DNA from: Acidobacteriota bacterium
GTDB taxonomy: Bacteria > Acidobacteriota > Thermoanaerobaculia > Multivoradales > JAGPDF01
DNA length: 64,000 nt
Assembly (NCBI GenBank): GCA_014584695.1
Contig: JACTMI010000008.1
Span: 15,333-79,332, forward strand
Direction of reading: 5' to 3'
Part shown: positions 1 to 64,000 of the stretch, piece after piece
How positions within the stretch are numbered: position 1 is the stretch's first letter
Layout of the letters: every line of letters begins with the position of its first letter
The notes under the pieces: model-generated
Database searches by the model: none
What the model was told of the DNA's origin: nothing
The model's input: the letters and a program-made list of their open reading frames with translations, nothing else
Translations under genes and position numbers: made by a program

Positions 1-162
1 CTGGAGCTGCTGGTCGCCGGGGAGACCCTGCGGGCGAGCGCGGAGCGGTTGGGCGTCAGCTTCCACACCATCGACAACCACGTCCGCAGCATCTACTGCA
101 AGCTGCACGTCAACAGCCGCGCCCTCGCGGTGGCGAAAGCGATCCAGGAGGGACTGGTCTGA
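1..162 (+). CDS. LuxR/GerE-family transcriptional regulator, C-terminal HTH fragment (5' end outside window)
   Basis: In-frame translation from base 1 gives ...LELLVAGETLRASAERLGVSFHTIDNHVRSIYCKLHVNSRALAVAKAIQEGLV* with stop TGA at 160-162; classic GerE/LuxR HTH signature (VSxxTIxxHxxxIxxKL). Confidence 0.6.
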   Translation: MELLVAGETLRASAERLGVSFHTIDNHVRSIYCKLHVNSRALAVAKAIQEGLV

Positions 163-188
163 GCCGCAGGACAGGTCGCGACCGCGTG

Positions 189-2861
189 CTAACCGAGCGG
201 TTCGAAGCGCCCCTGGAAGAAGCGTAGCTCGGGCGGCTCGTAGGTGAAGCGCAGGCCGCGGATCGCGTCACGGCGCTGGTGGAGGCGGATGATCCCTTCC
301 GCCACGGCGCGCAGGTGGTCGTCCGAGTAGACGCGCCGCGGCAGCGTCAGCCGGACCAGCTCGAGCGCCGGCCGGTAGTTCACGCCCGCGTGGTCACGGC
401 CCTTCGAGACGTTGCCGCGCTCCATCGCCCGGACGCCGGTCTCGAGATAGAGCTCGCCCGCCAGCCGCTGCGCCGGGTACTCGTCCTGGTCGACGTGCGG
501 CAGGAAGCGCTTGGCGTCGAGGAAGACCGCGTGGCTGCCGGTCGGACGCACCACCGGCACGCCGGCCTCCTCCAGCCAGCCCGCCAGCCGCGCCGCCTGC
601 TCCACCCGCGAACGAATGTAGTGGTCGTCGACCATCTCGCGCATGCCCCGGGCCATCGCCGCGAGGTCGGCCGCGGGCAGGCCGCCATCGCGCACTCCGC
701 CTTCGTAGATGCGGATCTTGGCCTCCGCCTTGCGCGCCCAGTCGGCGTTGTTCTTGAAGGCGAGCAGACCGCCGATGTTGATCAGGTAGTCCTTCTTGCC
801 GGAGACGGTGCAGCCGTCGCCGTAGAGCATCATCTCGCGCAGGATCTCCTTGACCTTGGTGGCGTGGAAGCGCGAATCGTGCTTCTGGATCAGGTAGGCG
901 TTCTCGACCGCGCGCGTGGCGTCGAACATCACCGGAATGCCGTGAGAGCTGCAATAGGCGTAGACCTCGCGCAAGTTGTCCATCGACACCGGCTGCCCGC
1001 CCGCCATGTTGACCGAGTGCTCGAACGAGATGTAGGCGATCTGCGCCGCGCCGTGCTCGCTGACCAGGGCATCGAGCTTGGCGAGGTCGATGTTGCCCTT
1101 CCAGGGGAAATCCGAGGCGGGATCGTGGGCCTGGTCGACGATGACATCGACGAACACGCCGCCCGCCATCTCCTGGTGCACCTTGGTGGTGGTGAAGTAC
1201 ATGTTGCCTGGGACCAGCTGGCCGGGGCGGATCATCACCTCCGACAGGATCTGCTCGGCGGCGCGCCCCTGGTGAGTTGGCAGCACGTGCTCGTAGCCGT
1301 AGCAGTCGCGCACCGCGGCGGCGAGCTCGAGAAAGGCGTCGGTGGTCCCCGGGGTCGGCAGCGCGGCGTCGTAGGCGGCCCATTGGGTGGTCGACATCGC
1401 CGTGGTGCCGGAATCCGTCAGCAGATCGATCGTCACGTCGGCCGAGCGCAGCAGGAAGGTATTCCAGCCCGCCTCGCGAATGGCGCGCGCGCGCTGCTCC
1501 CGCGTCGTGCGGGCGATCGGCTCGAGGGTGTGCACGACGTAGGGGTCGCAGTCGAAGGCGAAGGCGTCGAGATCGGCGAAGAAGGAACGGAAGCGGAGCT
1601 GGTCGTGCCACTCGCCGTTGGCCTCGACTTCGAGTGGCGCCACCTTCTCGCGCTGGCGGTGGAGGGCGATCAGGGCGTCGGCCACCTGGTCGAGCTGGGT
1701 GTTGGTCATCGCCAGGCGCGGGATCTGGACCGGCAGCAGGGTGTCGCGACCGACCAGGCCCTGCGCCATCGCCCGCACGCCGGCGGTCTGGTAGAGCGCG
1801 CAGGCGAGGGCGTGCGCGGGGTGCTCACCGGCCTGGGGCAGGAACTCCGCGGCCTTGACGTAGGCCCCGTCGCAGCCGCGCTCGACCGGCACGCCCGCCG
1901 CGAGCAGGCGGGAGCTGAAGCGCTCGGTCTGGTGCATCACCCACTGCACCCCCGCCTCGTCGCACATCTCGGCCAGACCGCGCGCCAGCACCTCCATCGT
2001 GCGGCCGGCCATGCCGCCGTAGGTGTGCAGCCCCTCGAACACCACGACGTCGTTGATGAAGTGCTCGTGGTCGGCCGGGTTGTCGGTGGCGAGGAAACCG
2101 CCGGTATTGCAGCGCGGGTCCTGGGCGCCGTCCATCAGCACGACGTGGGCGGTCTTCGCGATCGCCCGCACCAGCTCGGCGATGGTGCGGTCGGCCATCC
2201 CCGGCTCGTGCCGCTGGACGAACCAGGCGTTTTCGATCACTCGCGAGACGTCGACGACCAGGCGCAACCCCGCGCGGTCCGCGAGCGCCCGCACGGCTCG
2301 CAGGTTGGCGAGGCTGAACGGATGCTGGCCGTCGGCGAACGCCTGGCAGCCGATGAACGGCGGCTTGCCCGTGCGGACGATCTCCTCGAGCCGGGCCAGG
2401 TCGAAGTTGCCGGTGAAGACGGGGGCGCCATGGTCCCGCGCGTCGAGGATCTCGATGCCGCGCGGCGCGTGGAGGTCGACGCGGCCGCGCGCGTTGGAGG
2501 GCAGGGACTGCCCCGCCTTGGCGAAGGCGCGCACCAGCAGCTTCACCGCCCCCAGCGAGTTGTGGGTCGGGCAGACGTAGGTGTGACCGAGCACGCGCGT
2601 GATCACCGCGTTCAGGGTCTCGAAGTTGCGCGCCCCGGCGTAGGCCTCGTCGCCGATCAGCTGGCCGGCGAGCTGCTCCTGGGTCATCGCGCTGGTGCCG
2701 TAGGAGACCATGTCGAAGGTCACCTGCGAGGGCGTCAGCTGGAAGACGTTGAAACGCGCCATCGAGAGGTTGCGCTTGCGTTCCTCGAGCGACGGGAACG
2801 CGATCGGACGCACGGTCTTGATCTTGTGCGGTTCGTGCAGCGGCAGAGCGAGGTTCGGCAT
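189..2861 (-). CDS. Tandem-domain beta-eliminating lyase (tyrosine phenol-lyase/tryptophanase family), 890 aa; N-terminal domain degenerate, C-terminal domain intact
   Basis: 890-aa ORF. The C-terminal half aligns end-to-end with TPL/TnaA (NTFLLRSADVTIDLLTDSGT, PTHQGRAAEQIL, GNMYFTTTKVHQE, PLP-lysine motif SGKKD, FLDAKRFLPH, RLTLPRRVY). The N-terminal half is a second copy with the lysine motif replaced by DGAQD and the substrate loop degenerate. RBS AAGGGGA lies upstream of the ATG at 2861. Confidence 0.85.
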   Translation of the reverse strand: MPNLALPLHEPHKIKTVRPIAFPSLEERKRNLSMARFNVFQLTPSQVTFDMVSYGTSAMTQEQLAGQLIGDEAYAGARNFETLNAVITRVLGHTYVCPTHNSLGAVKLLVRAFAKAGQSLPSNARGRVDLHAPRGIEILDARDHGAPVFTGNFDLARLEEIVRTGKPPFIGCQAFADGQHPFSLANLRAVRALADRAGLRLVVDVSRVIENAWFVQRHEPGMADRTIAELVRAIAKTAHVVLMDGAQDPRCNTGGFLATDNPADHEHFINDVVVFEGLHTYGGMAGRTMEVLARGLAEMCDEAGVQWVMHQTERFSSRLLAAGVPVERGCDGAYVKAAEFLPQAGEHPAHALACALYQTAGVRAMAQGLVGRDTLLPVQIPRLAMTNTQLDQVADALIALHRQREKVAPLEVEANGEWHDQLRFRSFFADLDAFAFDCDPYVVHTLEPIARTTREQRARAIREAGWNTFLLRSADVTIDLLTDSGTTAMSTTQWAAYDAALPTPGTTDAFLELAAAVRDCYGYEHVLPTHQGRAAEQILSEVMIRPGQLVPGNMYFTTTKVHQEMAGGVFVDVIVDQAHDPASDFPWKGNIDLAKLDALVSEHGAAQIAYISFEHSVNMAGGQPVSMDNLREVYAYCSSHGIPVMFDATRAVENAYLIQKHDSRFHATKVKEILREMMLYGDGCTVSGKKDYLINIGGLLAFKNNADWARKAEAKIRIYEGGVRDGGLPAADLAAMARGMREMVDDHYIRSRVEQAARLAGWLEEAGVPVVRPTGSHAVFLDAKRFLPHVDQDEYPAQRLAGELYLETGVRAMERGNVSKGRDHAGVNYRPALELVRLTLPRRVYSDDHLRAVAEGIIRLHQRRDAIRGLRFTYEPPELRFFQGRFEPLG

Positions 2862-3029
2862 GGCGGGAGCTCCCCTTCGCAGTCCCCGATAGTCTAGTAA
2901 GCCAGGACGCCGAAATTGAACCCCTCCTGCTAGGCTGTTCCCGGCATTCTCCTAAAACACTTAACTCTCACCAGCAAGAGACACAACGATCTATCGTCCA
3001 GATCCACGCCACGCCCCAGCACGCCCCCG

Positions 3030-3660
3030 CATGCCCCCGTACGCCACCTCCATGCCACTCCACGCCGCTCTGCTCCGCTCCTTCCTGACCAGACTGCGCG
3101 CCGGCGACACCGAGGTGCCTGCTGCAGCGAGAAGCAAAGGCCTTCTGTTGAAGGGGGTGGCCTCCGCCACGAACGCGGCGAGCTCGCAACGGCTGCTGCA
3201 GCGGCGACACTCCTCCCCTTCTATGGAGCTTCTGAGCGCTTCCTCCCCAGCGAGCGCTCAGCTCGGAGAGCGACCCTCCCGAGGTGCGGTGGCTCGAGCG
3301 CAGGTGGTCGAGCAGGCGAAAAGCAAAAGCGTGCTGTTGAAGGGGGTGACCTCCGTCACGAAGGCGGCGAGCTCGCAACGGCTGCCGCAACGGCGACACT
3401 CCTCCCCTTCTATGGAGCTTCTGAGCGCTTCCTCCCCAGCGAGCGCTCAGCCCGGAGAGCGACCCTCCCGAGGTGCGGTGGCTCGAGCGCAGGTGGTCGG
3501 GCAGGCGAAAAGCAAAAGCGTGCTGTTGAAGGGGGTGACCTCCGTCACGACGGCGGCGAGCTCGCAACGGCTGCTGCAGCGGCGACACTCCTCCCCTTCT
3601 ATGGAGCTTCTTCATCGCCCGGCCCACCGATCCGTCCGTGCCCGCAGCGGAGGGCTGTGA
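3030..3660. repeat. Tandem repeat locus 1: about 3.4 copies of a ~180-bp unit (same family as loci at 35994, 62526 and 50555; inverted orientation here)
   Basis: Motif ctatggagcttctgagcgcttcctcccc recurs at 3231/3411/3591 (period 180). The reverse complement matches the locus-3 unit core (agaagctccatagaagggg...gtcacccccttcaacag). A GA-rich tract (3690-3790) flanks it. Confidence 0.8.
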
Positions 3661-3790
3661 CTCACCGTTGGGCAAGAGATGAGCGATGAAGGAAAGTCAG
3701 GTGATCAGGAATGCGGGGGAGTTGGAGAGTAGGAAAGAAGGCAGGTAGGAAAGTGGGCAGGTAGGAAAGAAGGCAGGGAAGGGGGAGCTC

Positions 3791-4291
3791 ATGAGCCCGG
3801 AGTCGGCACGGCTGCTCGATGGGACGGGATGGCGGATTCTGGAGGAGCTGCAGGAGGACGGGCGGATGACGTTCACGGAGCTCGGCCGGCGGGTGGGGCT
3901 GTCGACGCCGGCGGTGGCGGAACGGGTCCGGCAGCTCGAGGCGGCCGGGATCGTGCGCGGCTTTCGCGCCGAAATCGATCTCGCCCGCGTCGGCTTGCCG
4001 GTCCTCGCGGTGGTCCGCATGAGCGTCGTGGGCGACGTGCTCGGACGAATCACCGCCGTCGCCCAGGAGCTTCCCGAAGTGCTCGAGTGCCACCGCGGCA
4101 CCGGCGCCGACTCCTTCATCATGAAGGTGGCGGTCGCCTCGGTCGAACAGCTCGAGCGCTTGATCGACCGCCTGACCCCCTTCGGCACCACCTCGACCTC
4201 GATCGTCCTCTCGTCACCGGTGCCGCGGCGGACGCTGCGGGCCACGACGCCGCCAGCTCCCGCCCACCCACCGCCTCGCCGCCGACGCTGA
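3791..4291 (+). CDS. Lrp/AsnC-family transcriptional regulator
   Basis: 166 aa; an N-terminal HTH (LDGTGWRILEELQEDGRMTFTELGRRVGLSTPAVAERVRQLEAAGIV) plus a RAM/ACT-like C-terminal domain. ATG at 3791 follows GGGGGAG. Confidence 0.85.
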   Translation: MSPESARLLDGTGWRILEELQEDGRMTFTELGRRVGLSTPAVAERVRQLEAAGIVRGFRAEIDLARVGLPVLAVVRMSVVGDVLGRITAVAQELPEVLECHRGTGADSFIMKVAVASVEQLERLIDRLTPFGTTSTSIVLSSPVPRRTLRATTPPAPAHPPPRRRR

Positions 4292-4374
4292 ACGCGACCG
4301 CTCGCCGCCGTCGCCCCGCCCCCCATCCTCCATCCCCCCTCCCCGCTCCTCGCTCCTCGATCCCCGCGTGGGGC

Positions 4375-4403
4375 TTGACAGGGGGCGGGAGCCCGCCTAT
4401 CAT
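4375..4403 (+). promoter_or_regulatory. Sigma70-type promoter TTGACA-N17-TATCAT placed 10 nt upstream of the TolC-like ATG (near-leaderless transcript)
   Basis: TTGACA at 4375-4380, a 17-nt GC-rich spacer, TATCAT at 4398-4403, and ATG at 4414. It is preceded by a ~55-nt C/T-rich tract (4315-4367). Confidence 0.5.
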
Positions 4404-4413
4404 TCATCGCTGT

Positions 4414-5775
4414 ATGGTCATATATCGACACATTGCCAGCCTGGCGGCGGCCGCGCTCGTCGGCGCCGCGACCCTCTCCGCCCAAGCCCCAGCGGCCCTT
4501 TCGCTCGCCGATGCGCTGGCGCGCGGGCGCTCCGGCGCCCGTGAGGCGGTGGCCGCCTCGGCGCGCCAGCGGGCCGCCGAGGCGCGCGCCCGCGAGGCCG
4601 CCGGCCACCGTCTGCCGCAGGTCCGGCTCTCCGAGCAGTGGATCCGTACCGACTCGCCCGCCGATGCCTTCGGGCTGTTGCTCAACCAGGAGCGCTTCTC
4701 CTTCCCCGACTTCGTCTCCGGGGATCCCAACTCCCCCGACGCGCTCGAGACCGCGATCACGCGCCTCGAAGTCGAGGTCCCGATCTGGACCGGCGGGGAG
4801 CTCTCGACTCGCATCCGGCAGGCCCGTCTCGCCGCCGAGGCGGCCGCGGAGAGCGCGGCCCGCGCCGGGGATCGCGCCGCCGTCGACGCCGCCGAATCCT
4901 GGATTCGGCTGGCCCAGGCGCGCGAGGGCGTGGCCCTGCTCGAGAAGGCTCGCGACACCGTCGCCGCCCACGTCGATCTGGCGCGCAACTACGCCGCGCA
5001 GGGGATGCTGGTCCGCTCCGAGCTGCTGCGCGCCGAAGTCGAGCTCGCGAAGCTCGACGACCTGCTTTCGGAGGCGCGCGGCAATGCGCGGGTGGCCGAG
5101 GCGAATCTCGGCTTCCGCATCGGCGAGCCGATCGATACCACCTACGCGCTCGCGCCGCTCGCCGAGCCCCCCGCGCTCACCCGCGACCGGCAGGGGTGGA
5201 TCGCCGCCACGGCCGCCCGCCGCGACCTCGCCGGGGCGCGCAAGCTGCTCGAGGCCGGCGAGCTCGAGGCCAAGGCGATCCAGGGCGGGCTGCTGCCCCG
5301 CATCGGCGTCGTCGCGCGCCACGATCTGGTCGACGACCAGCTCTTCGGCTCGCACGGCGACTCGACGACGATCGCCGCGATGGTGACCTTCGACCTGTTC
5401 GATGGCGGCAAGAAGCGCGCGGCGCTCGCCGCCGCCCGGGCCGAGGCCGAGGCCGGCCGCGCCGACGTCGAGCGCTTCGCCGAGGGAGTCCAGCTCGAGG
5501 CCAAGCACGCCTTCGAGACCGCCGCCGTCGCGCTCGAGCGTCGAGCCACCGCCGCCGCGGCGCTCGCCGCCGCGGACGAGGCGGTGCGCATCGTCGAGGA
5601 CCGCTTCCGCGCCGGCGTGGTCAAGACCACCGACCTGCTCGACGCCACCACCGCCCGCCGCGAGGCCGAGATGCGCGAGCTGGTCGCGCGCGCCGACGCC
5701 TGGCTCGCCCAGCTCCAGCTCGCGCTCGCCGCCGGCGAGCGACCCGAATCCGTGCTCGCATCCGTCCAACCGTGA
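4414..5775 (+). CDS. TolC-family outer membrane efflux protein (OMF component of the RND system)
   Basis: 453 aa starting MVIYRHIASLAAAALVGAATLSAQA (signal peptide). Two-repeat OMF architecture with conserved LSLADALARG..., RLEVEVPIWTGGEL and FDGGKKRAA segments. In frame with ORF 3829..5775. Confidence 0.85.
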   Translation: MVIYRHIASLAAAALVGAATLSAQAPAALSLADALARGRSGAREAVAASARQRAAEARAREAAGHRLPQVRLSEQWIRTDSPADAFGLLLNQERFSFPDFVSGDPNSPDALETAITRLEVEVPIWTGGELSTRIRQARLAAEAAAESAARAGDRAAVDAAESWIRLAQAREGVALLEKARDTVAAHVDLARNYAAQGMLVRSELLRAEVELAKLDDLLSEARGNARVAEANLGFRIGEPIDTTYALAPLAEPPALTRDRQGWIAATAARRDLAGARKLLEAGELEAKAIQGGLLPRIGVVARHDLVDDQLFGSHGDSTTIAAMVTFDLFDGGKKRAALAAARAEAEAGRADVERFAEGVQLEAKHAFETAAVALERRATAAAALAAADEAVRIVEDRFRAGVVKTTDLLDATTARREAEMRELVARADAWLAQLQLALAAGERPESVLASVQP

Positions 5776-5795
5776 ACCCGAGGGAGACCCATCCC

Positions 5796-6887
5796 GTGAA
5801 GATCCGCCTCGCCTTCGCCTCGCTCTCGCTCGCCGCCCTGGCGCTCGCCGCCTGCGGTGGGCGTCCGGCCGTGGTGCCCGCGACCGAACCGGCGCCCGTC
5901 TCGGCGCGCGTCGCGGTCGCCGAACGCGCCGCCACCGAGCGCCGCACCGAGCTCGCCGGCACCGTCGCGGCCGAGAGGTCGACCGCCGTCTCCTCCCGCG
6001 TCATGGCGCTCGTCACGGCCGTTCCCGTCGCGCTGGGCGACGAAGTCCGCGCCGGCCAGACGCTGGTCGCGATCGACCCCACCGCCGCCGAGGGCCAGGT
6101 CGCCCAGGCGCGCGGCGCGCTGGCGCAGGCCGAGGCCGCGCTCACTCTCGCACGGCGCAACCACGAGCGCTTCCAGGCGCTCGCCGCCACCCGGTCCGCC
6201 TCCGAGCTCGAGGTCGACCTCGCGCGCATGCAGCTCGAGCAGGCCGAAGGGGCGGTCGAGCAGGCCCGCGGCGCGGTCGCCGCGGCGAGCTCGGTGGCCC
6301 GCGAGTCGCGCGTCGTCGCGCCGTTCGCGGGGCGGGTCTCGGCGCGCCTAGTCGAGGTCGGCGATCTGGCGGCGCCCGGACGTCCGTTGGTGATGATCGA
6401 GTCGCGCGGCGGCCGGCGGCTGGTCGTGGCGGTGCCGGAGACCCTCGCCGGCGGCGCGGCCCTGGCCCCCGGCGCTCCGATCGCGGTGACTCTCGACGCC
6501 CAACCGACGCTCGGCGAGCTCGCCGGCCGCGTCGCCGAAATCTCCCCCGGTCCCGACCCGGTGACCCACGCCTACACCGTCAAGATCGACCTGCCCCTCG
6601 ACCCCGGCGTGGCGGTGCCGGCGGGCGCCGCCGGACGGGCGCACGTGCCGGCCGGCGAGCGCGCCACCGTGCGCGTCCCGCGCGAGGCGTTGATCGAGAG
6701 CGGCGGTCTCACCCTGGTCGTCGTGCGCGACGACGCGGGCAGGGCGCAGTCGCGCGTCGTCACCGTCGGTGCCGCCGCCGCCGACGGCCGCGTCGAGATC
6801 CTCTCCGGCCTCGCTGGCGGCGAGTCCGTCGCGCTCGGTCTCGCCGTGGCACCCGCCGCCGGCGCCCGCTTCGAGGTGGTGCCGTGA
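5796..6887 (+). CDS. RND efflux membrane fusion protein (periplasmic adaptor, HlyD/AcrA family), lipoprotein
   Basis: GTG start at 5796 after GAGGGAGA. Lipobox LAALALAACGG, biotinyl-lipoyl-like and beta-barrel MFP segments (GQTLVAIDP, VVAPFAGRVSARLVEVGDL). Its stop overlaps the next gene's start (GTGA). Confidence 0.85.
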   Translation: MKIRLAFASLSLAALALAACGGRPAVVPATEPAPVSARVAVAERAATERRTELAGTVAAERSTAVSSRVMALVTAVPVALGDEVRAGQTLVAIDPTAAEGQVAQARGALAQAEAALTLARRNHERFQALAATRSASELEVDLARMQLEQAEGAVEQARGAVAAASSVARESRVVAPFAGRVSARLVEVGDLAAPGRPLVMIESRGGRRLVVAVPETLAGGAALAPGAPIAVTLDAQPTLGELAGRVAEISPGPDPVTHAYTVKIDLPLDPGVAVPAGAAGRAHVPAGERATVRVPREALIESGGLTLVVVRDDAGRAQSRVVTVGAAAADGRVEILSGLAGGESVALGLAVAPAAGARFEVVP

Positions 6888-9800
6888 GCCCCGACGAATC
6901 GACGCGGCCCGGTGTCGGGAGCGGCGCGGGTCTGCCCGAGCGGACGCGACGCGAAGCGCTCCGGCTGCGCCAGACCCGCAAACCGCTCGGCTTCGCCGGC
7001 AAGGTCGCCGCCGCCTTCCTCGACTCGAAGCTGACCCCTCTTCTGGTCGTCGCGTCCCTGCTGCTCGGTGCCTTTGCGGTGCTGGTGACGCCGCGCGAGG
7101 AGGAGCCGCAGATCAAAGTGCCGATGGTCGATGTCTTCGTGCAGCTGCCCGGCGCCACCGCCGAGGAGGTCGAGCGCCGGCTGGTGACACCGCTCGAAAA
7201 GGCGCTGTTCGAGATCCCCGGCGTCGAGCACGTCTACTCGACCTCGCAGCCGTCCGGCGGCATGATCATCGTGCGCTACCTGGTCGGCACCGACCCGGAC
7301 CGCGCCGCGCTCGCCGTCCACACCAAGCTGGCGGAGAAGGCCGCCGAGCTGCCTGCCGGCGCGCCGCCGCCGTTGGTCGTGCCGCGCGGCATCGACGACG
7401 TGCCGGCGCTCGCCTACACCCTCTGGTCGGAAACGGCGACGCCGCTCGAGCTCCGGCAGGTCGCGCAAGAGCTGCGCGCCGAGCTGGTCCGCCATCCGCG
7501 GGTCGCCCAGGTCCACGTCTTGGGCGGAGTGCGGCGCGCGATCACGGTCCGCTTCGACCGCGAGCGCCTCGCCGCGCACCAGGTCTCGATCCTGCAGGTC
7601 TACCAGGCGCTCGCCGGCCTCGATTGGAAGCTGCCCGCGGGCAGCTTCGCCGCCGGCGACGTCGACACCGAGGTCGAAGTCGGCGCCCTCTTCCGCTCCG
7701 CCGACGAGGTCGCCGCCGCGGTGGTGGGCGTCTACCCGGACGGCGCCGGCGGCCGCCGCCCGGTCTACCTGCGCGACGTCGCCACCGTCGCCGACGGTCC
7801 CGACGAGCCCGCCCAATACGTCTGGATGACCGCCGGCGCCGCCGGCGCGCACAAGCGGCTGCCGGCCGGCCTCGACACCCCGGCGGTGACGCTCGCCATC
7901 GCCAAGAAGCCCGGCACCAACGCCGTCGACCTGGTCGCGGAGCTCGACGCCCTGGTGGCGCGGCTGGCGGGCCCGCTGCTGCCGGCCAACGTCGAGATCA
8001 CCAAGACCCGCGACTACGGCTTCACCGCCGACGAGAAGTCGAGCGAGCTGATGAAGCACCTCGGGCTCGCCACCCTCTCCGTGGTCTTGCTCATGGCGCT
8101 CGCCCTCGGGCGCCGCGAGGCGGTGGTGGTGCTGGTCGCCGTGCCGGTGACCCTGGCGCTGACCCTGGCCTCTTCCTACCTGTTCGGCTACACGCTCAAC
8201 CGGGTGACGTTGTTCGCGCTGATCTTCGCCATCGGCATCCTGGTCGACGACGCCATCGTTGTGGTCGAGAACATTCACCGCCACTTCCAGCTCGGCTGGA
8301 CCCACCCTCGCCACGCCACCGTCTACGCCACCGACGAGGTCGGCAACCCGACGATTCTCGCCACCTTCACGGTGATCGGCGCCCTGCTGCCGCTCGCTTT
8401 CGTCTCCGGATTGATGGGCCCCTACATGCGGCCGATCCCGATCAACGCCTCGGCGGCGATGCTCTTCTCGCTGATCGTGGCCTTCGTCGTCTCGCCGTGG
8501 CTCACCTACCGGCTGTTCCGCAAGCACGCCGAGGCGATGGCCTCGGGACAGCACGACAAGCCCGGCGCGGCGACCGAGCAGGAGGGCCGGCTCGACCGGC
8601 TCTACCAGCGGATCTTCGCGCCGTTGCTCGCCTCGCGCCTCAAGCGCTGGGCGCTGCTCGCCGGAGTCGCGATCCTGCTGGTCGCGTCGGTGATGCTCTT
8701 CCCGTTCCGCTTCGCGGCGGTCAAGATGCTGCCGCACGACAACAAGAGCGAGCTCCAGGTGGTGATCGACATGCCCGAGGGCACGACCCTCGAGCGGACC
8801 GCCGCGGTCGCCCGCGAGCTGGCGATGACCGTGCGCTCCCTGCCCGAAGTCACCGACGTCGAGACCTACGTCGGCACGTCGGCGCCGTTCAGCTTCAATG
8901 GCCTCGTGCGTCACTACTTCCTGCGCTCGGGCCCGCTGGTGGCCGACCTGCAGGTCAACCTGCTGCCCAAGCACGATCGCAAGCGCGCCAGTCACGACTT
9001 CGCCAAGCAGCTGCGGCCGCTGCTGGCGCCGATCGCCGCGCGGCACGGCGCCAACGTCAAGGTCACCGAGGTGCCGCCGGGGCCGCCCGTGCTGTCGACG
9101 CTGGTGGCCGAGGTCTACGCGCCGACTCCGGCCGAGCGCCTCTCCCTCGCCGAGCAGGTCAAGGCGATCTTCGAGAGCACGCCCGGCGTCGTCGACGTCG
9201 ACTGGTACGTCGAGGGCCCCGGTCCCAAGCTCGAGCTCGAAGTCGACCGCGAGAAGGCGGCGCGCGCCGGCGTCTCACCAGAGGTCGTCGCCCGCACGCT
9301 CCGGGTGGCGCTCGCCGGCGCCGACGCCGCCCACCTCTCGGATCCGCGCGCGCGCGAGCCGGTGCCGGTCACGCTCCGTCTCGACCGCGCCCAGCGCTCG
9401 GGCGCGGCGGAGCTGCTGGCGGTCGACGTCCACGGCGCGGATGGCCGCCTGGTGCCGCTCTCCGAGCTGGTGCGGCCGGTCGAGACGGTCCGGGCGCCGT
9501 TCGTCTACCACAAGAACCTGCGGCCCGTGACCTACGTGCTGGGTGACGTCGCCCCCACCAGGCCGGGCAGCTCCGCCGAGTCACCCGTCTACGCGATCGC
9601 CGACATGGGGGAGCGCATCGGCGCGCTGCGTGACGCCGCCGGCCGGCCGCTCGAGGTCCTCTTCTCCGGCCGCCCGGCCGACGGCACGCGCTCGGCGCTG
9701 GTCTGGGACGGCGAGTGGCAGGTGACGCACGACGTCTTCCTGGACATGGGGATCGCCTTCGCCGCCGTGCTGGTGCTGATCTACCTGCTGGTCGTCGGCT

Positions 9801-10264
9801 GGTTCCGCTCTTTCGTGACGCCGATGATCATCATGGCGCCGATCCCGCTGACGCTGATCGGCATCGTGCCGGCGCACGCCCTGGGCGGGGTCTTCTTCAC
9901 CGCCACCTCGATGATCGGCTTCATCGCGCTCGCCGGCATCATCGTGCGCAACTCGATTCTGCTGGTCGACTTCGTCAACCTCGAGCTCGAGGCCGGAGCG
10001 CCACTCGCGGAAGCCGTGACCAAGGCGGCCGCCGTCCGCTTCCGGCCGATCGCGCTCACCGCCGCGGCGCTGGTCGTGGGCGGCGTCGTCATCCTCCTCG
10101 ACCCGATCTTCCAGGGGCTCGCGGTGGCGCTCATCTCGGGCGTCGTGGTCTCGACCGCGCTCACCCTGGTGGTCATCCCGCTCCTCTACTACATGTACGT
10201 CTCGACCGTCGGCGTCGCAGCCGTCGCGCCCGCCGCCGACCGAGAATCCGGAGGTGAAGCATGA
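6884..10264 (+). CDS. RND family efflux transporter permease (AcrB/CzcA-like), about 1126 aa
   Basis: 12-TM RND topology with two large periplasmic loops. Motifs FAIGILVDDAIVVVENIHRH and NSILLVDFVN. GTG at 6884 overlaps the upstream stop; in frame with ORF 5402..10264. Confidence 0.9.
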   Translation: MSPDESTRPGVGSGAGLPERTRREALRLRQTRKPLGFAGKVAAAFLDSKLTPLLVVASLLLGAFAVLVTPREEEPQIKVPMVDVFVQLPGATAEEVERRLVTPLEKALFEIPGVEHVYSTSQPSGGMIIVRYLVGTDPDRAALAVHTKLAEKAAELPAGAPPPLVVPRGIDDVPALAYTLWSETATPLELRQVAQELRAELVRHPRVAQVHVLGGVRRAITVRFDRERLAAHQVSILQVYQALAGLDWKLPAGSFAAGDVDTEVEVGALFRSADEVAAAVVGVYPDGAGGRRPVYLRDVATVADGPDEPAQYVWMTAGAAGAHKRLPAGLDTPAVTLAIAKKPGTNAVDLVAELDALVARLAGPLLPANVEITKTRDYGFTADEKSSELMKHLGLATLSVVLLMALALGRREAVVVLVAVPVTLALTLASSYLFGYTLNRVTLFALIFAIGILVDDAIVVVENIHRHFQLGWTHPRHATVYATDEVGNPTILATFTVIGALLPLAFVSGLMGPYMRPIPINASAAMLFSLIVAFVVSPWLTYRLFRKHAEAMASGQHDKPGAATEQEGRLDRLYQRIFAPLLASRLKRWALLAGVAILLVASVMLFPFRFAAVKMLPHDNKSELQVVIDMPEGTTLERTAAVARELAMTVRSLPEVTDVETYVGTSAPFSFNGLVRHYFLRSGPLVADLQVNLLPKHDRKRASHDFAKQLRPLLAPIAARHGANVKVTEVPPGPPVLSTLVAEVYAPTPAERLSLAEQVKAIFESTPGVVDVDWYVEGPGPKLELEVDREKAARAGVSPEVVARTLRVALAGADAAHLSDPRAREPVPVTLRLDRAQRSGAAELLAVDVHGADGRLVPLSELVRPVETVRAPFVYHKNLRPVTYVLGDVAPTRPGSSAESPVYAIADMGERIGALRDAAGRPLEVLFSGRPADGTRSALVWDGEWQVTHDVFLDMGIAFAAVLVLIYLLVVGWFRSFVTPMIIMAPIPLTLIGIVPAHALGGVFFTATSMIGFIALAGIIVRNSILLVDFVNLELEAGAPLAEAVTKAAAVRFRPIALTAAALVVGGVVILLDPIFQGLAVALISGVVVSTALTLVVIPLLYYMYVSTVGVAAVAPAADRESGGEA

Positions 10265-10455
10265 ACGCCAACGTCGACACGGCCCTCCGCGGCATCGCCG
10301 GGACCTTCATCCTGGCCTCGCTCGCGCTCGGGCACTTCGTCCACCCCTACTGGTATCTGTTCACCGCCTTCGTCGGACTCAACCTGCTCCAGTCGGCTTT
10401 CACCGGCTGGTGCCCGATGATGACGATCCTGCGCAAGCTCGGCCTCAGAGGCTGA
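10261..10455 (+). CDS. DUF2892 (YgaP-like) small inner-membrane protein
   Basis: 64 aa, MNANVDTALRGIAGTFILASLALGHFVHPYWYLFTAFVGLNLLQSAFTGWCPMMTILRKLG; the conserved GWCP motif. ATGA overlap with the RND stop. Confidence 0.7.
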   Translation: MNANVDTALRGIAGTFILASLALGHFVHPYWYLFTAFVGLNLLQSAFTGWCPMMTILRKLGLRG

Positions 10456-10459
10456 TCCG

Positions 10460-10753
10460 ATGAAGCTGCTGATGATCGTCGTCGACGAGACGAAGAAGGA
10501 GCAGCTCGAGGTGGTGCTCGAGGAGGCCGGCGTCGCCGGCTACACGGAGCTCTCGCGCGCCGCCGGGTCGGGCTCGACCGGGCCGCGCCTGGGCTCGCGT
10601 GCCTTCCCACGCACCTCGGCGGTGGTCTTCACCTTCGTGCCGGACGAAGCCCTCGATCCCCTGCGCGACCGGCTGCGCAGCTTCTGCGCCGATTGTGGCG
10701 AGCGCTTGCGCATGGTCGCCTGGGACGTCGACGATCTGGGGGAGACGACATGA
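10460..10753 (+). CDS. P-II-like (GlnB/DUF190-like) small signalling protein
   Basis: 97 aa, MKLLMIVVDETKKEQLEVVLEEAGVAGYTE...; the ferredoxin-like fold signature of P-II-like proteins commonly found beside RND/heavy-metal efflux genes. Confidence 0.5.
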   Translation: MKLLMIVVDETKKEQLEVVLEEAGVAGYTELSRAAGSGSTGPRLGSRAFPRTSAVVFTFVPDEALDPLRDRLRSFCADCGERLRMVAWDVDDLGETT

Positions 10754-11121
10754 GCGACCCGGCATCGATGACGCCGACGGACGAGTTGCTGGGCCGGATC
10801 GCCGAGCGCCTGAAGGCCCTCGCCGACCCCACCCGGCTCAAGATCCTCCACTCCCTGGAGCAGGGTGAGCGCTGCGTCTCGGACATCCTCGCCGCGGTGG
10901 GCGGCAGCCAAGCCAATGTCTCCAAGCACCTGGCGCTGCTGCGCCGGACCGGGATCGTGGCGGCCCGGCGGGCGGGGACGAACGTTCTCTACCGGGTCGT
11001 CGATCCGGCGGCCTTCGAGATCTGCCGGACCGTCTGCGGCGTTCTCGAGGAGCGGGCTGACGCCGACCGGCGGATGATCCGCAGCGCCACCGGCGGCCGT
11101 CGGAGGGCGCTCGCGCGATGA
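10750..11121 (+). CDS. ArsR/SmtB-family metalloregulatory transcriptional repressor
   Basis: 123 aa; LKALADPTRLKILHSLEQGERCVSDILAAVGGSQANVSKHLALLRRTGIV is a winged HTH with a metal-binding Cys in the alpha3 region. ATGA overlap with the upstream gene. Confidence 0.85.
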   Translation: MSDPASMTPTDELLGRIAERLKALADPTRLKILHSLEQGERCVSDILAAVGGSQANVSKHLALLRRTGIVAARRAGTNVLYRVVDPAAFEICRTVCGVLEERADADRRMIRSATGGRRRALAR

Positions 11122-11207
11122 GCGACCTGCTGCTCTTCCTCGTCTTCCTGGCGGTCTGGGTGCTGCTGCAGAATTGGCTGCTGCCACGCCTGGGCGTCCC
11201 CACGTGA
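11118..11207 (+). CDS. Putative 29-aa hydrophobic micro-protein (MSDLLLFLVFLAVWVLLQNWLLPRLGVPT)
   Basis: ATG overlaps the arsR stop (ATGA). It encodes a single predicted TM helix and is too short for the ORF track. Speculative. Confidence 0.25.
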   Translation: MSDLLLFLVFLAVWVLLQNWLLPRLGVPT

Positions 11208-11299
11208 AGCGTCCCCGACCCGGCCGGGCGCCGGGTGTGCGGGCCAAGGCGGATCGAGACCTCGACGGCGCCGCCGCCGGTCGAACCGGAAGGAGAATC

Positions 11300-11698
11300 A
11301 TGCGCGACACCGGAATCGCCTACCAGACCGAAGTCGACCTGAGTTTCGAGCAGGCCGTCGCCCGCTGCCGCGAGGAGCTGGCGCGGGAGGGCTTCGGCGT
11401 GCTGACCGAGATCGACATCCGCGCCAAGCTGGCCGAGAAACTGGGCGTCGAGGTGCCGCCGAACGTCATTCTCGGCGCCTGCCACCCGCCGTCGGCCCAC
11501 CGGGCGCTCCAGGCCGTACCCGAGGTGGCCGTGCTGCTGCCCTGCAACGTCACCGTGGCGATCGAAGCCGGTCGAACCGTCGTCCGGGCGATGAACCCCG
11601 AGGGGGCGATGAAGCTGCTCGCCAACCCGGCTCTCGACGAGGTCGCCGCCACCGTCGGCGCCGCGCTGCGCCGGGTGCTCGAGCGCGTCGCCGGCTGA
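11300..11698 (+). CDS. DUF302 domain protein
   Basis: ATG at 11300 after GGAAGGAGA. MRDTGIAYQTEVDLSFEQAVARCREELAREGFGVLTEIDIRAKL... matches the DUF302 fold family. Confidence 0.75.
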   Translation: MRDTGIAYQTEVDLSFEQAVARCREELAREGFGVLTEIDIRAKLAEKLGVEVPPNVILGACHPPSAHRALQAVPEVAVLLPCNVTVAIEAGRTVVRAMNPEGAMKLLANPALDEVAATVGAALRRVLERVAG

Positions 11699-11722
11699 TC
11701 GCCGATCAGCACTCGAGCGACG

Positions 11723-12241
11723 CTAGCGCTGGACCTCGATCCACGCGCGCGGCCGGACCAGGAAGAGATAGACCCCTTTGTCCTCGACCACGGCGAAGCC
11801 GAGCCGCTCGTAGAGTCGCCGCGCTCCGGTGTTGAAGGCCTCGACGTGAATCGACACGGGGACCCGGGCGCGCTCGGCCTCGTCGAGAACGAGCCGGATC
11901 AGGCGGGTGCCGACGCCGCGGTTGCGCGCCCGCGGTAGCAGGGCGAGATCGACGATGCGGAGCTCCTCGCTTCCGAGCGACCGGTAGAGCCGGCCGACCG
12001 GCTCGCCGCCGACCTCGACGACGTCGAAGCTCGCGCTCGGGTAGTTGCGGCGGTACTCGTGGTCCTGGGCCTCGAACTGGAGGCGGAGGAATGACTCCTT
12101 CTGCGCCTCGCTCCAGGGTACCGGCGCGAGCTCTTCGACGCGGGTCGAAGCGTAGACGCGAAAGAGCAGCTCGCGGTCGCTCGGCGTCGCCGGGCGGAGG
12201 GCGAGCGCCTCCGGCTCCAGCTCCGCGGGCGGCCCGTTCAT
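11723..12241 (-). CDS. GNAT-family N-acetyltransferase
   Basis: 172 aa from the internal Met MNGPPAELEP; acetyl-CoA motif RNRGVGTRLIRLVLDEAER. Its start overlaps the stop of the upstream gene (ATGA). Confidence 0.75.
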   Translation of the reverse strand: MNGPPAELEPEALALRPATPSDRELLFRVYASTRVEELAPVPWSEAQKESFLRLQFEAQDHEYRRNYPSASFDVVEVGGEPVGRLYRSLGSEELRIVDLALLPRARNRGVGTRLIRLVLDEAERARVPVSIHVEAFNTGARRLYERLGFAVVEDKGVYLFLVRPRAWIEVQR

Positions 12242-13074
12242 CCGATCCGGCGGATGCCGACCGCGACCGACTCGAATCCGCCGGCGCGCTGGAGCAGCTC
12301 GAACATCGTGCCGCGCCAACCTTGTTCCCAGGTTCGGTCGCCGAAGGCCAGCAGGTAGACCCCTTCCTGCAGCTTCGGCCGGCCGGCGATGGCGTCCACG
12401 GTGAAGTCAGCGGCCCGGTACCGAGGCCCCTCGACGACCGGGGGCAGGGTGCCGGGGCGGCGAGGCAAGGGCAACGAGCCACCCGGGAGTCGACCGCCGC
12501 CAGCTCGCGTCTCGAGGCCGAAGTAGAGCCCGCCGTCGACCCCGGTCTCGACCACCGGGCGGACCTTCGCCGCTTGGCGCGCCTGCGGGTCCATGCGCGC
12601 GCTCCAGGCCAGGAAAGCGAGCGGCTCGGGGCCGAGCACCATCTCCGGTGGCGTGTCGGTGCCGGCGAACAGGTAACAGGTGCGGAAGCCCGCCGCGAGC
12701 TCCGAGTCCGGCACGCTCGGGAAGAAACCGTGCACGTTGACTTCGACTCGCGCCAGCGCTAGCTCCGAGCTGACCGTCAAGCGCTCGGCGGGGACGATCG
12801 AGAGCTCGAGCGACCCCGGGTCGAAGCCGGGCTGCTCCCAGGGCAGATCGAGCTCCTGGACCCAACCTTCGCTTTCCTCGATGAACCCCACCGAGAGATG
12901 GGCCGGCGTCAGCAGGTCGAGGCCGAGCGGCGACGCGATCGCCTGCTTCGCCAGGGCGGCGAAGGGGCTCGCGAACGTCGCCCCGGCTGCGATCACCGAA
13001 CCGAGGGCCAGAGCCTCGCGCCGCGACACTTCGGCTCTGTAGCGCGCCGTTCCTCCTGCCTTGCCGTCGCTCAT
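12238..13074 (-). CDS. Hypothetical exported protein with twin-arginine (Tat)-like signal
   Basis: 278 aa from MSDGKAGGTARYRAEVSRREALALGSVIAAGATFASPFAALA (SRREAL plus a hydrophobic stretch). RBS GGGGGAG upstream. No recognisable domain. Confidence 0.5.
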   Translation of the reverse strand: MSDGKAGGTARYRAEVSRREALALGSVIAAGATFASPFAALAKQAIASPLGLDLLTPAHLSVGFIEESEGWVQELDLPWEQPGFDPGSLELSIVPAERLTVSSELALARVEVNVHGFFPSVPDSELAAGFRTCYLFAGTDTPPEMVLGPEPLAFLAWSARMDPQARQAAKVRPVVETGVDGGLYFGLETRAGGGRLPGGSLPLPRRPGTLPPVVEGPRYRAADFTVDAIAGRPKLQEGVYLLAFGDRTWEQGWRGTMFELLQRAGGFESVAVGIRRIG

Positions 13075-13102
13075 GACGTACTCCCCCAACCGCGAAAACC
13101 GC

Positions 13103-13405
13103 TCAAGTGAAGATGGCCTCGTAGCGCATGGAACCGTCCCGCGGCCCGAGCGGTACCAGGAAGATCTCGAGTCGGCCGACACCCTCCGCTTCGAGAGGGA
13201 GGATCTGCTGCGGGTACCAGGGACTCATCGGGCCGTGGAAGATCAGCCGGAAGGGCTCGCGCTTCGACTGCGGATCCGTGCCGCTCGCGAGGGGCTCCGC
13301 GGCGACGAGCGCGAGCTCGACATCAGCCGGCGCCGGCCTGTCGACCCGGAAGCGCAGGCCCAACCGCCCGGAGAAGTGCTCCCGCCTCAACTCAGCGATG
13401 TCCAT
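13103..13405 (-). CDS. Hypothetical protein (about 100 aa)
   Basis: Internal Met MDIAELRREHFSGRLGL... at 13405. It sits in the same-strand gene string; no recognisable motif. Confidence 0.4.
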   Translation of the reverse strand: MDIAELRREHFSGRLGLRFRVDRPAPADVELALVAAEPLASGTDPQSKREPFRLIFHGPMSPWYPQQILPLEAEGVGRLEIFLVPLGPRDGSMRYEAIFT

Positions 13406-13537
13406 CTTGTCGGATCCTCGCGTGGCGGACTCCTCGCGCGACCCTCGCGAGAGGCTGCCCCCTGCGCCCTTCGGCCGCGCGCGCTGCAGCTCGGTTTCGT
13501 GCCGGCAGACTACCACCCCGGGACCTCGAAGCGCCTC

Positions 13538-14146
13538 TCATCGCCCGCCGTTCCCCTCCTCCTGCCGGTAGGCCTCGGGCCAGAACCCCTGCCAGTCGCA
13601 CCAATCGGCGTGGCGGGCGCGCAGCCGGGCCATCTCCTCGTCGACCTCCGCGGCGTGAGGATTCGGCCAGATGTCGTGCCAGCCGACGGTGAAACGGCGG
13701 CCGGCCGGCGGGACCCAGGAGAAGGCGTCGGCCGCCAGGATCTCGATCCGCTCGCCGTAGCGTGCCGCGAGATAGGGCGCGACCAGGCGGATGACGTCGG
13801 CGGAGAGCTCGAGAATCGTGATGCGGGAGACGCGCGCGCTCCATCGGCGCAGAACGGCCTCGGCGATCAGCCCGAGACCCAGGCCGGTGATCAAGATCTC
13901 CCCGCCGCGCGCGGCCTCCCGCAACGCGTCGCGCTGCGTCCACCATTCGTCGTAGAGGTCGGTCATGAACTGCTCGGGACCACGGCGCAAGCAGGTGTAG
14001 GTTCCAGGCCGGAACTTGAAGCAGTCTGGCCGCCGATCCGTGGCGGGCTCGTAAGCCCGGTCCGGAACGGTGACCCGCTCGATCACCCACTCCCCCGACC
14101 GGCCCGTCGGCACCTCGGACCGGATGTAGTCCGCGAGGGTCTCCAT
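13538..14146 (-). CDS. Putative class I SAM-dependent methyltransferase-like protein
   Basis: 202 aa; Rossmann G-x-G-x-G motif ILITGLGLGLIAEAVL followed by an acidic strand ILELSADV and IEILAADAF. Confidence 0.5.
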   Translation of the reverse strand: METLADYIRSEVPTGRSGEWVIERVTVPDRAYEPATDRRPDCFKFRPGTYTCLRRGPEQFMTDLYDEWWTQRDALREAARGGEILITGLGLGLIAEAVLRRWSARVSRITILELSADVIRLVAPYLAARYGERIEILAADAFSWVPPAGRRFTVGWHDIWPNPHAAEVDEEMARLRARHADWCDWQGFWPEAYRQEEGNGGR

Positions 14147-14188
14147 CGCCGAGCGCCGTGACCTCCTGCCGCTGCTCTTGCTCTCGTC

Positions 14189-14716
14189 CTAGGTCCGCGG
14201 CGGAAAGACACCCTGCAGCGCGATGCAGAAGCTCACGGTCAGGTAGGGCATCATGTTGTTGTGCGGCGCGTCGCCGCCCACCGGCGCGAGCGCCTGATCG
14301 GACATGGCCACCAGGCTCGCGTTGGCGGTGTTGAAGATGTTGTTGCCGCGGCCGAAGGGCCTCGCGACCAGGGCTCCGGCCGGCTGATTGGAGTTCGCCG
14401 CGTCGTTGGAGGCCCGCATGGTGTGGGCATGCGAAGGGATCTCCGACTCGAGCAACGTGACGGTCTCCGAGCCCCCGCTCTCCCCCAGGTCGTGCAGCGA
14501 GAGGCCCGGTCCCTGCCCCGGCTGCATCGGCGCGCGCCCCTGCAGGTCGGGCAACGCGAAGTTCGACTTGCCGTTGCCGCCGTAAGTGGTTCCGAGCAGA
14601 GAAAAGAGAGCCGTGTTCTGCGACAGTGGCAGCAGCTGCCCGTCGCAGAACGCCCAGCCCCTGGGCGCGAAGTTGAACGGAAAGATGCGGATCTCCGCGA
14701 CGAACGGGTCGGCCAT
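14189..14716 (-). CDS. Phage tail-collar domain protein (PF07484-like; 'microcystin-dependent protein' MdpB family), paralog 1
   Basis: 175 aa; MADPFVAEIRIFPFNFAPRGWAFCDGQLLPLSQNTALFSLLGTTYGGNGKSNFALPDLQGR ... EIPSHAH ... GGDAPHNNMMPYLTVSFCIALQGVFP. Strong AGGAG RBS. Confidence 0.85.
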   Translation of the reverse strand: MADPFVAEIRIFPFNFAPRGWAFCDGQLLPLSQNTALFSLLGTTYGGNGKSNFALPDLQGRAPMQPGQGPGLSLHDLGESGGSETVTLLESEIPSHAHTMRASNDAANSNQPAGALVARPFGRGNNIFNTANASLVAMSDQALAPVGGDAPHNNMMPYLTVSFCIALQGVFPPRT

Positions 14717-14724
14717 GTTCGCTC

Positions 14725-15231
14725 CTAGGGCGGCGAGGGGAAGATGCCGAACAGCGAAATGATGAAATTGACGCAGAGGTACGGCTGGAAGTTGGTGTGG
14801 GGTTGCGAGCCCCCGGTGGCCGCGATCGCCTGCGGGTTCATGTTGACCGAGCTGGTCGCGAGCGTGTTGTAGATGCTGCCGGCGAGCGAAGTGGCGAGCA
14901 CGTTGTTCTGCGGGCTGGTCGCCTGACCGGCGGCGCCGCTGGTCATCTTCGGATGCGAATGCGCTGGAACCTGATTGACCGTCAGCGTGATCTCTTCCGC
15001 GCCGCCGGTCTCGGCGAGGATGAAGCCGTTGCCTTGGTGGATCGGCAGGCGGCCCCTCAGGTCCGGAACGGCGAACGTGCTCTGGCCGTCCCCTCCGTAG
15101 GTCGTGCCGATCAGCTGGAACAGCGTCTCGTTCTCGGAGATCGGCAGCAGTTGGCCCTCACAGAGCATCCAGCCGGCGGGAGCGAAGTTCCCGCCGAACA
15201 TGCGAATCTCGCCGACATACGGTTGCGCCAT
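14725..15231 (-). CDS. Phage tail-collar domain protein, paralog 2
   Basis: 168 aa; MAQPYVGEIRMFGGNFAPAGWMLCEGQLLPISENETLFQLIGTTYGGDGQSTFAVPDLRGR ... QVPAHSH ... GGSQPHTNFQPYLCVNFIISLFGIFP. AAGGAG RBS; 8-10 bp gaps to its neighbours. Confidence 0.85.
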   Translation of the reverse strand: MAQPYVGEIRMFGGNFAPAGWMLCEGQLLPISENETLFQLIGTTYGGDGQSTFAVPDLRGRLPIHQGNGFILAETGGAEEITLTVNQVPAHSHPKMTSGAAGQATSPQNNVLATSLAGSIYNTLATSSVNMNPQAIAATGGSQPHTNFQPYLCVNFIISLFGIFPSPP

Positions 15232-15241
15232 GGCCGCTCCT

Positions 15242-15751
15242 TCAGGTCGGGCTCGGGAAGATGCCCTGGAGCGCGATCATGAAGTTGAGTGTCAGGAAGG
15301 GCTGCAAGTTGAGGTGGGCCTGCGAGCCTCCCGCGTTGAGAACCGCGCCAGAGTGGGCGGCAGCCAGGCTCGCCGGCGGACCGTAGATGCTACCGACCGC
15401 CGCCGAGGCGACCGCGAGAAAGGCGTTGGTCGGGTCGGTCGCGTTGGCGCTGGCGCCGACGCCGCTGGCGACGTGGGTGTGCAGCGGCAGCTCGGCGATC
15501 GAGAGCGTGTGCGCCTGCTCGCCAGCCCGCTCGCCGAGCGTGTGTCCCGACCCGGCGTGGATCGGAGTCCGCGCTCGCAGATCGGGCAGGGCGAAGTTGG
15601 TCTGGCCGTTGCCACCGTAGGTCGTGCCCAGCAGGGAGAAGAGCGCCTGGTTCTGGTTGATGGGCAGCAGCTGACCATTGCACTGCGCCCACCCCTGCGG
15701 CACGAAACCGAACGACGCGATCCGGATCTCGCTCAGAAACGGCTCTGCCAT
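15242..15751 (-). CDS. Phage tail-collar domain protein, paralog 3
   Basis: 169 aa; MAEPFLSEIRIASFGFVPQGWAQCNGQLLPINQNQALFSLLGTTYGGNGQTNFALPDLRAR ... ELPLHTH ... GGSQAHLNLQPFLTLNFMIALQGIFP. GGAGGAGGGGGA RBS. Confidence 0.85.
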   Translation of the reverse strand: MAEPFLSEIRIASFGFVPQGWAQCNGQLLPINQNQALFSLLGTTYGGNGQTNFALPDLRARTPIHAGSGHTLGERAGEQAHTLSIAELPLHTHVASGVGASANATDPTNAFLAVASAAVGSIYGPPASLAAAHSGAVLNAGGSQAHLNLQPFLTLNFMIALQGIFPSPT

Positions 15752-15790
15752 CTCGTTGTCCCCCTCCTCCGTCGAGTGTCGCCGACGCCG

Positions 15791-18700
15791 TCAGAACATC
15801 GGCCCGCTCGGTTGGAGGCAGGCACCCGGCACGACGTCGATCGTCGAACCGACCTCCACGTTCACGAACGGCGGACTGGTCGTCGGCGAGTTCGCGCCAC
15901 CGAGATTGCCGCGCGCTCCCAGCAGTGTCGCGCAGGCCGCCGAAGGACTTCCGACCGGGCAGGTGCCCGATCCGACCAGGTTGAAGTCGCCGGCGAACTC
16001 CTCGAGCGAGTAGCCGTCCGGGGCCCGGTTGTTCTGCAGGTCGAGGCACAGCGTTCCGCCGCCGCCGGTGGGCAGGATTCGAGACTCGAAGGTCTGGCCG
16101 GGATCGAAGCCGGCATCGTGCTCGGCGAAGAGGTCGTTGATGATCGTCAGATCGAGGACGGCGCCGTTCTGGAGGTCGGCGAGCGCGCGCAGGCCGGGTC
16201 CGCAGAAGCCGGCCGCGCCCGGACAGAGCTGACCGGCGCCGAGGTTGCAGCCGCCGCCGGCGGAGGACGGATCGGTGCTGCAGAACGCGCCCTTGATCCC
16301 GAGGTTGTTGCGGAACATGACCCGCGCGCTCACCGTGCTGTCGGCGCGCAAGAACCAGGGCGCGTTGCCCGGCGTGTCGAAGGTGTTGTCCTCGACCAGA
16401 ACATTCCAGGTGCCATTGGTCATCGCCAGAGTGAACTGGCCGACGCCGCCCGAAGCGTTGGCGATCTCGTCGAAGTAGTTGCCGTCGACGACGACGTTCC
16501 AGGTCATCGTGTCGGTCCCCAGGGAGCCGACCAGCACGCCGCCCTGCGGGAAGTCGAAGTCGCCACCGATGCCGCTCGAGTGGTCGTTGACGGTGAACTC
16601 GTTCTGTCCGATCACCACGTCGACGTTGCCGGTCGCCCCGGCGTCGCCGACCACCCGGATCGAGCCGATGGCGCAGTTGAGGAAGTCGTTGTCGAGCGCG
16701 TTGTTGACGCGGTCGCCGATGGTCACCGAGGCATTGCCGGCGCCCTGCACCGTGACGTCGATGCAGTGGCCGCCGACCGAGGAGCGCGGCCCGGAGGTGA
16801 ACTCCTTGTAGGCATGGTGGAAGTTGTTGTTGGTCGCGGTCATGGTCAAGGTGCCGCCGGTGACGAAGAAGTCGATCAGCTCGCCGCCGCGCTGGAGCGT
16901 GCTGTTGGTGACCGAGACCGGACCGCGGATGCCGAGGATGCGAACCATCCCCTCGTTGTTGGAGTCACCGACGCCCGCGACGTGGAAGCGGTTGCTGTCC
17001 TCGAACGTCACGTTGTTGAGCGTCAGGCCGTTCCACACCGTGGCCGCGCCGCCCGCCAGCGTGGCGCCGTGGATCGCGTTGTCGCTGATCCGGCGGATGA
17101 TGACACCGTCGAGCGTCAAGCCGCCGTCGACGTCCTGACCGTGGATGGCATCGTGCCCGCTGATCGTGTCGATGCCCCCGCCCATGTTGCCGAGATCCTC
17201 GAAGATCATGTGGCGCAGGGTCACCGGGCCGTCGGTGTTGTTCATCGTCATGCCGTCGGCGGTCTTGTTGTCGATCGTGCCGCCGGTGCCCGCGGAGCCG
17301 GTGCCGGTGACGTGGAACGGTCCGCTCCCGGTGTTGGCGAGGATGATCGCGGTGTTGCCGCTGGCGCCGGCCGAGTTGATCGAACGGAGCGTGACGCCGT
17401 CCGGCGTGATCGTCGTGTTGCTGAGGTTCAACACCGTCGCCGTGGTGGTGCTCAGGGCGTTGACCAGCGGCCCGGTGCTCCCCGGGTTGCACGGGCTCTC
17501 GTCGCAGATCGAGAGCCGGCCGCCGCTGGTGGCGGTGAACGCCGGGTTGGCACCCGTCGAGGCGGACAGGCCCCCGGCGAAGACGGTCGTGGACGCGGCG
17601 CCGTTGGAGTTGAGCAGGATGCCGCTGCCGGTCTCGGTGATCGCTCCGGTGAACGACACCGTGTCGCTGGTGCGCGAACTGATCGCCACCGCGCGGCCGT
17701 TGTTGTTGGTGACCGGGATTCCGAGCGTCACGTGCCCGCTGCCACCGGTGACGACGACCGCATCGCCCGAGGCCCCGGCCGGATCGCTGATCGCCCCGGA
17801 GTTGACCGAGAGCGCCGTGGCGCCGACGCCGCCGAAGGCGTTGACCAGCGACAGGCCGGTGGTGGTCGAGTTGGTGCTCTCCAGGAAACCGAGCGGCAGC
17901 GTCACCGAGGCGTTGTTGACGCTCACCGCCGGACCGCCGTTCGAATCGATCGTCGCGACGCCGGCCGGCACCACCAGGCGGAAGCCGGTACCGGCGCCGG
18001 CGTTGAGCGCACCGGTCGAAGTGACGCCGAGGCCGGTGCCGGCGTCGTTGAAGATGTCGAGATCGGTGAAGCCGAGGTCGCCGAGGACGTTGGTGAGCAG
18101 GAGGCCGTGGGTGCCGACGCCGTTGCCCGACTGACCGATCAGGGTCACCCCGCCCGCGACCTGCTGGATCGGCAGGCCGGGGACGGCGTCGAAGGTCGCG
18201 CCCGCGACCTCGATGCCCGAGCCGCCGGTGTTCCCGTGGATCACGTTGTCGTCGAAGCGGGTGATCGTGAGCGGGCCGCCGGTTCGCGTCACGTCGATGC
18301 CGCGGCTGCCGGCGGTCACCGTGTTGTCGTGAATCGCCAGAGTGAGCGCGCCGGTGCCGCCATGGTTGACGTCGACTCCCTCCTCGCCCGAGCCCCGCAC
18401 GACGTTCTCACCGATGGTCAGCGATCCCGAGCCAGCGAACGCCGGGTTGGTGGTCAGGTCGATCCCGTTCGCGGCCACGCTCGACAGGCTCAGCCCGACG
18501 ATCTCGGTCGGAATCACGTCCGTCGCCGACACCGCACTGTTGCCGGCGCCACTGCGATCGACGAGCGGGCGGCTCCCCGGTGTACCGGAATGGAGCACCG
18601 TCGGCGAGCCGTTGCCGTTGAGGCCGACCGGAATCGACAGCCCGGCGTGCTCGCCGACCAGGCGCTGGCCGCTCTTGAGCGCGATGCCGGCGTCCTGGCC

Positions 18701-21139
18701 GGTCGAGGTGCCGTCGCCGAAGAAGACGAAGATCCAGTCGTTCGCCGCCGACGCCGTCTGCGCCTCGACCAGCGTGTCGAACGGGTCGAGCGAGCGGCCG
18801 AGGCCGCCGGCCGGGGCGTTGTTGCGGACGTACCAGACCCGTTCGAAGAAGTCGATCGTCACCGTGCCCGTCACGGTCGCGAGACCGTCCGAAACGTCGT
18901 AAGTGAAGCTGTCGGGCGACGTGCGGCCGGGCGGCGACGTGTAGCTGAAGCTGCCGTCGGCGGCGACGATCACGACCGCGCCCGCCGTCGCCGCGGCGAG
19001 CGACGCCGTCAACGCCGCGGGTCCGTCCGGATCGGTGTCGTTGGCGAGCAGGTTGCCGGCGGCGTAGACATAGGGGCCGTCGCCGTCGGGGCCGGGATCG
19101 ACGAGCGCGACCCGCAACCGGGTGTTCGAAATGGTCTGGAACGACTCGCCCGTGACCACCGGCGGGTCGTTGACCGGCGTGACCGTGATCGTCGAGGTCA
19201 CCGGCAGGGAGCCGTCGATCCCATCGCTCGCGAGCCAAGTCACCGTCCGGTCGAGCGCCGATGGGGCATCGGAGTTGTTGAAGTAGGTCACGCCGCGCAG
19301 CGCCGTCTGATAGGCCGCGAGCGTGGCGTTGCCGGTCAGCGTCAGCGTGCCGGTCGCCGGCACGAAAGTCGGCGAGAGTCCCGCGCAGGGGGCACCGCAG
19401 GCCAGGATGTCCTGGCCGTTCTGGTAGTTGCCGCTGATCTGGGCGCTCGCCGAAACGAGTTGCGCGTGGTCGGCGTCGGCGACGGTGATCGTGGTGTCGA
19501 TCGGCGTCGCGGGGTCGTTCTCCGTGTAGGCGAGCGTGGCCCCGGCGGAGAGCACCGGCCGATCGTTGACCGAGACCACCTGCACGGTCGCCGTCGCCGG
19601 CGCGCTGGTCTCGACGCCGTCGCTCGCCCGGAAGGCCACCGTGCGATCGAGGGTCGACGGGTCTTCCGAGGTGTTGTGGTAGCGGACGGCCCGCAGCGCG
19701 GTCTGGTAGTTGGCGACCGTTGAGGTGCCGGAGAGCGTCAACGTGCCGGTGGCGGGCACCCAATTGCCGGTGATGCCGAGCTGGTCGACGAAAGAGAGTA
19801 CGTCCTCGCCGTTCACGTAGTTGGCGGTGATCTGTGCCGTCGCGCCGACGAGCAGCAAGCTGTCGCCGTCGGTGACGGTGAGCGCCGGGTCGATCGCGGT
19901 CGCCGGATCGTTCTCTGTGTAGACGAGGGTACCGCCGGCGATCACCACCGGGGGCAAACGGTCGATGATGACATAAGCGAACGCGGATTGCGGCCCGATC
20001 GGATTGCCCAGGGCGTCGAGCGTCGGATCGCCCGCCGTCGGCACGAGCGTGTAGGAAAAAGCGTCGGTGCCCTGGAATCCCGCGGGCGGCGTGTAGACGA
20101 AATGTCCGTCGGCGCCGACGTCGACGGTTCCGCCCTGCGCGGTCGCGGATCCGCTCACGGCGATGGCCGCCAACGGATTTCCGTCGGCGTCCGAGTCGTT
20201 GGCGAGGAGCGACGCCACCAGGGCGGCGGAGCTGTCGAGAGGCGTCGAGGTCACCGTTCGATACTGGTCGCGGCGCGCGAGCGGCGTCGTCCGCACCGAG
20301 GCCGGGACCAACTGGAGGTTCGGCTCGAGCAGGTCGGCGAGCTCGACGTCCGTCGCCGCGCCGGCGCTGTTGGCGATCGTCACCCGATAGCGGAACGTGT
20401 CTCCGGGCTCGACGCCGGCGGGTGGGAGAGGTCCACCGCCCGCGGCGAGGTCGACCTTGGCGGCCGCGATCGCCGGGGAACCGGTGGCGATCCGGTCGAG
20501 GACCAGCCCCTGCTCCGTGCCGGCGATGCGCAGCTCGATCGCGCCGACGTCGGTCAGGTCGGCCGGGCCGAGAGCGCCGGGCACCGTGACCAGCTCCGCG
20601 AACGAGATGAACAGCGAGGTCGGCGCGCCGATCGCGGGCAACACGCGGCCGGCCCGCGAAGCGTGATCGGCGTCCTGGTGAACGACCACGACCATGTGCG
20701 CTCCCGCGGTGGCTGAAGCGATCGAGAGACGGATCCCGCCGGCGGTGCCGCCATCGGTCAGGTCGACGCCGCCGAGACCGGTCGGATCGAGGGCCAACGG
20801 GTCGTTATCGCCGTCCCAGACGAGGTCGATCTCGCCCCGGGTATCGGGCGTCGTGTCGGTCACCGCGAAGCTCAGCACGCCGCCCGCCACGCCCGCCGAC
20901 ACGGGCCCCACGCCCGCGAGTCTCCGCACCACCAAGTCCCGGCTCGTGCCGAGAATGTCCGCGCCGGCGGTGACGACTGTCGACGCGCCGCCGGGGGGAT
21001 CGGTGAGCGTCGCCTGGTTGGTCGTGAGCTCGTCGATGACGACCTCGGTCCACGCCGGAGTCGCCCATCCGAGCACGGCGAGGCCGACGAGAACGCGCCA
21101 ACCGGTCTTCACCCGGGTGGCGTGAGCGCGGCCGCTCAT
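15791..21139 (-). CDS. Giant secreted exoprotein (1782 aa): signal peptide, several cadherin-like/Ig-like repeats, C-terminal right-handed parallel beta-helix region
   Basis: Signal peptide WRVLVGLAVLGWATPAWTEV. Four repeats of ~100 aa with (L/V)xYTENDPAT..., VSVNDRPV and VTPVNDPPV motifs (cadherin-like). Then many NxxI/VxG/DNxV beta-helix rungs (DNTVTAGSRGIDVT, DNVIHGNTGGSGIEV, NNNFHHAY). The start ATG is coupled (ATGA) to the upstream gene's stop. Confidence 0.8.
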   Translation of the reverse strand: MSGRAHATRVKTGWRVLVGLAVLGWATPAWTEVVIDELTTNQATLTDPPGGASTVVTAGADILGTSRDLVVRRLAGVGPVSAGVAGGVLSFAVTDTTPDTRGEIDLVWDGDNDPLALDPTGLGGVDLTDGGTAGGIRLSIASATAGAHMVVVVHQDADHASRAGRVLPAIGAPTSLFISFAELVTVPGALGPADLTDVGAIELRIAGTEQGLVLDRIATGSPAIAAAKVDLAAGGGPLPPAGVEPGDTFRYRVTIANSAGAATDVELADLLEPNLQLVPASVRTTPLARRDQYRTVTSTPLDSSAALVASLLANDSDADGNPLAAIAVSGSATAQGGTVDVGADGHFVYTPPAGFQGTDAFSYTLVPTAGDPTLDALGNPIGPQSAFAYVIIDRLPPVVIAGGTLVYTENDPATAIDPALTVTDGDSLLLVGATAQITANYVNGEDVLSFVDQLGITGNWVPATGTLTLSGTSTVANYQTALRAVRYHNTSEDPSTLDRTVAFRASDGVETSAPATATVQVVSVNDRPVLSAGATLAYTENDPATPIDTTITVADADHAQLVSASAQISGNYQNGQDILACGAPCAGLSPTFVPATGTLTLTGNATLAAYQTALRGVTYFNNSDAPSALDRTVTWLASDGIDGSLPVTSTITVTPVNDPPVVTGESFQTISNTRLRVALVDPGPDGDGPYVYAAGNLLANDTDPDGPAALTASLAAATAGAVVIVAADGSFSYTSPPGRTSPDSFTYDVSDGLATVTGTVTIDFFERVWYVRNNAPAGGLGRSLDPFDTLVEAQTASAANDWIFVFFGDGTSTGQDAGIALKSGQRLVGEHAGLSIPVGLNGNGSPTVLHSGTPGSRPLVDRSGAGNSAVSATDVIPTEIVGLSLSSVAANGIDLTTNPAFAGSGSLTIGENVVRGSGEEGVDVNHGGTGALTLAIHDNTVTAGSRGIDVTRTGGPLTITRFDDNVIHGNTGGSGIEVAGATFDAVPGLPIQQVAGGVTLIGQSGNGVGTHGLLLTNVLGDLGFTDLDIFNDAGTGLGVTSTGALNAGAGTGFRLVVPAGVATIDSNGGPAVSVNNASVTLPLGFLESTNSTTTGLSLVNAFGGVGATALSVNSGAISDPAGASGDAVVVTGGSGHVTLGIPVTNNNGRAVAISSRTSDTVSFTGAITETGSGILLNSNGAASTTVFAGGLSASTGANPAFTATSGGRLSICDESPCNPGSTGPLVNALSTTTATVLNLSNTTITPDGVTLRSINSAGASGNTAIILANTGSGPFHVTGTGSAGTGGTIDNKTADGMTMNNTDGPVTLRHMIFEDLGNMGGGIDTISGHDAIHGQDVDGGLTLDGVIIRRISDNAIHGATLAGGAATVWNGLTLNNVTFEDSNRFHVAGVGDSNNEGMVRILGIRGPVSVTNSTLQRGGELIDFFVTGGTLTMTATNNNFHHAYKEFTSGPRSSVGGHCIDVTVQGAGNASVTIGDRVNNALDNDFLNCAIGSIRVVGDAGATGNVDVVIGQNEFTVNDHSSGIGGDFDFPQGGVLVGSLGTDTMTWNVVVDGNYFDEIANASGGVGQFTLAMTNGTWNVLVEDNTFDTPGNAPWFLRADSTVSARVMFRNNLGIKGAFCSTDPSSAGGGCNLGAGQLCPGAAGFCGPGLRALADLQNGAVLDLTIINDLFAEHDAGFDPGQTFESRILPTGGGGTLCLDLQNNRAPDGYSLEEFAGDFNLVGSGTCPVGSPSAACATLLGARGNLGGANSPTTSPPFVNVEVGSTIDVVPGACLQPSGPMF

Positions 21140-21948
21140 CGACCGGCCTCCCCCTCGCCCGGGCGACGGCGCAGCCTACGCGCGGCGAGCGCGGCGAGCG
21201 CGAACGCGAGCGCTGCGGCACCGAGCGGCCCGAGCGCTGGAATCGCCTGGAGCGGCGGCGCGCCGCCGGCGGCCCGGATCATCCAGTTGCCGGGCTGGAA
21301 GGAATCGATCAGGCCGAAGTACTGGCCGGGAGCTGGCGTCAGCTGCGGCGGATCTGGCGGATCGCCCGCCCAGATCGCGAGCCACGAGCGGCCCTGCGAC
21401 AGCCCGGTGTCGATCGCCGCCGGGAAGGTCGGGGGAGTCACGCCGCTGGTGATGAAGCGCGGCACCACGCCGACCAGCAGGTCGCTACCGGCCGGTACGA
21501 AGACCGGCGGATCGATCGGATAGACCGACGGTGTCACGCCGTCGAGCGCCTGAATGGCCGCGCCGAGAGTACGCGCGAGAGCCGCGCCGTTGGCCGGGTT
21601 GCCATCCGCGTCGACGTAGATGGCGATCTGGACCGCGTCGCCGACGGCCATCTGAGGATCGGGCAGAAAGAGCACCTCGACCGCGTCGAGGTCGAAGTTG
21701 CCGGGGGGAGAGAATCGGTTGAACCAGAGGAACTGCCGTGCGTTCTGGACCGCGACACCGACCGCGCCTTCGGCGCTGCCGTCGTCGAGCGACAGCACGG
21801 TCGAGCCCACGCCGAGCGTGGTCGGCGCCTCCGCCGAGCGTGCCGCGGGCCGGAAGGTCACGTCGGCACCCGCGGCGGGAAGTGCCCCCAGCGCCAGCAG
21901 CGCGCCGAACAGTACCGCCACCCCAGTCGATCCCGAGTCCTTCTTCAT
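21136..21948 (-). CDS. Secreted protein with PEP-CTERM-like C-terminal sorting signal (270 aa)
   Basis: MKKDSGSTGVAVLFGALLALGALPAAGA signal peptide. The C-terminus ...IPALGPLGAAALAFALAALAARRLRRR is a Pro-rich motif plus a TM helix plus an Arg cluster, typical of exosortase substrates. Confidence 0.6.
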   Translation of the reverse strand: MKKDSGSTGVAVLFGALLALGALPAAGADVTFRPAARSAEAPTTLGVGSTVLSLDDGSAEGAVGVAVQNARQFLWFNRFSPPGNFDLDAVEVLFLPDPQMAVGDAVQIAIYVDADGNPANGAALARTLGAAIQALDGVTPSVYPIDPPVFVPAGSDLLVGVVPRFITSGVTPPTFPAAIDTGLSQGRSWLAIWAGDPPDPPQLTPAPGQYFGLIDSFQPGNWMIRAAGGAPPLQAIPALGPLGAAALAFALAALAARRLRRRPGEGEAGR

Positions 21949-22004
21949 CGCGCGGCGCTCCCCGTCTCCCTGCCGGCCGCCGAGACTCCCAGCCGAACCC
22001 CCGC

Positions 22005-24066
22005 TCACGGCACGCACCCCGAGCAACCACCGTTCCACCGCGAGGTGTCCCCCGTCTCGAACCCGTCGGCGAAGATCGCCCCGCCGGCCGAAAGCCGCGC
22101 GCCGTCGATGCCACCGTCGAAGCTCTGCCCCGACGCGGTGACGAAGGCAAAGCGGCAGGCGGCCGACTGCGATCCGGCCGGCGGCGTGACGGCCCGGCTC
22201 AAGCTCGACCAGAGTCCACCGGTGTCGAACAGAACCAGCGTATCGGCGACCGTCCCGAGCAAGCCCGCGCAGGCGGCGGACGAATAGAACCGACAGCGGC
22301 GCTCGAATCCGATCGGCACTCCCGGCGCGGCGGCGAGGCGGACACGGACGTCCAGCTCGTAAGCCGTGCCGGCAACAACCTCCACGCACTGGCCGAGCCC
22401 GAACAGCGTGTCGACGCCCGGCGCCAAGTTGGTGAGGAACACCGAGCCCGAGTCGTCGGCGTCGTCGGCATCCGCGCTGCTCCAAGTGACCTCCGCCGGC
22501 ACCGCCGCTTCGGGCGTCCAGCCGCCCAGGTCGCAATCGAAGTGACCGTTGGCGAAGTGGTTGTCGGGGTCGCTCCGGAAAGCACGCCGGAAGTCGCCGC
22601 CGGCGTTCGCGTCGCCGTCGCCGTCGAGCGCGTTGCCGGCGAGATCGGTCAGCTCGTCGCACAGGAAGAGCCGGTGCTGGCCTGCGGCGAGCGGCGCGGC
22701 GAGGGAGAGCGTCGCGGTGTCGGTCCCCGTGTCGTAGGTGACACTGGAGATCGACACGGCGACATCGTCCCCCGCGGCGCCGCCGCAGCCGGTGGTGGCG
22801 AAGTCGAAGTCGGGGCCGGCGGCGACGACGAGGTAGTTGGCAGGATTCGTCACGTCCGCGGCGCCCGAATCGCCCGGCGGGTCGGCCATGGGTTCGCTGA
22901 AGACGGCCCGGAAGCCGCCGATCCACGAGGTGACCGTCTCGCACTCGGTGAGCTCGCCGCCCGGGCTCGCGGGCACGGTGTCCACCTCGATCACGGTCGG
23001 CGGTGTACTGTCGAGCGTCACCGTCAAGCAGTCGCTGTTGTCGCCCGGATTCGGATCGGCACCATTGGCGCCGTCGTCGGCGACCGATGCGCAGTTGTCG
23101 ACCTCGGGCACGCCGGGCGGCAGCGGGTCGTCGAGATCGACGGCGAAAACCGCGGCGCCGCCGGCCCCACCCCCAGCGACTCCACCGACCGCGAGCGTGC
23201 AGGTCGAGCCGGCGCTGTTGTCGGGCAGGCAGGCCCAACCGGCCGTCGACGCTCCCGGGTTGAAAGTCGTGTTCGCGGGTACCGTCTCGGTGATCGCGAC
23301 GCCGGTCGCGCCCTGATTGCCGACGTTCGAGTAGTCGAGGTCGAAGGGGATCGTGTCGCCGGGGAAGGGCGTCGGACCGGCGTATCCCTTGGCGAGGGTC
23401 AGATCCGGTTGGGCGACGAGCGGCGTCGTGTCGGTCGAGCTGTTGTTGCCCGGAGTCGGGTCGGCGCCGTTCGTCCCGTCATCGGCGATCGTCGCGGTGT
23501 TCGAGATCTGAGCGACACCGGATTGTCCACCGTGACGGCGAACGTCGCCGCGCCGCCGGCTCCGCCACCCGCGAGCGCGCCGATCGCGAGCGAGCAGGCC
23601 GAGCCGGCGTTGCCGTTCGGCACGCAAACCCAGCCGGCGGTCGATGCGCCGGCGTTGAAGGTCGTGTTCGCCGGCACCGTCTCGCCGAGCACCACGCCGG
23701 TCGCGCCCTGGTTGCCGACGTTGGAGTAGGTCAAGGTGTAAGCGACCGTGGCCCCGGGCACCGTCGAGATGCCGCCGTCGCTCTTGACGATGGTCAGGTC
23801 CGGTTGGGCCCGCCGAGCGCCGGGTCGTCAGTCGGCACATCGGGGTCGTAGTTGGAACCGCTGACGTCCCCCTGGTTGCAGACCTGCGTGGCGCCGGCGA
23901 GGACCGGGTTGGCGACCGTGACCAGCCACTCGATGGTAACGGCGGCGCCGTCCTCGAGCTCGCCCAGGGGAACCGTGATCAACTGCGCCCGGCTCGCCGT
24001 GGCCGCGAGGCCCACCCAGACGAGGGCCCAGCGGAGAATTTGACGACGAATCCCGAACCGGCTCAT
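22005..24066 (-). pseudogene. DUF11 ('conserved repeat domain') surface protein with signal peptide, interrupted by two apparent frameshifts (pseudogene or sequencing/assembly error)
   Basis: Three consecutive ORFs in different frames on the same strand (24066-23794, 23761-23399, 23840-22005) together encode one protein: signal MSRFGIRRQILRWALVWVGLAATASRAQ, then three DUF11 repeats (YSNVGNQGATGV..ETVPANTTFN.GASTAGW.C), then a jelly-roll-like C-terminal domain. Frame breaks lie near 23800 and 23510. Confidence 0.6.
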
Positions 24067-24223
24067 CTGATCGTTTCCGACGCTGCCGCCTGTAAAGGAG
24101 GCTGGAGTCTACTCCCTGTCACTCTGCCTGCCTAGAGACTCGCGGCGATTGGGCTGGCCGGCGTTCCACAACTCCCGGGAGAGCGGCCCTCTCGGAACGA
24201 GTTGGGCTCGATAGACTGACCCT

Positions 24224-25045
24224 GTGCCCCCTTACCTCGCCGCCGTCTGTCAGATGACCTCGACGTCCGACGCCGAGGGCAATCTGGCGCAGGCGGAGGT
24301 GCTGATCCGGCGTGCGGCGGCGCGTGGTGCCGCGCTGGTGGCGACGCCCGAGAACGCCACCTTCCTCGGCCCGCACGGCGAGAAGGTACGACGGGCAGAG
24401 ACGCTGGACGGTCCGGCCTGTCGGGGCTTCTCGGCGCTCGCCGCCGAGCTCGGGATCCACCTGCTGCTCGGCTCGTTCGCCGAGCGTGCCGACGATCCGC
24501 GCCGCGCCGCCAACACGAGCGTGCTCTTCGGCCCCGGCGGCGAGCGGCTGGCCTGCTACCGCAAGCTCCACCTGTTCGACGTCGACGTGCCGGGCGGGGT
24601 CAACTTCCGGGAGTCCGACACCGTGGTGGCCGGCGACCAGGTGGTGACCGTCGCGACGGCGCTCGGTACCCTCGGTCTCTCCATCTGTTACGACCTCCGG
24701 TTCGGTGAGCTTTACCGGGCCCTGGTCGCCCGCGGCGCCGAGCTGCTTCTGATTCCCTCGGCCTTCACCGCGGCGACCGGCAAGGCGCACTGGGAGACGC
24801 TGGTCCGCGCGCGCGCCATCGAGTCGCAGGCGTACGTGATCGCCCCTGGACAGTGGGGCAGTCACGACGACGATGGCCTGCGAGAGAGCCACGGCCAATC
24901 GATGATCGTCGATCCGTGGGGTCAATTGCTCGCCCAGGTGCCCGACGGCACCGGAATCGCTGTCGCCGAAATCGACCTCGACCGGGTGGCGCGGGTCCGC
25001 CGCGCCATCCCTGTCGCCACCCACCGGAGGCCCCTGCCGTGCTGA
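24224..25045 (+). CDS. Carbon-nitrogen hydrolase family protein (nitrilase/omega-amidase-like)
   Basis: 273 aa; LAAVCQMTSTSDAEGNL..., catalytic E/K/C context (LGLSICYDLRFGELYRAL). GTG start. Confidence 0.85.
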   Translation: MPPYLAAVCQMTSTSDAEGNLAQAEVLIRRAAARGAALVATPENATFLGPHGEKVRRAETLDGPACRGFSALAAELGIHLLLGSFAERADDPRRAANTSVLFGPGGERLACYRKLHLFDVDVPGGVNFRESDTVVAGDQVVTVATALGTLGLSICYDLRFGELYRALVARGAELLLIPSAFTAATGKAHWETLVRARAIESQAYVIAPGQWGSHDDDGLRESHGQSMIVDPWGQLLAQVPDGTGIAVAEIDLDRVARVRRAIPVATHRRPLPC

Positions 25046-26436
25046 TCGCCCCGCTGCTAGTCACCCTCGCCCTCGCCCCCCCGCCGCACCTGCCGCACCA
25101 GGTGCCAGCCGATTCCCCAGGAGATGAGCAGGCCGACGCGGTCGCCCAAGTGCCAAGCGCACAGGTGCCAGCCGATTCCCGACGGGAGTCGGCGCCCGCG
25201 ACGATTCCCTCCCCACCCCAGGTCTCCTCGGCCGAGCAGACCTTCCAGCAGGCGCTGGCCGCGGAGCAGTCCGGGGACTGGGCTCGATACCGCGAGCTGG
25301 TCGAGCTGACAGTGGATGGGATGCCCGACCCGACGCGCCTGCTGTATCGGCTTGCCGGGGCCCGCCTGCGCGCCGGGGATCGTGACGGTGCGATCGAGGC
25401 CTTTCGACGGCAGATCGACGCCGGGATCCTGCGCGACCCGCGGCCCGACCCGGTCTTCGCGCCGCTGCTCTCGGATCCCCGATTCGCGACCGAGCTCTCC
25501 CGGTTGGACGCGCTGAGCGAGCCGCTGACCGTGTCTTCCGAGGCCTTCCGCCTGCCCGACGGTGATCTGATCGAGGGCATCGCGTTCGATCAGCAGACCG
25601 GCGCTGTCTACCTCTCGAGCGTGCGCGGCCGGAAGATCCTGCGTCGATCAAAGGAGGGCGCGATCGACACCTTCGTTCCAACCGGTGCGCAGGGCCTGCG
25701 CGGCGCACTCGGTCTCGCGGTCGATCCGGAGCGGCGGCTGCTCTGGGTGGTGTCGGTCGGCCTGCCGCACGCCGCCGAATTGCCGGCCGAGCAGCGAGGC
25801 CGGTCGAGCCTGATCGCGTTCGACTTGGAGTCGGGCGCCGTTCGCTCGCGCGTCGACGCGCCCGCGGGAGAACACCTATGGAACGACCTCGCACTGGCGA
25901 GGGACGGCACGGTCTATGCGAGCGATCCAGTCGGGAAGGCGGTCCACCGGATCCGACCGAACGGCACAGTCGAGACCGTGATCCAGGGCAACGGACTGCG
26001 CTCCCCCGGCGGCCTCGCTCTATCCGGCGGAGAAACGTTGCTCTACGTCGCCGACTGGATCGTCGGCCTGGCGGTGGTCGATCTCGCCAGCGGTGAGATC
26101 GCCTGGATGCCGCCGCCGGCCCGCTCGACCACGCTCGGGATCGACGGCCTGCTCCGCCGCGGAACCTCCCTCTACGCCATCCACAACGGCGTCACGCCGG
26201 CGCGCGTCAGCCGCTTCGATCTCTCTTCCGATGGTCGCGCCCTGGCGCGCGCCGAGACCCTCGAACGGGCGCATCCGCTCTACGACGAGCCGACCCTCGG
26301 CGTCTTGGTCGGCAATCAGCTCTGGTATGTGGCCAACAGCCACTGGCCGCGCTTCGACGACCAGGGTCAACTCCGCCAGGGGGCCACCCTCGAGCCGACC
26401 GTGGTCCTGTCCCTGCCGATCGGAACCTCGCGCTAA
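25039..26436 (+). CDS. Hypothetical secreted protein, possibly beta-propeller (SGL/NHL-like) C-terminal domain
   Basis: GTG start overlapping the upstream stop. N-terminal hydrophobic signal VLIAPLLVTLALA. No confident family assignment. Confidence 0.45.
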   Translation: MLIAPLLVTLALAPPPHLPHQVPADSPGDEQADAVAQVPSAQVPADSRRESAPATIPSPPQVSSAEQTFQQALAAEQSGDWARYRELVELTVDGMPDPTRLLYRLAGARLRAGDRDGAIEAFRRQIDAGILRDPRPDPVFAPLLSDPRFATELSRLDALSEPLTVSSEAFRLPDGDLIEGIAFDQQTGAVYLSSVRGRKILRRSKEGAIDTFVPTGAQGLRGALGLAVDPERRLLWVVSVGLPHAAELPAEQRGRSSLIAFDLESGAVRSRVDAPAGEHLWNDLALARDGTVYASDPVGKAVHRIRPNGTVETVIQGNGLRSPGGLALSGGETLLYVADWIVGLAVVDLASGEIAWMPPPARSTTLGIDGLLRRGTSLYAIHNGVTPARVSRFDLSSDGRALARAETLERAHPLYDEPTLGVLVGNQLWYVANSHWPRFDDQGQLRQGATLEPTVVLSLPIGTSR

Positions 26437-27815
26437 CCGGGTGGCGAAGTTTCAAGGTGGGTGAGAAGCGGCAGCCTCCTCGTCGTCCTCCATCGAGCCG
26501 CCAAGCAAGTGCCCAAGCAAGTGCCAGCCTCTTGGAACTTGCGTCGCGCCTCGAGGGCAGGAACTCTGGTCGGGGCCGAGCACAGGTGCGCTTGTTCCGC
26601 TACTTGCCCGCTGGCAGTCCTGCCCAGGCACCGGGCAGTGATGGGTGGGTCAGGCTACCTAGCTCCGAGTGCCCCGATCTCGCCCCGCAGGGGACGCGGC
26701 TCCTCCGGAGTCACGCCTGTGCTCACACCCGGCTCGCAAGGCTCGGCGCCGAGCGGCGCAGCGGGCCCACCACCGGGAGCTAGCTAGCCGCTCTCGCCGC
26801 CCACGCAGGCGACGAAGCGGGCCGAAGGCGGAAAGGAGCCTGGCGGGAAGAGCGACAAGGCCTCGCTCGCCCCCGCGACGCCGAGACGGAATCGCGCGGA
26901 TGCTCGCCGGAAGGCCTCGACGAAACCTTGGTAGCGCAGTCGTATCGCTCGACGCACGGCCTGCGTTGCCGCATGCACCAACGGGGCGGGCCGTTTCCTT
27001 GGCATGTCCTGCTCCAAGTGTGGATCCTGGCGAAGAAGGCGGGCCGACCCCAAGGGCTCACGGCCTGTGACCCGGATTCGCGCCGCCGTTTCGGCTTCGA
27101 CCAGAGCGACGAGGTCGGCACACCGGGCGCGATGACGCTCGGGGGGGAGATCCCGCCAGCAAGGAAGGTGGACAAGGTCGAAGGACTCGACCGCGGTGAC
27201 CTCCTCCCGACCGGACGCTCGACCACGCACCGCCAGCCGGTACTCCTTTGTCCGATCGAACCAGGTGCCGCGGACCGGACTGCCGTCCAGGAGCGCTCGG
27301 GTCGAGCTCGCTCCCGGCCAGTCTGTCGGTCGGCGAACGAGATTCTCCTTGCAGCCTTGCCGCAGAATATAGAGCAGCCGCTCGACCTGGGCAGCCTCTT
27401 CGTCGGACACGAGAACTGCTTGATACCTGCGGCCCCAGAACTTGTCCTTCCAGCGCACTTGACGGCCTACCTCGCGCGCGAGGTTGGAGTTCATGTAGTT
27501 CATGAAGGCAGCCAGCCGTTCCGCACTCGGCACCGTCACCAGCAGGTGAAAGTGATTCGAAAGGAAGCAGAAGGCATGGATCTGGACGGGATACAGGCGC
27601 ACCGCGCGGGCGAGCACGCCGCGAACGAGATCGGCGATCCGAGGCGTCGGCCTGAGCAGGCACCGCCCTTGGACCGTGCGGCATGTCACCTCGACGAGCG
27701 AATCAGGAGGTATGAAGCGGATTCGGCGACCCATGTCTCCTGAGACGAGATTCCTTCCCGTCGGCTTGCGTCAAGTGGCTGGCACCTGCAGTCCGACTTC
27801 GGGGGGGTGGCGGGG
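26437..27815. mobile_element. IS200/IS605-family-like insertion carrying a single HuH (Y1) transposase gene
   Basis: A lower-GC segment between two unrelated housekeeping genes. The transposase ORF is 26784-27734. The left arm contains a direct repeat ccaagcaagtgc x2 (about 26505-26530) and a small hairpin ctgccc-aggcacc-gggcag (about 26620-26640). Confidence 0.55.
26784..27734 (-). CDS. HuH Y1 tyrosine transposase (IS200-like / REP-associated tyrosine transposase-like, COG1943), 316 aa with a long C-terminal extension
   Basis: HuH motif LSNHFHLLV and catalytic Tyr region KFWGRRYQAVLV, typical of the Y1_Tnp (PF01797) family. Confidence 0.75.
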   Translation of the reverse strand: MGRRIRFIPPDSLVEVTCRTVQGRCLLRPTPRIADLVRGVLARAVRLYPVQIHAFCFLSNHFHLLVTVPSAERLAAFMNYMNSNLAREVGRQVRWKDKFWGRRYQAVLVSDEEAAQVERLLYILRQGCKENLVRRPTDWPGASSTRALLDGSPVRGTWFDRTKEYRLAVRGRASGREEVTAVESFDLVHLPCWRDLPPERHRARCADLVALVEAETAARIRVTGREPLGSARLLRQDPHLEQDMPRKRPAPLVHAATQAVRRAIRLRYQGFVEAFRRASARFRLGVAGASEALSLFPPGSFPPSARFVACVGGESG

Positions 27816-28970
27816 CTAGCGGCCGAGCAACCCGGCCAGCACCTCCACCCCACGCAGCGCGCGCTCGGGCTCGATCGCCGTGTAGCAGAGGCGCACGTGC
27901 GTCGGGTAGGGGCCGAAGCTGTGGCCCGGGGCGATCAGGAGGCCGCGCTCGACACACTCCTCGAGCAAGCCCGTCAAGCCGCGCTCGTCGAGCTGTGCCG
28001 CGACGTCGAAGAAGAGAAAGGTCGAACCTTCCGGGGCCGGCAGGCCGAGCCGCTCGGCCGCGCGGCGGCCTGTCTCGGCGTACTGCTCACGGGCGCTCCG
28101 GGCCCAGGCGAACCCCGGTCCGGCGAGCGCCCGCACCGCCGCGAGCTGCGCCGCCGTCGGCGTCGAGTAGAAGGTGTGGGTCGCCACCTTGCGCAGCTCG
28201 ATCATCACCTCGCGCGGCCCGACCACGTAGCCGCAGCGGTTCCCCGCCATGCCGAACGACTTCGAGAACGTCTGGGCGAGAAACGTCCGCTCCGGCGCCA
28301 GCGGCAAGGCCGGCACGTGCTCTCCCCGGTAGACCATCTGCTCGTAGACCTCGTCGGTCAGGATCCACAGCTCCTCGGTGCGCGCCCAGGCCACCAGCGC
28401 CTCGATCCAGTCGCGCGGCACCAGTCGTCCGCTCGGGTTGTTCGGCGTCGAGAGGTAGAGCGCCACGGTCCGGCCGGTCCGGCGGGCCCGCGCCGCGGCG
28501 ACCGCCTCGCTCGCCGTCGCCACCTCGCCAGCGAGCACCGGCACCGCCACCGGGCGGCCGTGAAAGGAGCGGACGATCCCCTCGATCAGTGGCCAGTACG
28601 GCGCCAGGATCAGCACCTCGTCGCCCGGCTCGAGCAGGGCGCCGGCGATCGCCCCCAGCCCGCCGGTGGCCCCGGCGGCGATCAGCACGTGCTCGCGCTC
28701 GAGCGCCAGGCCGGTCTTGGCCCGTTCGTGCTCGACCACCGCGTCGAGCAGCTCGGGCAGCCCGTGCACCGACGCATAACGGTGCATCCCGGGGTAGTCC
28801 GCGACCGAGAGGTCCTCCATCCGGCAGCCCGCCGCGGGCTCCATCCAGGTGTCCCCGACGTGCAGCGGATAGCGCTCCCCCGCCACCCGCTCCAGCCGCT
28901 CGGCGAGCGTCGAGTAGACCGATGGCGGGATCGCGCTGAGGTGGGAGGCGACGCGAGGGGGTCGGGGCAT
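27816..28970 (-). CDS. Pyridoxal-phosphate-dependent aminotransferase (class I/II)
   Basis: 384 aa from the internal Met MPRPPRVASHL. PLP-lysine motif FSKSFGMAGNRCGY; LSTPNNPSG. Confidence 0.85.
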   Translation of the reverse strand: MPRPPRVASHLSAIPPSVYSTLAERLERVAGERYPLHVGDTWMEPAAGCRMEDLSVADYPGMHRYASVHGLPELLDAVVEHERAKTGLALEREHVLIAAGATGGLGAIAGALLEPGDEVLILAPYWPLIEGIVRSFHGRPVAVPVLAGEVATASEAVAAARARRTGRTVALYLSTPNNPSGRLVPRDWIEALVAWARTEELWILTDEVYEQMVYRGEHVPALPLAPERTFLAQTFSKSFGMAGNRCGYVVGPREVMIELRKVATHTFYSTPTAAQLAAVRALAGPGFAWARSAREQYAETGRRAAERLGLPAPEGSTFLFFDVAAQLDERGLTGLLEECVERGLLIAPGHSFGPYPTHVRLCYTAIEPERALRGVEVLAGLLGR

Positions 28971-29107
28971 GGGGTCTCTCGGGATCGGTGGGTCGGTCGG
29001 GAACGGCGGGTCGCTCAGCTTCGCTCTCGCCTCGGCTTCGATCTTGCAGAAACGTTGGCACTCTAAACCACGGCGGACCCGGCCCGCTCCGGCGCCGCCG
29101 CCATAGG

Positions 29108-30817
29108 ATGACCGCCATGCCGCGACCCCGTGCCTCGCTCCCGCTGCTCGCCCTCGCTCTGCCGCTCGCCGGCCTCGCCCAGAGTCCACCCCCCAGCCAG
29201 CCGCCGACCTTCACGGAGAGGGTCGAGGTGCTGGTCCGCAATGTCGATGTCGTGGTCAGCGACCGCGACGGCAACCCCATTGTCGGGCTGACCCGCGAGG
29301 ACTTCGAGCTGCTCGAGAACGGCAAACCGGTGCCGATCGTCAACTTCGCCGCCTACCGGGAGGGGGGCGACGCCGATCTGGCGCTCGAAGGGGGAGCGGT
29401 TCCGACCGAGGCCGTGGCTGCGGAGCCAGCCAGGAGTCGGGTTCTCGCCGCCCCCCCGGCGACCTGGGTCCTCCACGTCGATCAGGCGCAGCTCGAGCCC
29501 AAACAGCGCAACGAGATCGTCAAGCAGTTGCGCCGCTTCGTCGCCACTGCCCTGCGTCCCGGCGACCGCACCATGGTCACCACCTACGACGGCATCTCGC
29601 TGCGCATCCTTTCGCAATTGACGACGGACGTCGCCGCCACCGACCAGGCCCTGGCGAAGCTCGAGAAGAGCTCCAGCATCGCCGCGACCCGCCTCGCGCG
29701 GCGCCACCAACTGCGGCTCGAAATTGTCGACCCCCAGCTCGACCTCTACCGCGCCAAAGAGGTGCTGTGGGCGATCCAGGACTACGCCGAGGCCGAAACC
29801 GTCTACAGCCGCAACGCCCTGAGTGCTTTTCACGACCTGCTCGTCATCGTCGGCGGCATCGACGGCCGGGTCAACGTCGTGAGCGGCGGCGGCGGCTTCA
29901 GCAACCAGCCAGCCGAGGAGTTCTTCCGCCTCTTCGCAGTGCGCTTCCCTGGTCTCTTCGCCCGGGAGCTCGACGCTCGCCGCACCGATCCAACGCGCAT
30001 CGAGCTCGAGACCGGCTTCGCCAAGCTGACCCGCGCCGTCAACTCGAGCCGCGTCACCATCCACACCATCTACGCCGGCAGCGAACGGGGACCGGCGGTC
30101 CACGCCGACGACGGCGGCGGATTCGAGGGCTTCACGCCCTCCGAGATCGTCACCCAGGAGGGAAGCTCCGCGCTCGCCTCCTTCGCCGCCTCGACCGGCG
30201 GCCGGTCGTTCGTCGCCGCGCCGGACCTGGCGCGACGCCTCGGCACCGCACGCAACGACGCTGTCCACTACTACTCGCTCGGCTACGAGCCGCCGCGGCT
30301 GGTCCCCGGCGAGTCGCGCCGGGTCGAGGTGCGGGTCAACCGCCCGGGCGCGCGGGTGCTCCACCGCCAGCAGCTGGCCGAAAAGAAGGCGGACGAGCTG
30401 GCCGGCGAAGCGGCGCTCTCGGCCCTGCTCGGCGAAACCGAGCCCGACCCCTTCGGCACCCGGCTGGTGGTCGGCACCGCGACCGGCAAGCGCAAGGAAC
30501 AGCGAGTACCGGTCGAGGTCCAGGTGCCTCTGACTTCGGTGACGCTGCTGCCCGAGAAGGAGCGCTATCGGGGGCAGCTGCTGTTCCAGTTCGCGCTGCG
30601 CTCCCCGGACGGCGGCTACCGGCGCCTCGAGCCGCGCCCCATCGCGCTCGAGATCCCGGCCGATCGGGTCGGCCAAGCCATGGGCCAGCACGTGACGATG
30701 AAGGTCGACATCGCGGTCGAGCCGGGTGACTACCGCCTCGCCGTCTCAGTCCTCGACGAGCTCTCGGGCGTCCACGGCACCACCAGCGCCGCCCTGGTCG
30801 CCACCGGGGGCCGCTGA
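29108..30817 (+). CDS. Secreted VWA-domain protein ('VWFA-related' family), paralog 1
   Basis: Signal peptide MTAMPRPRASLPLLALALPLAGLAQ. Conserved block VxVRNVDVVVSDRDGNPIVGLTREDFELLENGKPVPIVNFAAY then WVLHVDQAQL, HTIYAG..., YYSLGY; about 45% identical to paralog 2. Confidence 0.75.
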   Translation: MTAMPRPRASLPLLALALPLAGLAQSPPPSQPPTFTERVEVLVRNVDVVVSDRDGNPIVGLTREDFELLENGKPVPIVNFAAYREGGDADLALEGGAVPTEAVAAEPARSRVLAAPPATWVLHVDQAQLEPKQRNEIVKQLRRFVATALRPGDRTMVTTYDGISLRILSQLTTDVAATDQALAKLEKSSSIAATRLARRHQLRLEIVDPQLDLYRAKEVLWAIQDYAEAETVYSRNALSAFHDLLVIVGGIDGRVNVVSGGGGFSNQPAEEFFRLFAVRFPGLFARELDARRTDPTRIELETGFAKLTRAVNSSRVTIHTIYAGSERGPAVHADDGGGFEGFTPSEIVTQEGSSALASFAASTGGRSFVAAPDLARRLGTARNDAVHYYSLGYEPPRLVPGESRRVEVRVNRPGARVLHRQQLAEKKADELAGEAALSALLGETEPDPFGTRLVVGTATGKRKEQRVPVEVQVPLTSVTLLPEKERYRGQLLFQFALRSPDGGYRRLEPRPIALEIPADRVGQAMGQHVTMKVDIAVEPGDYRLAVSVLDELSGVHGTTSAALVATGGR

Positions 30818-30936
30818 GGCCGACGCGGAGCTTTCGTCCCTCGGGAGAGCCTTGTCGTCCCACCGGGAGCCGACCGGCCGCCGATAGCGCCGGCTCACGG
30901 CCGACGTCGGCCGCGCATCTCTCTTACAATGAGTCG

Positions 30937-32676
30937 ATGCGCACCCGGCGACTCCCCCTCACGGCTCTGACCCTTCTGGCGGTGGTCGCTTCCGGCCCGC
31001 CGGCGCCCGCCCCCGGCCAGGAGCAGGGGCTGGCCTCGTTCCTCGACCAGGTCGATGTCAGGGTGATCAACGTCGACGTCCTGGTGCTCGACGCCAAGGG
31101 GCAGCCGGTCAACGGGCTCCATCGCGAGGATTTCCAGATCCTCGAGAGCGGCCGCCCGGTCGAGCTGACCAATTTCGCCGCCTACGAAGAGGCGGCCGGC
31201 GTCGAGACGGTCGCCGGCGTCGCGACGATCGAGGGCGAGCTTGCGGCCGAGGATGCCGCGGGGCTGGCGCGGACGGCGCCGGCAGCCACCTGGATCGTCT
31301 ACGTCGACCAGGCGCAGCTCCAACCCGGTCCGCGCAACCTGGTCCTCCGCGAGGTCCTCGAGTTCCTGCGCGCCGGACTGGCGCCGGGGGACCAGGTCGT
31401 CGCCGCCACCTTCGACGGCGCGGCGCTCAAGATCCTGGCGCCGCTGTCGAGCGAACCCGCGCCCGCCCTGGCCGCGCTCGAGGCTCTGCAGAAGCAGACC
31501 GGTGTTCCCTCCGGCCGGCGCGGACGCTCGGCGCTGCTGCAGCAGGAGATTCTGCTCGTCGACCTGCAGTCGATCACCGTGCTCGAGGAAGCCGACCAGC
31601 TCCTGACCGAGATCGAGTCGGCGGGTGAAGAGGAGGCGATGAGGAGCCGCAACGCGGTCACCGCGCTACGCGACCTGCTCGGCGTCGTCGCCGGCATCGA
31701 CGGCCGCGTCGCGTTGCTGCTCGGCGGCGGCGGTTTCGACTCCGATCCGCTCGGCAACCTCTACGATCTCTGGGAGTCGAAGTTCGCCTCGCTGCTGACC
31801 CAGCTCCCCCGCCGCCCGCAGCGCCAGACGGATCCGCGCCGCAACCAGCTGGCGAGCGACTACCAGGGCCTCCTGCGGGCGATCAACAGCAGTCGCGTCA
31901 CCGTCTACACGATCTACGCCGGCGCCGGCCGCGGACCGGACGTCTCGGCGGAGGTCGGCGGCATGCCGATCATCGACGGCCCCTCGCTGTCGCTCGGGCC
32001 CAGCCCGGAAGGAGGTTCGACCCTGGCGGCGTTCGCCACCGAGACTGGCGGTCGATCCTTCGTCAGCGCGACCGATCTCTCGAAGCGCCTGGCGGCGGCG
32101 CGCCGCGATTTCTCGATCTACTACTCGCTCGGCTACCGGCCCGACCGGAGCGAGATCGGCGGCTACTACCCGGTCGAGGTCCGCGTCCGCCGCGAGGGGC
32201 TGCGGGTCGTGCACCGGCGCGGCGTATCCGAGCGGACCTCCGAGGAGGAGGCCCAGGACTCGGCCGTGGCGGCGCTGCTCGCCGCGGAGCCGCCGGCCAA
32301 CCCGCTCGGGGCCAGGATCGAGATCGGCGCCGCCGAAGCCGCCCGCCGGGGCCGGACCTCGACCGTGCCCGTCACCGTGCAAGTCCCCTTGCGTGGCACG
32401 ACGCTGCTGCCCGCGGGGACGGCGCACCAGGGCAAGCTCTCCTTCTTCTTCGCCGTCCGCTACCCCGACGGCGGCTATCGTCGCCTCGAATCGCGGCCGC
32501 TCGACTTCGACGTCCCCAACGACCGCCTGGCCGGTGCCCTCGGCCAGCACGTCTCGTACCGTGTCGACCTGCCACTCGAACCGGGCGACTATCAGCTCGG
32601 CGTCGCCGTGGTCGACCGCATCGGCGGCGTGCGCGGCTCGCTGACGGCACCGATCAGCGTGGCCCGGGAGCGATGA
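30937..32676 (+). CDS. Secreted VWA-domain protein, paralog 2
   Basis: MRTRRLPLTALTLLAVVASG signal. Same architecture as paralog 1 (DVRVINVDVLVLDAKGQPVNGLHREDFQILESGRPVELTNFAAY, YTIYAG, YYSLGY). Confidence 0.75.
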   Translation: MRTRRLPLTALTLLAVVASGPPAPAPGQEQGLASFLDQVDVRVINVDVLVLDAKGQPVNGLHREDFQILESGRPVELTNFAAYEEAAGVETVAGVATIEGELAAEDAAGLARTAPAATWIVYVDQAQLQPGPRNLVLREVLEFLRAGLAPGDQVVAATFDGAALKILAPLSSEPAPALAALEALQKQTGVPSGRRGRSALLQQEILLVDLQSITVLEEADQLLTEIESAGEEEAMRSRNAVTALRDLLGVVAGIDGRVALLLGGGGFDSDPLGNLYDLWESKFASLLTQLPRRPQRQTDPRRNQLASDYQGLLRAINSSRVTVYTIYAGAGRGPDVSAEVGGMPIIDGPSLSLGPSPEGGSTLAAFATETGGRSFVSATDLSKRLAAARRDFSIYYSLGYRPDRSEIGGYYPVEVRVRREGLRVVHRRGVSERTSEEEAQDSAVAALLAAEPPANPLGARIEIGAAEAARRGRTSTVPVTVQVPLRGTTLLPAGTAHQGKLSFFFAVRYPDGGYRRLESRPLDFDVPNDRLAGALGQHVSYRVDLPLEPGDYQLGVAVVDRIGGVRGSLTAPISVARER

Positions 32677-34721
32677 TCCGCCGATTGCGCCACCGGCAGC
32701 TCGCCGCCAGCGTCCTGATCGCCGCCGCGGCGGTCACCAGCGGCTCGGCGCTGCGCGCCCAGGCGAGTGGCATCGAAGTCCGGTCGATCGGCGGCGCCCG
32801 CCCCGAGGCCGCCGCCCTCTTGGCGCACGGCGGCAGCGGTGGACCCCTGCGCACCCAGATCGTCGCTCTGCCCGCTGGCCACGGCCGCGTGGCCGTGCCG
32901 GTCCTGGTTGGCATCGAGCTCGACGGCGAGAGCCTGCTCGCCGGTCAACCGTCGGCGCGGCTGGGCGTCGAGCTCACCCTCTACGCGGTCGGTCTGGGCG
33001 GCACGATCGGCGCCGCGATCGCCGAGGGAATCGCCGTGGATCTCGGCCGCCATGGTGGCGCGATCGAGGCCGGAGGACTGCGTTGGCTGGGCAGCCTGGA
33101 GCTCGCACCCGGCGACTGGTCGATCCGGGCGCTGGTGCGCAACCGCCAGACCGGGGCGTTCGGCCTCCGTGAGACCCGGCTGGTCCTCACCACGCCTGGC
33201 GCCGAGGCGCAGGCGACCTTCCTCGCCCCGGTCGTGGCCGCCGCCGACGAGTGGATCGAGGCGCGCTCCCCGGCGCTCGCCCCGGCGGCCGCCGGGGTCC
33301 TGACGGAGATCGGCGGCCCGCCCTCGGCGCTGCCGGTGTTGGCCCTCGACGCGCCCGCGCGACTCTGGGCCTGGATCGGCGGCGGCGAGGCGGGTCCGCT
33401 CGCGGCGCGCCTGGTCGACGGCCTCGGCCGGCCGGCGGGCGAGCCGACCTTGACCGCGCGGGCCGGCCGCCGGCTGGCGCCCGGTCTCGCCGCGACGGAG
33501 CTCGAGATGGCCGCGCCGGGGGGCCGCGCGGGCCTGCGCGATCTCATCCTGACGACGCACGATGGCGAGCTCGTCTCGCTGCCGCACCGTTGTCTCGCCC
33601 GTCCGGCCGACGAGGCCGTGGCCTGGAACGCGGTCGCGCGTGTCGCCCTGGCGCGGGCCGCCGCCGAGGAGAGTCCGGAGGCGCCGGCGCCGGTGGCGCC
33701 CCCCGCCTCCAAGGAGGACCTCGAGCGGTTCCGCACCGCCTATCGCGAGGCTTGGCGACGCTACGCGGCAGGGGACCCGGAGGGCGGCGTCGCCGCGCTC
33801 CAGGTCTTCGAGTCCGCCGCGCTCGAAGGCGATCCCAAGCGGGCCATGGGCTGGCTGGCGCAGGCCGATCGCTCGCTGCTGTCCGACATCGCCAAGAGCC
33901 GCCCCGGCGCGCTATTGCCGCTCGCGCTCTTCTACCAGGAGCTCTTCCGGGCGCATCTCGCGGCGGGCCGGATCGGCCTCGCGCGGCGCGCGGAGATGGT
34001 GACGCAATCGCTGCTCGTCGACAGCGCCAGCCGCGCGGCCACCGACGAGGAGCGCGAGATCGTCGCCTCGGCACTCGAGAGCCTCGCCGCCGACCTGCTC
34101 GACGCCCAGGCGCCGAACCGGGCCGCCGCGCTGCTCGAGCGGTCGACCTCCCTGGCGCCGAACCGGGCCGGCTCCTGGGTGGCGCTGGGGGCCCTCCACG
34201 AACGCAACCGCGAGCTCGACCCGGCCCGGCGCGCACTCGACCGCGCGCTCGCCGCCGCCCCCCGGCACCGCGAGGCCCGCCTTCGCCGCGCCCTGATCGA
34301 GGTTCGGGCCGGGTCGGCCAGGCGCGGAGTCGAGCTGCTCGACCAGCTGATCGCCGAGCCGGCCCTGGATTGGATCGCGGTCATCGCCAACCAGGAGCGG
34401 GCTCGACAGCACCTCGCGGCGGGCGACCTGACAGCGGCGGCTTCGCTGCTGGAGAATGCCGCGCGTCGCTTCCCCGCCGAGCCGTCGCTCGAGACCGCGC
34501 TCGCCTACACTCTCGATCGAGCTGGCCGGCGCGCCGAGGCGCGCGCCGCGGTCGAGCGCGCCACCCGGGCTGGTCGCAGCTTCGACATCGCGCCGCGCCA
34601 GCACTACGCGCGCTTCCCCGTGCAGGCTCTGGCCGCAGGTCGCGCCACGGTCGAGGAGCGCGGTTTCCTCGCCCGCTCCGAGTTGCTCGCCGCGCTCGGT
34701 GGCGGCGGAGGTCCGGCGTGA
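32673..34721 (+). CDS. Secreted TPR-repeat protein (682 aa)
   Basis: ATGA overlap with the upstream gene. N-terminal signal; the C-terminal ~300 aa are Ala/Leu/Arg-rich TPR-like helical repeats (ALDRALAAAPRHREARLRRALIEVRAG...). Confidence 0.6.
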   Translation: MIRRLRHRQLAASVLIAAAAVTSGSALRAQASGIEVRSIGGARPEAAALLAHGGSGGPLRTQIVALPAGHGRVAVPVLVGIELDGESLLAGQPSARLGVELTLYAVGLGGTIGAAIAEGIAVDLGRHGGAIEAGGLRWLGSLELAPGDWSIRALVRNRQTGAFGLRETRLVLTTPGAEAQATFLAPVVAAADEWIEARSPALAPAAAGVLTEIGGPPSALPVLALDAPARLWAWIGGGEAGPLAARLVDGLGRPAGEPTLTARAGRRLAPGLAATELEMAAPGGRAGLRDLILTTHDGELVSLPHRCLARPADEAVAWNAVARVALARAAAEESPEAPAPVAPPASKEDLERFRTAYREAWRRYAAGDPEGGVAALQVFESAALEGDPKRAMGWLAQADRSLLSDIAKSRPGALLPLALFYQELFRAHLAAGRIGLARRAEMVTQSLLVDSASRAATDEEREIVASALESLAADLLDAQAPNRAAALLERSTSLAPNRAGSWVALGALHERNRELDPARRALDRALAAAPRHREARLRRALIEVRAGSARRGVELLDQLIAEPALDWIAVIANQERARQHLAAGDLTAAASLLENAARRFPAEPSLETALAYTLDRAGRRAEARAAVERATRAGRSFDIAPRQHYARFPVQALAAGRATVEERGFLARSELLAALGGGGGPA

Positions 34722-35902
34722 ATCGTCCGCCGGCACGCGGCCTTCGCGTCACGGCGGCCGCCGGGTCGCTGATGGCGGCGGCGCTGCTCGCGGCGCCCGC
34801 CTTCGAGGTCGCCATCGTCGAACCGCTCGCCGGCCAAGCGGCCTTCGGCCCCACCGACTTCGCGGCCGAGGTGCGCGGCGGCGAGGCACGCTGGGTCGAG
34901 TTCTACGTCGACGGCCGCAAGGTCGGCGAGCGAACGGCGCCGCCCTACCGGATCGAGGTCGATCTCGGCGAGGAGAACCTCGAGCGCCGATTCCGCGTCG
35001 TCGCCCACGGCGAGGCCGGCGCCGTCAGCGAGGCCGAGCTGGTGCTGCCGCGGATCCGCGTCGACGACCGCATCGAGCTGCCGCTGCAGCAGCTCTACGT
35101 CACCGCGAGCCGCGCCGGCGCGCCGGCGCACGACCTGGCGCGCGGGCACTTCCGGGTCTTCGACGGCGGCGTCTCGCAGCGCCTGGTGACGTTCGAGCGC
35201 GGCGACGTGCCGCTCGCCGCCGTGCTGCTGCTCGACAGCTCGCTTTCGATGCGCGGCGCCCCGCTCGCCGCCGCATTGGCCGGCGCGCGCGCTTTCGCCG
35301 CCGGCATGGCGCCGCTCGACGAAGCGATGCTGCTGCTCTTCTCGGACCAGGTGATCCACCGCTCGGCTTTCGGCTCGGATCCGGCGACGCTCACCGGCGG
35401 CCTGACGGGGGCCGCCGCGCGCGGCGGCTCGGCGATCAACGACCACCTGTTCCTGGCGCTCAAGGAGCTCGAGCGCCGGCAGGGGCGGCGGGTCGCGATC
35501 CTGCTCTCGGACGGCATCGACGTCGACAGCTTGCTCTCCGCGCGCGAGCTCGAGCAGTCGATCGGCAGGAGCCCGGCGCTGCTCTACTGGATCCGTCCGG
35601 TCAGCAAGGCCGCCGGCCCACTCTGGCACCGCTCGGCTTGGCGCGACTTCAAGGAACACGACGCCGAGGTCAAGGCGCTCGAGCGGATGGTAGCTCGCAG
35701 TGGTGGGCGCATCGTCCCGATCGCCCGCATCGAGCAGGCCGAGGAGGCCTTCCGCGAGATCTTGGCCGAGCTGCGCAACCAGTACGTCCTCGGCTACTAC
35801 CCCAGCGTCGCCCGCCACGACGGCTCCTGGCGCCGCATCCGCATCGACCTCGCCCTCCCCGGCATCGACCTGCGCGCCCGCGAGGGCTACTACGACGACT
35901 GA
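34718..35902 (+). CDS. Secreted VWA-domain protein, short paralog 3 (394 aa)
   Basis: GTGA overlap with the upstream gene. MIDAS-like VLLLDSSLSMRG; LLSDGIDVDS; ends ...NQYVLGYYP... as in paralogs 1 and 2. Confidence 0.7.
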   Translation: MNRPPARGLRVTAAAGSLMAAALLAAPAFEVAIVEPLAGQAAFGPTDFAAEVRGGEARWVEFYVDGRKVGERTAPPYRIEVDLGEENLERRFRVVAHGEAGAVSEAELVLPRIRVDDRIELPLQQLYVTASRAGAPAHDLARGHFRVFDGGVSQRLVTFERGDVPLAAVLLLDSSLSMRGAPLAAALAGARAFAAGMAPLDEAMLLLFSDQVIHRSAFGSDPATLTGGLTGAAARGGSAINDHLFLALKELERRQGRRVAILLSDGIDVDSLLSARELEQSIGRSPALLYWIRPVSKAAGPLWHRSAWRDFKEHDAEVKALERMVARSGGRIVPIARIEQAEEAFREILAELRNQYVLGYYPSVARHDGSWRRIRIDLALPGIDLRAREGYYDD

Positions 35903-35993
35903 CCGCAACCCCAGCGGCCGCCGACGGGGATCCCGTCCGCTCGAATCAAGCAGAGAGCGAAACAGAAGAAGAAGAAAATGGAAAAGAAAGCAA

Positions 35994-36366
35994 AGCTCCA
36001 GTTAAGGGCAGGTGTAGGGAGCGATCTCGTTGAGGCGAAGCGGTTTGCCGTCCGTGAAGAAGAGAAGAGCAACAGCTCCAGTTAAGGGTAGGTGAATGGA
36101 ACGTCCTCGCTGAGCCGAAGCGGTCTGCCGTCCGTGAAGAAGAGAAAAGCAACAGCTCCAGTTAAGGGTAGGTGAGTGGAGCGTCCTCGCTGCGGCGAGG
36201 CGGATTGCCGTCCGAGAAGAAGAGAAGAGGCAACAGCTCCAGTTAAGGGTAGGTGAGTGGAGCGTCCTCGCTGCGGCGAGGCGGATTGCCGTCCGTGAAG
36301 AAGAGAAAAGGCAACAGCTCCAGTTAAGGGTAGGTGAGTGGAGCGTCCTCGCTGCGGCGAGGCGTG
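35994..36366. repeat. Tandem repeat locus 2: about 4.6 copies of an 80-81-bp unit (agctccagttaagggtaggtgagtggagcgtcctcgctgcggcgaggcggattgccgtccgtgaagaagagaaaaggcaac)
   Basis: Units start at 35994, 36074, 36154, 36235 and 36316. It shares the AGCTCCA(T/G)T(G/A)AAGGG core and the GAAGAAGAGAAAAG motif with loci 1 and 3. A period that is not a multiple of 3 argues against coding. Confidence 0.8.
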
Positions 36367-36446
36367 CGGGCGAGCCCGACGTCGTCGAATCCCCGCCGGC
36401 GCGACCGCGCGCTGACCGGGCCACAGAGCGTGCGGTCCGGCAGAGG

Positions 36447-36720
36447 CCCCCCTCCCCCTCCCCCTCCCCCTCCCCCTCCCCTTCCCCTTCCCGTTCCCCT
36501 TCGCCTGCCCCTTCTCATTCCCCATTCCGCTCCTTTTCCCACCTTTCACCGCCCCCGCTACCGCGCAGCTCAACTCAGTCAACAACGCCCCCCCTCCCAC
36601 CCCTTCTATGGAAGCCTTTTCTTTTCTCTTCTTTTCTCTTCTCCGCTCTTCTCTTCTCTTCTCTTCTCTGCGCCTCTCCTGACTCTTCTTCCACCTCCTT
36701 CCCTTACTCTCTTCTCGCTC
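36447..36720. repeat. Polypyrimidine tract of about 275 nt beginning with (CCCCCT)5(CCCCTT)2; a G-rich quadruplex-capable complement on the minus strand
   Basis: The plus strand is >90% C/T from 36447 to ~36720. It also contains an inverted partial copy of the repeat core (cccttctatggaagc = reverse complement of gcttccatagaaggg) at about 36598-36680. Confidence 0.85.
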
Positions 36721-36936
36721 CGGACTCCTAGCGTCTGCCTCGTGGCTCTATTCCGCTGCAGCGGCAGGGGTGGGGGGTGTTCGGCGAGACCAGGCGCGAC
36801 TGCGGCGGGGGGGCGGGCGGGGTCGGAAGAAAGGGCTTTCGACCCCGCAGAGGGGCGGCTCGGCCCGGCGGGCAACTCCCGGGCGAGCGCGACGTAACTA
36901 CCCTGGCCATCCACTCCAGAAGGGAGCGATCCGAAC

Positions 36937-38121
36937 ATGAGGAAGAGGAAGAGGTCCAGGTCCGCCGCGACGTCGTCCGTATTTGCAACCGGTCTCCTGT
37001 TCGCGCTGGCCGTGGCGGTCGGCGCCGCGCCGCCGGCGGGGGCTCAAGCGGTGACACTGCCGCCGTCGGGAGACAACCAGAAGGCTTCGGTCACCCAGCA
37101 CCTCGGGCTGGTCGAGGTGACCGTCGACTACTCCAGCCCGGATGTGCACGCCCCGGACGGCACCGACCGGCGGGGAAAGATCTGGGGGCAGCTCGTCCCC
37201 TTCGGCTGGCACCAGGAGGCCTTCGGCACCTGCGGCCAGATGTGCCCCTGGCGCGCCGGAGCCAACGAGAACACCGTCGTCCGCTTCAGCCACGACGTCC
37301 AGGTCGAGGGCCAGCCGCTCGCGGCCGGCGCCTACGGTCTCCACATGGTGCCGGGCGAGAATGAGTGGATCGTCATCTTCTCGAACAACTCGTCCTCGTG
37401 GGGCCACTACTTCTACAGCGAGGCCGAGGACGCCCTGCGGGTCACCGTCAAGGCGGAGAAGGCTCCCTACCGGGAGTGGCTGACCTACGAGTTCACCGAC
37501 CGCCAGATGGACAAGGCGACCCTGGCGCTGGCCTGGGAGGAGCTGGTGGTGCCGATCCGGATCGCCGTTCCGAATGCGATCGACCTCTATGCCGCGAACC
37601 TCGGGCGCGAGCTCCGCAGCGCCCCCGGCTTCGACTGGCGCGGCTGGCAGCAATCGGCGCAGATGCTCGTCGACCGCAAGGTCCGCCCCGAGCTGGCCGA
37701 GCAGTGGGCCAGCAACGCCGTGTCGCTCCAGTTCATCGGCCAGGAAAACTGGCAGACGCTGCGCACCCTGGCGGCGGCGCAGCGCGCCAACGGCAAGGAC
37801 GCGGCGGCGGAGGCGACGATGGCGCGCGCGCTCGTCCACCCGACGGCCGGACCGGTCGACATCTACCAGTACGCCCGGCCACTGATCGCCCAGGGCCAGC
37901 CCGAAAGAGCGCTCGCGGTCTTCCAGAAGGTGGCCGAGCGCTTCCCGGGCGCCTGGCCGACCGACGTCGGAATCGCCCGCGCCTACTCGGCGCTCGGCCG
38001 CTATGCCGAAGCGATCCCGCACCTCGAAGCCGCGCTCGCGATCGCGCCGGACGATCTGAACCGGAGCAACATCGAGCGGATGCTCGGCCGGTTGAAGAAG
38101 GGCGAGGACATCAACAAGTGA
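36937..38121 (+). CDS. DUF2911 domain protein with C-terminal TPR region, secreted
   Basis: Signal peptide. The family signature is YSSPDVHAPDGTDRRGKIWGQLVPFG..WRAGANENTVVRFSHDVQVEGQPLAAGAYGL. RBS AGAAGGGAG. Confidence 0.7.
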   Translation: MRKRKRSRSAATSSVFATGLLFALAVAVGAAPPAGAQAVTLPPSGDNQKASVTQHLGLVEVTVDYSSPDVHAPDGTDRRGKIWGQLVPFGWHQEAFGTCGQMCPWRAGANENTVVRFSHDVQVEGQPLAAGAYGLHMVPGENEWIVIFSNNSSSWGHYFYSEAEDALRVTVKAEKAPYREWLTYEFTDRQMDKATLALAWEELVVPIRIAVPNAIDLYAANLGRELRSAPGFDWRGWQQSAQMLVDRKVRPELAEQWASNAVSLQFIGQENWQTLRTLAAAQRANGKDAAAEATMARALVHPTAGPVDIYQYARPLIAQGQPERALAVFQKVAERFPGAWPTDVGIARAYSALGRYAEAIPHLEAALAIAPDDLNRSNIERMLGRLKKGEDINK

Positions 38122-38155
38122 CCGGGCGCGCCGGCCGCGAGGCCGGCGCCCTCCC

Positions 38156-40567
38156 TCATTCGACGACGACGCGCACCGCCCTCGAGCGGGCGCTGCTCCA
38201 GGGCACCCGCGCCTGGATGCGGTGCTCCCCCGGTACCAGCGGCCAGCGCGCCTCGTAGGGTGCCTCGACGGTCGCGAAGGGGACGCCGTCGACATACCAG
38301 ACCAGCTGCGGCACCGGCGGCTCGACCACCGCCGAGAGGCGTAGCGTGTTGCGCGGGGGCGGTGTTTCCGGGTCGAACAGCAGGCGGACGCCGGGCTCCG
38401 GCGAGACGATCTCGACCCGAGGCTCGAGCGCCGCCAAAGTTCCACCGCCCGGCTCGCGCTGGGTGCCCGCGAGCGCCGCTGGCAGGCTGGCGACGCTCTG
38501 CCGGGCCAGCCAAGCGGCGTAGCGGGGCGGCAGCTCGACATGGACCCGGCCCTCGAGCTCGCGCGCCGGCGTCGCCGCCGTGGCGGGCGCGCCGGTCCGC
38601 CGGTCGACCGCCAGCCGGAAGTGCGCCGCGCAGTCGCCGAGCGGCGCCTCGGCCGGCAGCCACTCGAGCACCACCCGGTCACACGCTGGCGTCGCCCGCC
38701 CCCCCGTGAGCGGGCAGAGCCGCTCTGGCCGGAAGCCCGTGGGCGGCGGGAAGGGCGTCGCCGCCAGCCCGTCGAGCTGGTCGCGGTGGAGGTGCTCGAT
38801 CAGGCCGCGCGCCAGGCGGGCCGCGACCCGGTAGCCGGACAGCTGCGTCATCGGCCGCTCGTCCGGATGACCGACCCAGGCCGCGACCAGGTAGCGGTCG
38901 GTCCAGGCGACCGTCCAGGCGTCGCGGTACCGCGAAGAGGTCCCGGTCTTGACCGCGACCGCGAACGGATACTCGGTGAAGCCGAGTCGTGGAAAGGTCG
39001 GCATACGCGCCTGGGGATCCGCCAGGAAGAGCGTCACCAGCCGTGCCGTCGCCGGTGAGACGAAGGGCGGCCCCGGCGCCGCCGTCTCGCCCTCGAGCCA
39101 GACCAGCGAGCGCGGGCGGCCGTCCCCCGCGAGCGCGGTGTAGGCGCCGGCCAGCCGCTCGAGCGTCACCGGCAGCGCGCCGATCGCGAGCCCCAGGCCG
39201 TAGCGCGCCGAGGGCCGTTCGTGCGCGTGCAGGCCGAGGTCGGCGAGCGCGGCGTAGAACGGCTCGAGGCCGACCCGCGCCGCCAGCGTGACCGCCGGCA
39301 CGTTGCGCGAGTTGGCGAGCGCTGCCCGCGGCAGCAGCGGGCCGAGAAAGCGGTCATCGGCATTCAGGATCCCGCCCGGCCCCGGCCCGAGGTCGTCGAG
39401 GATCGTCGCCGGGCCGATCACCCCGCGCTCGAGCGCCTGCGCGAACAGCAGCGGCTTGAGCGTCGAACCCGAGGAGCGCGGCAGGCGGAGGTAGTCGATC
39501 GCCCCGGCTCGCTCGCGGTCGAAGTAGCCGGTCGAGCCGACCGCCGCGAGCACCCGCCAGCTGCCGCGCTCGACCACGATCGCGGCCGCGTTGCCGGCGC
39601 CCCGGTCGCTCGCCTCCGCGACCGCCTGCCGGGCCGCGTCCTCGGAAAACTCCTGCAGGTCGAGGTCGAGCGTGGTGGTCAACAGATAGCTGCCCGGCCC
39701 CACCGCGTCGGCCAGTCGCCCGCGCAGCGCCAGCAGCGGGTGGAGCGCCGCCTCCGGCCGCGCCGCCCGCCAGGGGAGGCGGAGCTGCGCGATCTCCTCG
39801 CGGGCGGCGGCGAGCTCGAGCGAGGAGATCTCTCCCCGTTCGGCCAGCCGCTCGAGAATCCGGCGCCCTCGCGCGATCGCCCGCGCCCGACCGCGCGGAT
39901 CGTGAGGGTCCATCCGCGCCGGCGACTGCGGAATCGCCGCCAGAAAGGCGATCTCGGCCCACGACAGGTCCTCGACCGGTTTGTCGAGGTAGCGGCGCGC
40001 CGCGTAGCCGATGCCGTGGATCCGGTGGCCATAGGGGACGATCCGCAGGTAGTGGCGCAGCACCCCCTCCCGCCCGTGCCGCAGCGTCATCGCGACGGCG
40101 GTCGCCGCCTCGAGCAGCTTGCGCCCGTAGCCGCGCACCGCCGGCCGCTCGAGCCGCGCCACCTGCATCGCCAGGGTCGAGGCACCGGAGACCCGCCGAC
40201 CGCCGGCCGAGTTCTGCCGCAACGCGCGCAGGATCGCGAGCGGATCGACTCCGGGGTGGTGGACGAAGCGGCGGTCCTCGATCGCGATCGTCGCCGCCGC
40301 GACCCGCGCGGGGACCGCGGCGAGCGGCCAGTAGCCGAGCCGGTCCTCCCCCGGCGCCGGCAGCTCGCCGAGGAAGCGTCCGGCGCGATCCCGCACCAGC
40401 AGGGTCGGCTCCGGCGGGTCGAAGCCCGAGCGGGCCAGCGCCAGCGCGGCGAGCAGGGCGACGCCGAGGCCGGCGAGCGCGGCCAGACCGCGGGCGATCC
40501 AGCGGCCTCGCCGGGCGCCACGAAACCGGGCGACCGCCGCGCGGATGCTCCACGCGATGCCTCTCAT
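38156..40567 (-). CDS. pbpC: Penicillin-binding protein 1C (bifunctional glycosyltransferase/transpeptidase)
   Basis: 803 aa. GT51 motifs GASTLAMQVAR and RRYLDKPVEDLSWAEIAFLAAIPQSP. Transpeptidase SxxK SSGSTLKP, SRN ANSRNVP, KTG AVKTGTS. C-terminal PBP1C-type domain. Confidence 0.85.
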   Translation of the reverse strand: MRGIAWSIRAAVARFRGARRGRWIARGLAALAGLGVALLAALALARSGFDPPEPTLLVRDRAGRFLGELPAPGEDRLGYWPLAAVPARVAAATIAIEDRRFVHHPGVDPLAILRALRQNSAGGRRVSGASTLAMQVARLERPAVRGYGRKLLEAATAVAMTLRHGREGVLRHYLRIVPYGHRIHGIGYAARRYLDKPVEDLSWAEIAFLAAIPQSPARMDPHDPRGRARAIARGRRILERLAERGEISSLELAAAREEIAQLRLPWRAARPEAALHPLLALRGRLADAVGPGSYLLTTTLDLDLQEFSEDAARQAVAEASDRGAGNAAAIVVERGSWRVLAAVGSTGYFDRERAGAIDYLRLPRSSGSTLKPLLFAQALERGVIGPATILDDLGPGPGGILNADDRFLGPLLPRAALANSRNVPAVTLAARVGLEPFYAALADLGLHAHERPSARYGLGLAIGALPVTLERLAGAYTALAGDGRPRSLVWLEGETAAPGPPFVSPATARLVTLFLADPQARMPTFPRLGFTEYPFAVAVKTGTSSRYRDAWTVAWTDRYLVAAWVGHPDERPMTQLSGYRVAARLARGLIEHLHRDQLDGLAATPFPPPTGFRPERLCPLTGGRATPACDRVVLEWLPAEAPLGDCAAHFRLAVDRRTGAPATAATPARELEGRVHVELPPRYAAWLARQSVASLPAALAGTQREPGGGTLAALEPRVEIVSPEPGVRLLFDPETPPPRNTLRLSAVVEPPVPQLVWYVDGVPFATVEAPYEARWPLVPGEHRIQARVPWSSARSRAVRVVVE

Positions 40568-40663
40568 CCACGAGATCCTATGGATGGTGGCCCGCCGCAG
40601 CTACCCCGCGGGACGGTGCGGAGCCTCGCCGCCGGCGCCAGACTGCGGCTCAGGAGCGTGCCC

Positions 40664-41092
40664 ATGTCCCGGATTCCGACCATGAAGTCCGTGATGACCC
40701 CCTTCCCCTATTCGATCGGACCGGACGACGATCTGGCCGAGGCCCGGCGGCGGATGACCGAGGCGGGGATCCGGCACCTGCCGGTGCTCGCCGCGGGCGA
40801 GCCCGTGGGGGTGGTCACCCAGCGCGACGTCGAGCGGGTCGAGTCGATCCAGGCCGCGACCGGGCGAGCGGCGCCGGCGGTGCGCGAGATCTGCCGCTAC
40901 CCCGCCTACGTGGTACCGATCGACGAGCCGCTGGACAACGTGCTGCTCCACATGGCCAAGGAGCGGATCGGCTCCGCCCTGGTCGGGCGCGGCGACCGCA
41001 TCGTCGGCATCTTCACCACCACCGACGCCTGCCGCCAGTTCGCGGAGTGCCTGCGCCGGGACGAGCCCGGCTCCGGCGACGACGCCGCCTGA
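40664..41092 (+). CDS. CBS-domain pair protein
   Basis: 142 aa; two CBS motifs (HLPVLAAGEPVGVVTQRDV; IGSALVGRGDRIVGIFTTTD). RBS CAGGAG. Confidence 0.75.
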   Translation: MSRIPTMKSVMTPFPYSIGPDDDLAEARRRMTEAGIRHLPVLAAGEPVGVVTQRDVERVESIQAATGRAAPAVREICRYPAYVVPIDEPLDNVLLHMAKERIGSALVGRGDRIVGIFTTTDACRQFAECLRRDEPGSGDDAA

Positions 41093-41113
41093 GCAGCGCC
41101 GCGCCCGGCGAAA

Positions 41114-42988
41114 TCAGTAGTCGGTGAGCGCGCGTGGCTGCCACGCGGCGCGCAACGCGTTCATCACCGCCAACACGTCGATCGCCTCTTGCGCCAGGGC
41201 GCCGGCCACCGGGGTCAGCCAGCCGAGCGCGGCGAAACCCATGCCCACGATCGAGAGGGCCATCCCGCCGACCGCGCTCTGGAGCGCGATGGCGCGCATG
41301 CGGACGCCGACGTGGAGCAGCTCGTCGGCGCGCTGCAGCGAGCTGTCGAGCACCACCGCGCCGGCCGCCTCCGAGGTGACGTCGCTGTTCTGGCCGAAAG
41401 CGACCCCGACGGTCGCCGCGGCGAGAGCTGGCGCGTCGTTGATGCCATCGCCGACGAACAGCGTCGGCGCGCGGGCGGTCTCGGCCCGGACCAGGGCGAG
41501 CTTCTGCTCCGGCGACTGCGAGAAGTGGATCTCCTCGATGCCGACCGCGCCGGCCAGGTGGCGCACTTCGGACTCGCGATCGCCCGAGACCAGCAGCACC
41601 CTTTCGAAGCGGTGGCGCGGCTTCAGGTGACGGACGAAGCTCGCCCCCTCGTGGCGTGGGCGGTCGCGGAAGCGCAGCAACGCCGCCACCGCGCCGTCGA
41701 TGGCGATCACCGCCTCGAGCCCCCCCTCCGCCGGCGGCAGCGCCTCCGCCGCCGTGATCCCGGCCGCGCGCGCGCGGCTCGTCACCTCGACTCGCCGCCC
41801 GGCGACCTCGCCCTTCAGGCCCTCGCCGGGTCGCTCCGCGATGGCCGTCGCCTCGTGGATGGCGACCGATCGCCGCTCGGCCGCCGCCAGCACCGCGCCC
41901 GCCAGGGGGTGGCGCGAGTAGCGCTCGAGGCTCGCCACCAGCGCCAGCACCTCGTCCGGATCGTGGCCGCCCAGGGCCACCGTCGCGACCAGCTCCGGTT
42001 CGCCGTAGGTCAACGTCCCGGTCTTGTCGAAGATCGCCACCCGGCAGGTGCCGATCCGCTCCAGCACCACCGGATCGCGGATGATGATGCCGCGGCGCGC
42101 GGCGAGCGAGATCGAGCCGATGATCGCCACCGGGATCCCGATCAGCAGCGGACAGGGCGTGGCGACCACCAGCACCGCCAGGAAACGGACCGGCTCGCCG
42201 CTCGCCGCCCAGGCGGCGAGCGCCAAACCGACCGCGATCGGCGTGTAGACGGCGCCCAGCTGGTCGCCCAAGCGCCGCAGCCGCGGCCGGCGCTGCTCGG
42301 AATCGCGCATCACCGCCAGGATCTTGGCGTAGCGTGAGTCGACCGCCCGCGCCGTGGCGCGAACCGTGAGCGCGCTCTCACCGTTGACGGCGCCCGAGAG
42401 GACGGTCGAGCCTGGGGTCTTCGAGATCCGGTAGGGCTCGCCCGTGAGGTAGGACTCGTCCATGACGCCGTGGCCCTCCTCGACCACGCCGTCGACCGGG
42501 CAGAGCTCGTGGGGAAAGACCACCGCCAGATCGCCGACCGCGAGCTCCTCGACCGCGACGTCGACCACCCGGCCGTCGACCCGCCGGTGCGCCACCGAAG
42601 GCATCCGCTTCGCCAGCGCTTCGAGCACCGAGGAGGCGCTGCGCACCGCGTAGCTCTCCAGCGTCTGCCCGCCAGAGAGCATGAGGACGACCAACGCGCC
42701 GGCCAGGTACTCGCCGAGGACGACCGCGGTGACGATCGAGATGCCGGCCAGCAGATCCGACCCGAACTCGCGCCGGAGCGCCTGGCGAAGGAGCGTCGCG
42801 ACCAGCGGCAGGCCGCCCAGCAGCAGGATCGCGAGCAGGGGCACTTCGGCCGCCGGCCACGGCCCCAGCCGGCCGGCCGCCTCGAAGCCGAAGCGGAGGA
42901 TCAGGTGGAGCCCGATCGCGAGCAGGGCGCCCGCGGCGATCCACGCCTCGCGCGTCGCCCACCAGCGGTTCGGTCTCGGCGTCTCCAA
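41114..42988 (-). CDS. Heavy-metal-translocating P1B-type ATPase (no N-terminal HMA domain)
   Basis: 624 aa. DKTGTLT phosphorylation site, TGEP, VATPCPL transmembrane metal-binding motif, [10 protein letters not shown]. Probable TTG start. Confidence 0.85.
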
Positions 42989-43124
42989 GACGGCACCTCG
43001 CCCTTGTTGTCGCAGAGGCTACGATGGCACCGGGTCGCGGCCAGCCACCCCGCCGGGCGGCCGCCGGCCGATGGTAACCTGCTCGCGGACTCCAGCAGTT
43101 CCCGCACGAGGGAGCGAGGCGAGA

Positions 43125-43904
43125 TTGCAATACCGGGTCGGCATCGTGTTGTCGGGCGGCGGTAGCCGCGGGATCGCCCACATCGGCGTGCTGGCGGCGC
43201 TCGCGGAGCGGGGCATCGCGCCGGAATGTGTCTCCGGCACCAGTGCCGGCGCGATCGTCGGCGCGCTCTACGGGGGCGGGCTCACGCCCGACCAGATGCT
43301 CGACTTCTTCGCCGAGAAGAGCCCGTTCCGTTTCTCCAAGCTCGCCTTCGGCAAGCCCGGCGTCTTCGACACCGAGAAGATCGTCCCCGACTTCCTGGCG
43401 ACCTTCCCTGACGACTCGTTCGAAGCCCTCGGCCGCCGCCTGTTCGTCGCCGCGACCGACCTGGTGCGCGCCCGGCTCGAGATCTTCGCCTCCGGGCCCC
43501 TGGTCCGGCCCGTGATCGCCTCGTCGTCGGTGCCGGCGCTGTTTTCGCCGACGCTCGTCGACGGCCGCCCCTTCGCCGACGGCGGCATCATCGACAACTT
43601 TCCGGTCAACCCCCTGCTCGGCCTCTGCGACGTCATCCTCGGCGTCTACGCCAGCCCCATCTCCCCCGTGGCCCGTGAAGACCTCTCGAGCTCGCTCGCC
43701 ATCTCCCAACGGGCCTACGAGATCGGCGTCTATTACGCGTCGCGGCGCAACTTCCACCACTGCGACCTGGTCCTCCGCCTCGAAGGCCTGCGCCAGTTCG
43801 GCCTCTTCGACGTCAAGAAGCGCCAGGAGATCTTCGACCTCGGCTATCGCGCCACGCAGGCGCGCATGGAGGAGATCCTGCGCGTGGTCGATCCCGTCCG
43901 CTGA
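43125..43904 (+). CDS. Patatin-like phospholipase
   Basis: Oxyanion GGGSRG and nucleophile elbow GTSAG, plus catalytic DGG (FADGGIIDN). TTG start after GGGAGCGAGG; the start position is uncertain. Confidence 0.75.
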   Translation: MQYRVGIVLSGGGSRGIAHIGVLAALAERGIAPECVSGTSAGAIVGALYGGGLTPDQMLDFFAEKSPFRFSKLAFGKPGVFDTEKIVPDFLATFPDDSFEALGRRLFVAATDLVRARLEIFASGPLVRPVIASSSVPALFSPTLVDGRPFADGGIIDNFPVNPLLGLCDVILGVYASPISPVAREDLSSSLAISQRAYEIGVYYASRRNFHHCDLVLRLEGLRQFGLFDVKKRQEIFDLGYRATQARMEEILRVVDPVR

Positions 43905-44100
43905 GCCCTGGGTCGGTCCACCCCCCCCCGACCGGGACCGCGCGCCGCGAGCTGTCACTCTCGCGCGTTGGTTGACGTACTATCCGTCGTAGGAACGAAT
44001 CCAACAGCGGGCAGCGAGCAGGCCGAAGCTCGGCTCCCGGCGCGTGGCCGGGAACGAGCGGGATCTGCCCCCCGCTCGGCTCGTTCGAGGGGGACTCGCC

Positions 44101-44364
44101 ATGGGCACACTGGGGACCATTCTGACCGTAGTCGCCAGCATCGGCATGTTGATCTTCGGCATCCAGATCCTGATCCACGCCTTCAAGACCAGCATCGGCT
44201 GGGGACTCGCCAGCCTCCTCATCCCCTTCGTCATCTTCGTCTATGTGGCGAAGAACTGGGAGGGGACGAAGACGCCGTTCCTGCGCTGGCTGGCCTGCTT
44301 GCCGGTGATGGTGATCGGCTGGGCGCTCAGCTTCTGGGGTGCCTTCTCGGCCGCGGGCGGCTGA
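44101..44364 (+). CDS. Small membrane protein (2-3 TM helices, about 87 aa)
   Basis: MGTLGTILTVVASIGMLIFGIQILIHAFKTSIGWGLASLLIPFVIFVYVAKNW.... The internal ATG at 44101 is preferred over the GTG at 44044. Confidence 0.5.
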   Translation: MGTLGTILTVVASIGMLIFGIQILIHAFKTSIGWGLASLLIPFVIFVYVAKNWEGTKTPFLRWLACLPVMVIGWALSFWGAFSAAGG

Positions 44365-44435
44365 GCACGGGCTCGAGGACGGTCTCGACGTCGCCGGCGT
44401 GCGGCCGAGCACTTCGCCGCACGCCGGCATCCGTC

Positions 44436-44499
44436 TTGACGCGCTGCGTCGTACCCTATAGGTCAGTTGGTTGACGTAAGCGTCAAGTGGCGCTAGGGT
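44436..44499 (+). promoter_or_regulatory. merR-family promoter/operator: TTGACG-N17-TAGGGT with the perfect palindrome TTGACGtaagCGTCAA (44471-44486) plus an upstream imperfect half-site copy (44436-44452)
   Basis: The palindrome overlaps the -35 and spacer, 40 nt upstream of the MerR ATG. A related 13-mer gttggttgacgta also occurs at 43966-43978. Confidence 0.5.
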
Positions 44500-44527
44500 C
44501 GGTTGCCGGAGGGGATGCCGACCCGCG

Positions 44528-44953
44528 ATGGCCCACCACGCCGATCCCGACCGGCTGTTCAGCATCACCGAGCTCTCCCAGGAGCTCGGCGTCACCCCCC
44601 GCGCCATCCGCTTCTACGAAGTCAAGGGGCTGCTCGATCCCAAGCGGGCCGGCTCCACCCGCGTCTACACCCACCGGGACCGCGGCCGCCTGCAGATCAT
44701 CTTGCGCGGCAAGCGGCTCGGCTTCTCGCTCGCCCTGATCCAGAAGTACCTCGACCTCTACGACGCCGACCCGACCCGCAAGGCGCAGCTGCCCCACTTG
44801 CTCGCCGGCGCCCGGCAGCGGATCGCGGAGCTCGAAGCCCAACGCGCCGACCTCGAGCTCACCCTCGAGGAGCTGCGCGAGATCGAACAGATGACGCTCG
44901 AGGCGATGCGCCGGCTGGGCGTGCGCGAGCCGACGCGCGGCAGCGGCCCCTGA
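44528..44953 (+). CDS. MerR-family transcriptional regulator (LiuR-like; predicted regulator of the downstream fatty-acid/branched-chain acyl-CoA degradation operon)
   Basis: N-terminal HTH FSITELSQELGVTPRAIRFYEVKGLL and a C-terminal coiled-coil. Located immediately upstream of the thiolase / HAD-ECH / ACAD genes. Confidence 0.75.
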   Translation: MAHHADPDRLFSITELSQELGVTPRAIRFYEVKGLLDPKRAGSTRVYTHRDRGRLQIILRGKRLGFSLALIQKYLDLYDADPTRKAQLPHLLAGARQRIAELEAQRADLELTLEELREIEQMTLEAMRRLGVREPTRGSGP

Positions 44954-45030
44954 GGCGCTGGCGGCGACGGGCGACCGGACCAGCGCGGGGGCCGTGACGC
45001 CGCCGCACCCACGATGGAGGTGGAGACACC

Positions 45031-46167
45031 ATGAAGAACGTCGTCATCGCCGGCTACGTCCGGTCCCCGTTCACTCCCGCCAAGAAGGGCGAGCTGACCA
45101 AGGTCCGCCCCGACGACCTCGCCGCGCAGACCGTGCGCGCGCTGATCGAGCGCACCGGCGTCGCCGCCGAGGACATCGAGGACCTGCTTCTCGGCTGCGC
45201 CTTCCCCGAAGGGGAGCAGGGCTTCAACGTCGCCCGGCTGACCGCTTTCCTCGCCGGCCTGCCGGTCGGCGTCGCGGGCGCCACGATCAATCGCTTCTGC
45301 GGCTCCTCGATGCAGGCCATTCACACCGCCGCGGGAGCGATCCAGATGAACGCCGGCGAGGTCTTCGTCTGCGCCGGCGTGGAGTCGATGACCCGGGTGC
45401 CCATGGGCGGCTTCAACCCGCTGCCCAACCCGGCGCTCATGGCGAGCTACCCGCAGGCCTTCGCCGCGATGGGCGAGACCGCCGAGAATCTGGCCCGCAA
45501 GTACGGCATCTCGCGCGCCCGCCAGGAACAGTTCGCGCTCGAGTCGCAACAGAAGACCGCCGCCGCGATCGCCGCCGGTCGCCTCGACGGCGAGATCGCG
45601 CCGATCGTCTGGAAAGGGGGCACGGTCACCCGGGACGGCTGCCCACGCCCCGACACCACTCTCGAGGGCCTGGCCAACTTGAAGCTCGCCTTCGACGACA
45701 CCGGCACCGTCACCGCTGGCACCTCCTCGCCGGTCACCGACGGCGCCGCGGCGACCCTGGTCTGCTCCGAGGCTTACGCCGAGCGCAAGGGGCTCGTGCC
45801 GCTGGCGCGCATCCGCAGCTTGGCCGTCAGCGCTTGCCAACCCGAGATCATGGGCATCGGCCCGGTCGCCTCGACGCGCAAGGCGCTCGACCGCGCCGGG
45901 CTCACGCTCGACCAGATCGACCTGATCGAGCTCAACGAGGCGTTCGCCGCCCAGTCGCTCGCCTGCATCGACGAGCTGGGGCTCGACCCGGCCAAGGTCA
46001 ACCTCGACGGCGGCGCCATCGCGCTCGGCCACCCGCTGGGCGCCACCGGCGCCCGGATCACCGGCAAGGCGGCCCAGCTGCTCGCCCGCGAGGGCAAGCG
46101 CTACGCCCTCGCCACGCAGTGCATCGGCGGCGGGCAGGGCATCGCGACGATTCTCGAGGCGGTCTGA
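45031..46167 (+). CDS. Acetyl-CoA C-acyltransferase (3-ketoacyl-CoA thiolase)
   Basis: 378 aa. Active-site Cys motif INRFCGSSMQAIH; C-terminal GHPLGATGAR and CIGGGQG thiolase signatures. RBS GGAGGTGGAG. Confidence 0.9.
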   Translation: MKNVVIAGYVRSPFTPAKKGELTKVRPDDLAAQTVRALIERTGVAAEDIEDLLLGCAFPEGEQGFNVARLTAFLAGLPVGVAGATINRFCGSSMQAIHTAAGAIQMNAGEVFVCAGVESMTRVPMGGFNPLPNPALMASYPQAFAAMGETAENLARKYGISRARQEQFALESQQKTAAAIAAGRLDGEIAPIVWKGGTVTRDGCPRPDTTLEGLANLKLAFDDTGTVTAGTSSPVTDGAAATLVCSEAYAERKGLVPLARIRSLAVSACQPEIMGIGPVASTRKALDRAGLTLDQIDLIELNEAFAAQSLACIDELGLDPAKVNLDGGAIALGHPLGATGARITGKAAQLLAREGKRYALATQCIGGGQGIATILEAV

Positions 46168-46169
46168 AC

Positions 46170-48503
46170 ATGGGCGCCATCGAGAGAGTCGGCGTCCTCG
46201 GAGCCGGCGTCATGGGAGCCGGCATCGCCGCCCACGTCGCCAACGCCGGCATTCCGGTCGTGCTGCTCGACATCGTGCCCGCGGGCGCGACCGACCGGAA
46301 CGCCCTCGCCAACGGGGCGCTCGAGAAGCTCAAGAAGGCGAAACCGGCGCCGCTCATGTCGGCGTCCTTCGCCCGGCGCATCACCCCGGGAAACCTCGAG
46401 GACGACCTCGGCCTGCTCGCCGACTGCGACTGGATCGTCGAGGCGGTGGTCGAGCGCGTGGACGTCAAGCAGGCGGTCTACCGCGCCGTCGACGCCGTCC
46501 GCAAGCCGGGCTCGATCGTTTCGACCAACACTTCGACCATCCCGCTGGCCAAGCTGGTCGCGGGCACCCCCGCCGGCTTCGCCGCCGATTTCCTGGTCAC
46601 CCACTTCTTCAATCCCCCCCGCTACATGCGGCTGCTCGAGCTGGTCACCGGTCCGGCGACCCGGACGGATGCGGCCGCGGCGGTGCGCGGCTTCTGCGAT
46701 CACCGCCTGGGCAAGAGCGTGGTCGTGTGCAAGGACACGCCCGGTTTCATCGCCAACCGGATCGGCACCTTCTGGATCGAAGCGGCGACCCGCGAGGCGC
46801 TCGCGCTCGGCCTGACGGTCGAGGAGGCCGACGCGGTGGCCGGCAAACCGTTCGGCTTTCCGAAGACCGGGGTCTTCGGCCTGATGGACCTGGTCGGCAT
46901 CGACCTCGGCCCACACATCGCCGCCTCGCTGCTGGCGACGCTGCCGGCCGACGACGCCTACCGCGCGATCCACGAAGATCGCGAGCTGATCCGGAAGATG
47001 ATCGCGGCGGGGTTGACTGGCCGCAAGGGCAAGGGGGGCTTCTACCGCCTCGACATCTCGGGTGGACGGAAGGAGAAGCTGGCGATCGATCTCGCCACCG
47101 GCGAGTACCGGCCGCAGCGCGAGGCGCGGCTGGCCAGCTTGGCCGCGGCCAGGAGCGGCGGGCCCCGCGCGCTGCTCGAGCACCCGGACCGCGGCGGCCG
47201 TTATGCCTGGGCCATGCTCTCGCGGACGCTCGCCTACGCGGCGTCGCTGGTGCCGGCGATCGCCGACGAGATCGCCGCCGTCGACGAGGCGATGCGCTGC
47301 GGCTACAGCTGGGATCTCGGTCCCTTCGAGCTGCTCGACAAGATCGGTCCCGCCTGGTTCGCCGGGCGGCTCGCCGCCGAGGGGAGGCCGGTGCCGCCGC
47401 TGCTCGCCGCGGTCGGCGCGGGGAGCTTCTACCGGGTCGAGTCGGGCCGGCTCGAGCAGCTCGCGCCCGACGGGAGCTACCGCGAAGTCCGCCGCCCCGA
47501 CGGCGTCCTCCGGCTCGCCGATCTGGCGCGCGCCGGGAAGCCGGTCGCGAAGAACTCCTCGGCCAGCCTCTGGGATCTCGGCGACGGCGTCCTCTGCCTC
47601 GAGTTCCACACCAAGATGAACGCCCTCGAGGAAGGGGTGCTGCGGCAGCTGGCCAAAGCGCTCGGCCTGATCGACGGCACGCGTTTCCGCTCGCTGGTGA
47701 TCCACAACGAGGCCAGCAATTTCTCGGTCGGCGCCAACATCGGCATCGCGCTCTTCGCCGCCAACGTCGGGCTGTGGCCGGAGATCGAAGCGACGATCGC
47801 CGCCGGTCAGGAGACCTTCCGCGCCCTGAAGTACGCGCCTTTCCCGGTGGTCGGAGCGCCGGCCGGCATGGCGCTCGGTGGCGGCTGCGAGATCCTGCTC
47901 CACTGCGACGCGGTGCAGGCGCACGCCGAGACCTACATGGGTCTGGTCGAGGCGGGGGTCGGGGTGATCCCGGGCTGGGGCGGCTGCAAGGAGATGGTCA
48001 CCCGCTGGCAGACGAACCCGAAGCGCCCGGGCGGGCCGATGCCCGGCGTCGCCCAGGTCTTCGAGACCATCTCGACCGCCAAGGTCTCGACCTCGGCGGA
48101 AGAGGCTCGCGAGCTGCTCTTCCTGCGCCCGGGCGACGGCATCACCATGAACCGCGACCGCCTGCTCGCCGACGCCAAGGCCAAGGCACTCGAGCTCCTC
48201 GCCGCCGGCTACCGGCCGCCGGCGCCGGTCGAAATCTCGCTGCCCGGCCCGGCCGGGCGCGCAGCGCTCGACATGGCGGTGGCCGGCTTCCGCGCCAGCG
48301 GCGCGGCGACGCCGCACGACGTGGTGGTGGCCGGCCGGCTCGCCCGCGTCGTCACCGGCGGCGATACCGACCCGACCGAGAGCGTCACCGAGGACGACCT
48401 CTCCCGCCTCGAGCGCGAGGCCTTCCTCGAGCTCGTCCGCACGCCGGCGACGCTGGCGCGCATCGAACACATGCTGGAAACCGGCAAGCCCCTCCGGAAC
48501 TAG
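46170..48503 (+). CDS. Bifunctional 3-hydroxyacyl-CoA dehydrogenase (N-terminal) / enoyl-CoA hydratase (C-terminal) fatty-acid oxidation protein
   Basis: NAD-binding VGVLGAGVMGAGIA; 3HCDH HFFNPPRYMRLLE; the C-terminal crotonase fold (VIHNEASNFSVGANI, VVGAPAGMALGGGCEILLHCD). Confidence 0.85.
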   Translation: MGAIERVGVLGAGVMGAGIAAHVANAGIPVVLLDIVPAGATDRNALANGALEKLKKAKPAPLMSASFARRITPGNLEDDLGLLADCDWIVEAVVERVDVKQAVYRAVDAVRKPGSIVSTNTSTIPLAKLVAGTPAGFAADFLVTHFFNPPRYMRLLELVTGPATRTDAAAAVRGFCDHRLGKSVVVCKDTPGFIANRIGTFWIEAATREALALGLTVEEADAVAGKPFGFPKTGVFGLMDLVGIDLGPHIAASLLATLPADDAYRAIHEDRELIRKMIAAGLTGRKGKGGFYRLDISGGRKEKLAIDLATGEYRPQREARLASLAAARSGGPRALLEHPDRGGRYAWAMLSRTLAYAASLVPAIADEIAAVDEAMRCGYSWDLGPFELLDKIGPAWFAGRLAAEGRPVPPLLAAVGAGSFYRVESGRLEQLAPDGSYREVRRPDGVLRLADLARAGKPVAKNSSASLWDLGDGVLCLEFHTKMNALEEGVLRQLAKALGLIDGTRFRSLVIHNEASNFSVGANIGIALFAANVGLWPEIEATIAAGQETFRALKYAPFPVVGAPAGMALGGGCEILLHCDAVQAHAETYMGLVEAGVGVIPGWGGCKEMVTRWQTNPKRPGGPMPGVAQVFETISTAKVSTSAEEARELLFLRPGDGITMNRDRLLADAKAKALELLAAGYRPPAPVEISLPGPAGRAALDMAVAGFRASGAATPHDVVVAGRLARVVTGGDTDPTESVTEDDLSRLEREAFLELVRTPATLARIEHMLETGKPLRN

Positions 48504-48526
48504 ACCCGACTCGAGGAGCGACCATC

Positions 48527-50317
<1,791 letters not shown>

Positions 50318-50372
50318 CGGGCTTCGAGACCCACGCCCCTTCGCGGCGCCAGCTTCGAACTCCGCACAAAAT

Positions 50373-50418
50373 GGGGACAGGCACGTAATAAGTATTGCGT
50401 GCCTGTCCCCGTTTCTCG
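50373..50418 (+). terminator. Rho-independent terminator hairpin, potentially bidirectional
   Basis: ggggacaggcacg-taataagtattg-cgtgcctgtcccc (13-bp perfect stem) followed by gtttctcg. On the opposite strand it is preceded by attttgtg (U-rich). It lies 56 nt after the ACAD stop. Confidence 0.7.
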
Positions 50419-50554
50419 CGGAGGAAGAACCGCGAAGCGCCGGCCTCGCTGGTGCGGCTCCACTCGAGGACGCACCTGTCGCCCTCGCCTCGCCGGACAC
50501 GAGCCCGGCTTTTCCATTCTCTGGAGCTTCTTGGAGGCCGCGAGGCCGAGGCAG

Positions 50555-50600
50555 CTTCGTTTCCGCGAGGAGAAGCTCCATCGAAGGAAAGACCACTACA
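50555..50600. repeat. Solitary copy of the repeat-family core (cgaggagaagctccatcgaaggaaag) with an upstream inverted partner (ctggagcttcttgg)
   Basis: Matches the AGAAGCTCCAT(T/C)GAAGG core of loci 1-3. It lies in a ~490-bp non-coding gap between convergent genes. Confidence 0.5.
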
Positions 50601-50909
50601 GAGCATCCGCAGCGGATCACGGGAGCCCTGGCCTTGGCCGCGACCTCGGCCGCGACCGAGGCTGCGCTCGACCTCCGTTGCCACGCCGAGGCCGCCGCGC
50701 AGCGCCGCGCCACCTCTGCCACGGTGGTCACGATCTGGGCTGTTCTCTTCTAGGGCGCTTTTCTGACGTCGCCACCCCGATGCAGTTCAGCACCTGCGCG
50801 GTGACACCCCCTGGACGGAAGCGATCTCCATCCAGGGGGGAACGGCGGCCTCGCGGGCGCGGGTGTGGGGTGAGGGTGGTCGGCCGCTCTCTCGACGCGC
50901 GCGCCCGGT

Positions 50910-53291
50910 TCAGGGCTTGGGCTCTCCCGGCAGCCAGCGGATCAGGGCGGGCACGAGGACCAGGGCGGCCACCATGTTCATGACGAACAGGAAGCAGAGC
51001 AGGATGCCCATATCGGCCTGGAACTTGAGCGGCGAGATGATCCAGGTCGACACCGCCAGCCCGAGCGTGACGCCGGTGAACAGCACGCCGTTGCCGGTTA
51101 TCTCGAGCGCCTTCTGGTAGACGAGCTTGACGTCGGCGTGGGTGTGGAACAGCGAGCGGAAGCGGCTGTAGATGTAGATGCCGTAGTCGACGCCGATGCC
51201 GACCCCGAGCGCCACCACCGGCAGCGTGCCGACCTTGAGGCCGATCTCGAGGAACGCCATCAGCGCGTAGGCGAGCAGCGACACCAGCGAGAGCGGGATC
51301 AGGATGCACACCGCCGCGCGGATCGACCGGAACGTGATGATGCACAGCAGCGCCACCGCCCCGAACACCCACGCCAGCATCGGGAACTGGGCCGCGCTCA
51401 CCGCCTCGTTGGTCGCCGCCATGACGCCGACGTTGCCGGTGGCGAGCTGGAACGACACCTCCGAGTTGCCGTGCGTGGCCTCGAACCGCTTGACCTCGGC
51501 GACGATCTCGTTGATGGTGTCGGCCTTGTGATCGCGAGTGAACAGCATCACCGGCATCACGCTGCAGTCGGAGTTGAGCAGCCCGCTCGAGGTCGGCACG
51601 TAGGCCACCGACTGAGTCAGCACCGATTCGTTGCGGGAGAGCTCCCGCCACTTCAGGCTCCCCTCGTTCCAGCCCGCGCCGATGACCTTGGCGACGCCGG
51701 GCAGGTCGAGCGTCGACTGCACGCCCTCGAGGTTCGCCATCCGCCACGAGAACTCGTCGATCGTGGTCATCACGGAGTGGTCGACGCAACCCTCGGGCCG
51801 GCTCACCGAGATGACGTTCAGGATGTCGACCCCGATCGAGAAGCGCGAAGTCACGACGTCGGTGTCACGGTTGTAGCGCGACTCGGCCCGCAGCTCCGGC
51901 ACGCCGCGGTGCAGGTCGCCGATCTTGACGTCGTTGCTCTTCCACCAGCCGAAGACGAACAGCGCCAGCGCCACCAGCACGATGGCGAGCGCCGGCTTGC
52001 CGTCCGCGACCACCGAGAAGCGCCGCCACAGCCGCTCCATGTGCCGCGCGCGCCGGTGCAGCTTGTCGCGGTAATTCGCGCGGTACTTGACGAACGAGAG
52101 GATGACCGGCAGCAGGATCAGATTGGTGAGCAGGATCATCGCCACACCCAGGCTCGCCGAGACGGCGATCTCCTGGATGACGCGAATCTCGATCACCAGA
52201 ATGGTCAAGAAGCCGATCGTGTCGGTCAGGAGCGCGATGCCGCCGGGCACCAGCAGGCGCCGAAAAGCCTTTCGCGCGGCCTGCTCGGGCGTGGCGCCGT
52301 CGAAGATCTCGGAGCCGCTCGCGCTCACCATCTGCACGGCGTGGCTGACCGCGATCGCCGGCACCAGGAACGGCACCAGGATCGACATCGGGTCGATGCC
52401 GAAGCCGAGCAGCGGCAGGAGACCGAGCTGGAAGACCACCGCCACCAGCGCGCTGGTCAGCACCGCGACCGCCAGCCGCAGCGATTGGGCGTAGAGGGCG
52501 ACCAGGACGCCGGCCAGCAGCAGCGCGATGCCGAAGAACATCAGCACGCGCCGGACGCCGTCGGCGATGTCGCCCATCACCTTGGCGAAGCCGATGATGT
52601 GGACGGTCACCGCCGAGCCGGGCACGAACTCGGCGTCGAACTGCTGGCGCACCTTCTCCTCGAGCCGGGACGAGACCTGCAGCGGGTCGAGCTTCTCGCC
52701 CGTGGTCGGGTCGACCTCGAGCAGTTGGGCGCTGATGATCGCGCCGCTGAAGTCGTTGGCCACCAGCCGGCCGACGATGCCCGCCTTGAGGATGTTGCGG
52801 CGCACCGCCTCGAGCCCCTCCTCGGTGGGCTCGAAGTCGTCCGGGATGACGTTGCCGGCGGCGATGCCGTCCTCCACCACCTCCGTGTAGCGGACGTTGG
52901 GGGTGAACAGCGACTGCACACGGCTACGGTCGACACCGGGCAGGAAGAAGACCTCGTCGGTGGCCCGCTTGAGCGCGTCGAAGAACTCCGGCGTGAACAT
53001 CTCGCCGTCCTTCGCGATCAGCGCCACCAGCACCCGGTTGGCGCCGCCGAACTCCTCCTGGTACTGCAGGAAGGTCGACATGTAAGGGTGCTTGAGCGGC
53101 AGCAGCTTGGTGAAGCCGGCGTCGATGCGCAGCCGCGAGGCCGACCACCCCATGACCACGGTCGCGAGCGCGAACAGCACCAGCACCGTGGCCCGGTGGC
53201 CGAAGATCAGGCGCTCGAGGAAGACACCGAAGCTCCCGCCGTTCGGGGCGCGCTCGGAGGCCTGCTCGGGACCCGGCGTCGGACCGCTCAT
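50910..53291 (-). CDS. RND-superfamily exporter of the MMPL/HpnN-like type (793 aa)
   Basis: Two 6-TM bundles, each preceded by a large periplasmic domain. No AcrB-type motif; typical MMPL architecture. The start overlaps the upstream stop (ATGA). Confidence 0.8.
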   Translation of the reverse strand: MSGPTPGPEQASERAPNGGSFGVFLERLIFGHRATVLVLFALATVVMGWSASRLRIDAGFTKLLPLKHPYMSTFLQYQEEFGGANRVLVALIAKDGEMFTPEFFDALKRATDEVFFLPGVDRSRVQSLFTPNVRYTEVVEDGIAAGNVIPDDFEPTEEGLEAVRRNILKAGIVGRLVANDFSGAIISAQLLEVDPTTGEKLDPLQVSSRLEEKVRQQFDAEFVPGSAVTVHIIGFAKVMGDIADGVRRVLMFFGIALLLAGVLVALYAQSLRLAVAVLTSALVAVVFQLGLLPLLGFGIDPMSILVPFLVPAIAVSHAVQMVSASGSEIFDGATPEQAARKAFRRLLVPGGIALLTDTIGFLTILVIEIRVIQEIAVSASLGVAMILLTNLILLPVILSFVKYRANYRDKLHRRARHMERLWRRFSVVADGKPALAIVLVALALFVFGWWKSNDVKIGDLHRGVPELRAESRYNRDTDVVTSRFSIGVDILNVISVSRPEGCVDHSVMTTIDEFSWRMANLEGVQSTLDLPGVAKVIGAGWNEGSLKWRELSRNESVLTQSVAYVPTSSGLLNSDCSVMPVMLFTRDHKADTINEIVAEVKRFEATHGNSEVSFQLATGNVGVMAATNEAVSAAQFPMLAWVFGAVALLCIITFRSIRAAVCILIPLSLVSLLAYALMAFLEIGLKVGTLPVVALGVGIGVDYGIYIYSRFRSLFHTHADVKLVYQKALEITGNGVLFTGVTLGLAVSTWIISPLKFQADMGILLCFLFVMNMVAALVLVPALIRWLPGEPKP

Positions 53292-54262
53292 GGCTCACCT
53301 CCGATTCGCCTGACGCCGCCTTCGCCGAAGAGCATCAGCTCTCGGCCGTCGCGGCGCGCGAGCACCGCCGAGGCGCCCTTGTTGTCCGGTAGCTCCTCGC
53401 CGCGGAAGGTGCGGCCGCCGTCCGAGCTCCTCAGCACGGCACCGGCGAGGCCGACCACCGCGATGCGCCCGCCGCCGAGATCGACGGCGTCGGTGAGGGT
53501 CGCGACCGTCCCGGTCTCGACCGCCGTCCAGGTCCCGCCCCGGTCTTCCGAGCGGAACAGGTTGCCGCGCAGGCCGAAGGCGAGCAGCGCGCCGTCCTCG
53601 AGCGGCTGCATGCCGAAGAAGGAGCCGATGTAGGGGGACTCGAGGCGCCGCCAGCTCTCGCCACCGTCGCCCGAGTGGTAGAGGTTGCCCGCTTCCGCCG
53701 CCAGGTACAGATCGCTACCGACCGCCGCGACGTGGTTGAGATGGAAGTCGTCTTCTTCGATCCGGCTCTCCGCCCAGCTGTCGCCACCGTCCGCGGTGGC
53801 GAGGATCACGCCATAGGCGCCCACCGCCAAACCCCGGTTCTCGTCGGCGAACCAGACATCGAGCAGCGGCCGCTCGTTGTCGGGTTCGTGGCGGACCCGC
53901 TCCCAGGTCGTGCCGCCATCGCGCGTGCGGAGAATCGTTTCGTCGTGGCCGACCACCCAACCGAGCCGCTCGTCGTGCATCCAGACGGCGGTCAGCAGGG
54001 CGCGCGAGGGGACTCGCGCCTGGCTCCAGCTCGCGCCGTCGTCGCGCGAGAGCAGGACGTGGCCGCGCTCGCCGACCGCGACGACGAGATCGCCCCGGCG
54101 GACGGCGTCGACCAGCAGCGAGGCCGCCGCGAGGGGCGCCGGGATCGACCACTCGCCTTCGGGAATCGGCTCCTCGGCCCGGACCGGCGCGCCATCGAGC
54201 GCTCCGCCTCCGAGGGCGAGCGCCAGGGACAGGACAGGGGAAAGAGCGAGGCGGGCGCTCAT
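53288..54262 (-). CDS. BNR/Asp-box repeat beta-propeller protein (Ycf48-like photosystem II stability/assembly factor homolog), secreted
   Basis: 324 aa from MSARLALSPVLSLALALGGGA. Six SxDxGxTW-type Asp-boxes (SRDDGASWS, TRDGGTTWE, TADGGDSWA, SGDGGESWR, SEDRGGTWT, SSDGGRTFR). Confidence 0.8.
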   Translation of the reverse strand: MSARLALSPVLSLALALGGGALDGAPVRAEEPIPEGEWSIPAPLAAASLLVDAVRRGDLVVAVGERGHVLLSRDDGASWSQARVPSRALLTAVWMHDERLGWVVGHDETILRTRDGGTTWERVRHEPDNERPLLDVWFADENRGLAVGAYGVILATADGGDSWAESRIEEDDFHLNHVAAVGSDLYLAAEAGNLYHSGDGGESWRRLESPYIGSFFGMQPLEDGALLAFGLRGNLFRSEDRGGTWTAVETGTVATLTDAVDLGGGRIAVVGLAGAVLRSSDGGRTFRGEELPDNKGASAVLARRDGRELMLFGEGGVRRIGGEP

Positions 54263-54339
54263 CGGACGCGCCCGCCTCGAACGAAAGCTCCCCTCGCGGG
54301 GGGCCGGCGTCGGCCGGCCGGCCCCCGACGAGGCGCGGT

Positions 54340-55698
54340 TCAACGCACGCCCTCTCGACGCAGCGCGTCGGGGGTGTAGTCGGCTTCGGTCCGCTTGATG
54401 TTGAAGTCGTGCGGCGGGTTCTCGCTGAACAGCGCCATCACGAGGTAGCGGCCGGCCTGCAGGTCGACGTGCGACTCCGCCGAGGTCCACACCGCGGGCA
54501 CGTTGTAGAAGTTCATGACGTGACCCTCCGAGACCCGCCAGAGCTGGTCGCGGTTGTCGTACTGGTCGACCAGCAGGATGTGCCAGCTGTCCTCGTCGAC
54601 GTAGAAGGTGCGGCGCTTGTAGACGTGGCGCTCGTTCGGCTTGAGCGTCGCGTCGACCACCCAGACCCGGTGCAGCTCGTAGCGCAGCAGGTCGGGGCTC
54701 ATGTGCAGCGGGGTCAGGATGTCCTTGAACTTCACCGACGGATCCTGCAGCTTGTAGGCGTTGTAGGGGACGTAGATCTCCTGGCGGCCGACGAGCCGCC
54801 AGTCGTAGCGGTCCGGCGCGCCGTTGAACATGTCGAGCTGGTCGCTGGTGCGCATGTTGTCGGCCGCCGTGCCCGGGTTGTCGTAGGCGACCTGGGGCGC
54901 GCGCCGGACGCGGCGCTGGCCGGGGTTGTAGAGCCAGGCGTCGCGCGGCTGGGTGACCTGGTTCAGGGTCTCGTGCACCAGCAGGATGCCGCCCGCCAGC
55001 CGCGCCGGCGAGGTCACTTCCTGCTTGAACAGCGCGACGCGATTGCGCAACGCCGCTTCGGTCATCCCCGGCAAGTGGTAGAGGAGCATGGTCTCCTCGT
55101 CGAACTGCACCATGGTGTACTGGCCGCCGCGCGTCGGCGCCGCCTGGGCGACCTTGCGCAGGACGGTGTCGCCGCGGTAGCGCAGCAGATGGTTCCAAAT
55201 CACCTGCACGCCCTCGGTCGGGATCGGGAACGGGATGCCCGCGAGCGCGCCGGTGACGCCGTTGCCGCCGGGCGCGAGCTGCGCCGTGCCGGCGATGGCC
55301 TTGGTCGCGTCGTAGATGCGCTGCGGCACGGCGGCGCTGCGCCGCGTCGGGTAGATGTTCATCTTGAACGACGGATAGGTCGCGAGCATCGCCTTGTGCC
55401 CTTCGGAGAGCTTGGCGGCGTGGGCGCTCGCGTTCTTGCCGTCGATCGTGACCACGATCTTGTCGGCGGCGTAGGGGTCGACGTAGTGCTTGCCCGGCAC
55501 GTAGCCCGCGGGCGGCTGGGTGATGCCGCCCTCCCAGGCCGGGATGCTGCCGTCGGCGTTGGCGGCCTTGATGCCGCCGAGCGGCGTCAGCTCGGTGCCG
55601 AGCTTGGCGACTTCGGCGGGCGGCAGCGCGGCGAACGCGAGGCCCGCGAAGGCGAGCACCGCGGAGGAGAGGATCAGCCGGGAAACTCGGTTGCGCAT
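54340..55698 (-). CDS. DUF1329 family (LolA-like) periplasmic protein
   Basis: 452 aa with a signal peptide. A conserved family layout (…YDWRLVGRQEIYVPYNAYKL…RVWVVDATLKPNERHVYKRRTFYVDEDSW…). Confidence 0.7.
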   Translation of the reverse strand: MRNRVSRLILSSAVLAFAGLAFAALPPAEVAKLGTELTPLGGIKAANADGSIPAWEGGITQPPAGYVPGKHYVDPYAADKIVVTIDGKNASAHAAKLSEGHKAMLATYPSFKMNIYPTRRSAAVPQRIYDATKAIAGTAQLAPGGNGVTGALAGIPFPIPTEGVQVIWNHLLRYRGDTVLRKVAQAAPTRGGQYTMVQFDEETMLLYHLPGMTEAALRNRVALFKQEVTSPARLAGGILLVHETLNQVTQPRDAWLYNPGQRRVRRAPQVAYDNPGTAADNMRTSDQLDMFNGAPDRYDWRLVGRQEIYVPYNAYKLQDPSVKFKDILTPLHMSPDLLRYELHRVWVVDATLKPNERHVYKRRTFYVDEDSWHILLVDQYDNRDQLWRVSEGHVMNFYNVPAVWTSAESHVDLQAGRYLVMALFSENPPHDFNIKRTEADYTPDALRREGVR

Positions 55699-55711
55699 GG
55701 GATGTCTCTCC

Positions 55712-57547
55712 TCAGAAGGAGTACTTGACGTTGGCCGCGACGAAGTCGCGATCGTTGATCAGGTTGTACCGCCCGGCGCCCATGTACTGGGTGTAGGACA
55801 GGTCCCACTCGAGATTGATCCGGTACTGGAAACCGAAACCGATGGTCAGCGCCTTGCGGCCGTCGATGAAGTTGCCGCCCGGGCCCGGCGAGATGCCGTC
55901 GACGTCGTGCGCCCAGGAGAAGCGCGGCGACAGGTTCACCGGTCCGAAGGCGTTGTTGTAGTCGAGCCGCCCGGCGATCACGTAACCCCAAGCCGTGTCG
56001 GTCGGGAAGGCCGAAGCGGGCTCGGTGCCGGGTTGGACGCCGGCCTGCTGGTGGATCGGGTTGCCGCTGGTGTAGGTGCCGGGAGCCTCGAGGCGGAGGA
56101 CCGACTGCGCCGGCAGGTCGTGCACCTTGCTCCAGCCCGCTTCGCCGACGAGCACGAACTGGTCGGCGCCGAAGGCGCGGGCGAAGACCTTGGTCGCGGT
56201 CAGCTGCACCTGGGTGGTGTCGAAGCGGCGGTAGCCGGCGATCTCCTCGCTGAACCCGAAACCGCCCAGCTGGCCGGTCGAGGCGAGCAGGCCGCCGAGC
56301 TGGCGCAGTGGCGCGAGTTGGGGAATCGCGGGCAGCAGCCGCAACGGCGACAGCGCGGCGTAGAGCAACTCGACGTCGTCGACCTGGAGCGGCACGTCCT
56401 GGCGGTGCGATACCTCGCCCTGGAGCGCGATGCCGCTGCCGCCGAGCTGGGCATTGAAGCTCAAGCCGCAGAGCGAGATGTCCTCGGGGTACTCGAGGAA
56501 GTACTGGGCGGTGGCGGCATAGTTGCCTTGCGCCAGGATCCCGGCCGCGGTGCCGGTGCGGGCCATGATCACCGGCAAACGGCTGTTGTAGGAGAGGTAG
56601 TAGAGGCCGAACTCGGTGCCGCCGAGACCGGGCGCGAAGAGGCGGAAGGCGGCGCCGTACTGGCCGCTGTCGCCAGCCTCGCGGTTGGGACCGCGCGGGA
56701 CCGCGACGCCCACCGGATTGCCCGGGATGTTGAAGCCCACCGGAATCGAGTCCGGCGCGGCGCCGAAGCCGAGCATCACCTTGGTGGCGCCCTCGCCCGC
56801 CAGGTCGGTGGCGCTGAAGTAGCTGCCGACCGGGTCGATCTTGGTCTCCTCCCAGTCGAACTGGTAGTAGGCCTCGAACGAGGTGTTGTCGGAGGGCTTC
56901 AGCGAGACGAGGACCGCGCCGACCGGCAGCAGCGCGTCGCGCAGCTCCGAGCCGGGGACGCGCAGGGCGGAGACGTCGACCGGGTTGATGGCGTTGATGC
57001 CGCCCTGGATGAAGGTGCTTTCGCCCCAGTTGATGACCTGGCGCCCGGCGCGGATCTCGGCCGGTCGCGGGCCCAGGTTGAAGCGGTACCAGAGGAAGGC
57101 GTCGCGGATCTCGGCGCGGCTGCCGACCCGCTCCTTGGCCTCGTCGGAGAGCGGCGTGCGCGCCCGGTCCCCCTTCTCGTTCTCGTGGTCGTAGAAGGCG
57201 AAGCCGCGCACGAAGCCGCCGAAGCCCTTGTAGCTGAACTGGAACTCACTCGTCCACTTGACCGCGTTGCTGGCGATGCCGGTCTCGTAGTTCTGGTTGC
57301 CGTCGTCGCCGTTGACCGAGAAGGCCGTGCCGCCGGCGGCGCGGCCGATGATCCGTGGATCCGGGTCGTCGAGCCGGTAGAGCAGGCCGTAGGAGAGGGT
57401 GTTACCCCAGCTCCACTTGAAGTCGCCCTGCTGGCCGCCGACCGCTGCGACCGGCGCGGCACAGAGAGCGACGAGGGCGAAGAGGGCGAGGAGCGGCGCC
57501 GCGCGCCCGCGCCGCCTGAGGACTGCGTTCTGGACCGGCTCGTTCAT
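55712..57547 (-). CDS. DUF1302 family outer-membrane beta-barrel-like protein
   Basis: 611 aa from MNEPVQNAVLRRRGRAAPLLALFALVALCAAPVAA. Alternating amphipathic beta-strands; C-terminal ...AANVKYSF (a terminal aromatic typical of OMPs). Confidence 0.7.
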   Translation of the reverse strand: MNEPVQNAVLRRRGRAAPLLALFALVALCAAPVAAVGGQQGDFKWSWGNTLSYGLLYRLDDPDPRIIGRAAGGTAFSVNGDDGNQNYETGIASNAVKWTSEFQFSYKGFGGFVRGFAFYDHENEKGDRARTPLSDEAKERVGSRAEIRDAFLWYRFNLGPRPAEIRAGRQVINWGESTFIQGGINAINPVDVSALRVPGSELRDALLPVGAVLVSLKPSDNTSFEAYYQFDWEETKIDPVGSYFSATDLAGEGATKVMLGFGAAPDSIPVGFNIPGNPVGVAVPRGPNREAGDSGQYGAAFRLFAPGLGGTEFGLYYLSYNSRLPVIMARTGTAAGILAQGNYAATAQYFLEYPEDISLCGLSFNAQLGGSGIALQGEVSHRQDVPLQVDDVELLYAALSPLRLLPAIPQLAPLRQLGGLLASTGQLGGFGFSEEIAGYRRFDTTQVQLTATKVFARAFGADQFVLVGEAGWSKVHDLPAQSVLRLEAPGTYTSGNPIHQQAGVQPGTEPASAFPTDTAWGYVIAGRLDYNNAFGPVNLSPRFSWAHDVDGISPGPGGNFIDGRKALTIGFGFQYRINLEWDLSYTQYMGAGRYNLINDRDFVAANVKYSF

Positions 57548-57922
57548 GGAGACCCCCAATGCTCGGGAAGATGCGCTGGCCCTCGAGCGCGGACCAGCGG
57601 GCTGGCAGCGGAACGTAACGGCGACTTCCACGCACCGACCCCGCTTCGTCGCGGCCTCTCGAGGTCGCGGCGGCGGATCGGAAAATCGTCGTGCGCGTCG
57701 ACCGGGCTCGCGCCCGGTTCGACCCAAGCTGGAAGCTCATCCCTGGCAAGGACTCCTGTCCGGGAACCTAGCGACCCGGCTCGTCCCCTCGCGCCATCGC
57801 ATGAGGCGGGGACATCCTACCCGCAGGGGTGGCGCGACGGAAAGCAAGGTGTGACCGCCGGGTCTCCCGCCCGAGCCGGCGCCGGGCCGGGCGCGAGCCG
57901 GGTGGTGAGAAGATCGGTGGCG

Positions 57923-58774
57923 ATGCTCGGATCCGAACGACTCGCGAGCCGGCCCGCGTTGGCCCTGCTCCTACTCTGGACGAACCTCGCGGCGGCGTCG
58001 AGCGCGGCCTCGGCGGAAGAGCCACTGTCACCCGACGGCTGGCGCATCGAGCGGATCGACCGAGCCGAGGCGCTGCCGCCCGCGGGCCGCGTCGAGGTCG
58101 ACAACCCCCACGGCGACCTGCGCGTCCGCTCGGGCCCGGCCGGACGGCTGAGCGTGCACGGGGTCCGCCAGACGCGGCCGGGGGAAACCGGGCCGCGTCT
58201 CGAGATCGTCGCCGGCGGTAACGGCCTCTCCCTGCGCATCGCACCCGGGAGCGACGCGCCGCCGCCAGCCGGCGAGCCCCCCTCCCGCCTCGACCTGGCA
58301 CTCGAGGTGCCAGCCGATTCTCCGCTCAGCTTGCGGACGGTGGGCGGCCTGATCGAGGCCCGCGGCTTCGCCGCGCCGCTCCACGCCCGCAGCCGCTCGG
58401 GCGAGATCCGGCTGCGCGGCAGCGGCGCGGTCGACGTCGCCACGGAGCACGGCGCGGTCCGGGTCGCCTTCCATCCCCGCCTCGCCGACGGCCCCTCCCG
58501 CTTCGAAACGGTGAGCGGGGAGATCGAAGTCGAGCTGCCGGCGCGGGCCGCCGCCACCGCCCGGCTCGAGACCCAGGGGCGGTTGACGACCGACTTCACC
58601 CTCGCCGTCGAGCGTGTCGGGCCGCTCTCCAAACGCGCCCGGGCGACGATCGGCGGCGGCGGTCCGGAGCTCGTGCTGATCAGCCGCCTGGGCGGCCTCG
58701 CCCTGCTCGAGCGGCTGGCACCGAGCCCCGCGGCCGACGCTCGGCCGGTCGACACTCCGGCGCCGGAGCGGTAG
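57923..58774 (+). CDS. Hypothetical secreted protein with repeated beta-strand modules (DUF4097-like 'putative adhesin' pattern)
   Basis: Signal peptide. Reiterated GDLRVRSG / GEIRLRGSG / GAVRVAFH / GEIEVELP segments. In frame with ORF 55520..58774. Confidence 0.45.
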   Translation: MLGSERLASRPALALLLLWTNLAAASSAASAEEPLSPDGWRIERIDRAEALPPAGRVEVDNPHGDLRVRSGPAGRLSVHGVRQTRPGETGPRLEIVAGGNGLSLRIAPGSDAPPPAGEPPSRLDLALEVPADSPLSLRTVGGLIEARGFAAPLHARSRSGEIRLRGSGAVDVATEHGAVRVAFHPRLADGPSRFETVSGEIEVELPARAAATARLETQGRLTTDFTLAVERVGPLSKRARATIGGGGPELVLISRLGGLALLERLAPSPAADARPVDTPAPER

Positions 58775-58833
58775 GCTTCCCCCCGCATTCACGGCTCTCG
58801 GCCCCCCTTGATCCTCTACCCCAGGAGACGCTC

Positions 58834-61581
58834 ATGAAGCGAAGCAACCGCGCGCGCCCATTGGTGGCCCTCTGCGCCCTTTTCGCTTGCCTCGCCGGTG
58901 CCGGGCCGACCGCGGCCGACTCGTCCGCCGGCGGCGGTCGCGCCGCCGCGGAGGTGATCGGCGAGGAGGTGCCGGGGATCCCGGTCGACGTCGATCTGCG
59001 CGACCTGCCGGTCGAGCCGGCGTGGCGCCCGGGCGACCCGATCAAGGAGATTCCGCGCCGCGCGCGGCCGCTGGAGGGTGATCTCCAGCCGGAGCCCTGG
59101 ACCGGGGTCGACCCGCTGCTCGAGGCGCAGGAGGCGTTCTTCGGTCCCGGACCGGGGATCGTGGTCGGGCTGAACTTCAACGGCCAGGGTTTCTCGGGGG
59201 TGAATCCGCCGGACACGGTCGGCGACATCGGACCCGGCCACTACATCCAGATGATCAACGGCGGCGGCGGCACGCTGGTGACGGTTCACGACAAGTCGAC
59301 CGGCGCCGTGATCGCGGGCCCCTTCGCGCTCGACGGGCTCGGCTCGGGCAACTGCGCCGCTGGGCTCGGCGACCCGATCGTGCTCTACGACCCGCTCGCC
59401 GACCGCTGGGTGCTGTCGGAATTCTCGTCGAGCGGCAACCGTCTCTGCGTCTACGTCTCGCGCTCTCCCGACCCGGTCACCGGCGGCTGGTGCGCTTACC
59501 AGCTGACCGCGCCCGGCTTCCCCGACTATCCAAAGTACGGCGTCTGGCCCGACGCCTACTACGTCACCACCAACGAGAGCTCGCCGGCGATCTACGCCTT
59601 CGACCGCGAGAACATGATCCTCGGCACGCCGACCACCTGCGGCACGGCGCGCCCGGCGCAGCGGTTCACCGCGCCGAGCCTGCCCGGTTTCCCGTTCGAG
59701 GCACTGACCCCCGCCGACCTCGACGGCGCCACGCCGCCGCCGCCGGGCCTGCCCGGCATCGTCATGCGCCACCGCGACACCGAGGTCCACGGTCCGGCCG
59801 GCCAGCCGACGCACGACCTGCTCGAAATGTGGGCGGTCGACATCGATTGGACGACGCCGGCCAACTCCGCCCTGGTCGCCCTGCCCGCGATCCAGGTCGC
59901 CGAGTTCGACTCCGACCTGTGCGGCCTCTCCTCGTTCTCCTGTTTCCCGCAGCCGGGCACCGGCACGCAGCTCGATCCGCTGCGCGAGGTGATCATGTTC
60001 CGCCTCGCCTACCGCAACTTCGGCTCGCACGAGACGCTGGTGGGCAACTACGTCACCGACGTCGACGGCACCAACCGGGGCGGCGTGCGCTGGTTCGAGC
60101 TGCGCGACACCGGCGCCGGCTGGACGCTCGAGCAGGAGGGGACCTACTCGCCCGACGCCACCAATCGCTGGATGGGCGCCATCGCGATGGACGGCGCCGG
60201 CAACCTCATGGTCGGCTACAACGTTTCGAGCGCCAGCGTCCACCCCGGGCTCCGGTTCACCGGTCGGCTCGCCGGCGACACCGCCGGTGTGATGACCCTC
60301 GCCGAGCAGGTGCTGGTGGCCGGCACCGCCTCGAATTCCAGCAACCGCTACGGCGACTATTCGGCGATGTCGGTCGACCCGGCCGACGACTGCACCTTCT
60401 GGTTCACCGGCGAGTGGAACGGCGCCTCGAGCTGGTCGACGCGCATCGGCAGCGTCAAGTTCGACGCCTGCGGCGAGCCCGGCTTCACGCTCTCGGCGAC
60501 CCCCCCGGCCGCCGCCGTCTGCGCCGGCGCGGACGCGCTCTTCACCGTCCACGTCGGCTCGATCTCGGGCTACGACCTGCCGGTGACGCTCGCCGCGCTG
60601 GGCGCGCCGGCCGGCGCCACGGTGGGCTTCTCGGCCAACCCGCTGACGCCGCCCGACGCGACGACGATGACGGTCGGCAACACGGCCGCGATCGCCCCGG
60701 GGACGCACACGATCACGGTCCAGGGGACCGCCACCGACCTCTCGGTCGAGACCGACACGGTCGATCTGACGGTGGTCGCGACCTCGCCCGGAGCGCCGGC
60801 GCTCACCGCTCCCGCCGACGGCGCCAGCGGCGTCGCGAATCCCGCGCCGCTCGCCTGGAACGCGGTGGCGGGGGCGACGAGCTATGTCGTCGAGGTCGAC
60901 GACACGGCCGACTTCTCGAGCCCGGTTTTCACCACCACGACGGCGGCCACGTCGACGACGGCGACCGGTCTCGTGGCCGACACCCGCTACTACTGGCGGG
61001 TGACGGCCGCCAACGCCTGCGGCGCCGGCGCCTCCTCGGCGCCGTTCCGCTTCCGCACCGCGGCGCGCTACTGCCGGACGCCGAACCTGCCGATCCCGGA
61101 CGGCAACCCGACCGGTGTCACCGACCTGCTGACGGTGCCGGCGGGCGCCAACGCGATCCTCGATCTCGACGTCGAGCTGCGGGTCACCCACGGCTGGGTG
61201 GGCGACATCGCCTTCTCGCTCGAGCACCTGGGCACGACGCGGGTGATCTTCGACCGGCCCGGCGTCCCGGCGACCCAGTTCGGCTGTTCCGGAGATCACG
61301 TGGACGCCCTCTTCTCGGACGAAGCCGCCAACCCCGCCGAGACGAGCTGCAGCAACACCACCGGCCTGACCACCGGACCCTATTCGCCGGACCAGACCTT
61401 CTCGGCCTTCGACGGGACGACGCTTTCAGGCACCTGGACGATCACCGCGAGAGACCCGGAGTCGGATTTCCCCGGCACGCTCGACGAGTGGTGTCTCGTC
61501 CCGATGCTCGATCCGATGCCGTTCTGGGACGACTTCGAGACGGGCGACACGGGGCGCTGGACGTTCTCGGTCGGCGAGTGA
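58834..61581 (+). CDS. Large secreted protein: Cys-rich N-terminal domain, tandem Ig-like and fibronectin-III-like domains, C-terminal proprotein-convertase P-domain; no subtilase catalytic domain detected
   Basis: Signal MKRSNRARPLVALCALFACLAGAG. FN3-like SYVVEVDDTADFSSP...RYYWRVTAANACG. P-domain CRTPNLPIPDGNPTGVTDLLTVP...LDLDVELRVTHGWVGDIAFSLEHLGTTRVIF...GTWTITARD. No HGTH or GTSMA motifs. Confidence 0.7.
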   Translation: MKRSNRARPLVALCALFACLAGAGPTAADSSAGGGRAAAEVIGEEVPGIPVDVDLRDLPVEPAWRPGDPIKEIPRRARPLEGDLQPEPWTGVDPLLEAQEAFFGPGPGIVVGLNFNGQGFSGVNPPDTVGDIGPGHYIQMINGGGGTLVTVHDKSTGAVIAGPFALDGLGSGNCAAGLGDPIVLYDPLADRWVLSEFSSSGNRLCVYVSRSPDPVTGGWCAYQLTAPGFPDYPKYGVWPDAYYVTTNESSPAIYAFDRENMILGTPTTCGTARPAQRFTAPSLPGFPFEALTPADLDGATPPPPGLPGIVMRHRDTEVHGPAGQPTHDLLEMWAVDIDWTTPANSALVALPAIQVAEFDSDLCGLSSFSCFPQPGTGTQLDPLREVIMFRLAYRNFGSHETLVGNYVTDVDGTNRGGVRWFELRDTGAGWTLEQEGTYSPDATNRWMGAIAMDGAGNLMVGYNVSSASVHPGLRFTGRLAGDTAGVMTLAEQVLVAGTASNSSNRYGDYSAMSVDPADDCTFWFTGEWNGASSWSTRIGSVKFDACGEPGFTLSATPPAAAVCAGADALFTVHVGSISGYDLPVTLAALGAPAGATVGFSANPLTPPDATTMTVGNTAAIAPGTHTITVQGTATDLSVETDTVDLTVVATSPGAPALTAPADGASGVANPAPLAWNAVAGATSYVVEVDDTADFSSPVFTTTTAATSTTATGLVADTRYYWRVTAANACGAGASSAPFRFRTAARYCRTPNLPIPDGNPTGVTDLLTVPAGANAILDLDVELRVTHGWVGDIAFSLEHLGTTRVIFDRPGVPATQFGCSGDHVDALFSDEAANPAETSCSNTTGLTTGPYSPDQTFSAFDGTTLSGTWTITARDPESDFPGTLDEWCLVPMLDPMPFWDDFETGDTGRWTFSVGE

Positions 61582-61612
61582 CAGCCGCCATTCTCCCCCG
61601 GCGAGCGACGCG

Positions 61613-62374
61613 ATGACCGGGCGGGCCGAGGCGCCCGGCACGCGGCCCGCTCGGCCCCCGGGGGGCGAGGCGCTCCGTTGGCTGGTGGCGCCCTGGACGC
61701 TGCTGGTCTTCTTTCCCCTGGTCGTGCTGACGACGGCGTTCTGGGGGGCGGTGACGGTCCTGATCGCGCTGGTGAGCCGGCGCGCCGCCTTTCACACCGG
61801 CGAGATCTGGGCCGCCTGTCTCACCTGGGCGAGCTTCGTGCGGGTCCGCGTGCGCGGCCGCGAGCAGGCGCCGCGAGGCAGCTCCTACGTGATCGTCTGC
61901 AACCACCAGGGCTTCTACGACATCCTGGCGCTCTACGGCTTCCTGCGCCGGCAGTTCCGCTGGGTGATGAAAGCGGAGCTGCGCCGCATCCCGTTCCTGG
62001 GCTGGGGCTGCGCCGCGATCGGCCACATCTTCGTCGATCGCCGCGACCCGCAGCAGGCGATAGCCAGCCTCGAAGCGGCCAAGCCGCAACTCGAAGGCGG
62101 CGTTTCGGTCCTCTTCTTTCCCGAGGGCACGCGCAGCCGCGACGGCCGCCTGCTGCCGTTCAAGAAGGGCGCCTTCGTCATGGCCCGTCAGCTCGGCCTC
62201 CCCATCCTCCCGGTCACCCTCGTCGGCTCCGCCGGAGTCCTCCCCCGCGGCCGGCTCTTTCCCCGCCCCGGCACGATCGAGATCCACTTCCACCCGCCCA
62301 TCGACCCCGCCTCGGCTCCCAACGCCGAGCAGCTCGCCCAGCTCGCGCGAGCCGCCGTCGAGTCGGCGCTCTGA
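61613..62374 (+). CDS. plsC: 1-acyl-sn-glycerol-3-phosphate acyltransferase (lysophospholipid acyltransferase)
   Basis: HX4D motif VCNHQGFYD, FVDR, FPEGTRS, and the PlsC block IPILPV. Confidence 0.8.
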   Translation: MTGRAEAPGTRPARPPGGEALRWLVAPWTLLVFFPLVVLTTAFWGAVTVLIALVSRRAAFHTGEIWAACLTWASFVRVRVRGREQAPRGSSYVIVCNHQGFYDILALYGFLRRQFRWVMKAELRRIPFLGWGCAAIGHIFVDRRDPQQAIASLEAAKPQLEGGVSVLFFPEGTRSRDGRLLPFKKGAFVMARQLGLPILPVTLVGSAGVLPRGRLFPRPGTIEIHFHPPIDPASAPNAEQLAQLARAAVESAL

Positions 62375-62525
62375 GCGACCACTCCTCCGTGTCTCCGCTC
62401 CAGGCACACACTCTCCGGGAGTGAACCCTCGGAGCGAACCGAGAGGAGAGGACGATGGCGATCCGGATCGTGCAGCTCGGCAGTCCGCGGGCCGCGGGCC
62501 CGGCTGGTACGGCCAGGTGCGATGA

Positions 62526-63060
62526 CGGCTGCGACCGAAGAGAAAAGCTCCATTGAAGGGAGCAGTAGTCGCCGCCGATTCGAGCGTTGCGAGTTCGCCA
62601 CCGCCGTTCCTGTAGTCACCCCCCTTCAACAGAACGCCTTTCACTTCGCCTCGCCCCCATCCGGAGCTCCGTCGGAGCCGCAGATGCAACAGTTGCGACC
62701 AGGTGCGACAGCCGCGGCGACCGAAGCGAGAAGCTCCATTGAAGGGAACGTGTGTCGCCGTCGAGCCGCGCTTTGCGAGCTCGCCACCACCGTGCCTGGG
62801 GTCACCCCCATCAACAGAACGCTTTTCTCTACGACTCGCCCCCATCCAGAGCTCCGTCGGAGCCGCAAGCGCGGCTGGTGCGACCAAGTGCATCGTCCGC
62901 GGCGACGGAAGCGAAAAGCTCCATTGAAGGGAGCGGTAGTCGCCGCCGGTTCGAGCGTTGCGAGCTCGCCACCGCCATTTCAGGAGTCACCCCCTTCAAC
63001 AGAACGCTTTTCTCTGTGCCTCGTCCTCCACGCACGCTCCCGTCGGTCCAGAGGCGCCGC
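62526..63060. repeat. Tandem repeat locus 3: about 3 copies of a ~180-bp unit, each a MITE-like module with ~20-nt imperfect terminal inverted repeats (AGAAAAGCtccaTTGAAGGG ... CCCTTCAAcagaacGCTTTTCT)
   Basis: Unit starts (gaccgaag(a/c)gagaagctccattgaaggg) at about 62531, 62718 and 62895. Periods are 187 and 177, not multiples of 3. Confidence 0.8.
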
Positions 63061-63195
63061 GCGCGCTTCGACAGCTGGCGAAACCACGAGCGGCCGATGC
63101 TCGAGGCTCCGTTGATAGGCTCCAGGGCAGATCGGCTGATCGCCAGTTCGTGTCGAGTTGGGCTCCCGGTGCGGGTCCGGGGGAGAGGAGGGGCC

Positions 63196-63588
63196 ATGGC
63201 TGCCGACCGCGGCGCGCCGCAGAGTATCGACGCCTATATCGCGGGCTTCGCGCCCGAGGTGCGCGGATTGCTGGAGCAGATCCGCCGGACGATCCAGATC
63301 GCCGTCCCGGAGGCGACCGAGGCGATCAAGTACCAGATTCCGACCTTCGTCCTGCACGGCAATCTCGTCCACTTCGCGGCCTATCCGGGCCACATCGGGC
63401 TCTACCCGGCGCCGCGGGAGGCGCCGGAGTTTCGCCACGAGCTCGAAGCCTACGCGGGGGGCAAGGGAACGGTCCGCTTCCCGCTCGACCAGCCGATTCC
63501 GTTCGACCTCGTCACCCGCATCGCGCGGCACCTGGCGGCCCGGAACGTGGCGAGAGCGGCGGCGAAATCGAAGCCGAGGGCGCGATGA
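63196..63588 (+). CDS. DUF1801 (YdhG-like) domain protein
   Basis: 130 aa, MAADRGAPQSIDAYIAGFAPEVRGLLEQIRRTIQIAVPEATEAIKYQIPTFVLHGNLVHFAAYPGHIGLYP. Strong RBS GGGGGAGAGGAGGGG. Confidence 0.7.
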   Translation: MAADRGAPQSIDAYIAGFAPEVRGLLEQIRRTIQIAVPEATEAIKYQIPTFVLHGNLVHFAAYPGHIGLYPAPREAPEFRHELEAYAGGKGTVRFPLDQPIPFDLVTRIARHLAARNVARAAAKSKPRAR

Positions 63589-64000
63589 CCCTCGGGGCCG
63601 GGCCCGCATCGGAGCTCCGGACGAGACTCGCGGCGATCGGCAGCGTCCCCTACTTCGCCCGGCTCGGCGAGCCGGAGCGGCGAGCGCTGGCGGACCGGCT
63701 CGAACGCCGAGTCCACGCCAAGGGGGAGATGCTCTTTTCCGAGGGGGACACCTGCCCGGGGATCCACCTCGTCGAGTCGGGACAGCTCAAGCTCTACAAG
63801 ACCTCCGACGATGGCCGGGAGCACATGCTGCGCCTGCTCGAGCCGGGCCACCACTTCGGCGAGGCGGTCGTCTTCGCCGGCTCCGCGTACCCGGTGAGCG
63901 TGCGCGCGCTGCGAGACTCGGTCGTCCACCTGCTGCCGCGCGGGCAGGTGGAAGAGCTCTTGCGCTCGAGCCCGGCCTTCGCCCTCGAGGTCGTCCGCTA
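63585..64000 (+). CDS. Crp/Fnr-family transcriptional regulator, N-terminal cNMP-binding domain (3' end outside window)
   Basis: ATGA overlap with the upstream gene. ...FARLGEPERRALADRLERRVHAKGEMLFSEGDTCPGIHLVESGQLKLYKTSDDGREHMLRLLEPGHHFGE is the cNMP-binding beta-roll signature. Confidence 0.75.
   Translation, partial: MTLGAGPASELRTRLAAIGSVPYFARLGEPERRALADRLERRVHAKGEMLFSEGDTCPGIHLVESGQLKLYKTSDDGREHMLRLLEPGHHFGEAVVFAGSAYPVSVRALRDSVVHLLPRGQVEELLRSSPAFALEVVR

Follow-up and report, generated by a model that had tools for sequence, protein, structure and literature searches.

Tyrosine phenol-lyase (TPL) and tryptophanase (TnaA) are textbook PLP enzymes, which are in industrial use (L-DOPA, tyrosine analogues) and have also attracted study as phenol and indole sources. 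In canonical TPL, identical subunits of 456 aa make up a homotetramer that has four equivalent sites, and every subunit bears cis as well as trans residues. In TPL and TnaA alike, a pair of identical subunits constitutes the catalytic dimer, and each site takes its PLP- and substrate-binding residues from one subunit (cis) and a general-acid tyrosine plus a second, phosphate-binding tyrosine from the other (trans). Among the residues lent in trans, Glu69 is a K+ ligand, and Met288 is also a lent residue. Tryptophanase, such as E. coli TnaA and P. vulgaris TIL, shares the fold and the catalytic-dimer logic with TPL, and the trans tyrosines have been shown experimentally in tryptophanase. For example, Tyr74 and Tyr307 of one E. 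coli TnaA subunit are hydrogen-bonded to the PLP phosphate of the neighboring one, and the activity of the Y74F mutant is 0.2 vs. 45.7 U/mg, that is, about 0.4% is left (PMC2770544). The general acid equivalent to Tyr71 of TPL works in trans, across subunits (PMC11301627; PMC2770544), and Tyr71 is dispensable when the substrate has a good leaving group (PMC3870968). The roles of Thr124, Arg381, Phe448, Phe449, and Arg404 in TPL have also been described (PMC10170061). The evidence for a general-acid Tyr acting across the interface has come from crystal structures and from symmetric mutants of homo-oligomers.

Could the cis and trans halves of such a site be placed on separate domains of one chain? 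Here, we describe a gene in a 64,000-nt stretch of an Acidobacteriota contig (JACTMI010000008.1, positions 15,333 to 79,332; hereafter, the window), which probably encodes a single-chain pseudo-heterodimeric TPL, where each pairing of an N with a C domain would give one composite active site. The coordinates of all features are listed in Table 1. The ORF begins with ATG, preceded by AGGGGAG ~8 nt upstream, and contains no internal stop codon. As the original prediction stated, the 890-aa product consists of two fused full-length TPL/TnaA domains. They are arranged in tandem without a linker and are 30% identical to each other over 432 columns (E 7e-51). The C half (~436–887) matches the solved TPLs of Citrobacter freundii / Erwinia herbicola (EC 4.1.99.2; 2EZ1, 1C7G, 9J3U) with E about 1e-150 and about 51% identity, covering TPL residues 3–454, and the N half alone (1–435) matches TPL residues 6–438 over its full length (E 2e-60). 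PF01212 is found in two stretches of the protein (309 bits). For the TPL/TnaA subfamily model NF009709 (cutoff 285), the N half alone scores 297 bits and the C half alone 532 bits, so both pass, and this generic “tryptophanase” model is the only one that the N domain passes. The N domain ends with ...QLRFRSFFADLDAFA and the C domain begins with FDCDPYVVHTLEP. Inspection of the junction revealed no linker, stop codon, start codon or RBS, and the earlier remark that the second domain has no start/RBS context is thus borne out. The AF2 model of the protein has a pLDDT of 81 and a pTM of 0.73, with three internal segments of pLDDT <50 (N 72–76, N 278–280, and C 478–489). As soft evidence, these segments coincide with the loops that should come together at the composite site, where the model contains no PLP or K+.

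Table 1. Features of the tandem TPL-like gene and its neighborhood, with positions given in the window.
Feature	Position	Strand	Basis
Whole gene, tandem TPL-like protein, 890 aa (stop codon included)	189..2861	minus	ORF; identical protein on 9 contigs
N domain, residues 1–435: full-length TPL/TnaA fold, own PLP site destroyed	1557..2861	minus	Homology, alignment, dN/dS 0.15–0.31
C domain, residues 436–890: TPL-like, complete cis PLP/substrate site	192..1556	minus	Homology, alignment, dN/dS 0.13–0.24
Junction, residues 420–448: N-domain end straight into C-domain N-terminal arm	1518..1604	minus	Sequence; AF2 pLDDT about 70–86
N-domain GDEAYAG, residues 70–76: Glu72/Tyr74 = TPL Glu69/Tyr71 (general acid, in trans)	2634..2654	minus	Invariant, 121 orthologues; PMC11301627, PMC2770544
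N-domain PTHNSL, residues 98–103, for PTHQGR: phosphate-binding Gln-Gly-Arg gone	2553..2570	minus	Alignment
N-domain DGAQD, residues 244–248, aligned with SGKKD: Ser254->Asp, Lys256->Ala, Lys257->Gln	2118..2132	minus	Alignment; D244, A246, Q247 invariant
N-domain EGLHTYGG, residues 276–283: Leu278/Tyr281 = TPL Met288/Tyr291 (TnaA Tyr307, binds partner's PLP phosphate)	2013..2036	minus	Invariant; literature
C-domain DAALPTPGT, residues 498–506: degenerate GDEAYAG, Pro502/Pro504 for Glu69/Tyr71	1344..1370	minus	Alignment
C-domain Phe556-Thr557 (TPL Phe123/Thr124): PLP stacking, phenol binding	1191..1196	minus	Alignment, literature
C-domain SGKKD, residues 687–691: Lys690 = predicted PLP Schiff-base lysine	789..803	minus	Alignment
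C-domain EGGVRDGG, residues 720–727 (TPL EGMPSYGG): Gly722/Asp725 for Met288/Tyr291	681..704	minus	Alignment
C-domain Arg815 (TPL Arg381, TPL-specific catalytic residue)	417..419	minus	Alignment, literature
C-domain Phe881-Phe882 (TPL Phe448/Phe449)	216..221	minus	Alignment, literature
AsnC/Lrp-family regulator, divergently transcribed	3791..4291	plus	Pfam HTH_AsnC-type + AsnC_trans_reg

The C domain carries a complete cis set. Mapped on C. freundii TPL, 20 of 20 cis positions are invariant across 121 orthologues. The PLP-binding residues K690, D647, R650, Q531-G532-R533, S687, N618, and F556, which correspond to TPL Lys257, Asp214, Arg217, Gln98-Gly99-Arg100, Ser254, Asn185, and Phe123, respectively, are all present and invariant. 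The same holds for the tyrosine-specific T557, R815, F881, and F882 and the carboxylate-binding R837 (TPL Thr124, Arg381, Phe448, Phe449, and Arg404, respectively) in the 121 orthologues. Exactly one S-x-K-K-D motif occurs per ORF in all 72 full-length genomic copies. However, the C domain had been said to keep all hallmark motifs, and this part of the original prediction does not stand, since GDEAYAG is changed to DAALPTPGT and EGMPSYGG to EGGVRDGG. Position 504 is Tyr in none of the 121 orthologues, and position 725 is Asp in every one of them.

In the N domain, the substitutions relative to TPL are Lys257->Gln, Lys256->Ala, Ser254->Asp, Arg100->Leu, and Arg404->Pro, and the Phe123/Thr124 loop is deleted. 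The domain thereby lacks the lysine for the Schiff base, the Arg and Ser that bind phosphate, and the Arg that binds the carboxylate. The reported replacement of SGKKD by DGAQD, with loss of the PLP lysine, is therefore correct (Lys257 corresponds to Gln247), and careful alignment shows that the N half is not catalytically complete, a point on which the prediction could have failed. The trans positions Glu72, Tyr74, Leu278, and Tyr281 of this domain are invariant in the 121 orthologues. No stand-alone N-like protein turned up among 1.84 billion representatives searched exhaustively with phmmer; the short top matches P0121, P0122, P0123, and P0127, considered as candidates, are truncated fusions.

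The decay of the two domains is reciprocal: the C domain keeps the cis set, and the N domain keeps exactly the lent residues. Y74/Y307 of TnaA correspond to Y71/Y291 of TPL, Y74/Y281 of the N domain, and P504/D725 of the C domain. Neither the general-acid Tyr nor the phosphate-binding Tyr is on the lysine-bearing domain, and both tyrosines occur only in the lysine-less N domain. Among 40 stand-alone homologues, Glu69 is found in 36, Tyr71 in 33, and Tyr291 in 33. An unbiased conservation scan of 189 fusion sequences gives the same picture, where TPL 67–73 (GDEAYAG) is the top window conserved more in N than in C (1.00 vs. 0.74), TPL 288–294 is also high (1.00 vs. 0.86), and the Arg381 loop is among the top windows in the opposite direction. 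Since the C domain lacks both trans tyrosines and the N domain keeps both invariantly, the earlier idea of one functional active site per fused protein is strengthened by this pattern of residues, which the original prediction had not noticed.

The following scheme could then be proposed. An ancient tandem fusion would have been followed by reciprocal loss in the two domains, where the C domain retained the cis set (Lys690, Asp647, Arg650, Gln-Gly-Arg 531–533, Ser687, Asn618, Arg837, Thr557, Arg815, Phe881, Phe882), and the N domain only the trans set (Glu72, Tyr74, Leu278, Tyr281). The N and C domains, either within one chain or from two different chains, are predicted to pair at the catalytic interface. 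As the cis set is only in C and the trans set only in N, each pair would form one complete site and one dead site. Two such chains together would correspond to the TPL tetramer, and with one complete site per N–C pair this dimer would have two active sites, not four. The predicted reaction is L-tyrosine -> phenol + pyruvate + NH3, and the adjacent AsnC/Lrp regulator probably mediates induction of the gene.

This regulator is probably the cognate regulator of the tandem TPL gene. A divergent AsnC/Lrp neighbor (69–88% identity) was found at 14 of 78 orthologous loci. Besides it, no conserved operon partner, and no transporter or phenol-handling gene, was found at the five loci inspected. There was no Rfam match in nt 1–4000, which include the intergenic repeat region, and no Pfam match in the ORFs spanning the intergenic repeat.

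As to the assignment, the TPL equivalog model TIGR02618 (cutoff 720.7 bits) gives 617 bits for the isolated C domain and 257 bits for the isolated N domain, so neither passes. The full-length protein passes at 869 bits, which is the sum of the two domains and was not accepted. Because neither domain alone reaches the cutoff, the protein is described here as one that works like a TPL, not as a certified equivalog. The scores with both TnaA equivalog models are far under their cutoffs, and the isolated C domain reaches 418 and 393 bits with them. The summed TIGR02618 score matters for annotation, as it clears the cutoff that single domains do not. In public records, the fusion is called “tryptophanase” or “tyrosine phenol-lyase,” and the two-domain architecture is not mentioned.

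The fusion is real and widespread, and not an assembly error. The identical 890-aa protein is present on nine independent contigs from at least four sequencing runs. Orthologues form at least 120 clusters with 69–99% identity and 99–100% coverage, all of 887–934 aa. An uninterrupted ORF of 882–940 aa was found in 72 of 80 species genomes, and for the remaining eight, six ORFs run off the contig end, one is frameshifted but contiguous, and one is truncated within the C domain. Comparison with orthologues had been proposed as a check of the original prediction, and it came out in favor of the fusion: the two-gene form, with a stop codon at the N/C junction, occurs in none of the 80 genomes. The joining of adjacent TPL-like genes by a missed stop or frameshift is a generic possibility for any single metagenomic window, and independent assemblies do show a break, ~350 bp upstream of the tandem gene, in a repeat outside it. 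However, the recurrence of the same product and of the fusion length described above, together with reciprocal losses that only make sense with long co-inheritance of both halves, leaves practically no room for such an artefact. The N domain could also be passive or only regulatory, contributing no catalytic residue, with the catalytic dimers formed by the C domains of two chains. The large-domain fold is preserved in the C domains, their homodimerisation is conceivable, and Tyr71 is unneeded with good leaving groups (PMC3870968). However, a C–C dimer would lack Glu69 and both trans tyrosines, as positions 504 and 725 show in all 121 sequences, and the TnaA Y74F mutant is nearly inactive, at about 0.4% (PMC2770544). 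Nor would it be explained why, in a domain otherwise without a site, GDEAYAG and EGLHTYGG are conserved more strictly than any other motif. Consequently, this reading is quite improbable.

The degenerate N pocket may have gained a function of its own, as an allosteric effector site or a site for a PLP-independent ligand, besides lending the trans residues, which is compatible with the composite site. The residues lining the pocket are not drifting: Asn101, Asp204, Arg207, Asp244, Ala246, Gln247, and Ser53 show no variation among 121 sequences, the Asp for PLP-N1 and the Arg for O3' have survived the loss of the lysine and phosphate binders, and the N half has a dN/dS almost as low as the C half. 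The invariance may nevertheless be structural in a set at least 69% identical, tandem lineages that are more distant differ at the position of Lys257 (Gln, Asp, Glu) and at other pocket residues, which speaks against a single conserved site for a ligand, and the gene context points to no ligand. We give the proposal a modest chance. Somewhat less likely is a beta-eliminating lyase whose main substrate is not tyrosine but, for instance, a different beta-substituted amino acid. The C domain alone stays under the TIGR02618 cutoff and shares only about 51% identity with characterised TPLs, Met288 is replaced by Leu in the trans-donating N domain, and no phenol- or tyrosine-related conserved neighbors were found. 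However, TIGR02618 fits far better than any other model (617 bits, against 418 and 393 bits for the TnaA models), the C domains nest in the canonical TPL clade, with the signature YTKYRF, and the residues that distinguish TPL from TIL (TPL Thr124, Arg381, Phe448; TIL Asp133, His458) are all TPL-type and invariant, the TIL specificity residues being absent from the tandem protein.

The composite-site TPL can also be considered in terms of evolution. The dN/dS values are 0.15–0.31 for the N half and 0.13–0.24 for the C half, and purifying selection acts on both. In the tree, the C domains are nested inside canonical TPLs, and the N domains constitute a clade of their own with mirrored branching. 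The same residue pattern was found in six further TPL-type tandem lineages, in which the N domain is only about 35% identical. In a second tandem lineage, P0128 and P0136, with the N-domain lysine, also retain Tyr71 in the C domain. Tandem TPL/TnaA proteins might preserve steps by which a symmetric enzyme with two sites became an obligate one-site pseudo-heterodimer, with lysines still in both domains in one lineage (P0128, P0136) and a fully “half-dead” state in that of the present protein, whose vestigial N pocket (Asn101, Asp204, Arg207, Asp244-Gly-Ala246-Gln247-Asp248) was re-used as an effector site controlling the neighboring active site. This scenario is speculative and we hold it to be unlikely, although, if true, it would give the TPL/TnaA family a built-in allosteric subunit, and we know of none in this family. 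The tandem protein is common in uncultured Acidobacteriota, Gemmatimonadota, Eisenbacteria, Myxococcota, Planctomycetota, and Lysobacterales. The two-domain TPL design is widespread in uncultured soil bacteria.

The protein has the cis half of the active site on one domain and the trans half on the other, and it amounts to a natural asymmetric-dimer experiment. One chain with one site per dimer equivalent is suitable for work on half-of-sites behavior and conformational coupling, where one-sided interface mutations become possible. It is also a clear-cut case of pseudoenzyme evolution, in which subfunctionalisation followed a tandem fusion, parallel to the glycine-cleavage P-protein. According to the original prediction, such an arrangement is not known to have been described in this family, and our literature searches likewise found no publication on a tandem, fused or inactive-domain TPL/TnaA.

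Compared with canonical TPL, every cis active-site residue is shared by the C domain, including Thr124, Arg381, Phe448, and Phe449, and the chemistry is presumably the same. Unlike canonical TPL, the chain is 890 aa long, Glu69, Tyr71, Met288, and Tyr291 are off the C domain, and the lysine-less domain bears the equivalents of Glu69, Tyr71, and Tyr291 plus Leu278. The Beta_elim_lyase domains in PKS/NRPS, such as the SH domain with thiocysteine lyase activity (9CEN; PMC3870968), are also TPL-family domains within a larger polypeptide. However, they are single, fused to unrelated modules and without Arg381, whereas the tandem protein is composed of two lyase domains and nothing else. In serine palmitoyltransferase (SPT; LCB1/SPTLC1 and LCB2/SPTLC2), one homologous partner has no PLP lysine yet is required, and there is one site per heterodimer. 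The SPT chains 4bmk_A and 6m4n_A are among the fold-level matches of the tandem protein, but the SPT partners are mostly separate polypeptides of the alpha-oxoamine synthase family with other chemistry, and the likeness seen here is in the fold only. The design principle is shared with the glycine-cleavage P-protein, a fold-type-I PLP enzyme with two homologous halves, either fused (~950-aa GcvP) or split (GcvPA/GcvPB). Its PLP lysine is reportedly in the C-terminal half only, with a single site at the pseudo-dimer interface. Similarly, the tandem protein has two homologous fold-type-I halves in one chain and the PLP lysine in one half only, and no sequence homology to the glycine dehydrogenase (decarboxylating), GcvP, family was found. 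The split P-protein is listed with its N-terminal and C-terminal subunits in PMC6522883.

The fusion gene is a single ORF free of internal stop codons, preceded by a purine-rich AGGGGAG about 8 nt 5' of its ATG, and Pfam recognizes two Beta_elim_lyase stretches in its product. The C half (residues 436–887) matches solved structures of tyrosine phenol-lyase (TPL) from end to end (TPL 3–454, E ~1e-150, ~51% identity), and so does the N half (1–435) when searched alone (TPL 6–438, E 2e-60), in agreement with the single two-domain chain of 890 aa that had been proposed. The N half alone clears only the generic TPL/tryptophanase (TnaA) subfamily model NF009709 (297 bits, cutoff 285), and the two halves share 30% identity (E 7e-51). 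A linker is absent: the N domain's final helix-strand motif, QLRFRSFFADLD (QLRFFTARFD in TPL), directly abuts the C domain's N-terminal arm, DPYVVHTLEP (EPFRIKSVE in TPL).

Then, could a missed stop codon or a frameshift have joined two genes, as the original prediction considered? An identical 890-aa protein is encoded on 9 contigs, which stem from at least four sequencing runs. In a word-indexed search of 5.8 billion proteins, at least 120 clusters matched with 99–100% query coverage; they are 69–99% identical and all 887–934 aa long. A scan with N-domain patterns of one genome per GTDB species found at least 507 relatives, the best 80 of which were analysed. These 80 are 60–86% identical to the N half and come from MAGs of Acidobacteriota (Thermoanaerobaculia, Holophagae, Vicinamibacteraceae), Eisenbacteria, Gemmatimonadota, Myxococcota, Planctomycetota and Lysobacterales, with one labelled Anaerolineaceae; the closest among the matches listed are Acidobacteriota MAGs (85–86%), which makes this phylum the probable source of the window. 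The orthologue comparison proposed with the original prediction returned the same fusion uninterrupted in 72 of the best 80, where the frame is open for 882–940 codons with exactly one S-x-K-K-D motif each; in 6 the ORF leaves the contig end, and a stop codon at the junction occurs in none of the 80. One locus (L032:4001-6626) is frameshifted yet contiguous, its C domain going on in shifted frames. In another, from an Eisenbacteria MAG (L078:2605-5629), the fusion breaks off after roughly 110 residues of the C domain, and directly upstream of it is a separate TPL-like gene that carries a frameshift of its own. The two loci may represent pseudogenes or errors of MAG assembly. Taken together, the contigs, the full-length clusters and the intact ORFs rule out a sequencing or assembly artefact, and it is practically certain that the fusion is real.

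Residues of the reference are numbered as in C. freundii TPL, whose sequence is identical to the PDB alignment over residues 6–438. In the C domain the cis set, that is, the residues of a subunit's own PLP/substrate site, is complete (Thr49, Ser51, Gly52, Gln98-Gly99-Arg100, Phe123, Thr124, Asn185, Asp214, Arg217, Ser254, Lys256, Lys257, Asn262, Met379, Arg381, Arg404, Phe448 and Phe449). The earlier view that this copy keeps all hallmarks holds for the cis site, but not for Glu69, Tyr71, Met288 and Tyr291, which are replaced by Pro502, Pro504, Gly722 and Asp725. The N domain is the mirror image, with its own site lost and the lent residues kept. Its DGAQD in place of SGKKD was confirmed by alignment (Ser254 to Asp, Lys256 to Ala, Lys257 to Gln), and the FTTT loop, including Phe123/Thr124, is deleted, in line with the degenerate substrate loop described. 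In the phosphate region Gln98 is changed to Asn, Gly99 to Ser and Arg100 to Leu, and elsewhere Arg381 to Gln and Arg404 to Pro. The loss of Lys257, Arg100, Ser254 and Arg404 contradicts a catalytically complete N half. The N domain still has Glu72, Tyr74, Leu278 and Tyr281. In 121 sequences every C-domain cis residue and all four of these N-domain residues are invariant; in the C domain, Tyr never occurs at position 504, and Asp occupies position 725 throughout. Each chain very probably has a single PLP site.

In the structures of Milic et al., Glu69 reportedly serves as a K+ ligand for the site across the interface, and Met288 reportedly lines the phenol pocket of the partner. By alignment, Tyr74/Tyr307 of TnaA correspond to Tyr71/Tyr291 of TPL, to Tyr74/Tyr281 of the N domain and to Pro504/Asp725 of the C domain. 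The tyrosines are residues that one subunit lends to its partner's site (PMC2770544, PMC11301627), and the Y74F mutant of E. coli TnaA has an activity of 0.2 vs 45.7 U/mg (PMC2770544). Among 40 stand-alone homologues, the Tyr71 position is Tyr in 33 and Phe in 5, while Tyr291 is present in 33, Glu69 in 36 and Lys257 in all 40.

As a control against cherry-picking, per-column conservation of the two domains was compared in sliding windows over 189 non-identical fusion sequences. Of the windows with conservation biased towards N, TPL 67–73 (GDEAYAG) ranks first (1.00 in N vs 0.74 in C), and the top eight also include 288–294 (1.00 vs 0.86) and 6–12, the N-terminal arm (0.96 vs 0.78); the windows with the opposite bias include the Arg381 loop. 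The N-terminal arms, which form a non-catalytic interface in TnaA (PMC2770544), are well conserved in the fusion, the N-domain arm above all. By the Nei-Gojobori method, dN/dS relative to eight orthologous loci is 0.15–0.31 for the N half and 0.13–0.24 for the C half. Therefore, the lysine-less domain is maintained, not decaying.

The N domain probably supplies catalytic residues in trans. One N and one C domain would come together at the catalytic interface that is canonical for fold type I, with PLP on Lys690 of the C domain. To this site the N domain would lend Tyr74 as general acid, Tyr281 for phosphate binding, Leu278 and, as putative K+ ligand, Glu72. The symmetry-related second site would be dead, and two chains would be equivalent to a TPL tetramer with two sites, not four. 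The catalytic pair could lie within one chain or be domain-swapped between chains, since the residue pattern fits either. An AlphaFold2 model (mbb6f3668911d), built with 70 orthologues, has a mean pLDDT of 81 and a pTM of 0.73; as arbitrary domain placement would be expected to give a pTM nearer 0.5, the model appears confident on the packing of the two domains. Only three internal segments have pLDDT below 50, namely N 72–76, N 278–280 and C 478–489 (the Thr49–Gly52 loop), and the corresponding dead-site loops score higher. By homology these three loops are predicted to meet at a single composite PLP/K+ site, which is suggestive only.

The TPL-defining residues Thr124, Arg381, Phe448 and Phe449, whose roles are described (PMC10170061), are all present in the C domain, and those of tryptophan indole-lyase, which carries Asp133 and His458 instead (PMC11301627), are not. 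Consequently, tyrosine beta-elimination is predicted with moderate confidence, tyrosine being the likely substrate. On the TPL equivalog TIGR02618 (cutoff 720.7 bits), the C domain by itself reaches 617 bits (418 and 393 on the TnaA models) and the N domain 257; the whole fusion passes with 869 bits because this is the sum of two domains. Other tandems, including P0128 and P0129 from the N-half search, which lack the TPL signature, also clear the model on two-stretch scores. It should be noted that a curated name can thus come from the whole-protein score though neither domain reaches the cutoff alone. In public databases the fusion is named "tryptophanase" or "tyrosine phenol-lyase", and its two-domain design has apparently been unremarked so far.

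An exhaustive phmmer search with the N half found no stand-alone N-like protein among 1.84 billion representatives; the short top matches are truncated fusions, since they end inside a C domain. It also yielded eleven more distant tandem representatives (847–928 aa). All eleven retain GDEAYAG and EG[LM]xxYGG in the N domain and the cis site in the C domain, where Tyr291 has been lost. A crude neighbour-joining tree of the domains splits the tandems into two groups. The C domains of the TPL-type tandems (the query, P0124, P0125, P0126, P0130, P0132 and P0135) are a single clade lying within the canonical TPLs, and their N domains make up another clade whose branching mirrors that of the C domains. 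This is consistent with one ancient fusion and subsequent co-divergence; the residue in place of Lys257 varies among these lineages (Gln, Asp or Glu). The other group (P0128, P0134, P0136 and perhaps P0129; 864–909 aa) has non-TPL substrate residues in the C domain (V/L/W at 381; A/S at 448, but F in P0129), and in its N domain, the degenerate P0134 aside, the SGKK lysine and most residues that bind PLP are still in place. In P0128 and P0136, with P0129 as the exception, Tyr71 of the C domain is preserved too, which would be expected of proteins that still use both sites. This lineage might represent an intermediate with two sites or an enzyme of other specificity.

Gene neighbourhoods are not conserved at the five fusion loci examined, except for a divergent AsnC/Lrp-type regulator, found in 14 of 78 loci, all closer relatives (69–88% identity), 105–448 bp upstream. 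Its recurrence suggests amino-acid-responsive control of the fusion gene. Here a 189-bp tandem repeat stretches the intergenic region to 929 bp, against 105–448 bp in the orthologous loci; it has no Rfam match (nt 1–4000) or Pfam match (ORFs spanning the repeat), and independent assemblies of the same locus (L001–L004) break inside it. A 16-bp direct repeat, GTAGGAAAGAAGGCAG, might be a candidate operator-like element.

Coordinates of the fusion gene and of neighbouring or related features
Feature	Position	Strand	Remark
Fusion ORF	189..2861	minus	ATG start, 890 codons
189-bp tandem repeat	3127..3611		2.6 copies, 92–100% identical; between fusion gene and regulator
16-bp direct repeat	3729..3777		3.1 copies; immediately 5' of regulator start
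AsnC/Lrp-family regulator	3791..4291	plus	divergent from fusion gene; Pfam
Long ORFs 3' of regulator	~4300..10264	plus	by-eye translations resemble putative outer-membrane factor, membrane-fusion protein and RND-type efflux pump
Diverged array, period 185	62501..63015	opposite to the 3127..3611 array	2.8 copies, 73–78% identical to that array; near the other end of the window

Canonical TPL and TnaA are homotetramers with subunits of ~456–471 aa, whereas here two domains share one chain. No tandem TPL/TnaA occurs among the PDB matches, and no description of a fused or half-inactive one was found in the literature searched, whose coverage excludes many subscription papers. In the glycine-cleavage P-protein, PLP is bound only in the C-terminal half, at the pseudo-dimer interface, and in serine palmitoyltransferase a lysine-less subunit is paired with a catalytic one. 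The P-protein likewise has two halves, which occur either in one chain or as separate N-terminal and C-terminal subunits (PMC6522883). Since both systems have the same design, the fusion TPL is not a new principle and overturns none. It is an independent, family-specific case with an unusually clear reciprocal signature, and as a natural asymmetric dimer it is useful, being neat and readily testable for PLP enzymologists.

Follow-up and report, generated by a model that had tools for sequence, protein, structure and literature searches.

Gene context and structure of the repeat array

The spacer between the divergent genes of a beta-eliminating lyase and an Lrp protein carries one (locus 1) of four repeat loci in the window, by which we mean the whole 64-kb stretch of DNA that was analysed. 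According to Tandem Repeats Finder (TRF) the array at positions 3127-3611 has a period of 189 bp and comprises 2.6 copies with 95% matches. The initial annotation had described it as a 180-bp unit present in about 3.4 copies; the tandem array is real, but its period is 189 bp and it consists of three modules. On the minus strand three 103-nt modules are separated by two 86-nt spacers between positions 3131 and 3611:

3509-3611, minus strand: module 1, with an A-type core AGAAGCTCCATAGAAGGG at 3594-3611 and a B-type inverted end CACCCCCTTCAACAG...GCTTTTGCTTTTC at 3509-3537
3423-3508, minus strand: spacer between modules 1 and 2, 86 nt, not related to the locus 4 spacers, missing from single-module Logan contigs
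3320-3422, minus strand: module 2, with the core at 3405-3422 and the B end at 3320-3348, 97% identical to module 1
3234-3319, minus strand: second spacer, 86 nt, 97.7% identical to the first spacer
3131-3233, minus strand: module 3, with the core at 3216-3233 and the B end at 3131-3159, 91-92% identical to modules 1 and 2

In minus-strand orientation the modules start with AGAAGCTCCATAGAAGGG and finish with CACCCCCTTCAACAG(C/A)A(C/G)GC(T/C)TTTGCTT(T/C)TC. Module 3 contains a small GTGAC..GTCAC palindrome with a paired A>G / T>C change, and a homopurine/homopyrimidine tract was detected in the neighbourhood of the array at 3729-3777. Six short-read contigs of near-identical strains hold one module instead of three in the lyase-lrp spacer, a state which may be the product of assembly collapse.

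The core motif of the repeat family

The core of the family is a sharply bounded sequence of 18-19 nt, gAAAAGCTCCA(T/G)(A/T)(G/T)AAGGG, which also occurs with the variant end AAAAGCGTTCTGTTGAAGGG. In the window the core AGAAGCTCCATWGAAGGG was matched eight times with at most two mismatches while 0.00 matches were expected from shuffled sequences, and the looser pattern GCTCCANWNAAGG was matched 14 times while 1.1 matches were expected. A chance origin of the core repeats is excluded. A profile HMM built only from copies located outside the window recovered exactly four intergenic loci in the window, with 15 matches to A-type cores and nothing else, and the 14-mers which occur most often in the window all derive from the repeat family.

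In an alignment of 53 instances on the core the information content amounts to 1-2 bits inside the core and to less than 0.4 bits outside, where the conserved features are limited to a G just upstream and to purine richness. The core (gAAAAGCTCCAKWKAAGGG) is not self-complementary and carries neither a GTAG nor a CGTC tag, and a short GCTCC..GGAGC stem overlaps it in some copies only. Apart from one chance match in cysS the core is almost absent from coding DNA. Reading the sequence by eye, we found that neither the sigma-54 GG-N10-GC spacing nor the IHF consensus fits the core.

The other three loci of the window

Locus 4 lies between an acyltransferase gene and a DUF1801-type gene which have the same direction. 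TRF assigned to it an array on the plus strand at 62501-63015 with a period of 185 bp, 2.8 copies and 79% matches, in which the following modules were recognised:

62543-62646, plus strand: module 1, with the core at 62543-62560 and the B end at about 62618-62646
62729-62831, plus strand: module 2, with the core at 62729-62746
62914-63016, plus strand: module 3, with the core at 62914-62931

The units of locus 4 are only about 80-90% alike, and an independent short-read contig (L062) reproduces the whole 822-bp spacer without a single difference. The array of locus 1 had been regarded as the reverse complement of the approximately 180-bp units at 62526-63060. An alignment of the six units confirms this for the module of about 103 nt, since loci 1 and 4 are homologous over the first ~104 columns with 68-80% identity, but not for the rest of the unit, as the remaining ~85 columns share about 40% identity and are thus unrelated. 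Since the module is common to both loci and the spacers are unrelated, the two arrays must have been built independently from the module and different adjacent DNA.

Locus 2 is located between the genes of a VWA protein and a DUF2911-TPR protein, which have the same direction, and locus 3 between the convergent genes of an acyl-CoA dehydrogenase and an MMPL protein:

35987-36364, plus strand: locus 2 array, 80/81-bp unit in 4.7 copies, each unit with a purine tract, the core variant (A/C)AGCTCCAGTTAAGGG and a GC-rich hairpin
36596-36615, minus strand: locus 2 inverted partner core, AAGGCTTCCATAGAAGGGG on the minus strand, facing the array 230 nt downstream, with pyrimidine tracts at 36619-36678 next to it
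50514-50531, minus strand: locus 3 degenerate core AGAAGCTCCAGAGAATGG
50571-50762, plus strand: locus 3 element of 192 nt, core AGAAGCTCCATCGAAGGA at 50571-50588 facing a weak or degenerate inverted core at 50745-50762 (minus strand)

The 80-bp units of locus 2, previously placed at 35994-36366, do share the core as had been claimed, via the variant GCTCCAGTTAAGG, which is all that the array has in common with the family. In contrast, the copy at about 50560 is not solitary as had been assumed: locus 3 holds two cores facing away from each other and a degenerate third one at 50745-50762 on the minus strand.

A short-read contig with 100% identical flanks at locus 2 lacks exactly two units which are identical to their neighbour, leaving 2.7 of the 4.7 units, and other contigs break within the locus 2 spacer. 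As missing units and contig breaks are what assembly collapse produces, we distrust differences in unit number between near-identical strains.

The intergenic position of the loci, their lower GC content and their homopurine or homopyrimidine flanks, all of them part of the initial annotation, were confirmed by the gene context, by a GC content of 0.63-0.69 at the four loci compared with 0.70-0.78 elsewhere, and by the location of the tracts, which around locus 2 extend over ~35950-35990, 36447-36528 and 36619-36678.

Element anatomy and folding

The usual layout of the family consists of two facing cores, as found in 11 pairs in loci of metagenome-assembled genomes (MAGs) with spans of 94-294 nt and in one metagenome contig (L074). 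The spacing of the facing cores is highly variable (76-294 bp), and the GC-rich interior of 58-260 nt between the facing ends shows little conservation among copies. The two ends of an element mostly belong to different variants, such as a left ATAG combined with a right AGAG, resulting in a fixed mismatch upon pairing. Outside the cores runs of the hexamers AAAAGC/GCTTTT or purine/pyrimidine tracts are often present. Tandem amplification of arms or doublets recurs in the family, with a 74-bp unit in four copies (L023), a 111-117-bp unit in three copies (L039) and the arrays of loci 1, 2 and 4 in the window.

The cores form the closing helix in all nine elements for which a fold was displayed. 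Of 13 elements located elsewhere than in the window, ten have folds which are much more stable than those of dinucleotide shuffles (z -3.7 to -5.8). The short forms of about 95 nt are near-perfect hairpins. The folds of the six window modules, on the other hand, are not superior to those of shuffled sequences (z 0 to -2.6), and hence it is the motif and not the hairpin which is retained in this genome. Their ends pair in 92.9% of the cells, and their minimum-free-energy structures disagree in the interior. No pair of columns with a compensatory change was found in the window modules, the conserved terminal helices being invariant, and therefore covariation provides no evidence in either direction.

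Target-site duplications were not detected at 14 elements, the longest flanking direct match being no longer than 3 bp with a mean of 1.8 bp as compared with 2.5 bp at random positions.

Coding and RNA-based interpretations

Two open reading frames are embedded in the array of locus 1, one of 209 aa on the plus strand (3031-3660) and one of 235 aa on the minus strand (2968-3675), and together with the period of 189 bp, a multiple of 3, they might be taken to indicate that the array encodes a repetitive protein. However, their GC3 values of 0.75 (209 aa) and 0.68 (235 aa) fall short of the 0.88-0.96 of the neighbouring genes, neither of them has a Pfam match, and no homologue of the minus-strand frame was found among 5.8 billion proteins. 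No coding signature was detected in any frame across the arrays of loci 1 and 4, the sister array has a period of 185/186 bp with indels and is not consistently a multiple of 3, and the single-module contigs of relatives lack a long open reading frame. There is thus practically no chance that the array is a protein-coding gene, in agreement with the initial annotation, which had considered a coding role unlikely and had attributed the open frames to a period divisible by three; this explanation holds with 189 = 63 x 3. A small open reading frame following the Shine-Dalgarno-like AAGGGG was also considered and rejected since start codons and frames are inconsistent between copies.

Tandem clusters of small RNA genes exist in other bacteria, and repeated modules of about 100 nt with conserved blocks in untranslated DNA would be compatible with each unit representing a small RNA or cis-regulatory RNA gene and the arrays representing clusters of such genes. 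A structured small RNA family had indeed been among the candidates proposed earlier, together with an Rfam/Infernal scan and a folding and covariation analysis as means to verify it. Yet in the window and in five family-rich loci of other genomes Rfam 15 yielded no match at gathering score and no relevant one when E<=1 or E<=10 was allowed, the window modules fold like shuffles, the sole conserved helices are invariant and show no covariation, the interior is not conserved between family members, and no sigma-70-like promoter was detected in either array. We therefore consider a small RNA function very unlikely.

Resemblance to the attC sites of integrons was examined as well. On either strand the ends of the elements read 5'-..TTGAAGGG ... 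CCCTTCAA..-3', which is the opposite order to attC (5'-RYYYAAC ... GTTRRRY-3'), and no integrase is encoded near the locus.

Distribution of the family and comparison of orthologous sites

A scan with ARAAGCTCCATWGAAGGG covering one genome per species returned 55 stretches. About 30 of them belong to MAGs with a GC content of 0.68-0.75 labelled Acidobacteriota or Thermoanaerobaculia, with about 19 originating from a single MAG (CAWDOT01), and the low-GC stretches represent scattered chance or coding matches. The species of the window itself was without a match in this one-genome-per-species scan. The ~30 acidobacterial MAG loci are nearly all intergenic, the window variants ATAG, AGAG, AGTT and ATTG recur in them when three mismatches are allowed, and the CCCTTCAACAG-type end is present there, too. 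Searches with blastn and tblastn of the window against the MAG loci gave no matches because the sampled genes differ. The Lrp protein of the window shares 83-86% identity with proteins labelled 'MAG: Thermoanaerobaculia bacterium', which marks the window itself as Thermoanaerobaculia-like, and the exact Lrp and acyltransferase sequences of the window occur in more than 50 assemblies. A scan of metagenomes for doublets yielded only L074 as a clear member of the family and, in addition, the related sequences L072 and L073, both of them perfect palindromes. Five matches in viral contigs were all located in contigs of low GC content (0.35-0.58) and are probably due to chance.

Based on crude gene calls the loci are located between gene pairs of same, convergent and divergent direction at a ratio of about 13:6:6, without any bias. 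At 12 loci the first core follows a same-strand stop codon at a distance of 39-93 nt (2 nt in one case). The genes adjoining the elements are ordinary housekeeping genes, among which neither a recurrent transposase nor an enrichment of transposases was detected.

The comparison of orthologous intergenic regions in relatives, which had been suggested in order to detect presence/absence polymorphism, was informative at the lyase-lrp spacer. In a more distant relative (L079/L080; Lrp 87% identical) the spacer holds a single element, whose two ends are the same and equally oriented and whose interior of about 150 nt is different. In other relatives (L076-L078; Lrp 83-86% identical) the spacer of 113-134 bp is empty and no core occurs within 14.6-20 kb. 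The orthologous site is thus polymorphic, with three modules in the window, one element in L079/L080 and none in L076-L078, and from these three states it follows that the element was gained or lost there and that the abundance of the family is lineage-specific. At locus 4 synteny is lost in the neighbourhood of the orthologues, which share about 70% protein identity, and these are therefore uninformative on the persistence of the array.

Taken together, the repeats constitute an intergenic, non-coding and lineage-restricted family dispersed in Thermoanaerobaculia-type Acidobacteriota. Its members are arranged as doublets, as solo copies or in ordered tandem clusters, and their presence at an orthologous site is polymorphic.

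Search for a mobilising enzyme

The open reading frame at 26784-27734 (minus strand) encodes a protein of 316 aa with a Y1_Tnp domain and is the only HuH/Y1 gene in the window. Its best NCBIfam match is the REP-associated tyrosine transposase NF047646, with a score of 57 bits compared with a cut-off of 80. The gene is bracketed by an inverted repeat of its own, GCAAGTGCCAGCC / GGCTGGCACCTGC, at 26517-26534 / 27772-27789, which occurs nowhere else in the window. A profile search of the window detected no cores, not even weak ones, near the gene, and its flanks have only chance 11-mers in common with the rest of the window. Homologues of the protein are missing from the ~0.6 Mb of loci analysed and from the vicinity of all other copies of the repeat. 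The mobilisation of the repeats in trans by this transposase, as previously proposed, is hence not supported, given its own unrelated inverted repeat and the lack of cores at its flanks. Furthermore, no RAYT gene flanked by repeats of the family was found in the 64-kb window or in the ~0.6 Mb of loci, and neither the window nor about 35 core-bearing loci of 8 kb revealed an autonomous insertion sequence bounded by these ends.

Origin and possible function of the repeats

We interpret the repeats as a REPIN/BIME-like non-coding family and locus 1 as a local tandem cluster of three inverted-repeat doublet modules, and assign to this reading a probability of roughly 0.6, because the same set of features has been described for the REPINs and their ordered clusters in Pseudomonas fluorescens (PMC3116915). 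In strain SBW25 the REPINs are inverted doublets forming hairpins, accompanied by decayed singlets and by ordered tandem clusters which include the flanks and show a spacing peak at 184 bp (PMC3116915). The MITE/REP-like element postulated in the initial annotation is thus retained in the REP/REPIN sense, in view of facing ends, doublet hairpins, solo copies, clusters and presence/absence polymorphism, but not in the MITE sense. The elements do possess the terminal inverted repeats of a MITE, in the form of imperfect inverted ends of 18-20 nt which are usually different variants. Nevertheless, the family is no classical MITE since no target-site duplications and, in the window and the ~35 core-bearing loci, no parent insertion sequence were seen. 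Nor is it a member of the REP/RAYT system in the strict sense, because the core is non-palindromic and carries neither of the tags GTAG and CGTC, and a flanking RAYT gene was not found in the window or in the ~0.6 Mb of loci.

As the two ends are able to pair, the elements can adopt a hairpin structure in the single-stranded state, be it DNA or RNA. Copies may have been spread, in analogy to the REPIN-RAYT system, by a trans-acting enzyme recognising the end motif without generating target-site duplications. Clusters such as those at loci 1 and 4 would have arisen later by unequal recombination or replication slippage duplicating a doublet together with adjacent DNA, a presumed origin which matches the 'ordered REPIN clusters' of P. 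fluorescens. Any consequences for the host are probably neutral or incidental. The layout of A-tract, stem and U-tract could serve to terminate or stabilise transcripts.

Several observations stand against the REPIN-like reading. No enzyme is linked to the family, the core is non-palindromic and untagged, and the window modules fold like shuffles. The preservation of the ends next to a different interior at the orthologous site could equally mean a host function. Moreover, the loci show no gene-orientation bias (~13:6:6), and locus 1 is a single module in six short-read contigs.

The main rival explanation, unlikely in our view and with its nucleoid-protein variant already among the candidates of the initial annotation, is that the core serves as the binding site of a DNA-binding protein of the host. 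This might be a dedicated regulator or a nucleoid-associated or architectural factor, for which the arrays would provide multi-site platforms with the hairpin being secondary. Such a role would account for the sharp bounds of the motif between unconserved flanks, for its occurrence in several species-level MAGs, for the absence of an orientation or context bias of the loci, for the preservation of both ends at the orthologous lyase-lrp spacer despite the different interior, and for the window modules keeping the motif without folding better than shuffles. However, syntenic close relatives have neither the element nor any core within 14.6-20 kb, which would be odd for a general factor, the spacing of the facing cores is as variable as 76-294 bp, left and right ends differ systematically in their variant, the solo and degenerate copies look decayed, and no candidate protein was found. 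That the elements act in RNA as bidirectional intrinsic terminators or 3'-end stabilisers and have spread because they are useful seems rather improbable. Consistent with it are the distances of 39-93 nt (once 2 nt) between a same-strand stop codon and the first core at 12 loci, the outer edges AAAAGC...GCUUUU(C), to which further GCUUUU or runs of pyrimidines are often attached, the very stable hairpins of the elements outside the window, and the complement of the locus 4 core, which scores as a small terminator-like hairpin with a T run. Yet about a quarter of the loci, including locus 1, separate divergent genes and would have no use for a terminator, the U-tract does not exceed 4 nt, the window modules are not unusually stable, and the counts of the promoter and terminator scans are not above the shuffle expectation. 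For intrinsic terminators, defined by a GC-rich stem-loop with a directly adjoining U-run of at least 5 of 8, the scan gave 2 sites per array region versus 0.6-0.8 expected, and the U-tract behind the inverted core reads GCUUUU(C).

As a tentative proposal, to which we give little weight, the core might be the recognition sequence of a trans-acting factor of the Thermoanaerobaculia. This could be a non-canonical mobilising enzyme, for example the long Y1 transposase of 316 aa without repeat flanks or a wholly different enzyme, or a host protein, with the elements being domesticated as regulatory or terminator modules. If the former was true, it would represent a REPIN-like system with a new recognition logic, based on a linear tag and heterotypic ends and operating without a palindromic REP and without target-site duplications. 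The preserved ends and the replaced interior at the lyase-lrp spacer point in the direction of domestication by a host protein.

Dispersed hairpin repeats (REP, REPIN, BIME and MITE-like elements) have been investigated in detail in Proteobacteria and in a small number of other groups. Full-text literature searches retrieved no description of the present family or of dispersed hairpin repeats in Acidobacteriota, and a literature search for the motif strings gave only unrelated eukaryotic matches. We regard the family as a new but ordinary example of a known repeat class. In practical terms, the repeats create long spurious open reading frames in a genome of 71% GC and break or collapse short-read assemblies, and the 18-nt core lends itself as a lineage marker of Thermoanaerobaculia-type genomes. 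If the cognate enzyme or binding protein was found, the REPIN-RAYT idea would be extended to a new phylum with a non-palindromic tag.

Comparison with known repeat systems

The DNA uptake sequences of Neisseria (DUS) and Haemophilus (USS) are frequent inside genes, and inverted pairs of them, which are often located downstream of genes, act as terminators. The present family resembles them in its short, conserved and oriented motif and in the frequent inverted pairs downstream of genes, whereas its core is almost absent from coding DNA and its density is far lower. Comparable small intergenic modular elements with inverted ends are the Correia/NEMIS elements and the pneumococcal BOX elements. 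With the BrickBuilt MITE of Porphyromonas gingivalis (PMC4596501) the family shares the small size, the non-coding intergenic nature, the inverted ends and the modular structure with variable tandem units, internal ones in the case of BrickBuilt, as well as the restriction to a species or lineage and a location tens to hundreds of nucleotides away from the neighbouring genes. It differs from this type of MITE in the lack of target-site duplications, in that no parent insertion sequence with the same ends was seen in the loci covered, and in the repetition of whole doublets with their flanks or of arms (74-189 bp) instead of a short internal minisatellite.

The differences from the REPINs concern the motif in particular, which is 18-19 nt long, non-palindromic and free of a GTAG or CGTC tag, while REPs are imperfect palindromes of 20-40 nt which are usually tagged. 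In addition, the present family has unlike left and right ends and interiors of up to 260 nt, no repeat-flanked RAYT gene was found, with the one Y1 gene of the window having unrelated flanks, and the host belongs to the Acidobacteriota and not to the Proteobacteria. In common with the REPINs of P. fluorescens SBW25 and the REP/BIME elements of E. coli the family has a short extragenic motif which is mostly arranged in inverted, hairpin-forming doublets around a less conserved spacer. It furthermore shares with the REPINs the solo copies which look like decayed remnants, the absence of target-site duplications and the persistence across related species. Finally, the clusters repeat the doublet together with its flanks in both cases, and the spacing peak of 184 bp in REPIN clusters (PMC3116915) comes close to the periods of 185-189 bp observed here.

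Transposase-like gene and its flanking repeats

The initial annotation had suggested the following gene as a possible mobiliser of the dispersed REPIN/BIME-like repeat family:
26784-27734, minus strand: Y1/HuH transposase-like gene, 316 aa, with a Y1_Tnp domain
26501-26525: 12-bp x 2 tandem repeat CCAAGCAAGTGC in the flank of this gene

According to a search against NCBIfam the top match of its product was the model for the REP-associated tyrosine transposase (RAYT), with a score under the cut-off, and the C-terminal extension of approximately 170 aa had no match. In its two flanks (26501-26534 and 27772-27789) the gene has the arms of an 18-nt inverted repeat (GCAAGTGCCAGCCTCTTG / CAAGTGGCTGGCACCTGC). 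These arms are 89% complementary, and no other copy of the repeat was detected within the 64-kb window.

Surroundings of the family loci

Long homopyrimidine and homopurine microsatellites adjoin the family loci in the window, and the cores (the end motif of the family) in other genomes are flanked by similar hexamer runs (AAAAGC/GCTTTT):
3729-3777: 16-bp GTAGGAAAGAAGGCAG x 3, immediately upstream of lrp
about 35950-35990: GA-rich tract
36447-36528: (CCCCTY)n, about 13 copies
36619-36678: (TTCTC)n, about 10 copies

Furthermore, a short ORF runs into family locus 4:
62456-62557, plus strand: 33-codon ORF MAIRIVQLGSPRAAG... with a strong Shine-Dalgarno sequence (GGAGAGGA) upstream

It enters the first module of the locus, terminates at a TGA within the core and had no match in Pfam. 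This ORF could represent the stump of a gene that was cut off on arrival of the element.

One of the two genes next to the lyase-lrp spacer, which harbours locus 1, is:
189-2861, minus strand: beta-eliminating lyase, 890 aa, with a Pfam domain on residues 479-854 only

Its N-terminal half (478 aa) had no match in Pfam, and a length of 889-890 aa is kept in the relatives L056, L057 and L076-L078. In the MAG GCA_027493395.1 (L075 8580-10000) the called lyase is just 460 aa long, and a stretch of 1.4 kb that is free of Ns but has no gene call separates it from lrp. A nearly identical contig from JGI, L076, encodes the full 889-aa lyase, and the short call in the MAG probably reflects a frameshift or faulty assembly.

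Core match in a coding sequence

In the CAWDOT01 MAG, one of the exact matches to the core (L055 5641-5658, minus strand) falls within a gene that was recognised by eye from its sequence as probably encoding cysteinyl-tRNA synthetase, and it is read there as ..EKLHRRA... This match is a coding occurrence by chance, so that the exact-pattern count per genome slightly overstates the family.

Palindromic hairpins

Near-perfect palindromes of 77-79 nt were detected in two metagenome contigs of 64-65% GC, and a perfect hairpin near locus 3:
L072 2538-2616: palindrome
L073 235-311: palindrome
window 50373-50410: hairpin with a 13-bp stem, GGGGACAGGCACG...CGTGCCTGTCCCC, and A/T-rich edges

Both edges of the two palindromes are identical (GCTCCATTGAAGGG / CCCTTCAATGGAG), and an ATG begins 5 nt downstream. 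They may belong to a hairpin family of another lineage that is related to the present one and has homotypic ends.

The hairpin in the window is positioned 56 nt past the stop codon of an acyl-CoA dehydrogenase. Its arm GGGGACAKGC also occurs in loci of Acidobacteriota MAGs, namely at six sites in L087, where it forms an approximately 85-bp tandem triplet at about 9720-9930, at two in L026 and at one in L042. Hairpins of this type look like a second REP-like family that is classically palindromic.

Follow-up and report, generated by a model that had tools for sequence, protein, structure and literature searches.

The gene cluster analysed here, on the minus strand of an Acidobacteriota genome, contains three consecutive genes for tail-collar (PF07484) proteins, labeled ColA, ColB and ColC. 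They belong to a triple-collar cassette found in hundreds of bacterial species across many phyla. Its most conserved partners are a GNAT acetyltransferase and a DUF6916 protein. Most likely, the cassette builds a three-subunit surface-recognition knob. Our full reading, to which we assign a probability of about 0.5, is that a domesticated, non-phage cassette produces an exported 1:1:1 heterotrimeric knob, which would cooperate with a neighboring giant protein in recognising surfaces or glycans.

Organization of the locus

Within the window (the whole stretch of 64 kb that was analysed), the cluster comprises 10 co-directional genes on the minus strand, at 11723–24066 (Table 1). According to the ORF coordinates, the intergenic distances in transcription order are 56, −4, 39, 10, 8, 42, 132, 28 and −4 bp; the 132-bp gap, between the methyltransferase-like gene and DUF6916, shrinks to 21 bp with an alternative start. 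A previous reading of the sequence alone (the sequence-only reading) listed nine co-directional genes with gaps of 8–40 bp or 4-nt overlaps. The common direction and two 4-nt overlaps were confirmed, but the GNAT gene (11723–12241) had been omitted and the gaps reach 56, 42 and 132 (or 21) bp. Moreover, the range it proposed (13538–24066) ends at the methyltransferase-like gene and leaves out both the GNAT gene and two genes described as hypotheticals. The latter do exist, but the significance of one of them, DUF6916, as a core component was overlooked. Consensus scans bearing on co-transcription gave nothing above background.

Table 1. Genes of the cluster in transcription order
Feature	Coordinates	Strand	Evidence or remark
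DUF11/CLIPPER-repeat surface protein gene, disrupted	22005..24066	-	PF01345, TIGR01451 matches
270-aa secreted protein, IPTL-CTERM-like tail	21136..21948	-	sub-threshold TIGR04174, NF033207
Giant 1782-aa exoprotein	15791..21139	-	Big_9, Cadherin_4, Cadherin_5 repeats and beta-helix
ColA, 169 aa	15242..15751	-	PF07484 E 5.7e-27; triplet position 1
ColB, 168 aa	14725..15231	-	PF07484 E 1.7e-29; triplet position 2
ColC, 175 aa	14189..14716	-	PF07484 E 3.8e-28; triplet position 3
Class-I methyltransferase-like protein, 202 aa	13538..14146	-	phrog_15480 methyltransferase E 7e-23
DUF6916, 100 aa	13103..13405	-	core cassette component
278-aa protein, N-terminal twin-arginine-type signal	12238..13074	-	RR motif and hydrophobic stretch
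GNAT acetyltransferase, 172 aa	11723..12241	-	PF00583, PF13302; last gene of cluster

Three groups of collar proteins

As proposed previously, the three tandem genes all encode collar proteins lacking a signal peptide: each sequence (168–175 aa) matches PF07484 well above the gathering score, and in all three the collar domain begins at residue 7–8. The N-termini are MAEPFL in ColA, MAQPYV in ColB and MADPFV in ColC. ColA represents a stand-alone unit of the gp12 type, consisting of the collar and the head. The PxHxH motif (H91 and H93 in ColA) is invariant in the collars, and the match of ColB to the tail-fibre tips 8kec and 9nxk in PDB takes in the HxH motif. Column conservation is 0.90 in both the N- and C-terminal regions and 0.42–0.46 in the middle, where central loops (about residues 95–139) are hypervariable on the conserved scaffold.

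Pairwise identity among the ColA, ColB and ColC proteins of the window is ~50%. Across phyla, identity is ~72% within a paralogue versus 47–52% between paralogues, and 17 alignment columns display paralogue-specific conservation. Best matches at positions 1, 2 and 3 follow the order ColA-ColB-ColC in all 78 complete triplets. Judged from these sequence comparisons, ColA, ColB and ColC each form an ancient group of orthologues, and their order does not vary. They are thus more than the plain paralogues of the sequence-only reading, which in turn points to a heterotrimer.

Distribution and conserved partners

A pattern search of a species-level genome collection yielded at least 576 matches encoding relatives among the 600 matches listed. 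The best 80 loci include representatives of Lysobacterales, Verrucomicrobiota, Acidobacteriota, Chloroflexota, Gemmatimonadales, Bacteroidota, Actinomycetota and Mesorhizobium, and wherever the contig allows the number of collars per locus is 3, 6 or 9. Tandem triplets are thus nearly universal in these loci. GNAT is the most conserved partner (74 of 81 loci), followed by DUF6916 (69 of 81, or 65 under stricter clustering); minimal loci consist of collars, GNAT and DUF6916 alone. At least 46 of the 81 loci also encode a partner with an RR-type signal, either a relative of the 278-aa protein or a Tat-signal form of DUF6916; the two never share a locus. The remaining 35 loci, complete ones from Chloroflexota and Bacteroidota among them, have no such partner.

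The coupling of the triplet to a large beta-helix protein, suspected from the window, proved to be conserved across genomes. In the collar-selected set, 23 of 38 loci with full flanks (~60%) have a beta-helix region near the triplet, and in all 80 loci 40 of 42 beta-helix matches are co-directional with it. When beta-helix homologues were picked independently of the collars, three out of four lay directly upstream of a triplet. In two loci (L015 and L019) the unit of giant protein and ABC triplet is duplicated as a block, and triple-collar genes also adjoin other giant Ig-type proteins. The DUF11 and PEP-CTERM-like neighbors named in the sequence-only reading are not among the most conserved partners; both are confined to the closest relatives.

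The giant exoprotein

The combination of cadherin-like repeats and a beta-helix in the giant protein was borne out by the domain analysis. An N-terminal signal-like segment is followed by Big_9/cadherin-like repeats (about aa 240–735) and a right-handed parallel beta-helix (aa ~745–1782), of which the portion ~745–1310 is conserved. Tailspikes do have this fold, as had been pointed out, but it is equally that of polysaccharide lyases, hydrolases and adhesins; the beta-helix of the giant protein is thus not specifically 'phage'. Known pectin-lyase-like beta-helix proteins comprise phage tailspike depolymerases, polysaccharide lyases/hydrolases, NosD and adhesins such as PfbA. Sequence identity of the giant protein to them is just 10–16%; unlike them, it has its beta-helix fused to Big_9/cadherin repeats, and it is monomeric in the predicted model.

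Accessory and partner genes

The DUF11 assignment is supported by the domain matches, but the gene is split over three frames with no single intact ORF. A tblastn search with a 949-aa homologue (from locus L087) located its segments at 24006–23860, 23812–23516 and 23522–22032 (frames −2, −1 and −3), with a signal-peptide segment at 23794–24066. Independent assemblies break in this region, and the gene is either frameshifted or a collapsed repeat. Among the loci compared, L018, L077 and L087 are the only ones with homologues of this DUF11 protein. The next gene, whose stop overlaps the start of the giant gene by 4 nt, had been considered PEP-CTERM-like. No PEP-CTERM match was found; there are only sub-threshold matches to IPTL-CTERM (TIGR04174, 16.4 bits versus the 20.5 cut-off) and midcut-by-XrtH models, the tail being IPAL...RRLRRR. 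The Pfam search with this protein gave no match, and its homologues are confined to L018 and L077.

The methyltransferase-like label of the 202-aa protein is only partly supported: besides the phrog_15480 match there are weak matches of the spermidine-synthase/aminopropyltransferase type, but none in Pfam. This is a sporadic accessory gene, with a homologue in L007 only, while L087 has a different methyltransferase at the same position. DUF6916 is a six-stranded small beta-barrel with generic structural matches; here it lacks a signal peptide, whereas a Tat-signal form is found in 23 loci. The 278-aa protein, which has no match in Pfam or NCBIfam, represents a fast-evolving family located between ColC and GNAT in 24 loci, of which 23 show the RR motif together with the hydrophobic stretch. 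With the Pfam TAT_signal model these relatives score below threshold only, and the motif in the window itself (SRREAL, within SRREALAL followed by the hydrophobic stretch) is degenerate. The best sub-threshold similarities of GNAT are to RimI and Naa50-type N-alpha-acetyltransferases.

Natural collar fusions

An exhaustive search revealed many single chains with three collar units (for example, P0158, P0166, P0182 and P0206) and others with two. The P0158 fusion is present in two independent assemblies, where it adjoins a 1657-aa Ig/RTX protein. A signal peptide is missing from many of the single-chain fusions, yet some bear either Sec-type (P0155, P0157, P0159, P0167, P0170, P0175 and P0201) or RRxFLK (P0250 and P0292) signals, indicating that the collar fold is used outside the cytoplasm. 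The N-terminal motif P-F/Y-x-x-E-I-R is kept inside fused units, which marks it as structural and weakens the idea that GNAT acetylates free collar N-termini.

Relationship to known systems

T4 gp12 and related fibre tips are trimeric and bind LPS or other receptors on the cell surface. In gp12, a Zn ion on the threefold axis is reportedly bound by six histidines from three chains. The collars match the gp12 receptor-binding domain (PDB 1OCY, 1H6W) and tips 8KEC and 9NXK in sequence, with HxH conserved. However, the phage proteins are homotrimeric, and a long N-terminal shaft anchors them in the baseplate, whereas the operon in the window is cellular and codes for three different subunits, none of which has a shaft.

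Stand-alone bacterial collar proteins outside prophages are represented by COG4675 ('microcystin-dependent protein'), which includes RhiB of the Rhizobium leguminosarum rhiABC operon and Microcystis MrpB. In contrast to the cassette, only one collar gene is found in rhi (together with the unrelated RhiA and RhiC) and in mrp, and both lack an A-B-C triplet, GNAT and DUF6916.

The sequence-only reading took the module to be of a kind not yet characterised. Our literature search found no paper describing a bacterial triple-collar cassette, but stand-alone collars have been catalogued and a virophage heterotrimer was shown in 2025. In virophage DSLV2, three consecutive PF07484 proteins (QIG59353-55) co-purify as a 1:1:1 heterotrimer. 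This complex, built of a collar base with a flexible patch in the head, binds Synechococcus cells in ELISA; LPS as its receptor comes from docking only (J Virol 2025, PMC12724248). The DSLV2 triplet is co-oriented, like ColA/ColB/ColC, and its three proteins total ~58 kDa, so that each is close in size to ColA, ColB or ColC. Unlike the triplet of the window, it is viral, adjoins capsid genes and is proposed to sit on the capsid. It has neither GNAT nor DUF6916, and partners with an RR signal or a giant beta-helix are likewise missing. The likeness described here is at the level of PF07484 and three genes. Among 'viral' contigs, the best matches to the window are at most 56% identical, and those bearing GNAT look bacterial.

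Alternative explanations

The collars, GNAT and DUF6916 might all be cytoplasmic, acting in sensing, modification or an unrecognised defence system, with the giant protein a mere frequent neighbor. None of the five has a signal peptide in the window, the cofactors on which GNATs and methyltransferases depend are cytoplasmic, 35 of 81 loci lack an RR-signal partner and ~40% of the full-flank loci lack a beta-helix neighbor. We nevertheless regard this as unlikely, given the signals on fused relatives and on DUF6916 in 23 loci, the block duplication with the giant protein, the association with other giant Ig-type proteins and the fact that characterised relatives all bind cell-surface receptors. 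PADLOC defence models were also unmatched, except for a marginal mad2 hit (E 0.0011) of the methyltransferase-like protein. Somewhat less probable again are three separate homotrimeric knobs, isoforms with three binding specificities. The variable central regions do differ between the three paralogues, and other clades have some fused or tandem sets that resemble CCC or BBB. Moreover, genomes of true phages contain the domain a single time, at the C-terminus of homotrimeric tail proteins. However, homotrimers do not explain why the genes always number exactly three and keep the same orthologous order in all phyla, nor do they account for paralogue-specific conserved residues or for the 1:1:1 virophage complex, and chains with three different units cannot form separate homotrimers without threefold redundancy.

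A soluble secreted lectin or bacteriocin-like targeting module, directed at other cells without involvement of the giant protein, is slightly less probable still. It would agree with hypervariable head loops on a conserved scaffold, the positive selection that an earlier study reported among Solibacter collar paralogues, the detection of COG4675 proteins in soil metaproteomes and the minimal loci, but domain-model searches found no toxin or immunity domains in the cassette, and the cassette is frequently linked tightly to giant surface proteins and duplicated together with them. Finally, the view that the cluster is the remnant of a decayed prophage or tailocin, with leftover tail-fibre genes, is effectively refuted. 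In its favor, phage tail fibres and tailspikes typically contain collar domains and beta-helices, a phage protein family is matched by the methyltransferase-like protein, and some tandem-collar contigs are present in IMG/VR. Capsid, terminase, sheath, tube, baseplate, integrase and lysis genes are absent from the 64-kb window, which holds housekeeping genes and has uniform GC content. The best phage proteins are ~43% identical, versus 63–73% for bacterial loci, and the non-phage partners are conserved in unrelated chromosomal contexts across many phyla. Thus, the earlier view that the locus is not a prophage was correct, and its interpretation as a chromosomal, phage-derived module is supported.

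Proposed mechanism

For the exported heterotrimeric knob, support comes from the fixed gene order, the three-unit fusions, a part of which bear Sec or Tat signals, and the virophage heterotrimer. Each of ColA, ColB and ColC would correspond to a full C-terminal receptor-binding tip (collar and head) of a T4 gp12-type fibre without the shaft. The three proteins may assemble 1:1:1 in the cytoplasm, with three HxH motifs converging on a pseudo-threefold axis, where they would hold a metal ion, and the hypervariable central loops forming the ligand-binding face.

The signal-less knob would then leave the cytoplasm pre-folded. The likely route, here and in over half of related loci, is a piggy-back on the neighboring twin-arginine-signal protein (here the 278-aa one). 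By analogy only, this resembles Tat 'hitchhiker' co-export, said to operate for E. coli hydrogenase-2 HybO/HybC and also DmsAB, where signal-less, metal-containing, pre-folded subunits lie beside a partner with the sole twin-arginine signal. The cassette differs in that ~40% of its loci have no RR-signal partner, so that this cannot be the universal export route, and in the below-threshold HMM support for the signal.

GNAT and, here, the methyltransferase-like protein may modify a component or the ligand, and DUF6916 may serve as a small beta-barrel accessory or adaptor. Outside the cytoplasm, the knob and the giant Big_9/cadherin/beta-helix exoprotein would together constitute a module for surface, probably glycan, recognition or adhesion.

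A conserved cassette around three collar genes

The gene cluster belongs to a bacterial cassette that is conserved and centres on an unvarying triplet of domesticated tail-fibre tips, and this cassette is more general than the sequence-only reading had realised. Throughout the window the G+C content is ~70%, and an ORF listing combined with third-position GC delineated ten co-directional genes between 11723 and 24066. The intergenic gaps, in order from the DUF11 gene, are 56, -4, 39, 10, 8, 42, 132, 28 and -4 bp. Independent metagenome contigs with identical proteins give the same gene calls. A consensus scan of 11000-24600 revealed no sites resembling promoters, and terminator-like sites were no more numerous than in shuffled sequence. 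Since these scans do not exceed the shuffled background, the operon is predicted from gene spacing alone, which makes co-transcription of the ten genes plausible. The range initially assigned to the cluster (13538-24066) ends at the p202 gene, though two more genes were counted in the accompanying text, and the tenth gene, that of the GNAT protein, was missing from the list.

Genes of the minus-strand cluster, listed from the DUF11 gene onward
Gene or product	Length	Position	Strand	Remarks
DUF11-repeat gene		22005-24066	-	disrupted
Secreted protein	270 aa	21136-21948	-	
Giant protein	1782 aa	15791-21139	-	
ColA		15242-15751	-	PF07484
ColB		14725-15231	-	PF07484
ColC		14189-14716	-	PF07484
p202	202 aa	13538-14146	-	phrog_15480 methyltransferase family
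DUF6916 protein	100 aa	13103-13405	-	PF21880
p278	278 aa	12238-13074	-	
GNAT	172 aa	11723-12241	-	

The first two genes had been described as coding for a DUF11 and a PEP-CTERM-like protein. The DUF11/CLIPPER-repeat gene is not intact, as the alignment of a 949-aa homologue to the window is spread over three different frames that change near 23516-23522 and 23812-23860. At about the same place in this gene, independent Logan contigs begin or stop, and the split represents either real frameshifts or a tandem repeat collapsed in the assembly. The 270-aa protein matches no PEP-CTERM model. Its tail (IPALGPLG...RRLRRR; the C-terminus encoded near 21136-21240 is IPALGPLGAAALAFALAALAARRLRRR) scores 16.4 bits against IPTL-CTERM (TIGR04174), below the curated cut-off of 20.5, and is a putative IPTL-CTERM-like sorting tail. 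A weak IPTL-CTERM (PF18203) match is also present in one related locus (L090), on a cadherin protein upstream of the beta-helix protein. Both the DUF11 and the 270-aa proteins are restricted to the closest relatives, namely the Thermoanaerobaculia loci L018 and L077, with DUF11 found additionally in the Acidobacteriota locus L087. This distribution points to an acidobacterial MAG as the likely source of the window.

The methyltransferase-like label of p202 derives solely from the match to a phage methyltransferase family (phrog_15480, E 7e-23) and a weak aminopropyltransferase similarity, and no Pfam model matches. Among the loci compared, p202 has a homologue in just one other (L007), and we therefore do not regard it as a core part of the cassette. 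In L087 the same slot after ColC is occupied by a non-homologous class-I methyltransferase.

Collar proteins as fibre tips with a hypervariable centre

All three collar proteins, already recognised as such in the sequence-only reading, match PF07484 at 94-102 bits (cut-off 24). They are 168-175 aa long and ~50% identical to one another. The collar domain begins at residue 7-8, so that ColA, ColB and ColC have no fibre shaft and, in agreement with the previous reading, no signal peptide; the gp12-type N-terminal shaft or baseplate attachment region is absent from each of them. Their features are those of a gp12-type tip: the collar is followed by an HxH putative metal-ligand motif and by a C-terminal GGxxxHxNxxP[YF] return strand. 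By sequence they match the tips of 8kec, 9nxk and T4 gp12 (1ocy), and their PxHxH motif aligns with the HxH of the solved fibre tips 8kec and 9nxk. In gp12, six such histidines reportedly bind zinc on the threefold axis. Residues P89, H91, H93 and H146 do not vary among the three proteins or across 234 orthologues.

Identity within a paralogue is ~72% across phyla, compared with 47-52% between paralogues, and 17 columns show paralogue-specific conservation. Mean column conservation is 0.90 both for residues 1-94 and for the C-terminal 30 residues, and only 0.42-0.46 for residues 95-139. By this conservation profile, each subunit is a rigid scaffold with a hypervariable central segment. The segment occupies the position of the head loops of fibre tips, which is also that of the flexible 'head patch' in the virophage study considered below.

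Distribution of the triplet and its partners

We scanned one genome per species with patterns from the alignment of the three collars. Relatives of the collars are encoded by 576 of the first 600 pattern matches, giving at least 576 relatives. The best 80 of these at least 576 loci, 63-73% identical to ColA, come from Lysobacterales, Verrucomicrobiota, Acidobacteriota, Chloroflexota, Gemmatimonadales, Bacteroidota, Actinomycetota, Mesorhizobium and other groups. Culturable carriers turned up by the scan include Chiayiivirga flava DSM 24163, a Mesorhizobium sp., Nocardioides currus and Spirosoma luteum. Among these best 80 loci the collars form tandem triplets wherever the contig allows, and two loci contain two or three triplets. 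The gene order, assigned from the best match of positions 1, 2 and 3 to ColA, ColB and ColC, is A-B-C in 78 of 78 complete triplets; as the scan patterns contained the N-terminal motif of at least one collar gene, it is the identity and order of the other two that are independent of the selection. The N-termini of the triplet are MAEPFL (ColA), MAQPYV (ColB) and MADPFV (ColC).

The partner families were obtained by all-versus-all clustering of the ORFs of the 80 loci and the window. Once antisense artefacts had been removed, four conserved families were left: the collars (81 of 81 loci), a GNAT orthologous to that of the window (74/81), DUF6916 (65/81 by clustering, 69/81 by iterative search) and the giant-protein family (43/81). 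The unit consisting of a giant gene and the A-B-C triplet is duplicated as a block in L015 and L019. Within these loci (L015, 3407-12374; L019, 3733-13306), triplets by different giant genes are 97-100% identical, reflecting either recent duplication or gene conversion. For a third triplet of L019, identity in the central region drops to 23-39%.

Several short 'viral' contigs in IMG/VR (L092-L096) encode small collar proteins of a more distant clade (38-57% identity), whose genes are arranged in tandem arrays of 3, 6 or 9. The IMG/VR contigs L091 and L097 carry GNAT too and are therefore probably bacterial DNA. In two other loci a MalT/LuxR-type regulator (AAA_16/TPR and GerE) is encoded upstream of the cassette (L088:2688-3998, L090:1-2213), and an SLT/TPR lytic transglycosylase and an M23 peptidase are encoded downstream. 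These flanking genes may be regulators or mere neighbours, or may reflect shared ancestry of the two genomes.

GNAT, DUF6916 and the RR-signal partner

The GNAT protein scores 36 bits against TIGR01575, for which the equivalog cut-off is 86, and its PDB matches have E-values of 5e-5 or weaker. Being this far under the cut-off, it is at most a generic GNAT rather than a RimI/Naa50 protein N-alpha-acetyltransferase. The idea that it acetylates the MA(E/Q/D)P N-termini of the collars is weakened as well: the motif P-[FY]-x-x-E-I-[RK] is also found at the internal unit starts of the single-chain fusions described below, so the motif is structural and N-terminal acetylation less likely.

The 100-aa protein matches DUF6916 (PF21880) at 86.9 bits (cut-off 27). 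In the window's clade these proteins end exactly at an invariant ...EAIFT C-terminus, and in the wider family and the Tat-signal forms the ends are of the AVFN or AVINR type. It is unusual for conservation to peak at the very C-terminal end.

The gene between ColC and GNAT belongs to the fast-evolving p278-like family (~200-280 aa), present in 24 loci including the window. According to a motif test, an RR motif and a hydrophobic stretch occur in 23 of the 24 (e.g. RRRDFLALG, DRRTFIAS, KRRQFLHT); the motif of p278 itself is degenerate (SRREAL). The twin-arginine signals are supported at the level of the motif; scores against the Pfam TAT_signal model are 15.6-18.3 bits, below its cut-off of 22.7. 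A different 23 loci code for a second, longer form of DUF6916 (~145-180 aa) that has an SRRxFLK-type motif ahead of the domain, and none of the 81 loci has both types of RR-signal partner. Homology of the p278-like family to DUF6916 was considered and rejected: hhalign gives it a probability of 0.4%, so the two types are analogous, with no demonstrable homology. By the motif test, an RR-signal partner is present in at least 46 of the 81 loci and no recognisable one in 35, the lower bound arising because the test overlooked a few obvious RR signals.

The literature searched yielded no paper on DUF6916/PF21880 and none linking tail collars with the twin-arginine (Tat) system. PADLOC defence models had no match on the cassette except a marginal one of mad2 to p202 (E 0.0011).

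Giant beta-helix protein

The giant protein has the right-handed parallel beta-helix (pectin-lyase-like) fold, and its conserved beta-helix region spans query residues ~760-1310. Conservation of the neighbourhood, a check that the sequence-only reading itself had named, is borne out, as the conserved beta-helix region is detectable near the triplet in 42 of the 80 loci. In these 42 it is co-directional and upstream in 28, co-directional and downstream in 12 and on the opposite strand in 2. If the comparison is limited to loci whose two flanks each measure 6 kb or more, the region is detectable in 23 of 38, and ~40% show none. We also performed the reverse test with four beta-helix homologues from a protein search, picked only for their long contigs. 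Three of the four are encoded immediately upstream of a triplet, followed by a ~220-260-aa protein, GNAT and DUF6916; the weakest of the four is not.

Natural single-chain fusions

With ColA as query, an exhaustive phmmer search returned 36,172 cluster representatives with E-values of 1e-3 or below, of which 2,157 reach 1e-30 or below. Many of the top matches (P0155-P0304) are single chains with three collar units in ~500-560 aa, or two in ~340 aa, joined by linkers of 0-25 residues. The three fused units are often of three different types, arranged as B-A-C in P0155, P0158, P0166, P0169, P0182, P0184 and P0206, an order that differs from the A-B-C of the operon. One of these, P0158, is encoded identically in two independent assemblies, beside a 1657-aa Ig-repeat/RTX protein; large Ig-type or RTX proteins adjoin fusions in loci L111, L113 and L114. 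Some fusions start with Sec-type signal peptides (P0155, P0157, P0159, P0167, P0170, P0175 and P0201), two with RRKFLK or RRRFLK signals (P0250 and P0292) and many others without any signal peptide. P0250 is followed by a one-unit gene, a two-unit gene and a protein of at least 1445 aa.

Such chains provide 'Rosetta-stone' support for a three-unit assembly, and their predicted signals show that some lineages use the collar fold outside the cytoplasm. At least a few of the signal-bearing fusions are probably exported by the Tat route.

Relation to phages and known collar proteins

The PHROG matches of the Col proteins are all to tail or tail-fibre families. In sequenced phages, the best collar match is ~43% identical and occurs once per genome, where it forms the C-terminal end of a larger minor tail protein. 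Over the full 64 kb of the window, Pfam scans of the large ORFs detected no capsid, terminase, tube, sheath, baseplate, integrase or lysis genes, and the related loci lie in unrelated chromosomal contexts. We therefore reject a prophage or tailocin, as the sequence-only reading had already done. The scans found housekeeping or transport genes only: the large ORFs code for a beta-eliminating lyase, an AsnC regulator, an RND pump, P-II, a nitrilase, aminotransferases, PBP1, a P-type ATPase, a patatin, a thiolase and an MMPL protein. In two of the window's ORFs the domain begins late: ACR_tran only from residue 545 of 1620 (5402-10264, +) and Beta_elim_lyase only from residue 509 of 920 (189-2951, -). 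Their starts are probably over-extended in this high-GC DNA; otherwise the N-terminal extensions are unannotated.

The closest functional precedent for the collar triplet is found in the virophage DSLV2. Three consecutive PF07484 proteins of DSLV2 were purified together as a 1:1:1 heterotrimer of ~55-58 kDa; the complex forms short fibres and attaches to Synechococcus cells, with LPS proposed as the receptor from docking (PMC12724248, 2025). Like DSLV2, the window has three consecutive co-oriented collar genes of similar size. Stand-alone bacterial collars have already been catalogued as COG4675 ('microcystin-dependent protein', e.g. RhiB), COG4675 proteins have been seen in soil metaproteomes, and positive selection among collar paralogues has been reported for Solibacter. 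Unlike the A-B-C cassette, none of these has a triplet architecture, and none has a known function. The collar domain, the virophage heterotrimer, COG4675 and beta-helix exoproteins were known, and the cassette itself is, as far as we could find, undescribed.

Proposed role of the cassette

ColA, ColB and ColC probably form one heterotrimeric, metal-centred knob, for whose 1:1:1 assembly the invariant gene order and the single-chain fusions provide indirect support. We put at a little under even odds the proposal that the knob functions extracytoplasmically and serves, in concert with the giant beta-helix/cadherin protein, in recognition or adhesion. Export is more tentative still: in loci with an RR-signal partner, Tat piggy-back might possibly carry the pre-folded knob, which has no signal of its own, out of the cytoplasm. 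GNAT would modify a subunit or a ligand.

The furthest-reaching reading is that a phage receptor-binding tip was domesticated long ago and became a non-viral bacterial machine in many phyla. A metal-centred, heterotrimeric, lectin-like knob of three fixed paralogues would be matured by a dedicated GNAT and a DUF6916 adaptor and exported folded (by Tat piggy-back in loci with an RR-signal partner). Either mounted on giant beta-helix/cadherin exoproteins or cooperating with them, it would be a cell-surface recognition organelle of exchangeable specificity. We assign this full reading a probability of about 0.3. If it is true, the large class annotated as 'phage tail protein' or COG4675 in non-prophage bacterial DNA would serve cells for adhesion or recognition.

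Bacterial genomes abound in stand-alone 'phage tail collar' genes, which are routinely labelled as phage tail proteins or read as signs of a prophage, and the cellular ones have no known function. The finding that many of them belong to a fixed A-B-C triplet with dedicated non-phage partners provides a testable architecture, that of a heterotrimeric recognition knob. The cassette also represents the first functional context for DUF6916 and a clear-cut case of cells in several phyla having taken a viral receptor-binding module into their own use. If the knob decorates or cooperates with giant adhesins, it would constitute a new class of surface recognition in soil and water bacteria and a source of modular glycan-binding proteins.
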